Origin: an uncultured virus (IMG/VR IMGVR_UViG_3300027227_000002) | Lineage: Duplodnaviria > Heunggongvirae > Uroviricota > Caudoviricetes > Crassvirales | Length of the DNA: 26,502 nucleotides | IMG/VR virus record: IMGVR_UViG_3300027227_000002 | Strand: one strand, 5' to 3' | Shown: positions 1 to 26,502 of the stretch, one piece after another | Position numbering within the stretch: position 1 is the stretch's first letter | How the letters are laid out: each line of letters starts with the position of its first letter | The notes under the pieces: model-generated | What the model was told of the DNA's origin: nothing | Databases searched by the model: none | The model's input: the letters and a program-made list of their open reading frames with translations, nothing else | Translations under genes and position numbers: made by a program

Positions 1-241
1 CATTGATAGCGCAGTGCTGGGATGTTGTGCTCCCTCCGATGGCCTTATTTAACGCAGGAACACGCAGGCCGCTGGAGATATTGATAGGTCCAATAGCTTC
101 GCGAAGTGGCTGTAAAACCTTATGACAAAGCTCAACTAGATTTTCCAGCTGCTCCGGGTTTGGAGAGTTGTCAATGCCAAGGCGCGTAGCCGTGGAGCTT
201 TTTGTTAGCTCGGCAAGGGTAAAGTTTTCAGATAGTTTCAT
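1..241 (-). CDS. Peptidase M15A family Zn peptidase, probable endolysin (runs off the window end)
   Basis: Hand translation from ATG at 241: MKLSENFTLAELTKSSTATRLGIDNSPNPEQLENLVELCHKVLQPLREAIGPINISSGLRVPALNKAIGGSTTSQHCAIN. The NFTLAEL.KS.TA.R.GIDN.P and ISSG.R...LN..IGGS..SQH motifs are typical of phage M15A peptidases. It lies downstream of small membrane genes and is absent from the ORF track because it is partial. Confidence 0.9.
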   Translation of the reverse strand, partial: MKLSENFTLAELTKSSTATRLGIDNSPNPEQLENLVELCHKVLQPLREAIGPINISSGLRVPALNKAIGGSTTSQHCAIN

Positions 242-366
242 CGCCCCTGTCCTTTGTATTGCTTCTTGTAGTTCTTGCTCGCCTTGTTAGCGCTCTCTTG
301 CTTGGAGTGTTTGCCTCGCTTCTTGCTCTTGCTTACATACGAAGAGACTGTTTGATTTTTAGCCAT
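238..366 (-). CDS. Small basic phage protein (42 aa)
   Basis: MAKNQTVSSYVSKSKKRGKHSKQESANKASKNYKKQYKGQGR*. Its start overlaps the upstream stop (TAATG) and its stop overlaps the M15A start (ATGA), consistent with translational coupling. Confidence 0.7.
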   Translation of the reverse strand: MAKNQTVSSYVSKSKKRGKHSKQESANKASKNYKKQYKGQGR

Positions 367-581
367 TACTTACGAGCAAACTTATCTAAAGAAGTGAAAC
401 CGAAACAGCCAAGGGTCAACACCAGCGCGGCATTGACCAGCGCATCGCTTGGAGCAATCTCTTGAGGGGAAAAGGAATTGGCTACCAAGGTGGCGAAAAG
501 AACAATGGATCCAATCAAAGCGATAAAACGCTTTGAGCTTACGGCATCGCCTTCGCTCAATAAATTTTTAATCCAGTTCAT
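366..581 (-). CDS. Holin-like two-TM membrane protein
   Basis: 71 aa with SSKRFIALIG followed by two hydrophobic stretches and a basic C-terminus (DKFARK). Sits upstream of the endolysin. Confidence 0.65.
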   Translation of the reverse strand: MNWIKNLLSEGDAVSSKRFIALIGSIVLFATLVANSFSPQEIAPSDALVNAALVLTLGCFGFTSLDKFARK

Positions 582-754
582 TTCAATTGGTTTTTACGAA
601 TTTTAATTTCAAGATATGTCTTGTAGATAAGAAAGGCAGACAAGACAATAGCGAACACCGAAGCTAAGCCCGATAACAGGGGGTTGATATCAATGGTTAC
701 CCAACTGATAGCGGTAGACAAAAAGGTTGCTCCTACTGATTCGCTACGTGTCAT
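578..754 (-). CDS. Small membrane protein of the lysis module (58 aa; holin/antiholin-like)
   Basis: Hand translation: MTRSESVGATFLSTAISWVTIDINPLLSGLASVFAIVLSAFLIYKTYLEIKIRKNQLK*. ATGA overlap with the next gene; -7 promoter box at 770-777. Confidence 0.7.
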   Translation of the reverse strand: MTRSESVGATFLSTAISWVTIDINPLLSGLASVFAIVLSAFLIYKTYLEIKIRKNQLK

Positions 755-769
755 TACTTATATTTTTTA

Positions 770-777
770 CAAAGATA
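770..777 (-). promoter_or_regulatory. Bacteroidetes-type -7 promoter box (TATCTTTG) for the lysis module
   Basis: CAAAGATA on + reads TATCTTTG on -, matching TAnnTTTG; 15 nt upstream of the ATG at 754. Confidence 0.7.
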
Positions 778-811
778 ATACAAATAAAAAAGCTTCTTTC
801 TGGGCTTGGTG

Positions 812-1621
812 TCAATAGTTAAAGGTGTCGTAGAACCACTTATACTGTTCCTTTATATGATTGCATAGCGGCAGTCCAAGCAACTCCTGTGCGCTACTAA
901 CCAGCGGAGTGACCTTGCTGCGGATGTTGTGGTCCCCATACACGCCGTATACGGAGTCGTCCTCCTTAGTTATCTGCTCCACATTGTCAAAGTCGTGAGC
1001 ATACGCATCCAATCCCAAGAACTCATAGAGTCTATTCATCTCTCCGGCGGGGTCGATGCATAGGTTCTCATACTTAATGAAGTGAACCTTTTGACCTACC
1101 CCCTCCTTGAACATCTGAAGCAAACGCTCAAACGCCATACCCACAGGTGGTGTCGTTGACCAATACTGAACGCGCTTCTCGGTGGTGGTGTTCTGCCCCT
1201 TTGCCCAGTCAATCAATCCGGAGTCAATCTCAGGTGACTTGCGGTAGTTCTTCTCCATTGAGGCGAAGATGTCTCGTGGGTCACGAATCATGCAGACAAT
1301 CTTTGGGTCGGGGTAGAAGGCGTTAAGGAATCCGTAATGCGCTCCCCAACCACGGCTCTTGTCCATGACATGGGGCTTGTCAGTAACGCCATTAAAGAAT
1401 CCTTCAAGCCCGCTCTTGCAGAAACTCATGAACCCATCTCGCATAAGCGCTGGGTCTTGAGCCTTAAATTCTGCTCCGTTAGTATAGTATCCTCTCGCCA
1501 TGTATAGCAACTCCAACACCCCAGACGTGGGGGTCACATAGAACTCGGGGTTTTGCCCCACAATGTTTTGTAGCAGCGTTGAGCCGCTGCGCGGCAGGGA
1601 GCTCTGGAAAAATATTTTCAT
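812..1621 (-). CDS. PAPS-dependent sulfotransferase family protein
   Basis: 5'-PSB motif SSLPRSGSTLL, 3'-PB motif IRDPRDIFAS, and IKYENLCIDP...LYEFLGL, typical of Sulfotransfer_3-type proteins. Confidence 0.9.
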   Translation of the reverse strand: MKIFFQSSLPRSGSTLLQNIVGQNPEFYVTPTSGVLELLYMARGYYTNGAEFKAQDPALMRDGFMSFCKSGLEGFFNGVTDKPHVMDKSRGWGAHYGFLNAFYPDPKIVCMIRDPRDIFASMEKNYRKSPEIDSGLIDWAKGQNTTTEKRVQYWSTTPPVGMAFERLLQMFKEGVGQKVHFIKYENLCIDPAGEMNRLYEFLGLDAYAHDFDNVEQITKEDDSVYGVYGDHNIRSKVTPLVSSAQELLGLPLCNHIKEQYKWFYDTFNY

Positions 1622-1633
1622 TTGATTTAAATT

Positions 1634-1660
1634 AAAAAGGGGCGCTGCAAGGCGCCCCTT
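1634..1660 (-). terminator. Rho-independent terminator
   Basis: Perfect 9-bp stem AAGGGGCGC(1637-1645)/GCGCCCCTT(1652-1660) with a 6-nt loop; the A-run at 1634-1638 gives a U tract on the - strand. Confidence 0.7.
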
Positions 1661-1674
1661 GTTTATGTATACTA

Positions 1675-1977
1675 TTAGGCAGTATGCGCCATCATCTCGG
1701 CAACAAGGGCAGAGAGTTTTGCAGAGTCAAGGTCAGCAAGGTCAAAGCCGTAGGTTCCTACTTTCTTTTGACCGAGGTGAGAAACCTTGCCGTGAGCAAA
1801 AATATGGATGACATGGTGGTCTTTCTCCTCTACATCAGCAGGTTTCTTGGATTTAACATCTGCTACTACATCAGCAAGAGTAGTTAGTGATGCTTGGGGA
1901 ACTTGCTTGTTGAAGCCATTGCCGATGATTTGGGCAAGACTAGTTCCGAAGATGTGGATAGTTGAAAAATCAGACAT
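1675..1977 (-). CDS. Hypothetical phage protein (100 aa)
   Basis: ORF with an A-rich leader, collinear with neighbours and followed by a terminator; internal duplicated motif IHIFG/IHIFA. Confidence 0.75.
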   Translation of the reverse strand: MSDFSTIHIFGTSLAQIIGNGFNKQVPQASLTTLADVVADVKSKKPADVEEKDHHVIHIFAHGKVSHLGQKKVGTYGFDLADLDSAKLSALVAEMMAHTA

Positions 1978-1996
1978 TTTGTTTAGTGTTTATTTG

Positions 1997-3460
1997 TTAT
2001 GCTACGATATTAAGGACACCCGCGTTGCTCCAAACGGCTCCCGTAGGTAGCCCTGCGGCAGATGTTGGGATGCTCATGATAGAAAGTTGTTGGACAAAGA
2101 CCGCGCTCTCTCGGTTACTATTTGCCCTGAGGCAGACAGCACCTTGGTGAGCCGCCACTCCATCACCAATTACTACTGAATAAGGGGCAGTTGCTGAACA
2201 AGACACACCGATAGCAACAGATTGCTCACCTGAAGCCTCACAAGGGCTGATGCCTGATGAAATTGCTACTGCGTAGTATCCCGATGCGGTTGCTCCGTTC
2301 ATTGCAATAGAAGATTCACCTGATGCGATAGAATAAGGAAAGGCTAGCCCGTACTCGCCTGAAGCAGTAGAGCCGACTCCAATAGCAATTCCGCTATATC
2401 CTGAAGCCGTAGCGGGTGAAAAAGCAGAACTGCCAAGAGCCATAGCAAATTGACCAGAAGCATAAGAGTTTGTTCCAATGGCAATCTGACCATCACCATA
2501 GGGAGAGCCTCCGTCAGAGTTTCCTGCGCGTGAGGCGTAGCCAATAGCAATAGAAGAGTTACCATAGGCTGAACCTGTGGTGGTGGCAAAAGACCTGCCT
2601 CCTGAGGCTTGGCCGCCTGAAAACGCTACCGCGTATTCTCCTGAGGCAGAAGAATAATTACCTTGTGCAAAAGAGTTAGCACCTGATGCATTAGAATTTC
2701 TTCCTAAAGCCATAGAATTATATTCTGATGCCGAACCCCCACCAAATGCGAACGAAAACTCTCCACTTGCTGCTCCTTCTGAAAAAGCAACAGCATAAGT
2801 CCCCGTGGCTTGAGCACTTTGAGAAGCAAATGAATAGTATGCCGATGATACGGAATACGCTCCTAATGCAACTGAATAAGGCCCCGATGCAGTAGAGTTA
2901 TCACCAACTGCAAACGAAGCATAATTCCCTGAAGCAGTAGTGTTCCGACCATGTGCGAATGAATAGGTACCCGATGCAGTAGGGCGATAACCCGACGCAG
3001 TAGAGAACCCTCCTAATGCCACAGCGTATGCGCCCGATGCCGTGTCGTAAATGTTGGATGCCGTAGAGTAAGCACCTGATGCAGAAGAGTAGAAACTTGA
3101 GGCAGTATTATTCTTTCCAACTGCGAATGAGTAGTATCCTGAGGCAGTAGAACTTCCAACTACTGCCTGAATAGATCCTGTGCCTGAGCCTGCTTCAAAT
3201 ACTCCCGCAGGGATGACCACATCTGCCCAATCAGTTCCGGTTCCAGTAGAAGACAAGAACTGGCCGGGCATTCCCAGCTCACCAGTAAAATCTTTTAAAC
3301 CGCCCGTAATTTGTAAATTATCAGTGCTAAGTGAGATTGCCGAAACATTCCCTAAGCCATCGGTGATTGCTTTTTCAGAAGGAGAAAGTGCGTCATTATC
3401 ATCGGTCTTTAGAAGGCCTTGATACGTGTTTCTAATTTCCTGACCAGTTAAATTTGCCAT
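1997..3460 (-). CDS. Virion adhesin/fibre with YadA-head-like (trimeric beta-roll) 14-residue repeats
   Basis: Many tandem ~13-14 aa repeats of type xASGxxSxAxGxxx (TASGYYSFAVGKNN, TASGPYSVALGAYS). C-terminal IPTSAAGLPTGAVWSNAGVLNI resembles fibre tip motifs. Confidence 0.8.
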   Translation of the reverse strand: MANLTGQEIRNTYQGLLKTDDNDALSPSEKAITDGLGNVSAISLSTDNLQITGGLKDFTGELGMPGQFLSSTGTGTDWADVVIPAGVFEAGSGTGSIQAVVGSSTASGYYSFAVGKNNTASSFYSSASGAYSTASNIYDTASGAYAVALGGFSTASGYRPTASGTYSFAHGRNTTASGNYASFAVGDNSTASGPYSVALGAYSVSSAYYSFASQSAQATGTYAVAFSEGAASGEFSFAFGGGSASEYNSMALGRNSNASGANSFAQGNYSSASGEYAVAFSGGQASGGRSFATTTGSAYGNSSIAIGYASRAGNSDGGSPYGDGQIAIGTNSYASGQFAMALGSSAFSPATASGYSGIAIGVGSTASGEYGLAFPYSIASGESSIAMNGATASGYYAVAISSGISPCEASGEQSVAIGVSCSATAPYSVVIGDGVAAHQGAVCLRANSNRESAVFVQQLSIMSIPTSAAGLPTGAVWSNAGVLNIVA

Positions 3461-3471
3461 GTCTTTTTATT

Positions 3472-3594
3472 TTATGAATTCCAAACATCGTTAGCCTCTT
3501 CCCACTTTTCTGGGTATGTGCTCCATATAATAGCAATGATGCTACCGCCAACGGCAACAATACGCCTATATACTTGTAACCCTAGCCCTAACAT
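3472..3594 (-). CDS. Small hypothetical protein (40 aa)
   Basis: Hand translation: MLGLGLQVYRRIVAVGGSIIAIIWSTYPEKWEEANDVWNS*. It fills the gap neatly, starting 1 nt after the upstream stop. Confidence 0.6.
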   Translation of the reverse strand: MLGLGLQVYRRIVAVGGSIIAIIWSTYPEKWEEANDVWNS

Positions 3595-3595
3595 C

Positions 3596-3868
3596 TTAGG
3601 CTATATACGCTAGGACGCTACCGCTAACAACAGTAACGTCGGAAAATAAACCATAGATGGCTGTCCCCGCAAGCATGACTTGCCCAGCTAGATTGTCTCC
3701 AGACTCGGCGGTTACCGTTACAACAGAATCCTCAAGGGCATATACTACACGGTAGTGCTCTCCGGCAGTGCCGGATCCTCCCGTTACAATGCGGCGGAAT
3801 CCAAACTGGCCAAACGAGGCAAGCTGATAGTTAGCTGGGTTGTTGATATTCGAATAAGACATAGCCAA
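3596..3868 (-). CDS. Hypothetical beta-rich structural-module protein
   Basis: 90 aa ending GTAIYGLFSDVTVVSGSVLAYIA; directly downstream of the -7 box at 3908-3915. Confidence 0.75.
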   Translation of the reverse strand: MAMSYSNINNPANYQLASFGQFGFRRIVTGGSGTAGEHYRVVYALEDSVVTVTAESGDNLAGQVMLAGTAIYGLFSDVTVVSGSVLAYIA

Positions 3869-3907
3869 AAAAAATGTTTAATGTTCAAAGTGAAATGCTA
3901 AGAGACA

Positions 3908-3915
3908 CAAAGATA
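3908..3915 (-). promoter_or_regulatory. Bacteroidetes-type -7 promoter box (TATCTTTG)
   Basis: CAAAGATA on +, in the same CAAAGATAATACAAA context as the box at 770. Confidence 0.7.
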
Positions 3916-3919
3916 ATAC

Positions 3920-3951
3920 AAAAAATAAAAAACCTCCCCGAAGTGGGGAGG
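3920..3951 (-). terminator. Rho-independent terminator
   Basis: CCTCCCC(3933-3939)-GAAGT-GGGGAGG(3945-3951) hairpin next to a long A-rich run (U tract on -). Confidence 0.75.
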
Positions 3952-3980
3952 CTTTGTGGTGTGGCTTAGAAACTAAAAGA

Positions 3981-4250
3981 TTATTTTACAATCTCCATCT
4001 GAGCCTCTGTTTCCGGAGTAAATTCTCCCGTCTCAAGGTTAAGGCTTCCCGCGCCGTGATCTGCTTCAAGCGTCTCCATTAACGCCTTAATCTCGTCTCC
4101 ACTTGCGCGAAGCTCAGCGGTCAGGGCCTGTTGGCGAGCAGCTAGATCCAAGGACGACACATACAATGCACCGAGTTCCATTTGGATTTGTTGTTGTTTT
4201 GCACGGGTTTCACGAGCAGCATTCAAGTGCTCTTCTTTGACTTGCGCCAT
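3981..4250 (-). CDS. Coiled-coil hypothetical protein (tail module)
   Basis: 89 aa, helical and Q/E-rich, ending HGAGSLNLETGEF. Confidence 0.75.
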   Translation of the reverse strand: MAQVKEEHLNAARETRAKQQQIQMELGALYVSSLDLAARQQALTAELRASGDEIKALMETLEADHGAGSLNLETGEFTPETEAQMEIVK

Positions 4251-4277
4251 GTTGAATTAAATTTAGGTTAGTGAATA

Positions 4278-4655
4278 TTAACAGTCAACTGAATCCTCAT
4301 ATCCTTCTTGAGCCTTGAGATGCTCATATGCCTGTACAAGGATATCAGCGGCCTCTGCATCAATAGATGGAGTGAAGTTGTAGTGTGAACGATAGATGGG
4401 TTCAGCGTGAGCATCACGGGTGGCGATAGAAGCGTAGGTCGCTACTTCAAAGTTGCAACGCTGCACTTTAGCCCACACCTCTTCGGGTGCTGTTGCTACG
4501 GGAGGAACGGGGTTTCCGTCTTCGTCTACCGTAGGAGTCGCTGGGACGTAGTTATAAGACTTGACGTCAGAAGACTCGTAGTTGAGTCGGTTTACTTTGT
4601 GATAAGCTCCGGTAAATTCCATACCGAACTTGTCTACTGTAGCGGTTACTGCCAT
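4278..4655 (-). CDS. Hypothetical tail-fibre-associated protein
   Basis: 125 aa ending QAYEHLKAQEGYEDSVDC; lies downstream of the tail fibre genes. Confidence 0.75.
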   Translation of the reverse strand: MAVTATVDKFGMEFTGAYHKVNRLNYESSDVKSYNYVPATPTVDEDGNPVPPVATAPEEVWAKVQRCNFEVATYASIATRDAHAEPIYRSHYNFTPSIDAEAADILVQAYEHLKAQEGYEDSVDC

Positions 4656-4676
4656 TGTTTTGTTGTTTAAGAATTA

Positions 4677-4684
4677 CAAATATA
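4677..4684 (-). promoter_or_regulatory. Bacteroidetes-type -7 promoter box (TATATTTG)
   Basis: CAAATATA on +, 21 nt upstream of the ATG at 4655. Confidence 0.6.
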
Positions 4685-4688
4685 CAAA

Positions 4689-5078
4689 TTATTCACAAGA
4701 ATAAATATCATTGATCTTTCCATCTTCTCCAATTTGAATCAGTTTGGTTCCGCTTGGGTAGTAGAACCACTGATTGTTTCCGTTGAATATTTCTGTATTG
4801 TTGTCATAGATATAAGAGTTCACTGCTACCGGGTCGGTGCTTGAATAGTAGGATGCTGTTGTTGCGGTTGAACCATCTGAACATCCCTGCTCGGTATCGC
4901 CAAATCCAACATTGGACAGAGTTATTGCCGTAAGGGCACTATACCCATAGAACTCGGAGATAGCATCAGGGGTGCTAAATCCTGCAAGCCCAGAGAGGGT
5001 CCTCAGGCTATTGCTTGAGGAACCCAACTCTGTTTTGATTGCGCTGATAGATAACGCTCCGCTACTTGGTAAGGCCAT
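4689..5078 (-). CDS. Putative tail fibre tip/adhesin protein
   Basis: N-terminus MALPSSGALSISAIKTELG...ISEFYGYS resembles small genes that follow S74-chaperone fibres; overlaps the fibre's 3' end by 17 nt. Confidence 0.7.
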   Translation of the reverse strand: MALPSSGALSISAIKTELGSSSNSLRTLSGLAGFSTPDAISEFYGYSALTAITLSNVGFGDTEQGCSDGSTATTASYYSSTDPVAVNSYIYDNNTEIFNGNNQWFYYPSGTKLIQIGEDGKINDIYSCE

Positions 5079-8000
5079 TGATTATCTCTTTAAGTTCATC
5101 AATCTGCTTCTGTTGCTCTTTGATGGCTTCAATCAGTACAGCGGTGAGGTTTCCGTAGGACACTGAGTACATACCCTCATCGTTCTGCTTGACCACCTCC
5201 GGGATGACCTCAAGGATTTCTTGAGCGATGACACCAACCTTTGTTGAGGTGTCTTCGGAGTCTGTCCGGTTGTAGGTTACACCACGAAGTTTAAGGGTCT
5301 TGTCAAGAGCGTTCTCAATGGTCTGTACGTTGGTCTTGACACGAGCATCAGAGTAAGCAGTTACATCGCCAGAAACTGTTAGATTACCAGCATTGCTCAA
5401 TATCATCAACTGTGTAGATGCAGTATTGTTATACCAATCGTATCCACCAGTACCATAGTTTCTTTGCCGAGCAACACCAGCATCTTGGATTAAATTCCAA
5501 TAGTTGGTTCCATCACCCATATTTAAGCCACTTGACCAAGCAACGCCAGAGGCTCCCCCATTGTCAATCCAAAGTTTACGGAATTTTGATTGGCTATTTG
5601 GGTCGCAATAGTAATTGGTATCATTAGAGTCATAGAAGATTGGTGCCCTCATATCGCTATGGGCCTGTATGAATCCATCCACACGAAGGTTTAAGTCACC
5701 GCTATCAGAAGACATCCGGAACTCGCCTGCTGCTCCATACATACCAATACCATAGTATCCCCAATCGTTGTATCCAAAACGAAGTTTACCTCCCCAAGAT
5801 GAACCATTGTAGTAAGGAACCACAAAGTGGTTTTGAACCTCGTCATATGTTATCTCACGGATTCTTGGAGCGTAGAAGTACGTCTTACTGCCTGAAACAG
5901 AACCATAACACGTTCCACAACGCATCATTATGTTCCTTGTGTTTTCGTGCATTACGCCATCCGTGCAGCCTGCATCACCCGGAATAGAACTCAACATAGA
6001 AGTGGCTGTTGCCCATCTATCAAATTCTGTTGGTCCTTGGGTAGAAACAGTTCTCCAGTTCTTTAGACGAGCCGTTAACTTTACCCAAGTTCCGCCAGTA
6101 TTTGTTTTAGACGAATGGAAGTAAGGGTTTGAGGTTATGCCATTTCCGTTTGAATCAGATTCGTGCCACCCCATATAGACGTGGTCATCGCCAGTACTTC
6201 TAACCCACACACTGTATTCGTAGTCTTTCTCTGGGTCTACGTCAACATATTCTGTGTTAAACCAGTTGTAACATCCGTTTGATGCTCCAGTTCCAGTTGA
6301 AACGTGGGCTTGTACAATAGAGCCATCAATGAATTCTACTTCTTCGTAGTTTCCGGAGTTGTTTGTACCAACATCCGTCATACGGTGGTTTAGTGTAGCG
6401 CCACCAAGGTTTCTTGGGTACACCGTATAGAGCCTTGATTTTCCGTTGGGGTCAAGGTAATACGTTGCGTCAGCAGAGTCGTATATGATTGGAGTCTTTA
6501 ATGACACAGAAGCAAGAATATTACCTGCGGTGTCAATCATAAACCGTTCAGTTCCCCAGTTGTCATAAACCCCAGACATATCTGGGCGATAGCCCATATT
6601 CTGTACGATTCGGAAGTTGTCATCACTGGAACAGTATCCAATGTTCCATCTAGTGTTGCTGTGTCCGGTGCTAAACTGAATAGACGGTCTATCTGCTCCA
6701 TTACTTGTTCCTATGTGAAATCTCGCTACCTGACCCCAAGAGTGGTCTCCGTGACTGCTTTCAAAACTAAATGGGATATAGTTTGATGTAGCACTCTGAG
6801 TGGACCGGAACAAGGCAACGTGACCGAATGTGCTATTTGCACGGGAAGAAATTACTTCGTGATAATTGTATGTATAGTGATTGGTTACTCCAATCTCTGA
6901 CATACGAGAGTAACCAGCAAAGTCCCCGTAGTAGCCGGTGTCAGCAGAATCATAGAAGATAGGCGCACGGAATGAACCGGGTTCATATGTATAACTTGGA
7001 TGTTTTTCTAATGGTGCGTTATCGGTTCCCCCAAACAACCTTGTTATGCCATTCCCAGCGTTATTGTAGCCAATATACATACCATCTGTATATGAGTTAT
7101 TTCGTATAACTCGCATATTGGCATATACATCATTGGTGGCGGTGTCAAAATTATTCCAAACCTCTAAATGATATAGTCGTGATGTAGCACTAGGGTTTAA
7201 ATAATATCCGTTATCATCATAGTCATAAATGATTCCAAGATATGTTGCTCCGCTATTAATTATGTTTCCGCTTACACGCAAACCACCTTCAACGTGCAGT
7301 TTTTCGCTTGGATTCGTAGTTCCAATACCTACGTTGCCAGCATCGGTAATTCGCATTTTTTCTGAAACAGAACCACCACTTGCCTTGGTGCTAAAAGTCA
7401 TATGACTATTTCCGCTTCCGGGCATAATTACTCTTAATGCAGCCCAAGTTTCATTATCTGTACCCGAACTTGTCCAAGTCCACGATATACCCGTTCCTAC
7501 ATCAGTATTTCCTTCGCTTGTTGTTAGCCTTCGTATCTGAATGGCATCATCGTTTACAGAAGCAAACGTAAGTTGTTTGTTTGGACTATTAGTGCCAATA
7601 CCTACGCTGCCGCCAATAGTAACCGTACCTGAAGAATGTGAATTTCCATTCATAAAGAATTCGTGACCATTGCCGTTACTTGGGGCATTGCCAATATAAG
7701 TATGACCATAAATCCAGTTATCATTACCCGCAGTTGTGATTCCATTAGGGAAGTATGCAGAATTAGCGGTACCCCAAGGATTGCCAATACTAACATACCC
7801 TTGAGGAGCATTAACATCATTTAGTCGGCTTGTACCATTTGGGTTTACATAATAACTGGTATCATCAGAGTCGTAGAAGATAGGGGCTCTTAAACTCCCT
7901 TCAAATTGAGAGTATGAACGAGTTATTCTTCCTACAATATCATAATTACCAGTTCCTGCTGTTTTAAAGAACCAGCCTGTAGAGTCATTGCTTTCCGCAT

Positions 8001-9516
8001 ATTCAACAAATGTTGTTTGATGTGCGCCAGTAATGGTTGGGCTGGCTGTTGTACCAGATACAGAGCCTCTAATTACTATAAAGTGGTTATTGTTATCATA
8101 ACCTTTATATTGTGTATATCCTGTTGCGCTATAATTACTTGCAACATAATAAGTTCCCCTAACAGAACCTGCAACATTTAATGATATTCCCGTTGATGCA
8201 GGGTCTAAATAAAACGCAGTATCGGCAGAGTCGTAGAAGATTGGGGCACGCATTGACACATTCGCAAACAAGTTATTGTTTACAACTACATCAGTCTGAT
8301 TTGCTGTACCAACATAACCGCCAATCGTCATCAATAATGTTTCACCAACGTCCCCATTTCCATCATTATTGGCATCTGTTGTTGGTGAATTATTGTAAAA
8401 ACGAATGCCTGAATAGGACGCTCCTATTCTAACACCAGTATGATATCCTATAATTAAATCCCTATAATGTGGACCGTTCCAACCTCCATCACCAGAGTCT
8501 AGACCCATAGAGTAATGATTTGCACCAAAACTATGACCACCACCATATCCAGAAGGGAAGTTAGTTTTTAGGTCACTGAAAACTATTTGAGATGTAGTTG
8601 CTGAGTTACCAGCACTGCTTGCATAACTTACAGACTGACTACCGATGTTGCTTGTGGTAATAGCAGTAGAGGCGTTTTGTTTTGCATCAAGAAGTGTAGA
8701 GATATTAGCATCTGCCCAAGACATCCAAATGTTTCCATCTGTTGGAATAAAGAATCTGCGACTCCAAGAGTTATCATCAACTGTTGTTCCATAATAGAAA
8801 CTAATATTATTATCATTATGAATTAGCCATTTTGAGTCGTGAGTCGTACTTCTTAATGCAATGGATGGATATGTTCCACGAATAGTAAGTTGTTCTGCAC
8901 CATAATTTCCACCGGCCCAATCATATGAAACTTTTGTGTATCCATTTAAATATGCTATACCATTAACGTGAGTAGCACCATAGGTTCTGATTGGCTGATT
9001 GGTGTAGTAGTTAAGGTAAATGTCATTACCATTATAAGAGTCAATATGAAGGTTTCCTCCAAGAGCAATTCGGCCATTACCATTGGCTGCCCAAATATTA
9101 GTATCTGCTGTAATATCGCCAGCAGACCTAATTCCACCCGTTCCAAAACGAGTTGTGCCACCATTCCAGTTGATGTACATAGCGGTAGCACTGTCGTTAT
9201 AGTACGCATTAAACTGGTCACCGCCTGTAATACGGATGTTGTAGCCATTGTCAGCAGTGTATGTCCTAAAGATGGCAGCAGTGCTATTGAACTGCGCTCT
9301 CTTTATACCACTCGTAGAAATGAAGAAGTTGTTATCTCCATTAACGTACATAACAATATTTGCTGCACTACCGCCAAAAGCCCAGTCCTCAAGTCCTAAT
9401 CCTCCACGAAATGTTGAACCGTCATAAAAACGAAAGGCACCGCTATTAACTGCTGTGTCGGTATATCCAGACACATATAAATTACCCGATACGTTAGTGC
9501 TTAAAAGATTAGCCAT
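5062..9516 (-). CDS. Long tail fibre with C-terminal intramolecular chaperone (peptidase S74)
   Basis: 1484 aa, G/S/T/N-rich, with GNVGIGTTNPS repeats and six RAPIFYDS-like repeats. C-terminal YSDARVKTNVQTIENALDKTLKLRGVTY...GVIAQE...VSYGNLTAVLIEAIKEQQ matches the S74 autocleaving chaperone. Confidence 0.92.
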   Translation of the reverse strand: MANLLSTNVSGNLYVSGYTDTAVNSGAFRFYDGSTFRGGLGLEDWAFGGSAANIVMYVNGDNNFFISTSGIKRAQFNSTAAIFRTYTADNGYNIRITGGDQFNAYYNDSATAMYINWNGGTTRFGTGGIRSAGDITADTNIWAANGNGRIALGGNLHIDSYNGNDIYLNYYTNQPIRTYGATHVNGIAYLNGYTKVSYDWAGGNYGAEQLTIRGTYPSIALRSTTHDSKWLIHNDNNISFYYGTTVDDNSWSRRFFIPTDGNIWMSWADANISTLLDAKQNASTAITTSNIGSQSVSYASSAGNSATTSQIVFSDLKTNFPSGYGGGHSFGANHYSMGLDSGDGGWNGPHYRDLIIGYHTGVRIGASYSGIRFYNNSPTTDANNDGNGDVGETLLMTIGGYVGTANQTDVVVNNNLFANVSMRAPIFYDSADTAFYLDPASTGISLNVAGSVRGTYYVASNYSATGYTQYKGYDNNNHFIVIRGSVSGTTASPTITGAHQTTFVEYAESNDSTGWFFKTAGTGNYDIVGRITRSYSQFEGSLRAPIFYDSDDTSYYVNPNGTSRLNDVNAPQGYVSIGNPWGTANSAYFPNGITTAGNDNWIYGHTYIGNAPSNGNGHEFFMNGNSHSSGTVTIGGSVGIGTNSPNKQLTFASVNDDAIQIRRLTTSEGNTDVGTGISWTWTSSGTDNETWAALRVIMPGSGNSHMTFSTKASGGSVSEKMRITDAGNVGIGTTNPSEKLHVEGGLRVSGNIINSGATYLGIIYDYDDNGYYLNPSATSRLYHLEVWNNFDTATNDVYANMRVIRNNSYTDGMYIGYNNAGNGITRLFGGTDNAPLEKHPSYTYEPGSFRAPIFYDSADTGYYGDFAGYSRMSEIGVTNHYTYNYHEVISSRANSTFGHVALFRSTQSATSNYIPFSFESSHGDHSWGQVARFHIGTSNGADRPSIQFSTGHSNTRWNIGYCSSDDNFRIVQNMGYRPDMSGVYDNWGTERFMIDTAGNILASVSLKTPIIYDSADATYYLDPNGKSRLYTVYPRNLGGATLNHRMTDVGTNNSGNYEEVEFIDGSIVQAHVSTGTGASNGCYNWFNTEYVDVDPEKDYEYSVWVRSTGDDHVYMGWHESDSNGNGITSNPYFHSSKTNTGGTWVKLTARLKNWRTVSTQGPTEFDRWATATSMLSSIPGDAGCTDGVMHENTRNIMMRCGTCYGSVSGSKTYFYAPRIREITYDEVQNHFVVPYYNGSSWGGKLRFGYNDWGYYGIGMYGAAGEFRMSSDSGDLNLRVDGFIQAHSDMRAPIFYDSNDTNYYCDPNSQSKFRKLWIDNGGASGVAWSSGLNMGDGTNYWNLIQDAGVARQRNYGTGGYDWYNNTASTQLMILSNAGNLTVSGDVTAYSDARVKTNVQTIENALDKTLKLRGVTYNRTDSEDTSTKVGVIAQEILEVIPEVVKQNDEGMYSVSYGNLTAVLIEAIKEQQKQIDELKEIINGLTK

Positions 9517-9517
9517 A

Positions 9518-12500
9518 TTATTTGTTCTCTAATTTTTGGATTCTATCGGACAACTCCTTAACCGTTTGCAAAAGTAAGACTGATAGTCTCGTGTAGTTTA
9601 GTGACTCAGGCTGTCCCTCGTCATTGTAATGTACAACCTCAGGGAATAGTTCTGCTACCTCTTCGGCAATCAAACCAATCTCTTGAGTTTGAGTTCCTAT
9701 CTTATTATATCGTACAGGACGAAGTGCATAAACCTTATCTGTTACAGGCTCAAGGTCAACGATGTTTTCCTTGTAACGTCTTGCCGATGTCTCTGAGAAT
9801 GTTCCTTGCACCTCTACATCGTATTGGAAAGTAACGCTTCCTGCTGCGATGATTTGTGGGTCAGGAGAAGATGTGCTCCAGTAGTTTGCGGTTGCGTGAT
9901 TACCCCAGCCGTAGGCTGTGTCCCAGTTAGAACTATTGTTAGAGAAGTCGCTAGAAGTCCAAACCTTTTCCCATCCGTGCCAACCTGATGACCCTTGACG
10001 AGCTCTCCAATACATTCTACCGGGAGTGTCACCAAACCAAAGTTGAGCCTGCCTATCGGCATCATTGGTGAGGTTAACCATAGTAAAGTAATTGGCATAC
10101 GGAATGTTTGAATTTGTTCCGTATTGGCTGTTACTATGATATACTCCCTGTGTGGTTAAGTCATTTAAGTTGGTATTTGCTAACTGAGATACTTGGTTGT
10201 ATAGAAATGCTGACGCTTGCAGTCCATCCACTGTATCTGCATCTAATCCTGAACCAGAACCATCGTTTCCTGCGTGCCAAACAGTGTTTGAGTTTACAGT
10301 TAAAGAACTAAAGTTTGTTTGAGATGTCGTACCGGAATTTCCAGTGATGCTCGTAGCAAGTCCTTTATATGGAACTTCCTGTATTAATTCGCAATCAGAC
10401 AGGTCTCTATCTTCCCAAGTCCAACCGGATGTGTATGAATCTAAAGAGTTGGAAGAATAGACACTCTCTACATATAGTTTTGGCCAATAGCTCGGATCGG
10501 GTATGTAAATAATTACATATCCATCAGGACTTTTTGCAAGGGTAATTGTTGGTGCCCAAGCGCCATTAGATATAGCGGTTCTATTGTAAAATTGGTCAGC
10601 ATAATAATGCCATCCAATAGATAGAGAAACCATTTGTGCGCTACCATATCTAAACCCTTTAATGTTTACTGTAAAGTCCGAACCTCCGTAGTTCCAAGGA
10701 ATAGTAGTCTTTATTCTATATTGAGCAGGGCTTGCGCCTGAATTTAAATCAAGTATGCCTAAAGAGAGCCTTCTGTTTTGCACCGATAAAGTGCCGGAAG
10801 ATGTGCTTAATCTTGATTTAATACTACTATTCCAATCAACAAAATTTACGTATTCTCCGCTGTTTCTTGGACCATAAGAAGAAGACCATAGTCCACCTGC
10901 ATATATTTCGTTTGCAAAACGAGCATTGCCGTTTACATCTAACTTATAACTAGGACTAGTCGTCCCAATACCTACATTTCCAGTGCTACCCGCAATGCGA
11001 ACGCTTTGAAAGAAACTTGTTCCATTGTGACTCCAGAAATCTATTCCTTGGCCAGAGCCACCAGCGCCCGATGCAATACCAAGACCCACACCACTTTGAT
11101 GGAATATCCCATAGTTAACTGTTGGAGTTGAGCCAGCAGTTCCAACCTTTATAGATTGACCGTGAAAAGCAGTAGCTGAAACGTAATTATTATCTACGCT
11201 CAGATATCCATATGGAATATGTATACGTCCAGAATTGTATCCAGAAGCTCCAGTATTTAATTCAATCGTGCCATTGTATCCAGCTACTATTCTTGCGTTT
11301 CTACCTGGGAATTCTAATCTGCCAGTATTTCCATCAAAGCCAACATACCCACCCCAAACATTGTCTTGGTCTTTAAACGTTATGTAGCTACCTAATCCGG
11401 TAAGATTAACCGCAGCTCCAGCAGCAGTAAAGTTTACGGTAGTAGCTGTAGATGCACCCCTTCCAGTAACAGTAGCTAATGTATCCGACTCTGCGGTAAT
11501 GAAACCAGCGTCCTCAATGTCAGAGACAGAAGCCATTTGACTTAGGTCTACCGTATTGCCGTTGCTAATGGTAAGCAGTTTCTCTGCTTGGTTCCACTCA
11601 AGTTCTTGTGAGTCTGTTTCAGAGGTGAGGTATCTACCATCAAGGTCAACGGTTACTGTTCCTCCGTCTTGTTGAGTAAGAGTTAATACACCGTCTGCAG
11701 TGTTAAACGAGGCAGAGTTAATCTTATCGTTGTAGGCTGTGTTCCAGTTAGTAGAATCACCACCTGTTGCGTAGTAAATACCAGCATAGATATTTTGTAG
11801 GCTGTCGTCTGCTCCGCCAGTAAGTCTAAATCCAGCATTGTTGTACCGTATCTGGCCCCAGTATCTGCTTCCCTGATGGAATCTTAACGATACGTACTTA
11901 GCCGAATCACCAGTGTCTGATGAGTATAACTCAAGGTTATAGTCGTTAGCTCCAGCGCTATGAGCTGCGTATGATATGCTTGACTGCCCAGTTACAGTTG
12001 CTGCTGTACTTGCACTTCCGGCAGAAGATGCATAATTTACAGACTGAGACCCAATATTTCCAGAGTGAACAAGAGTCGTCCAAGAAGTCCATACACCAGC
12101 AGCACTACGGCTTCTAAATGCCATAGTGCTAGTTGGGTCGGTATCAATATAAATCTGAGCTCCATATACTGATGTAGTTCCAGCCCAAGTCATACCTAAG
12201 ATATGACCATCGTTTCCGCCAGGTCCTAGAGCAAGTGTGTGAATAAAAGAATGCCCAGCGTCGGGAAGTGCTGAGTCTGCCGCAACAACAGTTGTTCCAT
12301 TAGGGCTAACGAGCTTTGTTGGTGTTGGAACACTTGTAATATACCCCTGACTAGTAACAAACTCCTCAGTAGCCAATCCATCCAACGTAACAGTATTACC
12401 GTTAGAGATAGTTAGGTTCTTACCTCCAGCTTCCCAATCAAGTGTTTGTGAGTCCGTCTCTGAGGTGAGGTAGCCTTGAGCTTGTACCCAAGTTCGAGTT

Positions 12501-14494
12501 GCTAAGACGTTACCATTCCAAGTTGCGTTACCAGAAGTTGAAAGACGAACTTCAGTTCCACCAGAACCCTGTATGTTTAGAATTGAATCGTTTACGTGAA
12601 TACCACCAATTTGTACCCCGCTGCGGTATGCAGATAGAGCCCATATACCCTCGGAAGCATTTACAGCAAACTTCTCATTTGATGCCGCCTCTCTTCCGAT
12701 ACCAACACCGTAAGTATTGATGTTTGAACGAACAGCTCCATTTACATAGAAGTCTGTTCTTCCGTGAGTATATGTGGCAGAATTTTTTTGTCCAGTTAAC
12801 TGCCCAATACTAAGTACACCACTAGCAGCACCTGGAGAGCCAGGAACATAATTAATCTCTATTTGCTGGTCCCAATCCCAAGATGATGAAATTACTAACG
12901 ATGGATTGTTGTTGCCAATTAGCCAAAGATGTCCATCCCCGTATCCAAGAAGGTCAACGGTGTTGTATCTAACACGCTCATAGCCTTGGCTAAGTCTAGC
13001 AACTACAGCATCGGTAGTTCCAAGAAGGTCTAATTTGTAAGAAGGGTTAGTTGTTCCAATACCAAGTCCATTCGGCTTAATAGTCGCAATCTGAGTGCCA
13101 CCAGTGCTGTGTGTGTCAGCAGTATGTGTCCAGAACTGAATCTCAGTAGCTGGATTTGACTCGTAAATATTACCACCAATTACAACAGCGTTCTGACCAT
13201 TCTGAGCAAGACCGCCAATAAGAGTAAAACCTTCTGGCTCCGTAGACGAATTAAAATGCTGTGCGGTAATGTATGCCCACTTAGGTGCGCCATCGCTGTA
13301 TGGACCAAGTTGAAGGTTACCACCAGCAGCATTACCAGCAGTTCTAATTTGAAGCGTAGTATTTGAAATATTACCTCTCGCCGCAACGGTTGCTAACGTA
13401 TCAGACTCAGCAGTCAAGTAATTACCCTGCGCTTGGAATGGTAAAGTAGAAAGGTCTACTGATTCGTTGTAAGCACCACCTTCACCAGTAAATACAAGGT
13501 TTGTGTCTACAACCTTTACATCTGAGATGTAGTTGTTCTCGTATGATGTTAGATACCCTGCTGATGCGTGATTACCCCATCCATAAGCGGTATTCCAGTT
13601 GGTAGAATTATTCGTAGTTGTGTACCAAGAGGAGGCTGTATAGATAGGGTCTGTCTCTGTATAGGAAGTTAGGTATCCTGCCTCACTATGGTCTCCCCAC
13701 CCATAGGCGGTATCCCAAGCAGTGATGTCCTCTGTTCTAACATTATAAGCAGCAGACTGTGTAAATACAGGGTCTGTCTCAGTAAACGAGGTAAGGTACC
13801 CTTGCTGACCTACCCAAGTCTCCGTAGCGTAGCCCGTAAGGTCTGTGGTGACCGTCTGCCAAGTGCCATCAGCACGCAAGAACTTTCCAGTATCATCAAA
13901 ACCCGAAGCAGGAACAAAACCGTTAGAGCCAGCAATAATAACCTCCTCGCCACCAACGACCTCAGAAGTCGCCTGAGTGAATACATTGTGCGTGTGGGAA
14001 GTAAGAGAATAGAGACCTGCGTGGTTACCCCACCCGTAAGCCGTGTCCCAGTTGCTTGAGTTGTTAATAGTGGTATACCAAGACGAAGCCGTATAAATAG
14101 GGTCAGACTCCGTATAAGAGGTTAAGAAGTTCGGAGACCAGTTAACCCAAGCACTTCCGTTCCAAGACAGCAACTGACCTACAGCCGTTGTGCCGATTGT
14201 TACATCACCAAGAGCGCCAATAGACGATGCGCTATTTAAAAACGATGGGGTCTTGTTATACCATACATTAACACCGGGGTCTCCGCCAAGCGGTTGCCCA
14301 TAAACTAAAATCTGATCAGCGGATGGGTTGCTAACCACAACATCAGTAAGCGAATTTAAATCTCCATAGGAAACGCTGCTTACATAATCGGTTCCAGCAA
14401 CAGCCTCAACTATTAGGCCGTCGGAATTAACCTTTAGTATCGATCCACTCGCAAGTCCCGCTAGTGTTACACTACTTAAAAATTTTTGAGACAT
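9518..14494 (-). CDS. Long tail fibre with C-terminal intramolecular chaperone (peptidase S74)
   Basis: 1658 aa with WDTAYGWGNHA and ESDTLATV repeats, GNVGIGTTSPS, GNDGSGSGLDAD and a knob-like NLNDLTTQGVY...W..W segment. C-terminal TSARRYKENIVDL...IGLIAEEV...LNYTRL. Confidence 0.92.
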   Translation of the reverse strand: MSQKFLSSVTLAGLASGSILKVNSDGLIVEAVAGTDYVSSVSYGDLNSLTDVVVSNPSADQILVYGQPLGGDPGVNVWYNKTPSFLNSASSIGALGDVTIGTTAVGQLLSWNGSAWVNWSPNFLTSYTESDPIYTASSWYTTINNSSNWDTAYGWGNHAGLYSLTSHTHNVFTQATSEVVGGEEVIIAGSNGFVPASGFDDTGKFLRADGTWQTVTTDLTGYATETWVGQQGYLTSFTETDPVFTQSAAYNVRTEDITAWDTAYGWGDHSEAGYLTSYTETDPIYTASSWYTTTNNSTNWNTAYGWGNHASAGYLTSYENNYISDVKVVDTNLVFTGEGGAYNESVDLSTLPFQAQGNYLTAESDTLATVAARGNISNTTLQIRTAGNAAGGNLQLGPYSDGAPKWAYITAQHFNSSTEPEGFTLIGGLAQNGQNAVVIGGNIYESNPATEIQFWTHTADTHSTGGTQIATIKPNGLGIGTTNPSYKLDLLGTTDAVVARLSQGYERVRYNTVDLLGYGDGHLWLIGNNNPSLVISSSWDWDQQIEINYVPGSPGAASGVLSIGQLTGQKNSATYTHGRTDFYVNGAVRSNINTYGVGIGREAASNEKFAVNASEGIWALSAYRSGVQIGGIHVNDSILNIQGSGGTEVRLSTSGNATWNGNVLATRTWVQAQGYLTSETDSQTLDWEAGGKNLTISNGNTVTLDGLATEEFVTSQGYITSVPTPTKLVSPNGTTVVAADSALPDAGHSFIHTLALGPGGNDGHILGMTWAGTTSVYGAQIYIDTDPTSTMAFRSRSAAGVWTSWTTLVHSGNIGSQSVNYASSAGSASTAATVTGQSSISYAAHSAGANDYNLELYSSDTGDSAKYVSLRFHQGSRYWGQIRYNNAGFRLTGGADDSLQNIYAGIYYATGGDSTNWNTAYNDKINSASFNTADGVLTLTQQDGGTVTVDLDGRYLTSETDSQELEWNQAEKLLTISNGNTVDLSQMASVSDIEDAGFITAESDTLATVTGRGASTATTVNFTAAGAAVNLTGLGSYITFKDQDNVWGGYVGFDGNTGRLEFPGRNARIVAGYNGTIELNTGASGYNSGRIHIPYGYLSVDNNYVSATAFHGQSIKVGTAGSTPTVNYGIFHQSGVGLGIASGAGGSGQGIDFWSHNGTSFFQSVRIAGSTGNVGIGTTSPSYKLDVNGNARFANEIYAGGLWSSSYGPRNSGEYVNFVDWNSSIKSRLSTSSGTLSVQNRRLSLGILDLNSGASPAQYRIKTTIPWNYGGSDFTVNIKGFRYGSAQMVSLSIGWHYYADQFYNRTAISNGAWAPTITLAKSPDGYVIIYIPDPSYWPKLYVESVYSSNSLDSYTSGWTWEDRDLSDCELIQEVPYKGLATSITGNSGTTSQTNFSSLTVNSNTVWHAGNDGSGSGLDADTVDGLQASAFLYNQVSQLANTNLNDLTTQGVYHSNSQYGTNSNIPYANYFTMVNLTNDADRQAQLWFGDTPGRMYWRARQGSSGWHGWEKVWTSSDFSNNSSNWDTAYGWGNHATANYWSTSSPDPQIIAAGSVTFQYDVEVQGTFSETSARRYKENIVDLEPVTDKVYALRPVRYNKIGTQTQEIGLIAEEVAELFPEVVHYNDEGQPESLNYTRLSVLLLQTVKELSDRIQKLENK

Positions 14495-14517
14495 ATTCTT
14501 TGTGATCTACTGATTGT

Positions 14518-14525
14518 CAAAAATA
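14518..14525 (-). promoter_or_regulatory. Bacteroidetes-type -7 promoter box (TATTTTTG) for the tail fibre genes
   Basis: CAAAAATA on +, 23 nt upstream of the ATG at 14494 and immediately after a terminator. Confidence 0.6.
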
Positions 14526-14527
14526 CG

Positions 14528-14560
14528 AAAAAAAGAAGGGGCTTGGTTTAAGCCAGCCCC
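14528..14560 (-). terminator. Rho-independent terminator
   Basis: GGGGCTTGG-TTTAAG-CCAGCCCC hairpin (14538-14560, one bulge) with A7 at 14528-14534. Confidence 0.6.
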
Positions 14561-14590
14561 CACTCTTATTGTGATTATAATTTATAGAAA

Positions 14591-15802
14591 TCAAGGCTCC
14601 GAAGGACCTAGGCCTTCATACACAAGGCTGTCTCCATTTAGCTTAGCGGCAGACAAGATCGCGATATAGTCACCCTCCCCAACAGTGAGAGAGAATGAAA
14701 CCTTAACGGTTGATGTTGTTGGGCGAAGCACGTCTACGTGTACAGTCTCAAATGTTGTTGAGTCAACTACCTGAACCATGATACGCTGCGTGTTGTAGTC
14801 GTGAGTGATAGTATACACATTACCAACCTTGCTAACAGAGCCCTGTGTTGAGTCAAGCGTGAACCACTTAGGAGCGCCAAGGAGGTTAGCAATCGTGTTT
14901 ACGTTGGCCTTCTTAATAATACCCGTCTGCCCAATCGCATTCTCATACATATAGAAGAAGTCCGTGCCTGAGGGTGTCATTGTATCTACGACGCCAATAT
15001 GGAACTTCTGGTCAACAGTAGAGAACTGGTCGTTGGTCTCGTCCCAGATGAAGCTTACGTTTGCATCCGTTCCGCGCTCAACTTCAAAGCCTGCATTTTG
15101 AGTAGCGGCTCCTGTCTCATCAGAGTTCAACTTGATGATAGAATCACCGATGTTTACCTCGTTAGAGTTTACACTTGTGGTGGTTCCGTTTACGGTAAGG
15201 TTTCCGGCGATAATAACCGCAGCGCCACCAAAAGTAATTGTCTCGTTACTGCTCTGGTCTACCGTGCGCGTGATGTCCGGCTGCTCAAGCTGATTAGCGC
15301 CCCACATCAACAACTTGTACTGTGTGAGGTTGCCAGAGTTCTTCAACTCAACATCATTGGCATTTACCGTGATACCCGTACCTGCCCCAACAGCAAACGT
15401 GCGAGAGGTAGTGATATCACCACCACCAGTCAAACCAGCACCTGCCGTAAGGTCAATACTATTGTGCGCAACGTTGCGTGTATGAAGCGTATCAAGAGCA
15501 ACGTCATCGTTGTTTACGACAATACCAGTACCAGCACCAACAGCAAGTGTTACATCACCAGATGTTGCATCACCCGTAAGACCGGCTCCTGCGGTAATTG
15601 AACGAATGTCTCCAGAAACATCTAACCAGTCCGTTCCGTTAGAGAAACGCATTACATTGTTTGTGGAGTCGTAGATAATACGACCAACGTGAGAGGCAGC
15701 GGCAAGTCCGCCTATCTCAGCAAAAGTTGCAAATTGTGGTTTGGCATTGATTAACTCAAGTCCTCCAAGATCAATCGGCGATAAAAATTTAATAGCAGCC
15801 AT
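14591..15802 (-). CDS. Virion structural/fibre-like protein
   Basis: 403 aa with ITAGAGLTG/VGAGTGI repeats, IAGNLTVNGTTTSVNS...GFEVERG...WDET and a C-terminal YTITHDYNT...VQV domain. Confidence 0.8.
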   Translation of the reverse strand: MAAIKFLSPIDLGGLELINAKPQFATFAEIGGLAAASHVGRIIYDSTNNVMRFSNGTDWLDVSGDIRSITAGAGLTGDATSGDVTLAVGAGTGIVVNNDDVALDTLHTRNVAHNSIDLTAGAGLTGGGDITTSRTFAVGAGTGITVNANDVELKNSGNLTQYKLLMWGANQLEQPDITRTVDQSSNETITFGGAAVIIAGNLTVNGTTTSVNSNEVNIGDSIIKLNSDETGAATQNAGFEVERGTDANVSFIWDETNDQFSTVDQKFHIGVVDTMTPSGTDFFYMYENAIGQTGIIKKANVNTIANLLGAPKWFTLDSTQGSVSKVGNVYTITHDYNTQRIMVQVVDSTTFETVHVDVLRPTTSTVKVSFSLTVGEGDYIAILSAAKLNGDSLVYEGLGPSEP

Positions 15803-15807
15803 AGCGA

Positions 15808-16137
15808 TTAGTTAAAGTATGCCTTGCCTGAAAAGGCTCCGGCATCAAAGGTTATTGTTACATTGTTATTGTCGACATAGTTAATACTACCATGTACTAC
15901 GTTATCTAAGGAGCTCACCACCGTAACGGACGGCTTCTTCCCTAGGTTATGCTGAACCATCCACGTGGCAGCAGGCGTCCCCTGCTCGTAGACAAAGTGT
16001 TGGTCTCCGCGACCAGCAACAATGCCGGCTACAGAGATTTTACTTGCTGGCTGAGAAACAACAGAAACCCCAGACACGCTGGCGACATTGATGTCGATGT
16101 TTACATCAGCTCCGTCTACTACGGTTATACTACTCAT
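15808..16137 (-). CDS. Virion structural protein (HNLG motif)
   Basis: WMVQHNLGKKPSVTVV...YVDNNNVTITF...FSGKAYFN, a motif common in phage tail modules. Confidence 0.75.
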   Translation of the reverse strand: MSSITVVDGADVNIDINVASVSGVSVVSQPASKISVAGIVAGRGDQHFVYEQGTPAATWMVQHNLGKKPSVTVVSSLDNVVHGSINYVDNNNVTITFDAGAFSGKAYFN

Positions 16138-16499
16138 GGGGTGATGTCCTCATTAATTTTAAATATTCCGTAGATCCAAGTCTTCACAAGGTCTTGGCTT
16201 GTGTCTTTGCTCTGCAAATCGTATACAAAAACGCCAGACTGTACAGTCTCCATGACGGAGTATGGACACGTCACCGTAAGCTCATTGAGGTTTACGACAA
16301 CATAATTAAGACTATCGTGTGCTATTACGTCATCAACCGAAGTGCCCGTTTGCTTTACTGACATCTTAAAGGTGTGATCACTAACATCCATGGCCTGTCC
16401 GCTGTCGTCCGTAAACGTCAACTGAATCTGAAAAGAATCGCCTTTACGACACGTAATGTCAACCCTTTTAGAGATATCTAGATTTATACTATCTGCCAT
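16134..16499 (-). CDS. BppU-like / baseplate-associated beta-sandwich protein
   Basis: DITCRKGDSFQIQLTFTD...GVFVYDLQ...TWIYGIFKINEDIT pattern; ATGA overlap with the next gene. Confidence 0.65.
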   Translation of the reverse strand: MADSINLDISKRVDITCRKGDSFQIQLTFTDDSGQAMDVSDHTFKMSVKQTGTSVDDVIAHDSLNYVVVNLNELTVTCPYSVMETVQSGVFVYDLQSKDTSQDLVKTWIYGIFKINEDITP

Positions 16500-16503
16500 A
16501 ATG

Positions 16504-16511
16504 CAAAGATA
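16504..16511 (-). promoter_or_regulatory. Bacteroidetes-type -7 promoter box (TATCTTTG), 4 nt before ATG
   Basis: CAAAGATA on +. Confidence 0.65.
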
Positions 16512-16517
16512 TGATTT

Positions 16518-16790
16518 TTAATATTTCCCTTTCTTGCCCTTTGGAGATGCGGCAGTGCTACCCCCGGGTCCAGCCCACAGGTTCTTACATGCCCAGTACT
16601 TGGGGGTCAGCTTATTGGTAGCCGTGCTGCATTTGTGACGAGCCTTAAAACTCTTTCGCGCCGCGGCACTATAGTTATGCCCGTATCCCGTGGCACCGAA
16701 ATGAATGAGCTTCTCCTGCCCATTAGCACAGGCCTTGACCATTTTTTTCTTGCCTTGTCTGTCGGATTTTGTAGGCCTATTGCAGGCCAT
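16518..16790 (-). CDS. Basic Cys/His-containing conserved phage protein (RKSFKARHKC...YWAC)
   Basis: Likely start is the ATG at 16790 (MACNRPTKS...), 7 nt after the upstream stop. Lys-rich, with KLIHFG and ARKSFKARHKC motifs. Confidence 0.75.
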   Translation of the reverse strand: MACNRPTKSDRQGKKKMVKACANGQEKLIHFGATGYGHNYSAAARKSFKARHKCSTATNKLTPKYWACKNLWAGPGGSTAASPKGKKGKY

Positions 16791-16797
16791 CTTGCTT

Positions 16798-16917
16798 TTA
16801 TTTGCCACCGACACGCTTAGTTACTGGCACGCAGTTAGGTACAGTGCGTCCGCCCTTCTTCTTAGTGCCGACCATCTCGTATCCCTTCCAGCATGCCTTG
16901 TTCATTTTCTTAGCCAT
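16798..16917 (-). CDS. Small basic phage protein (CWKGY...VPNCVP motif, 39 aa)
   Basis: Hand translation: MAKKMNKACWKGYEMVGTKKKGGRTVPNCVPVTKRVGGK*. It lies 17 nt downstream of the -7 box at 16935-16942. Confidence 0.75.
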   Translation of the reverse strand: MAKKMNKACWKGYEMVGTKKKGGRTVPNCVPVTKRVGGK

Positions 16918-16922
16918 GGATC

Positions 16923-16943
16923 TTATCTTTGATACAAAGATAA
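16923..16943. promoter_or_regulatory. Palindrome made of two face-to-face -7 promoter boxes
   Basis: TTATCTTTG-ATA-CAAAGATAA: TATCTTTG on + (16924-16931) and TATCTTTG on - (16935-16942), each 17 nt from the ATG of the gene it would transcribe. Confidence 0.7.
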
Positions 16944-16948
16944 ATCAA

Positions 16949-17521
16949 ATGAAATACCCACTTACGAAGGCCGAGCTCAAGCTCAAGGCCAAGCTAGAGA
17001 ACAAGAAAAAGGTCAAGGAACGTAAGGTCAACAGGACAATAAAGAAGACACTCACCTACAGGTACCAACGTACCATGCCTGAACACGACTACATGAAGTA
17101 CTGGCGTGTTATACGCTTCTGGGCGATGACAAAGTACGGCGTCAGACACGTGGACCTTGATATGCTCTTCTTCCTATACTCGGAGCCCTACTTTAATAAG
17201 ACGCAGTTCGAGGAGTTCAATGAGATATTCTCATGGGACAAGGGGCGGTTCAGCCGCCTTATAGACCTAGGGTGGATACACGTATGGCGCAAGGAGAGCT
17301 CCCGCGGCGTCAACCTCTATGAGCTCACCCGCAAGGCGAGGCTGATGGTCGCCGACGTATACAATAAATTAAATGGTGAGGAGATAGACTCCGACATCTT
17401 CGGCAAGGACCCCACCTACTCGCAGAAGGTCTACCGCAACTACATTAAAAAGCTCAGCGATGAGCGTAAACAAGAATTACGTCGCGCTCAGCTATCACGT
17501 GGTACGTCTCCCCGCCGATGA
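16949..17521 (+). CDS. Putative winged-helix DNA-binding protein
   Basis: Likely start is the ATG at 16949 (MKYPLTKAEL), after a + strand -7 box. LDMLFFLY...RFSRLIDLGWIHVWRK...LYELTRKARLMV resembles a MarR-like wHTH recognition helix and wing. It is the only + strand gene in the left 20 kb. Confidence 0.6.
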   Translation: MKYPLTKAELKLKAKLENKKKVKERKVNRTIKKTLTYRYQRTMPEHDYMKYWRVIRFWAMTKYGVRHVDLDMLFFLYSEPYFNKTQFEEFNEIFSWDKGRFSRLIDLGWIHVWRKESSRGVNLYELTRKARLMVADVYNKLNGEEIDSDIFGKDPTYSQKVYRNYIKKLSDERKQELRRAQLSRGTSPRR

Positions 17522-17717
17522 TCATGGCGTGACCGGCATTGCGGTCGTAGTAGATTTCGTCATTGTCGGCGATTACGCTGACGTCCGACCCTACCTTGAC
17601 GACCGTCGCCCGCTTATAGCGGAATGTGGTGGCGTCATCAGAGAGCAGCAGGCCTGAGTCCGTCTTTATCTGCTCCTCGATGGGTGTTATAATAATATAC
17701 TTACCAATTGGTTTCAT
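17454..17717 (-). CDS. groES: Co-chaperonin GroES (phage-encoded)
   Basis: MKPIGKYIII.PIEEQIKTDSGLLL...VVKVG.DV...DEIYY...YHVIAERDVI, the Cpn10 pattern with a mobile loop; close to groEL. Confidence 0.9.
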   Translation of the reverse strand: MKPIGKYIIITPIEEQIKTDSGLLLSDDATTFRYKRATVVKVGSDVSVIADNDEIYYDRNAGHAMIIGGETYHVIAERDVILVYAHR

Positions 17718-17896
17718 CGTCCCTTTATTTTTTTAATCTTAGACTTCAGCTTACTTATCTTACGCTCGTAGTTCATCTTGTCCTCCATGCGTCGCGCATA
17801 GATGGAACGCATGATGGGCACCGACAGCGCGAACCCAAGGGCCAGCACCACCACTAGCAGCGACACGAGTGTTATACTATAGTCACTCACTGTCAT
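17714..17896 (-). CDS. Small single-TM protein with basic coiled tail
   Basis: 60 aa; overlaps the groEL end by 14 nt and the groES start by ATGA. Confidence 0.6.
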   Translation of the reverse strand: MTVSDYSITLVSLLVVVLALGFALSVPIMRSIYARRMEDKMNYERKISKLKSKIKKIKGR

Positions 17897-19493
17897 AGGA
17901 TCGTGCCATCGTCACGACGGCGTTAGTACTAAGGATGGTCGTCGCTACACTGACGGCGTTCTTAAGGGCGTTCTTAGTGACCTTAAGGGGGTCGATGATA
18001 CCCATCTTATACATGTCGCCGTAGCACATCCCCTTGACGTCGTACCCCTTGTTGTCCTTATTGATGTCGAACATTATCTCCTTGGAGGAGAGCCCGGCGT
18101 TCTCAAGGATCTGCCCCAAGGGCGCTGCGAGGGCGTATGTCATGATGTCGTGGGCTATAATAGTAGCCGTATTGCTTGAGTGCATCTTATACTCGGCCTT
18201 CTGCACGAACAGGTAGTCGGACTGCTGCCATAGCGCGACACCCCCTCCGGGTAGTATGCCCTCCTCAAGGGCAGAGCGCACGGCACATACAGCGTCATCG
18301 ACGCGGTCGTATGTCTCCTTCTGCTCCACGTCGGAGTTCCCACCGACGTATATGACGCCTATCCCTCCCGTCAGGCTGGCTATACGCTGCTTGATGAAGT
18401 CACGGTCGCCCTTCTTCTGTGCGGCGTCGTGTGCACCCCATAGCTCAGCGACGCGCTTGTCGACCTCCACATTCTCACCATCATTACGCATGATGACCGT
18501 AGAGTCCTTGCCGACGATCACCTTGGCGGCACGGCCAAGGTCCGACATAGTAATAAGACTGAGGTCATCGCCCATAGCCTCACTAATGAACCGACCGCCG
18601 ACACTAACGGCAATGTCGCCCATGAGCTCCTGCTGCTTGTACCCAAACTGTGGGGGGACGATAGTACAGAGCTTCAGCCCATTCTTAATGACGTTGGCCG
18701 CCAGTGTGTTGTTGACCTGTGCGCTCACAGGCCCTACAATCAGCAAGTGCTTGCCGCCAGATATAATAGGCTTGAGGATACCCTCAATAGACAGCACGTT
18801 ACTAATCTCGTGGTCCGTCAGCAGGATGAACACGTCCTCGAGCACACACTCGTCCTTCTTATGGTTGTTGACGAACATCTTGTTGGCGTACCCACGGTCA
18901 ATCTTAATCCCGTCCGTTACCTCATAGTATGTCTGCTCGCCCATACTCTTCTCGACGGTCACAAGCCCGTTGTCACCAACCTCCTTGTATGCCTTGGCGA
19001 TGATGGACCCAATGACGGGGTCGTTATTAGCAGAGATAGACGCTACGTCATTAAGTCGTCGTGCACTGACCTTACGCGATGAGCGCTCAAGACGCCCAAT
19101 GACCTCGCCGCTGAGGCGGTTGATCTCACGTATCACCTCCGTAGCGTTGACGTCATCATTAATAAGCTCCAGCCCGCGCGTAGCGATGGCCTCCGTCAGC
19201 ACAATGGCCGTCGTCGTGCCGTCACCCGCCGTCGTAGAAGTGCGGTCAGCGGCCTCCTTCATCATGCGTACCGCAAGGTTCTCAATAGGGTGCAACAGGT
19301 CGATGCTCTTAGCTACTGTCACACCGTCCTTAGTTACAGTGATCCCGTGTGTGTGGTGCTGACTCTCAATGAGCACAGTCTTGCCGCGAGGACCGAGGGT
19401 ACTCTTGACGGCCTTACTAATTTTTCGGATGCCTTCACTCAAATGATGACGCGCGTCAGCGTCGAAGGTCAGTTGCTTGGGAGTGTAGTCCAT
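17883..19493 (-). CDS. groEL: Chaperonin GroEL (phage-encoded)
   Basis: VKSTLGPRG, TKDGVTVAK, AGDGTTTA, DRVDDAVCAVRSALEEGILPGGG and GIIDPLKV motifs; 536 aa with no GGM tail. Confidence 0.97.
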   Translation of the reverse strand: MDYTPKQLTFDADARHHLSEGIRKISKAVKSTLGPRGKTVLIESQHHTHGITVTKDGVTVAKSIDLLHPIENLAVRMMKEAADRTSTTAGDGTTTAIVLTEAIATRGLELINDDVNATEVIREINRLSGEVIGRLERSSRKVSARRLNDVASISANNDPVIGSIIAKAYKEVGDNGLVTVEKSMGEQTYYEVTDGIKIDRGYANKMFVNNHKKDECVLEDVFILLTDHEISNVLSIEGILKPIISGGKHLLIVGPVSAQVNNTLAANVIKNGLKLCTIVPPQFGYKQQELMGDIAVSVGGRFISEAMGDDLSLITMSDLGRAAKVIVGKDSTVIMRNDGENVEVDKRVAELWGAHDAAQKKGDRDFIKQRIASLTGGIGVIYVGGNSDVEQKETYDRVDDAVCAVRSALEEGILPGGGVALWQQSDYLFVQKAEYKMHSSNTATIIAHDIMTYALAAPLGQILENAGLSSKEIMFDINKDNKGYDVKGMCYGDMYKMGIIDPLKVTKNALKNAVSVATTILSTNAVVTMARSYDSE

Positions 19494-19517
19494 AACTTGA
19501 TTTGATTAGTAGTATGC

Positions 19518-19525
19518 CAAAGATA
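19518..19525 (-). promoter_or_regulatory. Bacteroidetes-type -7 promoter box (TATCTTTG) for groEL
   Basis: CAAAGATA on +, 24 nt upstream of the groEL ATG. Confidence 0.65.
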
Positions 19526-19552
19526 CAAAGGGCACTACCAATATCAAAGTCC

Positions 19553-19762
19553 ATGACAGAATGTCGATTTTACTTCCTCCCTATACTACTACTACTATTT
19601 ACTATACTGAAAGAAAAAAAATCTGTGGGAAACTGGGGTAAAAATGAGCATTTCTGTCATTTCCTATTTAACTTACTGATATATAATTAGTTATACTTTC
19701 TATTTCTGTCATAAAATGAGCACTAAAATGACAATAATTGTCACTTATTAACAGATTGTTAA
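19553..19762. repeat. AT-rich non-coding region with direct and inverted TGACA/TGTCA and AAAATGAGCA repeats
   Basis: ATTTCTGTCAT at 19650 and 19702; AAAATGAGCA at 19641 and 19713; ATGACAGAAT at 19553; palindrome TGACAAT-A-ATTGTCA at 19729-19743; TAC triplet run at ~19584-19596. Confidence 0.7.
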
Positions 19763-19790
19763 TTACTATTAGAGAAAAAAGAACCTATAG

Positions 19791-19818
19791 AAAAGAGAAA
19801 AGGGGACCGAAGCCCCCT
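19791..19818 (-). terminator. Possible Rho-independent terminator
   Basis: GGGG-ACCGAAG-CCCC hairpin with an adjacent A-rich run, just past the stop of 19846..20046. Confidence 0.5.
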
Positions 19819-19845
19819 AATCTAACCAACCAAATATGCGACTAA

Positions 19846-20046
19846 TCACTTTCGCATTCCTTCGCCTTCCATCAGATCCATCATTGCATCCATCCGGGTA
19901 GCGCGGGCAGTATTACGCTGTGCACTTAGCTGTGTTGCGTTAGCAGCAGCAGCCATACGAGACACCTTCGTAATCCCCATCTCATTCGTGGGCATGTTGT
20001 TGATCAATCGACCATCAACAACCTTCATGTCAATCATCTTTTTCAT
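19846..20046 (-). CDS. Hypothetical protein (66 aa)
   Basis: Met-rich ORF (VVDGRLIN) starting 1 nt after the upstream stop. Confidence 0.65.
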   Translation of the reverse strand: MKKMIDMKVVDGRLINNMPTNEMGITKVSRMAAAANATQLSAQRNTARATRMDAMMDLMEGEGMRK

Positions 20047-20047
20047 A

Positions 20048-20197
20048 TTACCAGTACTTAATGTGTAAACTAATTAAACCTAAATAGAGAATCCACTCCC
20101 CAACCTCTTCATCCTCGTCGCGTAGGTAAATAGAAAAACCAATTAGCGGTCCAGTTAAAATCCTGTTCTGTATCTCTATCTGCCAAAAGTCGACCAT
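20048..20197 (-). CDS. Small hypothetical protein (49 aa)
   Basis: Hand translation: MVDFWQIEIQNRILTGPLIGFSIYLRDEDEEVGEWILYLGLISLHIKYW*. A variant -7 box TACCTTTA lies at 20202-20209. Confidence 0.6.
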   Translation of the reverse strand: MVDFWQIEIQNRILTGPLIGFSIYLRDEDEEVGEWILYLGLISLHIKYW

Positions 20198-20622
20198 AGG
20201 GTAAAGGTACAAAATATATTAGACGTCTGTAGGTATTGGGTTATACCCCCACCACGCGCGCACGACCCGCCACGGAAAACCGATTTATTTTCGGGAGGGG
20301 GGGTGCGATTTCACGATTTTTTCCCGGATTTTTTGCCGTTTTCCCGGAAGACATTAGCCCACCATCAGCCGTCCACCCGTGCAATCATTGGGCATTTTAC
20401 ACGCACGCAAACAACAAGCAGTCAGCCCGCAATCGGCCGCGCCACGCCCGCCGCGCACACATAAAAGAAAGCGAACGGCAAGAGAGAGCCGTTAGCCCCC
20501 GCGCCCAATCCGTTCTCCTTAAATCTGCGAAGATTCCATTTTGAGCAAGGGAGCCTAATCTTGTATGTTGCTGATAGTCAGCGCATTTGAATCCCATACG
20601 AAAAAACTTTTTAATGTGCAAG

Positions 20623-20655
20623 TTTTTTTTTCCAAAACCTTCGCCATACACTTGC
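20623..20655 (+). promoter_or_regulatory. Putative early promoter (T-tract, CAAAACCTT, then TACACTTG)
   Basis: Lies upstream of the first + strand gene; a second copy with identical spacing is at 23879-23910; it ends in a variant of TAnnTTTG. Confidence 0.5.
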
Positions 20656-20676
20656 CCTATCAATATAAAAATCAAC

Positions 20677-20913
20677 ATGACCATGACTGCAATCAACCCC
20701 AAGAATCAGAAGCAAGTGAACAAGGCCATCAAGTACTTGACTGACCACAATGCCTATGACCTAAAGCGCAACGAAGCCGAAGGAAACGACGACATGAAGG
20801 CGTACAAGAAGTACGACCGGTTGTGTGAATCCACCTTTGACAAGTACTTGGATGCTATTGAGTTTCTGCCCAAGAATCAGGTAGACGCCATCATGAAGAG
20901 CGAACTTTATTAA
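20677..20913 (+). CDS. Hypothetical early protein
   Basis: Likely start is the ATG at 20677 or 20683 after an A-rich leader; first gene of the + strand array. Confidence 0.75.
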   Translation: MTMTAINPKNQKQVNKAIKYLTDHNAYDLKRNEAEGNDDMKAYKKYDRLCESTFDKYLDAIEFLPKNQVDAIMKSELY

Positions 20914-20933
20914 TCAATCAATCAATCAAGAAC

Positions 20934-21128
20934 ATGAAAACATTCTATGTTTACTCAATCAACACCAATGGTGAAGTCGTTTCTGCGGAATACGGAATCA
21001 AGGCCAAATCTCGCCTTGATGCTATAGAAAAATCAAGTGTAGAGAAGGTTTATTGGGAAGGAAGCCGGCCGTATGGTGTGAAGTACATCGGGAGCAAGTA
21101 CAAGGTCTATGCTAAACTACAAGGTTAA
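20934..21128 (+). CDS. Hypothetical early protein (64 aa)
   Basis: A-rich (AATC)n leader; the last codons GGT TAA form the 5' arm of hammerhead 1. Confidence 0.75.
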   Translation: MKTFYVYSINTNGEVVSAEYGIKAKSRLDAIEKSSVEKVYWEGSRPYGVKYIGSKYKVYAKLQG

Positions 21129-21172
21129 CTGACGAGGATTTAATATCCGAAACGCCGTGAGGCGTATTAACC
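21123..21172 (+). ncRNA. Type I hammerhead ribozyme HH1
   Basis: Stem I GGTTAA/TTAACC; core CTGACGA; stem II GGAT-TTAAT-ATCC; GAAA; stem III CGCC-GTGA-GGCG (GNRA loop); triplet GUA, predicted cleavage after 21166. Confidence 0.95.
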
Positions 21173-21189
21173 AAATAAAAAAAACTGAC

Positions 21190-21744
21190 ATGGCTATTAT
21201 CGCAACGGGAAAAGAATACAAACTTCAGTTAGGCACAATTCAAGAACTCGATGCCGTCATTAAGATGGTCATCAAAGGAATTCCTGACGGATTCTTTGAC
21301 TTCCAATCGAAAGGAAATCAATTCGCCACACTTGACTTGAGGGCCGACCTATCATGTGACGACCAACCACCCGTGTTCTTGGATATGTTCTACAACGGGC
21401 TAATCACGAACTACTTCCAAAACTACGACATAGAGTTGGTCACGACGCAGTCGGATTACGAGAAGGCAAGCAAGAAGTTGAATGCGGTCAACCCACGAGC
21501 ATGTTGGGAGGATGTCTTGCTACAGGTATTATCTGACGGAAATCTCGTCTTCGAAGATCGCTACCAAGGGATGACGATTGAACTCGACTTAAGTAAGGTG
21601 GGAAGCAACTTCCTGAATGCCTTCAACGATGCGCCTGATTACTTTATGGAACTTGTACTACTTCACGCCAACGGAGGGTCGGACGGAATCACCTACGACT
21701 CTTGGCTTCAAATGGGGACATACGGAGAAGTAATCTACGGATAG
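21190..21744 (+). CDS. Hypothetical early protein (184 aa; C-terminal WLQMGTYGEVIYG)
   Basis: Likely start is the ATG at 21190, since the track's GTG at 21157 lies inside the ribozyme. Acidic; the D..lQ....GE..YG end motif is one I recall from uncharacterised phage proteins. Confidence 0.8.
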   Translation: MAIIATGKEYKLQLGTIQELDAVIKMVIKGIPDGFFDFQSKGNQFATLDLRADLSCDDQPPVFLDMFYNGLITNYFQNYDIELVTTQSDYEKASKKLNAVNPRACWEDVLLQVLSDGNLVFEDRYQGMTIELDLSKVGSNFLNAFNDAPDYFMELVLLHANGGSDGITYDSWLQMGTYGEVIYG

Positions 21745-21795
21745 GTTAACTGACGAGTCCTAAATGGACGAAACCTGCTTCGGCAGGTCTTAACC
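21744..21795 (+). ncRNA. Type I hammerhead ribozyme HH2
   Basis: Stem I GGTTAA/TTAACC; CTGACGA; stem II GTCC-TAAAT-GGAC; GAAA; stem III CCTGC-TTCG-GCAGG (cUUCGg loop); triplet GUC, predicted cleavage after 21789. Confidence 0.97.
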
Positions 21796-21810
21796 AACAA
21801 AATAATCACG

Positions 21811-22110
21811 ATGAAAAACATCACAAACGAATCCGTTCAAGCGTTTATGAATGCTGTTCCCTTCAAGAAATCCAATATGCGGGTTGAAGTTTTAGAGAAC
21901 GTCACGATTCTGCGTCTACACGGAAATGTTATTGCGTACCGCTACAATGACCCTGAACGTACTTTGTCCATCACGAACTGCGGATGGTTCAGCAAAACGA
22001 CAAAGGAGCGTCTGAATGGAATCCCGAGCGTATCAATCAAGCAGAAAAACTTCAATTGGTACTTGAATGGTACTGAATGGAATGGTGATTTAATTGACAT
22101 TAAAGGTTAA
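21811..22110 (+). CDS. Hypothetical early protein (99 aa; LHGNVIA...GWFSKTTKERLN...Q....WY)
   Basis: ORF with an A-rich leader between HH2 and HH3; ends GGT TAA in the HH3 stem I arm. Confidence 0.85.
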   Translation: MKNITNESVQAFMNAVPFKKSNMRVEVLENVTILRLHGNVIAYRYNDPERTLSITNCGWFSKTTKERLNGIPSVSIKQKNFNWYLNGTEWNGDLIDIKG

Positions 22111-22161
22111 CTGACGAGGATTCAATATCCGAAATGCCGACTACACATCGGCATCTTAACC
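22105..22161 (+). ncRNA. Type I hammerhead ribozyme HH3
   Basis: Stem I GGTTAA/TTAACC; CTGACGA; stem II GGAT-TCAAT-ATCC; GAAA; stem III TGCCGA-CTACACA-TCGGCA; triplet AUC, predicted cleavage after 22155. Confidence 0.95.
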
Positions 22162-22179
22162 AACTAAATCAACAATACT

Positions 22180-22410
22180 ATGAAAACAATTGATGACTAC
22201 AAAAAGATGCCGAAAAGCGCACTTGCGGAGAAATGGTTTTGGCTACATAACATTCCGACCACATTCCTTGGAGAGGTTGTTTGGTTAGATTTTGGGAATT
22301 TTGAAATCGAAGTAGCGGAATCGGATGTTGAGTATAGAGCGAATGAATTCCTTCGCCTATTAGAAAATGACTTGATAAAACAGCCATTCAAGGGAATTTT
22401 ATTGGATTAA
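22180..22410 (+). CDS. Hypothetical early protein (76 aa)
   Basis: ORF between HH3 and HH4 with an A-rich leader. Confidence 0.8.
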   Translation: MKTIDDYKKMPKSALAEKWFWLHNIPTTFLGEVVWLDFGNFEIEVAESDVEYRANEFLRLLENDLIKQPFKGILLD

Positions 22411-22415
22411 ATTTA

Positions 22416-22472
22416 GGCATACTGATGAGGGCTGAATGCCCGAAACACGGACTACACATCCGTGTCTATGTC
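22416..22472 (+). ncRNA. Type I hammerhead ribozyme HH4
   Basis: Stem I GGCATA/TATGTC (one G-U; extendable with bulges to 22402/22485); CTGATGA; stem II GGGC-TGAAT-GCCC; GAAA; stem III CACGGA-CTACACA-TCCGTG; triplet GUC, predicted cleavage after 22466. Confidence 0.95.
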
Positions 22473-22499
22473 AAATTTTAACCAACGCAAACAATTACA

Positions 22500-22898
22500 A
22501 TGAAAACCACGACTGAAGTTGAATGCATGAATGATTGGTGCGACTTTACCCACGAGAAGGGGTACTGCACTTGTGATAATGAATCTTTAAATGAGAAGAC
22601 GATGAAGAAATCAAATGAATTTGTGGCTACTTGCCCCGCACTTGTTTGGTCAGCAGAAGATGTTGACCTCAACATTGACCGACTCTATGAGTCAGAGGTT
22701 ATTGACCATGTGAGTGCAAACAAACTAAAGGAGATATCTAATGAAGACAAACTTCTTTGGTTAGAGCAGATACTTGAGGATTGTCACGATGAGTTTTGTC
22801 AGATTATCAATGAGCGAATCGGAGATGCTATCTACGACTACTATCGCAGTACGCCTATGGGTAAGGAAGAAGTTGGTTACATTAAATACAATAAGTAA
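22500..22898 (+). CDS. Hypothetical acidic early protein (132 aa; N-terminal Cys cluster)
   Basis: ORF directly after HH4; CMNDWC...CTC near the N-terminus. Confidence 0.75.
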   Translation: MKTTTEVECMNDWCDFTHEKGYCTCDNESLNEKTMKKSNEFVATCPALVWSAEDVDLNIDRLYESEVIDHVSANKLKEISNEDKLLWLEQILEDCHDEFCQIINERIGDAIYDYYRSTPMGKEEVGYIKYNK

Positions 22899-23183
22899 AT
22901 GGAAGCGTATCTTAAATTCTTGAACGACCCCAACCCGCCAACACATTTGGCGGAGGATGAGTTGTGGGAGTACTATGGTGGAGATTGCTATGGCGACATC
23001 TCTTACTATGCCTTCTTACTATGTAGGTTTGGCGAAGCATCTAATTGGACTACGGCTATGATTATGGCTGACAAGTGGTCGGATTGGGATAGGCAAAACA
23101 AAACCCTTACTGAAGGAATGAGTGGTTACGACTCGTTACTGCATTGGTTGAATGTTGAATATGTTGGACTTTATTATAAGTAA
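22899..23183 (+). CDS. Hypothetical early protein (94 aa)
   Basis: Abuts the upstream stop (TAA-ATG). Confidence 0.75.
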   Translation: MEAYLKFLNDPNPPTHLAEDELWEYYGGDCYGDISYYAFLLCRFGEASNWTTAMIMADKWSDWDRQNKTLTEGMSGYDSLLHWLNVEYVGLYYK

Positions 23184-23229
23184 GATGACGACCTTATTTA
23201 AAAACGAGGAGTAAAACAAAAACTACAAT

Positions 23230-23427
23230 ATGATACTCTTTGAATATCACGAATCAGACGATGACGATGCATCTATCTACGGCTTGACCTTCGAGGAGGT
23301 CAACGATTGGATACAAGACCACAACGAGTACTACGAAACCAACTACCAAACTATTCAGGAGTTTAATGATGGTGAAATGTACCGGGAGTTTATTGTAAGT
23401 GAAATGGAAAACGCAAATCTAAATTAA
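23230..23427 (+). CDS. Small highly acidic protein (65 aa)
   Basis: D/E-rich and aromatic-rich, with no Lys and one Arg; A-rich leader. Confidence 0.75.
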   Translation: MILFEYHESDDDDASIYGLTFEEVNDWIQDHNEYYETNYQTIQEFNDGEMYREFIVSEMENANLN

Positions 23428-23429
23428 AT

Positions 23430-23696
23430 ATGAAGGCAAGAATGACAACAATCTCCGAGCATGAGTTCATGCCGTGCGATGCGGAGGTATTGTTCACTTG
23501 GGTGGACGAGAACGGGAATTCCGGGTGGAATTCTGCATACGGCAAGGCCGGTCAAAGCATCAAGGAAGTCCTTGATGGTCGCATGAAGAGAATGTATTCC
23601 AATTGGGATGGTTCTTATGAGATGATGCGGAACATGTCCGTGTCTATTGATGTAAGCGGAAAGTCCGTTAACACACTCTTATCCTTGACTCGTTGA
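23430..23696 (+). CDS. Hypothetical early protein (88 aa)
   Basis: Starts 2 nt after the upstream stop. Confidence 0.7.
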   Translation: MKARMTTISEHEFMPCDAEVLFTWVDENGNSGWNSAYGKAGQSIKEVLDGRMKRMYSNWDGSYEMMRNMSVSIDVSGKSVNTLLSLTR

Positions 23697-23699
23697 GTC

Positions 23700-23840
23700 A
23701 TGGATAAAAAAACAATGATTAATGAAATCATGGCTGACCACGCTTGGATTAATTCCAAGAATGTGAATCCCAAACGAAGAGGAATCCTCCGGGACATTGA
23801 GGCCATCGTGGAGGACTTGTGTGAAACACACGACTACTGA
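23700..23840 (+). CDS. Small hypothetical protein (46 aa)
   Basis: Hand translation: MDKKTMINEIMADHAWINSKNVNPKRRGILRDIEAIVEDLCETHDY*; fills the gap. Confidence 0.6.
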   Translation: MDKKTMINEIMADHAWINSKNVNPKRRGILRDIEAIVEDLCETHDY

Positions 23841-23878
23841 TTCGGGTAGCCGTACAACAAAAATAGTTACTGACCAAA

Positions 23879-23910
23879 TTTTTTATTCAAAACCTTATTC
23901 AAACATTTGC
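23879..23910 (+). promoter_or_regulatory. Putative early promoter, second copy (T-tract, CAAAACCTT, then AACATTTG)
   Basis: Aligns without gaps to the 20624-20655 element; ATG follows 4 nt after the TTTG. Confidence 0.5.
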
Positions 23911-23913
23911 AAT

Positions 23914-24141
23914 ATGGAAACAACAAGAGAAGCCCTCCTCGCCATGCGAGTGGGAGAGATGAAGGACATCGTGTTCAGCAACGGCGTCCTCAATAGCACC
24001 AAAGAGATGTGCCGAAACTCCGATGTGGAGTGGGAGGTGAATAGTTTCACCGAGGGGTGGATAACCGCCTACATGACCTTGGAAGAGGCCGTGGATTATG
24101 TAGAGGGCCGTAAGGGCTTTGATGACTTTGAGTGGGAATAA
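23914..24141 (+). CDS. Hypothetical early protein (75 aa)
   Basis: Likely start is the ATG at 23914 (METTREALL...). Confidence 0.7.
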   Translation: METTREALLAMRVGEMKDIVFSNGVLNSTKEMCRNSDVEWEVNSFTEGWITAYMTLEEAVDYVEGRKGFDDFEWE

Positions 24142-24151
24142 TTTATTGATT

Positions 24152-24412
24152 ATGAGAAACAAAGAGCAACCATGGGAAGTGTTTGATGGGGGTGTCTACG
24201 AAGACCTCCTCCTTGACACCCAAATTGAATACAAAGCCGAGCGCATTGTAGCAGAGGACGAGTGGGGTACTGAAATTCAGTACCATGTGTACGATGTGCG
24301 GGTGACCTTGCGTCACAACAAGCACCAAGTAGGCGTCCATTTGGACAATCTCTTTAAGTATGAACTTGAGGAAACCATCGGCAGTTACCTCACTAAACTT
24401 TACGAACGATGA
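24152..24412 (+). CDS. Hypothetical early protein (86 aa)
   Basis: Likely start is the ATG at 24152 (MRNKEQPW...); ATGA overlap with the next gene. Confidence 0.7.
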   Translation: MRNKEQPWEVFDGGVYEDLLLDTQIEYKAERIVAEDEWGTEIQYHVYDVRVTLRHNKHQVGVHLDNLFKYELEETIGSYLTKLYER

Positions 24413-24612
24413 AAATTAAATTCAATGGTGATAGCATTGCTATCTACACCTCAACCAACGGACACCAAACGAAAGTCCGCATCGACCACATGGTCAGAGA
24501 CGAGCGTTGTCTTGGAGGACACAAGGTCCACATCAAGACAATCGCCAAAGGGAGACCAAGCAAGAGCCCCTTCCGCTATGCTCCTATTAATAGAATAAAG
24601 TTTTTGTCATGA
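24409..24612 (+). CDS. Basic hypothetical protein (67 aa)
   Basis: ATGA overlaps at both ends. Confidence 0.7.
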   Translation: MKIKFNGDSIAIYTSTNGHQTKVRIDHMVRDERCLGGHKVHIKTIAKGRPSKSPFRYAPINRIKFLS

Positions 24613-24779
24613 AGAAGATAGCATCGGGACTTGTGTTCTTACTATTCATTTTTATTTCCCTTGCGGGAATCACTCTTGGTGCTATGTTCTACCAAGAGGG
24701 TGTCAACGAAGGCATGGGCATAGCCCTTATTTCCGCCACCATTTTTCTGCTTTTATTAATCACACCTAAAGAAAATTAA
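24609..24779 (+). CDS. Small two-TM membrane protein (56 aa)
   Basis: Hand translation: MKKIASGLVFLLFIFISLAGITLGAMFYQEGVNEGMGIALISATIFLLLLITPKEN*. Confidence 0.7.
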   Translation: MKKIASGLVFLLFIFISLAGITLGAMFYQEGVNEGMGIALISATIFLLLLITPKEN

Positions 24780-24781
24780 TC

Positions 24782-25534
24782 ATGCCGAATTGGGTATATT
24801 CTACAATCAAAACGAAAGCAAAGAATGAAGCGTTCGTTAAGGAAGTCATGGACAAAGGGGGACTCTGCGAGTTCTACTTACCCATGCCGGATGAAATCCG
24901 TTTCACCAACTCCCCAAACCGAATCATAAGCAAGGAAGAGTACGCCATCAAGGAGGCCTTGGGGCAGACGAGAGAAGAGGAAAAACACATGGTCGGTTAT
25001 TATCAGACACAAGAGATGGTTGATCAACTCAAGGCCAAGTACGGAGCAGCGAATTGGTACGAGTGGGCGTACATCTATTGGGGCACGAAGTGGGGCGATG
25101 GCCAGATGGAGTATCAAGTTGCGGGGGATGACCTTATTATTAGGTACCAAAGCGCATGGTCACCCGTGAGTTGGGACATCGTTGAGAACTTCATCGGTCA
25201 CCTTGTTGATGCCGACTACATTTGGGAGGAGGAGCAAGGATTCGGGGCGCAAATCATCTATGAGGATGGGCAGTTCGCGAGCATGGTAGAGTGGGACATC
25301 CCGGTCTTCAGCCATTGGGCGTACTTGGATAGCGACACACCATCAAACGACTTGGATGGAAAGCCACGCGAGGGTAAGTTTGTACAGATTGTTTACGCCT
25401 ATCTTTCGGAGGAATTTGAGAATAATATGGGCGTATACGAGAAGGGGTGGCACTGCTATTCAGAGTGGCATAGCGAGAGCAGTCTCGTCACTGACCCCGA
25501 GTTAATTGCTAAACTTGAATCTGTCAAGGAATGA
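24782..25534 (+). CDS. DUF1281/YubB-like ferredoxin-like domain protein
   Basis: Signature MPNW at the N-terminus, NWYEW....WGTKW and Y.SAWSP. Confidence 0.8.
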   Translation: MPNWVYSTIKTKAKNEAFVKEVMDKGGLCEFYLPMPDEIRFTNSPNRIISKEEYAIKEALGQTREEEKHMVGYYQTQEMVDQLKAKYGAANWYEWAYIYWGTKWGDGQMEYQVAGDDLIIRYQSAWSPVSWDIVENFIGHLVDADYIWEEEQGFGAQIIYEDGQFASMVEWDIPVFSHWAYLDSDTPSNDLDGKPREGKFVQIVYAYLSEEFENNMGVYEKGWHCYSEWHSESSLVTDPELIAKLESVKE

Positions 25535-25671
25535 AAAAGAATGATAAGGTCATGGAGCAGTTCATGCGAATTGCAATGGCGAGACTAAAGAGCGACTACC
25601 GATTTGCGCCACAACGCAGAGCAATTGCCGCCCGTATGTATACTAAATGGTTAAATAGGAATGATGTTTAA
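25531..25671 (+). CDS. Small basic hypothetical protein (46 aa)
   Basis: Hand translation: MKKNDKVMEQFMRIAMARLKSDYRFAPQRRAIAARMYTKWLNRNDV*; ATGA overlap. Confidence 0.65.
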   Translation: MKKNDKVMEQFMRIAMARLKSDYRFAPQRRAIAARMYTKWLNRNDV

Positions 25672-25822
25672 GTTGACCTTTGTACCTACCCTACGCAACA
25701 ACCTTGCGGTTAAAAGTTGTGTGTTCATGCGCCAAGCCAATTCGGCAGAGGAGTTAGCGAACATGAAGTACGATGTGCCGAACCCTCTTGAATGGATGTT
25801 AGAATCTATTGAAGAGATGTGA
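25661..25822 (+). CDS. Small hypothetical protein (53 aa)
   Basis: Hand translation: MMFKLTFVPTLRNNLAVKSCVFMRQANSAEELANMKYDVPNPLEWMLESIEEM*. Confidence 0.55.
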   Translation: MMFKLTFVPTLRNNLAVKSCVFMRQANSAEELANMKYDVPNPLEWMLESIEEM

Positions 25823-25823
25823 G

Positions 25824-26048
25824 ATGGAGTACCTTGAAGAGAAGAGGTGCAACTCGTGTCACCAAATGAAGTCCGCTGATCGTTTCACAATACAAAAGAA
25901 GAACGGCGTTGACTCCTACTATAAGGGGAGATGCAAGGACTGCTATGTGGAGTACCGCAGAAAGCGCAAGGCATTAGGAAGCAAAGAGGGTGTGCGTGTA
26001 GACCCCGGCAAGGATAGTCCTCCGTGGAAGCACATCTCTTGGCTGTGA
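25824..26048 (+). CDS. Small CxxC...CxxC zinc-finger protein
   Basis: KRCNSCHQMKSADRF...CKDC resembles the Zn finger found N-terminal to many phage HNH/EndoVII proteins; no nuclease domain follows. Confidence 0.7.
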   Translation: MEYLEEKRCNSCHQMKSADRFTIQKKNGVDSYYKGRCKDCYVEYRRKRKALGSKEGVRVDPGKDSPPWKHISWL

Positions 26049-26375
26049 GTTGGTCTTGGGGGGGTGGTGGATGTAATGGATGATGGAAGCCACCTCTCCC
26101 CACTCAGTCAAAGTGTAAAATGAAAACACCACAAAGTGTAAAATACTGCACCTTAACACGGAAAAATTTAGAATTACGCAAGAATTTATACCAATAGTGC
26201 AATACTCGGCACAAAAATGAACCAAAAGTGTGACAATATCTCAAATCGCAATACGCAATAAATCAAATGAGATGATGGAAAGCCCCACCATTAAAGGATG
26301 TTAAGGCATATAATGATGGGAAAAGAAATCAAATCATACGCAACAACATATAGAAACCTTTAACACCAAAGAGAA

Positions 26376-26502
26376 ATGAAAAACAAAATGGCAAAATTTA
26401 AGAAAGGCGACCGAGTTCGCTACATTAGAGAAGTTGGAGATGATGGTGTCGTGTCTGGAAGTTTGGGTACTGTAGATGAAAACGACAGCATTAGCCCCTA
26501 TG
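26376..26502 (+). CDS. Hypothetical protein with KOW/SH3-like start (partial)
   Basis: MKNKMAKFKKGDRVRYIREVGDDGVVSGSLGTVDE..., open at the window end. Confidence 0.7.
   Translation, partial: MKNKMAKFKKGDRVRYIREVGDDGVVSGSLGTVDENDSISPY

What the first reader, a model, noticed from the sequence alone, without database searches (positions are those of the whole stretch)
21123..22472. Four hammerhead ribozymes punctuate consecutive genes of a phage early operon
Seen: four consecutive intergenic spaces each hold a complete type I hammerhead (CUGANGA, GAAA, NUH triplets GUA/GUC/AUC/GUC) on the coding strand. Stem sequences differ yet stay paired (stem II GGAT/ATCC, GTCC/GGAC, GGGC/GCCC; four different stem IIIs; stem I GGTTAA/TTAACC versus GGCATA/TATGTC), which indicates selection on structure. 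Predicted cuts (after 21166, 21789, 22155, 22466) fall 23, 21, 24 and 33 nt before the next ATG. Established: hammerheads self-cleave to give 2',3'-cyclic phosphate and 5'-OH ends, and they are known from bacterial and phage sequence, mostly without assigned function. Inference: a protein-free mRNA-processing system cuts the first early transcript into single-gene RNAs, analogous to the RNase III sites of the T7 early region but independent of host enzymes.
Basis: partly seen in the sequence, partly recalled or inferred. Interest (0 to 1): 0.95.

Follow-up and report, generated by a model that had tools for sequence, protein, structure and literature searches.

The report
Hammerhead ribozymes between phage genes
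Four self-cutting hammerhead RNA motifs really do sit between five consecutive small genes of an uncultured phage, probably chopping one long message into single-gene pieces, but this layout has been known in phages since 2011 and cutting was not shown here.

Summary
Four complete type I hammerhead motifs lie on the coding strand at 21123-21172, 21744-21795, 22105-22161 and 22416-22472. Predicted cuts fall after 21166, 21789, 22155 and 22466, which is 23, 21, 24 and 33 nt before the next ATG. None appeared in 300 shuffles.

A covariance model built only from other phages finds exactly these four, at 53-77 bits, and nothing else in the window. Rfam's curated thresholds miss all four.

They belong to a stereotyped, widespread phage subclass:
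- a 6-bp stem I flanked by A on both sides;
- a 13-nt stem II hairpin;
- the upstream stop codon in or touching stem I;
- a start codon a median of 24 nt after the cut.

Arrays of up to 9 occur in other viral contigs. Cellulophaga phage phi19:3, a cultured phage, carries one hammerhead of this subclass plus a pistol ribozyme in one operon.

Perreault et al. 2011 already proposed it and partly tested it. Cleavage is not shown here, and contigs from RNA libraries bridge three of the four cut sites.

Earlier notes of this scan describe the same layout on other DNA. Verdict: a new member of a known kind, of moderate interest.

The parts
21123..21172 (+). Hammerhead E1 (type I). Stem I GGUUAA/UUAACC, stem II GGAU/AUCC with loop UUAAU, stem III CGCC/GGCG. 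Predicted cut after 21166 (GUA).
   Evidence: 71.7 bits with model R2
21744..21795 (+). Hammerhead E2 (type I). Stem I GGUUAA/UUAACC, stem II GUCC/GGAC with loop UAAAU, stem III CCUGC/GCAGG. Predicted cut after 21789 (GUC).
   Evidence: 77.3 bits; Rfam Hammerhead_1 30.2 bits, below its cutoff of 34
22105..22161 (+). Hammerhead E3 (type I). Stem I GGUUAA/UUAACC, stem II GGAU/AUCC with loop UCAAU, stem III UGCCG/CGGCA with loop ACUACACAU. Predicted cut after 22155 (AUC).
   Evidence: 66.1 bits
22416..22472 (+). Hammerhead E4 (type I). Stem I GGCAUA/UAUGUC, stem II GGGC/GCCC with loop UGAAU, stem III CACGG/CCGUG with the same loop ACUACACAU as E3. Predicted cut after 22466 (GUC).
   Evidence: 53.2 bits
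22402..22485 (+). Predicted outer extension of E4's stem I. An A/U-rich helix with bulges whose ends (GGAUUAA / UUAACC) resemble stem I of E1-E3.
   Evidence: the 91-nt fold gives -26.1 kcal/mol, z -4.18, and 0 of 200 shuffles fold as well
20934..21128 (+). 64-aa ORF of unknown function. Its stop codon TAA (21126-21128) is the last three bases of E1's stem I 5' strand.
21190..21744 (+). 184-aa ORF of unknown function, bracketed by E1 and E2. Its stop TAG overlaps the first G of E2's stem I.
21811..22110 (+). 99-aa ORF (Pfam PF23790 Kyano_Gp96, phrog_554, function unknown), bracketed by E2 and E3. Its stop TAA lies inside E3's stem I.
22180..22410 (+). 76-aa ORF of unknown function, bracketed by E3 and E4.
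22500..22898 (+). 132-aa ORF of unknown function, the first gene after E4. From here on the genes abut or overlap and no hammerhead follows.
21167..21189 (+). Leader left on the downstream RNA after the E1 cut: 23 nt, A-rich, no Shine-Dalgarno motif. The equivalent leaders are 21790-21810, 22156-22179 and 22467-22499.
   Evidence: repeat family D2, TCTTAACCAAC
20922..23425 (+). Segment that is mosaic relative to the close relative L130, whose backbone is 95-97% identical on both sides. All four hammerheads lie inside it.

Best explanation
The four elements are functional type I hammerhead ribozymes of a phage-specific subclass. Each works as RNA 'punctuation' between cistrons of one rightward transcript of small accessory, probably early, genes.

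Proposed mechanism:
1. As RNA polymerase passes each intergenic space, the roughly 50-nt element folds and cuts itself after H17.
2. Because the topology is type I, the whole ribozyme body stays on the 3' end of the upstream mRNA. That body is the stem II and stem III hairpins, ending in a 2',3'-cyclic phosphate. The stop codon sits in or next to stem I, about 40 nt from that new end.
3. The downstream mRNA begins with a 5'-OH, six bases of stem I (UUAACC) and a short A-rich leader. The start codon therefore lies 21-33 nt from the new 5' end.
4. The result is a set of single-gene mRNAs. Their stability and translation no longer depend on their neighbours or on a host RNase.

What is shown here: the motifs, their class membership, their exact fit between stop and start codons, the conservation of that architecture across about 150 elements in other viral contigs, and intact catalytic cores.

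What is inferred: self-cleavage of these four, co-transcription of the genes, early timing, and the effects on stability and translation.
For: Core and three helices are present in all four elements. 0 of 300 shuffles give a hit. The independent model R2 finds only these four.

Subclass survey. 106 of 127 loci hold at least one complete type I hammerhead by my scanner, and 21 hold none. Among 155 distinct elements, the window's four included:
- stem I is exactly 6 bp in 148 of 155;
- it is flanked by A on the 5' side in 144 of 148 and on the 3' side in 145 of 148;
- the stem II hairpin is 13 nt in 140 of 155.

Placement:
- 147 of 155 have an ATG-ORF within 120 nt of the cut, median 24 nt, quartiles 21 and 31;
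- 130 of 155 have an upstream ORF stop within -60..+9 nt of the element's start;
- in 64 of 155 that stop is the TAA inside stem I.

Core integrity. Among 153 three-helix candidates in 131 loci plus the window, 153 have no core substitution and 0 have one.

Stem variation. 13 of 14 modelled pairs show changes on both sides across 89 rows. In the window, E3 and E4 share the stem III loop ACUACACAU but have different, fully paired stems.

Relatives. The element after the 184-aa gene in L128 (97% aa identity) keeps the core but has another paired stem III.

No terminator-like site lies on the + strand between 20900 and 23400.

Arrays recur: 9 in L007, 5 in L048, 4 each in L051 and L001, and 5 and 4 in two MAG contigs.

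In the cultured Cellulophaga phage phi19:3, a hammerhead of this subclass (56.9 bits, between gp051 and gp050) shares an operon with a pistol ribozyme (46.5 bits against a cutoff of 34.5). Two unrelated self-cleaving classes in equivalent slots point to cleavage itself as the selected activity.

Literature:
- Perreault 2011 (passages) showed that three tandem prophage arrangements cleave in vitro and one cleaves in vivo.
- cyPhyRNA-seq (PMC8782182, passages) detected in vivo cleavage of three type II hammerheads in D. vulgaris.
Against: No cleavage data exist for these elements.

Contigs from estuary RNA libraries bridge three of the four cut sites: E1 (X5 21112-21360), E2 (X1 21554-21860, X5 21696-21871) and E4 (X1 22374-22668). 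No place was reported where many molecules begin or end. If these contigs derive from RNA, cutting is incomplete. They may also be DNA carry-over.

E1-E3 have only a 6-bp stem I and no recognisable loop-bulge or pseudoknot contact. Perreault 2011 (passage) states that such contacts raise activity by orders of magnitude at low Mg2+. These elements could therefore be slow at physiological Mg2+.

With 30-nt flanks, the minimum-energy folds of E2 and E3 are alternative structures that break stem I.

Rfam's curated Hammerhead_1 threshold is not reached.

The survey is biased. Its loci were fetched with a pattern containing part of the core, and the rows used for pair counts were chosen by a scanner that demands pairing.

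Relatives carry the 184-aa gene without a hammerhead on one side: L130 has none upstream and L131 none downstream. The ribozyme is therefore dispensable for that gene.
Confidence: 0.6

Rival explanations
1. The hammerheads are mainly DNA-level junction modules of exchangeable gene cassettes. Their conserved sequence (stem I plus core) would provide short homology for recombination that shuffles accessory genes between phages, and RNA cleavage would be secondary.
For: All 4 of 4 window hammerheads and all 3 of 3 in the close relative L130 lie inside the 2-2.5 kb mosaic segment, which is flanked by backbone of 95-97% identity.

The homology block of the 184-aa gene starts at 21168-21177 and ends at 21744, 21797 or 21831 in three relatives, which is at the hammerhead edges.

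L130 carries an E3-like element where the window has E2, and an E1-like element in front of a gene that has none in the window.

In an all-against-all blastn of the loci, 34 of 540 internal block ends fall within a hammerhead +-12 nt, against 10.9 expected if ends were uniform.

Copies within one contig share stem I in 70 of 108 pairs (permuted mean 24.7, maximum 40). Whole stem II hairpins match in only 6 of 108 pairs and whole stem III hairpins in 5 of 108.

Against: Block ends are just as common at gene boundaries without a hammerhead: 22897/22905, 23188, 23215, 23426/23428, 23923 and 24142-24159. Mosaicism is therefore general to this region, and intergenic spaces of any kind would be enriched.

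A pure DNA role does not explain intact catalytic cores (153 of 153), compensatory stem changes, strand specificity, or the fixed distance to start codons.

The block ends counted are not independent of each other.
Confidence: 0.15
2. Cleavage is not constitutive punctuation but a condition for translation or a tuning device. The cut would create a 5'-OH end 21-33 nt before the start codon, and ribosomes of a Shine-Dalgarno-poor (Bacteroidota-type) host would need or prefer that end. Alternatively, slow minimal ribozymes would set the ratio of cut to uncut message, for example in response to Mg2+ or to ribosomes stopping inside stem I.
For: The spacing from cut to ATG is narrow (median 24 nt, quartiles 21 and 31, n=147).

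The four window leaders are A-rich and have no Shine-Dalgarno motif.

The nearest cultured phages by GroEL infect Flavobacterium (38% identity).

The stop codon of the upstream gene lies inside stem I in 64 of 155 elements. A terminating ribosome and the folded ribozyme therefore exclude each other.

Bridging contigs in RNA libraries are compatible with partial cutting.

Lopez-Galiano et al. 2026 (PMC13725137, abstract only) report that hammerhead self-cleavage in 5' UTRs of RNA viruses is essential for, and sufficient to induce, cap-independent translation in eukaryotic hosts.
Against: Many members of the subclass sit in front of clear Shine-Dalgarno-like leaders (aaggaaa, aaaggag) in other contigs, so the class is not tied to hosts that lack them.

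Short leaders are expected anyway in compact phage genomes.

No ligand-binding or switch element is visible.

The translation precedent is eukaryotic.
Confidence: 0.15
3. Pairs of hammerheads excise gene-length RNAs that circularise, either by the ribozyme's reverse reaction or by a host RtcB-type ligase. This would give circular phage mRNAs, as with retrozymes and viroids.
For: E1, E2 and E3 have the same stem I. The RNA between two cuts would therefore carry a 5' UUAACC that can pair with the GGUUAA of its own 3'-terminal ribozyme and bring the two ends together.

Stem I is shared within contigs in 70 of 108 pairs.
Against: E4 has a different stem I, as do the tandem copies in several other contigs such as L003, L065, L020 and L002.

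No back-joint was reported among the contigs laid on the region, although depth was low.

Perreault 2011 looked for circular or spliced products and found none (passage).

The earlier scan note e1-5689541 also found no support.
Confidence: 0.03
4. The motifs are inactive relics, or simply protective or terminator-like hairpins that happen to match the hammerhead consensus.
For: No tertiary stabilising contact is recognisable in E1-E3.

Rfam thresholds are not met.

Contigs bridge three of the four cut sites.
Against: 0 of 300 shuffles give a match.

All 11 core positions, the G10.1-C11.1 pair and the A15.1-U16.1 pair are intact in the four, and the core is intact in 153 of 153 structured relatives.

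Loss in relatives is by absence of the whole element, not by decay of the core.

No run of U follows stem III, so the elements are not intrinsic terminators.
Confidence: 0.05

Closest known systems
Clustered hammerhead ribozymes flanking single genes or short gene blocks in prophages (Perreault et al. 2011, PLoS Comput Biol, PMC3088659; passages read)
   Same: Several same-strand hammerheads sit between consecutive phage genes. The proposed role is processing of a long phage transcript into single-gene mRNAs. The flanked genes vary and are mostly of unknown function.
   Different: In the passages I read, the tested examples are triple arrangements in bacterial genomes (C. scindens, A. caulinodans, A. 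tumefaciens). The window instead holds four type I elements of one stereotyped subclass in an uncultured lytic-looking phage. [quoted passage not shown] PDF alignments may break strings, so I cannot tell whether the subclass is in their data set.
Rfam RF00163 Hammerhead_1 (type I hammerhead family)
   Same: Same topology (stem I open) and the same core. E2's stem II hairpin is close to the family consensus GUCC-CAAAU-GGAC (alignment).
   Different: The model expects a very short stem III. Only E2 scores, at 30.2 bits and below the 34-bit cutoff. At gathering thresholds, none of the window's four and none of the 25 elements in seven other loci is reported.
RNase III processing sites between the early genes of phage T7 (recalled knowledge; no paper read here)
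   Same: Intergenic RNA structures cut one early polycistronic transcript into gene-length mRNAs. A hairpin is left at the 3' end of the upstream product.
   Different: T7 depends on a host protein enzyme and gives 5'-phosphate and 3'-OH ends. Here the RNA would cut itself and give 5'-OH and 2',3'-cyclic-phosphate ends. This is an analogy only, not membership.
Synthetic ribozyme insulators such as RiboJ (recalled knowledge; no paper read here)
   Same: A self-cleaving ribozyme placed just upstream of a ribosome-binding region removes upstream RNA, so that expression of the gene no longer depends on context.
   Different: Those are engineered, and RiboJ adds a hairpin on the downstream product. 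The natural type I layout here leaves only 6 nt of stem I on the downstream RNA.
Pistol, twister and other self-cleaving classes found near hammerheads in phage-like DNA (Weinberg et al. 2019 review, PMC6765202, passages)
   Same: They occupy the same kind of genomic slot. In Cellulophaga phage phi19:3 a pistol ribozyme lies about 1.3 kb downstream of a hammerhead of this subclass, in the same operon.
   Different: Their folds are unrelated. None was found in the window itself.

Membership tests
Hammerhead ribozyme class (biochemical definition) | Conserved core C3 U4 G5 A6 N7 G8 A9 ... G12 A13 A14, A15.1-U16.1 pair, H17 (not G) at the cleavage site | tested here: met
   All four elements carry CUGA(C/U)GA, GAAA and U-H, with H = A, C, C, C.
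Hammerhead ribozyme class (biochemical definition) | Three helices radiating from the core, with a G10.1-C11.1 pair closing stem II | tested here: met
   Stems are 6/4/4, 6/4/5, 6/4/6 and 6/4/6 bp. Every stem II begins with G and ends with C. The hammerhead fold is the minimum-energy fold of each isolated element.
Hammerhead ribozyme class (biochemical definition) | Helices supported by covariation among relatives | tested here: met
   13 of 14 pairs change on both sides across 89 rows. The covariation score is 0.757 against 0.159 when shuffled and at most 0.117 when slid. Caveat: the rows were chosen by a scanner that demands pairing. Independent hints come from E3 versus E4 and from the window versus L128 and L130.
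Hammerhead ribozyme class (biochemical definition) | Site-specific self-cleavage giving 2',3'-cyclic phosphate and 5'-OH ends | not testable with these tools
   Only assembled contigs of RNA libraries were available. They cannot show RNA ends, and some bridge the cut sites.
Hammerhead ribozyme class (biochemical definition) | Tertiary contact between stem I and loop II (or a pseudoknot), needed for fast cleavage at physiological Mg2+ | tested here: inconclusive
   No consistent Watson-Crick pseudoknot between loop II and the flanks emerged from reading. However, stem I is fixed at 6 bp (148 of 155), the flanking A's are conserved (144 and 145 of 148), and the loop pattern U-N-A-N-U is conserved. 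These suggest an unmodelled contact. E4 has a predicted extended, bulged stem I.
Type I topology | Stem I open (5' and 3' ends of the motif), stems II and III closed by loops | tested here: met
Rfam RF00163 Hammerhead_1 as curated | Score at or above the gathering cutoff of 34 bits | tested here: not met
   There are 0 matches at gathering thresholds. In E-value mode E2 reaches 30.2 bits, and E1, E3 and E4 give no RF00163 row at E<=10. This reflects the model's short stem III, not a missing core feature.
Clustered phage hammerheads (Perreault 2011) | Two or more hammerheads close together, on the same strand as the genes, flanking single genes or short gene blocks in phage DNA | tested here: met
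   Four elements within 1.35 kb each separate two + strand ORFs. The phage context is shown by tail fibre, GroEL/ES and endonuclease VII-like matches.
T7-type RNase III early-mRNA processing | Long double-stranded hairpins cut by host RNase III | tested here: not met
   The elements are three-way junctions with 4-7 bp helices and a hammerhead core, not RNase III-type duplexes. This is a functional analogy only.

The most novel reading that the evidence does not exclude
The hammerheads are the expression adaptor of a plug-and-play cassette system. In the hypervariable, promoter-proximal part of the early operon, each newly acquired accessory gene would arrive or be installed with a type I hammerhead that cuts it free of whatever lies upstream. 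Every processed mRNA of one phage would then begin with the same genome-specific 5'-OH tag (here UUAACCAA), about 24 nt before the start codon. That tag could matter for ribosome loading, or for recognition by a phage or host factor, in hosts that make little use of Shine-Dalgarno pairing. The same conserved stem I plus core would double as the recombination site that shuffles the cassettes.
Probability: 0.15. Interest if true: 0.7.

Novelty: new member of a known kind. Interest (0 to 1): 0.35.

Why it matters
What bacterial and phage hammerheads do has been an open question since 2011. The 2019 review still says the purpose needs to be defined. This locus does not change the picture, but it is an unusually clean example: four ribozymes, five genes, and each intergenic space consisting of nothing but the ribozyme and a leader of about 24 nt.

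The survey around it gives testable regularities:
- a 6-bp stem I flanked by A's;
- the stop codon inside stem I;
- a fixed distance from cut to start codon;
- a stem I sequence shared within a genome;
- placement in the mosaic, promoter-proximal segment.

It also gives three practical leads:
1. Rfam's curated thresholds miss this whole subclass, so routine annotation under-reports it.
2. The locus is present in public estuary RNA libraries whose raw reads could show the RNA ends.
3. Cellulophaga phage phi19:3, a cultured phage, carries a hammerhead of the subclass and a pistol ribozyme in one operon. That offers a laboratory system.

Tried and rejected
- **Rfam.** At gathering thresholds the window gave nothing. 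In E-value mode the RAGATH-1-hammerhead matches (20.2 bits against a cutoff of 56.3, E about 4) and the snoRNA and sRNA matches are noise.
- **Other elements in the window.** I looked for further or degenerate hammerheads with two covariance models, filters off. The next best hit scores 10.9 bits.
- **Whole genome.** None is held for this window.
- **blastn of 20000-26502 against cultured phages.** No match.
- **RNA evidence.** Only assembled contigs at low depth were available. They showed no start or end pile-ups and no joints. Stretches without cover (for example around E3 and 22172-22338) say nothing. No contig end coincides exactly with a cut; the nearest begins at 21162, five bases before the E1 cut.
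- **Function of the flanked genes.** PHROGs, Pfam, NCBIfam and the protein atlas gave only families of unknown function. No link to anti-defence genes such as ardA could be made.
- **Promoters.** The sigma-70 scan is at chance level (8 found, 9.6 expected). The Bacteroidetes-type motif TTTG-N17-21-TANNTTTG (motif recalled) occurs once, upstream of GroEL on the - strand, with 0.47 expected. TANNTTTG alone is not enriched (25 found against 20.2 expected). No promoter could be assigned to the + strand operon.
- **Pseudoknot.** None is consistent between loop II and the flanks (reading).
- **The slot after the 184-aa gene in L131.** It holds a GC-rich Y-shaped fold in place of a hammerhead, but z is only -1.1 and Rfam finds nothing. 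I rejected it as evidence for a second ribozyme.
- **Perreault 2011 supplements.** Four motif strings were not found in 11 files, which is not conclusive.
- **Literature.** A search for Cellulophaga + ribozyme + phage returned one unrelated review. The searches turned up no paper that describes this subclass or a tested function for phage hammerhead arrays beyond Perreault 2011.


Full report
**1. The observation**

The sequence between 21123 and 22472 holds four elements with the full hammerhead consensus in type I order: stem I 5' strand, CUGANGA, stem II hairpin, GAAA, stem III hairpin, U-H, stem I 3' strand. A scanner that I wrote demands the core words and all three helices. It finds exactly four hits in the 26.5-kb window, all on the + strand:

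| Element | Coordinates | Stems I/II/III (bp) | Cut after | Nt to next ATG |
|---|---|---|---|---|
| E1 | 21123-21172 | 6/4/4 | 21166 | 23 |
| E2 | 21744-21795 | 6/4/5 | 21789 | 21 |
| E3 | 22105-22161 | 6/4/6 | 22155 | 24 |
| E4 | 22416-22472 | 6/4/6 | 22466 | 33 |

- With relaxed stem limits, 0 of 300 dinucleotide-preserving shuffles gave a single hit.
- A core-only pattern is at chance level (4 found, 3.6 expected), so the helices carry the signal.
- Each isolated element has the hammerhead structure as its minimum-energy fold.

Rfam reports nothing at gathering thresholds. In E-value mode only E2 matches Hammerhead_1, at 30.2 bits against a cutoff of 34. The alignment shows that the model expects a much shorter stem III.

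**2. Independent class membership**

I scanned the viral contig collection with a pattern made of the end of stem I and part of the core. My scanner finds at least one complete type I hammerhead in 106 of these 127 loci and none in 21.

From 80 such elements I built covariance model R2. None of the 80 came from the window or from its relatives. With filters off, R2 finds in the window only the four elements, at 77.3, 71.7, 66.1 and 53.2 bits, and nothing else at E<=1. An earlier model that included window rows gave the same four, with 10.9 bits as the next best score. The window therefore holds four members of a class defined by other phages, and no degenerate copies.

**3. Anatomy of the subclass**

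Among 155 distinct elements, the window's four and those of its relatives included:

- stem I is exactly 6 bp in 148 of 155;
- it is flanked by A on the 5' side in 144 of 148 and on the 3' side in 145 of 148;
- the stem II hairpin is 13 nt in 140 of 155, mostly 4 bp plus a loop of the form U-N-A-N-U;
- N7 is C in 121, U in 30, G in 2 and A in 2;
- H17 is C in 133 and A in 22.

Across 89 aligned rows, 13 of 14 modelled pairs change on both sides. These rows were chosen by a scanner that demands pairing, so the 99.9% of cells paired is by construction.

A scan that keeps the three helices but allows one core substitution found 153 candidates in 131 loci plus the window. All 153 have an intact core, none has one substitution, and shuffled loci give none. 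At least one element per locus is intact by the way the loci were fetched. However, 34 elements carry an N7 other than the C that the fetching pattern requires, so that pattern cannot have matched them.

Two relatives carry a variant with an extra U after A9 (L130 5377-5438 and L128 2208-2350). The L128 copy also has a large insertion in stem II.

**4. Fit between genes**

In the window, the stop codon of the upstream ORF is the TAA inside stem I for E1 and E3. For E2 it overlaps the first base of stem I. For E4 it lies 5 nt before the inner stem I.

Across the 155 elements:

- 147 have an ATG-ORF within 120 nt of the cut, with median distance 24 nt and quartiles 21 and 31;
- 130 have an upstream ORF stop within -60..+9 nt of the element;
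- in 64 that stop is the TAA in stem I.

The intergenic space thus consists of the ribozyme and a short leader and nothing else. The four window leaders are A-rich and lack a Shine-Dalgarno motif. The motif UUAACCAAC recurs after E2 and E3, and again just downstream of E4.

E4 differs in one respect. Its 6-bp stem I sits inside a predicted longer, bulged A/U helix whose ends resemble stem I of E1-E3 (-26.1 kcal/mol, z -4.18).

**5. Context**

The window is phage DNA. On the - strand lie tail-fibre proteins of 1484 and 1658 aa and GroEL/GroES. On the + strand, from about 20.7 kb, lies a run of small ORFs of unknown function, ending with an endonuclease VII-like ORF.

- GroEL is closest to an uncultured phage (56% identity) and then to Flavobacterium phages (38%). 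This, with the leaders lacking a Shine-Dalgarno motif, suggests a Bacteroidota host, which is an inference.
- No terminator-like site lies on the + strand between 20900 and 23400.
- No promoter could be assigned.
- 'Early operon' is therefore plausible but not shown.
- The flanked genes have no known function. The 99-aa ORF matches PF23790 Kyano_Gp96 and phrog_554.

**6. Relatives**

Four viral contigs encode the 184-aa protein at 83-97% identity. L130 is a close relative. Its backbone is 95-97% identical over window 17943-20921 and 23426-26112, but the stretch between is mosaic.

- All four window hammerheads and all three L130 hammerheads lie in that mosaic stretch.
- The homology block of the 184-aa gene begins at 21168-21177 and ends at 21744, 21797 or 21831 in three relatives, which is at the ribozyme edges.
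- After this gene, L128 has a hammerhead with the same core but another paired stem III, followed by a different gene.
- L130 has an E3-like element there. L131 has none.
- L130 has no hammerhead in front of the gene but keeps the leader from AACC onward.
- Block ends are also common at gene boundaries without a hammerhead (22897/22905, 23188, 23215, 23426/23428, 23923, 24142-24159).

In an all-against-all comparison of the loci, 34 of 540 internal block ends lie within a hammerhead +-12 nt, against 10.9 expected under uniformity. Intergenic spaces in general are expected to be enriched, and the ends are not independent. I conclude that the ribozymes live in, and move with, the cassette-like variable part of the operon. 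I do not conclude that they cause the shuffling.

**7. Arrays elsewhere**

- 33 of 98 contigs hold two or more distinct elements.
- L007 has 9 in 6 kb, L048 has 5, and L051 and L001 have 4 each.
- Two MAG contigs have 5 and 4.
- Within a contig, copies share the stem I sequence in 70 of 108 pairs (permuted mean 24.7, maximum 40). Whole stem II hairpins are identical in 6 of 108 pairs and whole stem III hairpins in 5 of 108.
- The stricter GGTTAA form occurs in only 15 stretches of 185,579 species genomes, all on MAG contigs.
- Rfam at gathering thresholds reports no hammerhead in seven loci that hold 25 of these elements.

In the cultured Cellulophaga phage phi19:3, a member of the subclass lies between gp051 and gp050, with the stop codon in stem I (56.9 bits). 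A pistol ribozyme (46.5 bits against a cutoff of 34.5) lies about 1.3 kb further along the same operon.

**8. RNA evidence**

Eighteen estuary and marine metatranscriptome runs hold parts of the stretch. Four of them were laid on 19500-24500. They are kept as assembled contigs at low depth, so they cannot show RNA ends, strand or level.

- Contigs bridge E1 (X5 21112-21360), E2 (X1 21554-21860, X5 21696-21871) and E4 (X1 22374-22668).
- No joints and no pile-ups of ends were reported.

This neither shows nor excludes cleavage. If the bridging contigs are RNA, cutting is incomplete. They may instead be DNA carry-over.

**9. Mechanism**

The best-supported reading is constitutive, co-transcriptional self-cleavage that separates the cistrons.

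- The type I topology puts both hairpins and the 2',3'-cyclic phosphate on the 3' end of the upstream mRNA, about 40 nt after its stop codon.
- It leaves only six bases of stem I and a short unstructured leader, with a 5'-OH, on the downstream mRNA.
- From established knowledge of RNA decay (recalled, not tested here), a structured 3' end without a free 3'-OH and a 5' end without a monophosphate should both slow exonucleolytic and 5'-end-dependent decay.
- A hammerhead and a pistol ribozyme in equivalent slots of one cultured phage operon argue that cleavage itself is the selected activity.

Against this reading:

- E1-E3 show no recognisable tertiary contact.
- E2 and E3 have competing folds once flanks are included.
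- Bridging contigs exist.
- The ribozyme is dispensable next to the 184-aa gene in some relatives.

I put this reading at 0.6. The rivals are:

| Rival | Confidence |
|---|---|
| DNA-level cassette-junction role | 0.15 |
| Translation-enabling or tuning role | 0.15 |
| Inactive relics | 0.05 |
| Circular RNAs | 0.03 |

**10. Comparison with what is known**

Perreault et al. 2011 (passages) state that multiple hammerheads often flank individual genes or short gene blocks in prophages. [quoted passage not shown] They report that three tandem arrangements cleave in vitro and one in vivo, and that they could detect neither circular nor spliced products.

The 2019 review by Weinberg, Weinberg and Hammann (passages) repeats the hypothesis and says more work is needed to define the purpose. 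cyPhyRNA-seq detected in vivo cleavage of three type II hammerheads in D. vulgaris (passages). Lopez-Galiano et al. 2026 (abstract) report that self-cleavage in viral 5' UTRs can drive translation initiation in eukaryotes.

Earlier notes of this scan describe the same layout on other DNA. They include a hammerhead-bounded unit that is missing at the DNA level in a near-identical phage (e1-5689541) and a five-ribozyme array (e1-2559831).

The finding is therefore a new member of a known kind.

- the stereotyped subclass;
- its exact fit between stop and start codons;
- a stem I sequence shared within a genome;
- its placement in the mosaic, promoter-proximal segment;
- Rfam's curated thresholds reported none of the 29 elements tested;
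- a culturable phage that carries it.

Noticed in passing
L132 13384-13451 (+), Cellulophaga phage phi19:3 KC821608.1: A pistol ribozyme (RF02679, 46.5 bits against a cutoff of 34.5) lies between gp046 and gp045. It sits about 1.3 kb downstream of a hammerhead of the window's subclass (L132 12000-12059), in the same operon of a cultured phage. Neither is annotated in the record.
   Followed up: partly
L130 5377-5438 and L128 2208-2350: Two hammerhead variants in the window's relatives carry an extra U between A9 and the G of stem II. The L128 copy also has an insertion of about 60 nt in stem II and an enlarged stem III. They score 58 and 32.9 bits with model R2.
   Followed up: partly
L131 4569-4613: In the slot after the 184-aa gene, where the window, L128 and L130 have a hammerhead, L131 has a GC-rich Y-shaped fold of two hairpins closed by a 6-bp stem. 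The fold is not better than shuffles (z -1.1) and matches no Rfam family.
   Followed up: yes
window 20050-20676: About 630 nt between the divergent gene groups have no convincing ORF and are partly GC-rich (20230-20560). The stretch is 95.6% identical in L130. No RNA family or tRNA was found there.
   Followed up: no
window 22133-22145 and 22444-22456: E3 and E4 share the 9-nt stem III loop ACUACACAU, while their stem III helices differ at every pair. L130's E3-like element has the same loop. The loop may itself be under selection.
   Followed up: no
window 19518-19548 (-): The only match in the window to the Bacteroidetes-type promoter pattern TTTG-N17-21-TANNTTTG (motif recalled) lies about 25 nt upstream of the GroEL start. 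0.47 matches are expected by chance, so this is a weak hint about the host.
   Followed up: partly
L140 and L142 (two contigs of one MAG labelled Aliivibrio sp.): These are dense arrays of the same hammerhead subclass: 5 elements in 3.0 kb and 4 in 1.8 kb.
   Followed up: no
window 21744-21774, run X1: One contig of an RNA library matches only the first 31 nt of E2 and then continues as a different hammerhead stem III and leader. A second hammerhead-bearing phage sequence is therefore present in the same sample.
   Followed up: no
L007 1572-5843: Nine type I hammerheads lie within 4.3 kb of one viral contig, each 20-30 nt before an ATG that is preceded by the shared leader words 'ttattatg'. 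This is the largest array seen here.
   Followed up: no

Follow-up and report, generated by a model that had tools for sequence, protein, structure and literature searches.

The window, that is, the whole 26,502-nt stretch of viral DNA that we analyzed, contains four hammerhead ribozyme motifs on its + strand and none on its − strand, as found both by direct reading of the sequence and with our own descriptor scan. They lie within 1.35 kb among five consecutive small ORFs, an arrangement that places them with the clustered hammerheads of phages, to whose known examples this array adds. We consider it probable that the four motifs form a transcript-processing array, in which the ribozyme-plus-leader modules also mark the boundaries of gene cassettes. 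The window also carries tail-fibre and GroEL-like phage genes.

The first motif, HH1 (21123..21172), has its cut site at A21166|U21167, a stem I with the arms GGUUAA/UUAACC, a stem II of GGAU-UUAAU-AUCC and a stem III of ACGCC-GUGA-GGCGU. HH2 (21744..21795, cut site C21789|U21790) has the same arms, with GUCC-UAAAU-GGAC as stem II and ACCUGC-UUCG-GCAGGU as stem III. The arms recur in HH3 (22105..22161, cut site C22155|U22156), whose stem III reads AUGCCG-ACUACACA-UCGGCAU. In HH4 (22416..22472, cut site C22466|U22467) the arms are GGCAUA/UAUGUC, with one G-U pair, and stem III is ACACGG-ACUACACA-UCCGUGU. An earlier, sequence-only reading of this DNA had claimed that HH1, HH2 and HH3 share identical stem I arms, and both the direct reading and the descriptor scan bear this out. 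All four motifs contain the core CUGA(C/U)GA...GAAA and the canonical residues at each core position (C3 U4 G5 A6 N7 G8 A9, G12 A13 A14, A15.1-U16.1, and an H17 other than G), H17 being A in HH1 and C in HH2, HH3 and HH4. Each has a stem II of 4 bp with a 5-nt loop and a stem III of 5-7 bp closed by a loop of 4-8 nt, and stem I is open and 6 bp long throughout. Since stem I is open and stems II and III are closed by loops, HH1-HH4 are of type I, and the catalytic body with its 2',3'-cyclic phosphate therefore stays on the upstream fragment.

Every ribozyme has its first base at, or within, the stop codon of the preceding ORF, and its cut site lies 21-36 nt before the next start codon. The 5' arm of HH1, GGTTAA, ends in the TAA stop codon of the 64-aa ORF that precedes the array (20934..21128, + strand; no match in Pfam or PHROG), and the 5' arm of HH3 contains the TAA stop codon of its own upstream ORF. 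Between the cut sites lie three units, all on the + strand. Unit 1 (21167..21789, 623 nt) consists of a 23-nt leader beginning with UUAACCAA, an ORF at 21190-21744 (ORF184, 184 aa from its ATG) and the HH2 body; unit 2 (21790..22155, 366 nt) of a 21-nt leader, a 99-aa ORF at 21811-22110 and the HH3 body; and unit 3 (22156..22466, 311 nt) of a 24-nt leader, a 76-aa ORF at 22180-22410 and the HH4 body. The unit sizes of 623, 366 and 311 nt, with one ORF apiece, agree with those given in the sequence-only reading, which was also right in that units 1 and 2 have self-complementary ends (UUAACC/GGUUAA), whereas unit 3 does not, its ends UUAACC and GGCAUA being mismatched. The first gene past the array encodes ORF132 (132 aa, 22500..22898, + strand), and no further hammerhead is found downstream of it in the window.

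Four genes in a row have the element UUAACCAA, and with it TTAACCA, 21-24 nt ahead of their start codons; in one of these cases it is not part of a stem I. UUAACCAA begins the leader in three of the four downstream pieces. A leader element UUAACCAAC occupies 22478..22486 on the + strand, 22 nt before the ATG at 22500 and outside any stem I. Promoter-like and terminator-like sites between 19400 and 26502 are not enriched over shuffles (14 vs 14.6 and 8 vs 6.6, respectively), and none lies between the hammerheads, save one weak promoter-like site inside ORF184. In a Pfam search with 24 ORFs of the window, PF23790 (Kyano_Gp96) was the only family matched, in one ORF, the 99-aa ORF of unit 2, which also matches phrog_554; no RtcB or ligase domain was found among the small ORFs. 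A blastn search of the window against the phage collection gave no match.

Four complete hammerheads in intergenic register are far above chance, and chance is excluded as their source: in 200 dinucleotide shuffles of the window, 199 gave no match and one gave a single match, compared with four on the + strand and none on the − strand of the real sequence. With the Rfam model RF00163 (Hammerhead_1) at its gathering score of 34 bits, the window has no match; when E-values up to 10 are admitted, HH2 alone is listed (30.2 bits, E 8e-4, below the gathering score), and HH1, HH3 and HH4 are not. This low score is due to the longer stem III and not to the core. The motifs share with RF00163 the core, the open stem I and a stem II of 4 bp whose loop is of the GUCC-UAAAU-GGAC kind, and differ from it in that their stem III is longer. 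According to PMC13725137, helix III of type I hammerheads is usually short in eukaryotic retroelements and longer in bacteria and phages, and the longer helix III of the array fits the latter group.

A covariance model (R1) built from 70 phage hammerheads together with HH1-HH4 scores these four, partly by construction, at 66.2, 69.2, 56 and 54 bits in the order of their position, and the next match in the window at 9.6 bits. In the alignment of these 74 sequences, which were picked by a scan requiring 4, 3 and 3 pairs so that pairing there is partly forced, 99.5% of cells are paired and both sides change in 11 of 13 pairs; the covariation score is 0.68, compared with at most 0.07 for slid controls, and was reached by none of 500 shuffles. 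The stem I positions 5 and 6, on which the scan placed no demand, are paired in 98% and 92%, respectively, of 135 hammerheads, position 5 showing five types of pair, and position 7 is A.A in 90 of the 135. The conserved A.A cap and the 5-nt loop II together suggest that a tertiary contact has been kept. In the hammerheads of this lineage, the first ATG is most often found 20-26 nt past the cut.

The arms GGUUAA/UUAACC occur in 17 of 103 hammerheads that were selected by stem II alone and are the commonest of 46 arm pairs; this arm also recurs in the sequence next to loci that were retrieved with a pattern that includes it. Judged by these comparisons, the arm pair is no local device: among the arms of a widespread lineage of phage hammerheads, GGUUAA/UUAACC is the commonest type. 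In this lineage stem I is fixed at 6 bp and has an A.A cap, and the arm is tied to a leader element whose spacing from the start codon is kept. A literature search of titles and abstract openings, outside the alignments of Perreault 2011 (Dataset S1), found no description of the GGUUAA/UUAACC arm type.

Neighboring hammerheads in other phage arrays are fully end-compatible in 34 of 56 pairs, compared with 12.8 ± 2.3 for shuffled partners, and 22 of the 56 are not fully compatible. Among the 26 pairs with identical arms, stem II is the same in one and stem III in two; stem I is thus held constant while the rest drifts. For the 30 pairs with unlike arms, the pairing that is relevant to a circle is full in 9 and the reciprocal, irrelevant pairing is full in 12. 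Neighboring arms often match, but without a directional signal. An excess of matching neighbors is also what a selected need for compatible ends would predict. Some arrays (L176, L194, L205) have mixed arms.

Comparison with the nearest record, G001, shows flanks that are 95-98% identical to the window and a mosaic structure exactly at the hammerhead and leader modules. G001 lacks ~361 nt that correspond to the unit 2 module, an indel bounded by the repeat GGTTAACTGACGAG; it has other genes between its hammerheads, and one orthologous leader there is without a hammerhead. A ribozyme body identical to that of HH3 follows the ORF184 homologue in G001, and the same UUAACCAAC leader lies directly 3' of the HH3-type ribozyme there. 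The leader of ORF132 matches that of an unrelated 244-aa gene in G001 in 22 of 25 bases. A variant in G001, CUGAUGAU, that could be taken for a U.C mismatch was dropped as such, one extra U before stem II being favored by L260, another record. These whole-cassette differences at the ribozyme-plus-leader module point to an exchange between modules in DNA, by recombination or gene conversion, a reading of cassette boundaries that draws mainly on this one pairwise comparison.

Homologues of ORF184 are present in four viral contigs. Two of these (L256, L258) have a hammerhead right behind the stop codon; in L259 none was found behind the gene, and the contig of L257 ends at the gene. Across homologues of 88-97% identity, three different, unrelated ribozyme bodies follow the same arm and core. 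The 99-aa gene of unit 2 has a 93%-identical homologue in L260, which likewise has a hammerhead with the same arms on either side, and flanking hammerheads are absent for five of its seven clear homologues, so the ribozymes are dispensable for that gene. Where identical ribozymes occur in different contexts (25 pairs), the downstream flanks are similar in 21 and both flanks are unlike in one.

The array of four type I hammerheads opens a + strand block of small phage genes, and we propose that the polycistronic transcript of this block is cut, while it is being made, into linear mRNAs of one gene each. The product upstream of each cut would retain the folded ribozyme and end in a 2',3'-cyclic phosphate, and the product downstream of it would begin with a short 5'-OH leader rich in A. 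Stem I lies in the conserved ribozyme-plus-leader module at which close relatives differ by whole gene cassettes. A benefit of the cutting for the phage is something we infer. In the passages cited here, Perreault et al. 2011 (PMC3088659) proposed the processing of phage transcripts into single-gene mRNAs, showed the cleavage of other hammerhead clusters in vitro and in E. coli, and raised the possibility that clustered hammerheads of phages give rise to spliced or circular products, neither of which was detected (data not shown); the examples they name there are prophage clusters of Agrobacterium and Clostridium. As far as those passages describe them, these clusters resemble our array in having several same-strand hammerheads between small phage genes of varying identity and in their proposed role, and differ from it in that here all four are of type I, with a 6-bp stem I capped by A.A, the same arm in three of four and a stop codon within the arm. 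Type I hammerheads in the 5' UTRs of RNA viruses, on which the initiation of translation depends (Lopez-Galiano et al. 2026, PMC13725137), are likewise located directly upstream of an ORF, and their self-cleavage makes the 5' end of the translated RNA; by the same account, theirs is a eukaryotic, cap-independent translation and they have no clear loop-loop contacts, whereas the array belongs to a DNA phage.

What the many hammerheads of phage genomes do has been an open question since 2011, and this locus offers a clean test case, with four canonical ribozymes, three of them with interchangeable ends and one a natural mismatch control, each leading from a stop codon to a leader. If processing is true, the ribozymes would be natural insulators that give each small early gene a defined 5' leader and a structured 3' end, and their use as a site of cassette swaps, as suggested by the close relatives, would link RNA processing to the mosaicism of phage genomes. 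Counting against processing are RNA contigs that bridge three cut sites, the Rfam search that lists HH2 alone, below threshold, the lack of flanking hammerheads in most clear homologues of the 99-aa gene, and the excess of matching neighbor arms.

The RNA libraries are four metatranscriptome runs (X19-X22), represented by Logan contigs of a depth mostly below 10, which drop rare forms and show no ends. In these low-depth assemblies, from which rare forms are lost, no joints and no clustered ends were seen, and positions 22117-22318 are without cover in any of the four runs. Contigs cross the cut sites of HH1, HH2 and HH4 (X19 record 2; X21 records 19 and 21) and represent either uncut RNA or contaminating DNA. 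A loose-ended X21 contig over 21743-21774 was considered as a back-junction and rejected, as it derives from another hammerhead locus with a UUAAUC arm.

Folding in silico gave different results for the three units. Units 1 and 2 are each bounded by two same-polarity ribozymes and have ends able to rebuild a ribozyme, whereas unit 3 does not. Pairing between the 5' and 3' ends, which had been claimed for units 1 and 2, is predicted at ~0.93 for unit 2, and at only 0.08 (37 °C) or 0.55 (15 °C) for unit 1; for unit 3 it is 0. The 6-bp arm duplex is weak, at about −4 kcal/mol at 37 °C, and at this temperature the ends of unit 1 are predicted to be unpaired and the 5' half of HH2 to be mispaired within the unit. 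When unit 2 is folded as a circle at 37 °C, the minimum free energy structure keeps all three hammerhead helices (stem I ~0.75, stems II and III 0.75-1.0), with no stable alternative fold that would hide the ribozyme; the circle is thus predicted to refold a complete ribozyme and should re-cut. Viroid-like circles fold into a rod and so avoid being cut again. The units of the array differ from these: they are ordinary phage genes that code for proteins and have stop codons, and their ribozyme fold is predicted to persist in the circle. In retrozymes and in viroid and satellite RNAs, as described in PMC6765202 and PMC13725137 and reportedly also treated in PMC5680766, tandem same-polarity ribozymes also release a unit with a 5'-OH and a cyclic phosphate that is able to rebuild the ribozyme, but those units are non-coding or replicating and are closed by a host tRNA ligase. 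According to PMC13725137, nearly all motifs in the infectious circular RNAs that are named there are of type III. RtcB (PF01139) is absent from all six virus records with arrays of this kind, two of them at least 90% complete; host ligases are possible as closers of circles.

The PeSL cassettes of T4-type phages, which are reportedly the subject of Comeau et al. 2014 (PMC4122927), provide a model for an explanation mainly at the level of DNA: the module would be a repeated intergenic linker, homologous recombination through it would insert, delete and swap small genes and homogenize the arms, and cleavage would be incidental to arm identity. PeSL-mediated shuffling and DNA mini-circles are known from these phages (Arbiol et al. 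2010, PMC2839356, in the portion cited). Going by that portion, PeSLs and the modules described here are both short, conserved and intergenic, lie between small non-essential genes and coincide with insertion, deletion or replacement boundaries of close relatives, which in our case holds for one genome pair, the window and G001; the difference is that a PeSL consists of an (early) promoter and a terminator stem-loop, and our module of a self-cleaving-type ribozyme and a leader. We regard this explanation as unlikely, though far from negligible. It would account for the exchange of whole modules between nearly identical flanks and the GGTTAACTGACGAG-bounded indel, for the three unrelated ribozyme bodies in ORF184 homologues and for the 22 of 25 bases shared by leaders of unrelated genes, but the repeats are short (14-20 identical bases), only one genome pair is informative, the screen of 25 pairs in different contexts is not, arrays with mixed arms exist, and the retention of intact, covarying ribozymes is left unexplained. 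It is compatible with the processing explanation and not exclusive of it. We hold it to be very improbable that the motifs do not cleave in vivo, being misfolded in the long transcript or unwound by ribosomes and serving as mere 3' hairpins or spacers. The contigs bridging three of the four cut sites and the predicted mispairing of the 5' half of HH2 would agree with this, as would mispairing among neighboring ribozymes, which identical arms may permit; yet the contigs across the cut sites have a low depth and could derive from DNA, the core positions are canonical in all four motifs, the helices covary across the lineage with a conserved A.A cap and 5-nt loop II, and cleavage is known, both in vitro and in E. 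coli, for other hammerhead clusters of phages (PMC3088659).

The sequence-only reading proposed that units 1 and 2 may pair their own ends and be closed into circles that resist exonucleases, through the reverse reaction or a ligase such as RtcB, or be joined in shuffled order; on this view the arm would be kept for that purpose. Its premises, the type I topology and the self-complementary ends of units 1 and 2, stand; circular mRNAs, or arms kept for their sake, find no support, and we consider this proposal improbable. In its favor are the retention of catalytic body and cyclic phosphate on the upstream fragment, to which Perreault et al. 2011 had also drawn attention, the predicted end helix of unit 2 and, at 15 °C, of unit 1, with none in the mismatched unit 3, the excess of end-compatible neighbors with a stem I that stays constant while stems II and III drift, the recurrence of the unit 2 module with matched arms in L260, and the circular RNAs that tandem ribozymes yield in retrozymes, viroids and possibly totiviruses (PMC13725137, PMC6765202, in the parts cited). 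Against it, unlike-arm neighbors give no directional signal (9 vs 12 full, n=30) and 22 of 56 pairs fall short of full compatibility, HH4 departs from the arm pattern of the window and UUAACCAAC is still found behind it, as a leader without a stem I, and the arm pair is lineage-wide. The circle of unit 2 should be cut again, the ends of unit 1 are predicted to be unpaired at 37 °C, the arm duplex is weak, and both arms would sit at sites of terminating and initiating ribosomes; in addition, RtcB is missing from the array-bearing records, and the cited passages of Perreault et al. (PMC3088659) report that neither circular nor spliced products were detected. Circular mRNAs are possible in topology but unsupported; they may arise transiently through the reverse reaction or a host ligase and, if formed, are expected to be a minor species at most. 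They would be a real surprise in a phage, and nothing here points that way. We give as little credence to an exchange at two levels built on one shared stem I, in which the reverse reaction or a host RtcB would turn units into circular mRNAs that can be translated, or link them in a new order, and the repeats would drive the gain and loss of cassettes in DNA. With one stem I sequence at all ribozymes of a phage lineage, the ends of any unit would fit any body, so that closure or re-joining could occur. Both the excess of matching neighbors (34/56 vs ~13) and the unit-sized indel in G001 are compatible with such an exchange.

A reading of 20800-22800 and a descriptor scan of both strands identify four complete + strand hammerheads in the window: HH1 at 21123-21172, cut after A21166; HH2 at 21744-21795, cut after C21789; HH3 at 22105-22161, cut after C22155; and HH4 at 22416-22472, cut after C22466. 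Each has the core CUGA(C/U)GA ... GAAA, a stem II of 4 bp capped by a 5-nt loop, and a loop-closed stem III of 5-7 bp; since the 6-bp stem I is open at both ends, they are of type I. Direct reading and the descriptor scan agree with the sequence-only reading that the stem I arms of HH1-3 are identical (GGUUAA/UUAACC), with compensated changes in stems II and III; the arms of HH4 are GGCAUA/UAUGUC. The same scan found no match in 199 of 200 dinucleotide shuffles of the window and one match in the remaining one. Rfam has no match in the window at gathering score, and under permissive settings matches HH2 alone (Hammerhead_1, 30.2 bits; the gathering score is 34). R1, a covariance model that we built from 70 phage hammerheads and HH1-HH4, scores these four at 54-69 bits, partly by construction since all four are in the model, and the rest of the window at 9.6 bits or less; an R1 search of the window yielded no fifth copy. 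HH3 (22139-22150) and HH4 (22450-22461) have the 8-nt stem III loop ACUACACA in common, below which their stems differ by compensated changes; the loop is also found in the copy of G001, a 15.9-kb fragment that is the nearest among the virus records compared.

The window is phage DNA, present in marine metagenomes and estuary metatranscriptome libraries. It carries two very large tail-fibre genes, adjacent on the - strand (5062-9516 and 9518-14494; 1484 and 1658 aa), a phage-encoded GroEL-like chaperonin gene (17883-19493, - strand; phrog_5725, E 3e-133) and many small family-less ORFs. The two tail-fibre genes have related C-terminal domains, matching distal long tail fibre and tail fibre families. 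At 3920-3990, a strong GC-rich hairpin precedes a T run; the site is terminator-like in both directions and gave weak chance Rfam matches to leader families. The hammerhead array opens a block of small + strand genes, and its cuts delimit three + strand units whose sizes and single ORFs are as first read: unit 1 (21167-21789, 623 nt; ORF 21190-21744, 184 aa), unit 2 (21790-22155, 366 nt; ORF 21811-22110, 99 aa, PF23790 Kyano_Gp96, phrog_554) and unit 3 (22156-22466, 311 nt; ORF 22180-22410, 76 aa). Each ribozyme opens at or within the stop codon of the ORF upstream: in HH1 (21126-21128) and HH3 (22108-22110) it is the TAA of the GGTTAA arm, and at HH2 a TAG (21742-21744) overlaps the first G of the 5' arm. 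The next ATG follows the cut at 21-36 nt for each of the four ribozymes. Four + strand copies of TTAACCA, at 21167, 21790, 22156 and 22478, each precede the start codon of one of four consecutive genes, at distances of 23, 21, 24 and 22 nt. Since the copy at 22478 is outside any stem I, 5 bases beyond the HH4 arm UAUGUC, UUAACCAA holds a fixed position relative to the start codon also where it is not paired in a ribozyme.

Clustered hammerheads flanking single genes in prophages, for which processing into single-gene mRNAs was proposed, are described by Perreault et al. 2011 (PMC3088659), who also showed that other clusters cleave in vitro and in E. coli; they raised spliced or circular products as a possibility and detected neither (data not shown). 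A 2019 review (PMC6765202) still lists the role of such hammerheads as unresolved, and a 2026 paper (PMC13725137) shows type I hammerheads in RNA-virus 5' UTRs whose cleavage is needed for translation. We found neither the GGUUAA/UUAACC arm type nor within-genome arm homogeneity described in the literature searched; the alignments and figures of the 2011 paper may hold such sequences. Our best reading, which we hold to be fairly probable, is a transcript-processing array of the known kind, in which a lineage-wide arm type, a positioned leader element and the exchange of cassettes at ribozyme modules account for the shared arm.

The shared GGUUAA/UUAACC arm is a lineage trait. Scanning viral contigs with a pattern of 5' arm and core gave at least 125 loci, with 99 unique full hammerheads among those listed; the flanks of the listed loci hold further hammerheads, unselected by the pattern, which mostly have GGUUAA/UUAACC as well. 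Because a pattern containing the arm is biased toward GGUUAA, the scan was repeated with stem II and core alone as anchor. Here, 103 of 113 unique matches were full type I hammerheads, and among their 46 arm pairs GGUUAA/UUAACC was the most frequent (17/103), followed by GGUACA/UGUAUC (11), GCAUAA/UUAUGC (7) and GUCUAA/UUAGAC (7). In 135 unique hammerheads from the listed loci, stem I has 6 bp, with positions 5 and 6, which the scan did not force, paired in 98% and 92%; position 7 is A.A in 90, the first ATG lies most often 20-26 nt past the cut, and in 68, about half, the 5' arm ends in a stop triplet. Loop II has 5 nt in the 124 hammerheads with a 13-nt stem II stretch. Although the scan itself demanded a minimum number of pairs, covariation in 74 aligned sequences is strong, with 99.5% of cells paired and 11 of 13 pairs changing on both sides, against 27-35% paired in slid controls. 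Variants in which an additional U separates the core CUGAUGA from stem II (CUGAUGAU), located on the reverse strand of L255 (a G001 locus) and at 1432-1489 and 1794-1849 of contig L260, were missed by the strict scan and receive 50-58 bits from R1. At 1613-5834 of the 51-kb contig L128, at least nine type I hammerheads lie within 4.3 kb, all with a 3' arm UUAAUC, a 5' arm GAUUAA or GGUUAA and near-identical leaders; R1 has nine matches in the record G002.

It had been proposed from the sequence that the released units 1 and 2 could circularise into circular mRNAs, an idea that is not new for phage hammerheads. The topology permits such circles, and they predict what is found, that arms are homogeneous within a genome. 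Among 56 unique neighbouring hammerhead pairs of the unbiased (stem II and core) set, in which some loci are mutually related and scored neighbours may skip a copy because the scan is blind to variants such as CUGAUGAU, 26 have identical arms and 34 are fully compatible with a circle, the downstream 5' arm pairing with the upstream 3' arm at 6/6 positions; with partners shuffled across loci, 12.8 +/- 2.3 were fully compatible (maximum 21 in 2000 shuffles). The identical-arm pairs have the same stem II in just one case and the same stem III in just two, and are thus not fresh duplicates. However, the compatibility signal has no direction: in the 30 pairs with unlike arms, the pairing needed for a circle is complete in 9, against 12 for the irrelevant reciprocal pairing. 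Moreover, 22 of the 56 pairs are not fully compatible, 9 of these with four pairs or fewer. Mixed arrays such as L176, L194 and L205 combine perfect pairing inside each ribozyme with mismatch between neighbours.

Pairing of a unit's own ends, the basis of the proposal, is predicted in silico for unit 2 (probability ~0.93) and more weakly for unit 1 (0.08 at 37 C, 0.55 at 15 C), and unit 3 behaves as the mismatched control it was taken for, with a predicted end-pairing probability of 0. Yet the duplex formed by the arms has only about -4 kcal/mol at 37 C, which is weak, and within unit 1 mispairing is predicted for the 5' half of HH2. Circular unit 2 is predicted to hold all three hammerhead helices (stem I ~0.75), so that the circle would be open to cutting by its own ribozyme. 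RtcB is absent from all six array-carrying virus records examined, of which two have a completeness of 90% or more; a host enzyme may close the units instead. Four RNA libraries with the phage, in low-depth contigs possibly including DNA, contained no joints, and some contigs span three of the cut sites; given the possible DNA, these contigs weigh neither for nor against circles. Beyond its topology, the proposal is unsupported, and we regard circles as a very unlikely significant product. One contig of the RNA-library run X21 fits just the 5' half of HH2 (21743-21774), then diverges, with another stem III and an arm UUAAUC, and represents another hammerhead locus of the same community.

The cassette exchange that we include in the transcript-processing reading is suggested by comparison with relatives. 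G001 is 95-98% identical to the window in two stretches, 19549-20921 and 23426-26112, and differs from it between them. Its homology stops at 20921 in the region of a short TCAA repeat (TCAATCAATCAATCAA, 20913-20933), which lies between a stop codon at 20913 and an ATG at 20934. The window has the order ORF64, HH1, ORF184, HH2, ORF99, HH3, ORF76, HH4, ORF132, ORF94, ORF65 (ORFs named by length in aa). In G001, a 63-aa ORF is followed by a hammerhead (GGUUGA/UCAACC), an ORF of ~88 aa, an orthologous leader (UAACCAAAUAAAAAAAACUGACAUG) without a hammerhead, ORF184 (88% nucleotide identity), a ribozyme body identical to that of window HH3, a leader equal to window 22478-22502 at 22/25 bases, an unrelated ORF of 244 aa, a hammerhead that combines the HH1 stem III with an additional U past the core, a leader and the 88-aa ORF found at window 23430. 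In the pairwise alignment, identity runs to GGTTAACTGACGAG, beyond which G001 carries the HH3 body; the unit 2 module, ~361 nt, is thus an indel bounded by that repeat.

Homologues of ORF184 occur in four contigs, L256 (97% aa), L257 (97% aa), L258, which is G001 (89% aa), and L259 (83% aa). A hammerhead directly follows their stop in L256 and L258, none follows in L259, and the L257 contig stops at the homologue; counting HH2, the same arms are thus joined to three different ribozyme bodies after this gene. A scan for ORF99 gave eight loci, one of them (L267) marginal. In L260 (93% aa) a hammerhead lies on either side of the gene, both with GGUUAA/UUAACC arms and with different bodies, and the unit measures 360 nt. 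L266 (53% aa) carries a single hammerhead, past the stop, and none flanks the five further homologues or L267. Together, the mosaicism between window and G001 and the flanks of the ORF184 and ORF99 homologues indicate that the ribozyme-plus-leader module behaves, as judged from sequence comparison, as an exchangeable intergenic linker. A wider screen for identical ribozymes in differing contexts gave 25 pairs, 21 with similar downstream flanks and 1 with both flanks unlike, too few to bear on this. The module is reminiscent of PeSL cassettes in T4-type phages; these mediate small-gene shuffling and even form DNA mini-circles (PMC2839356).
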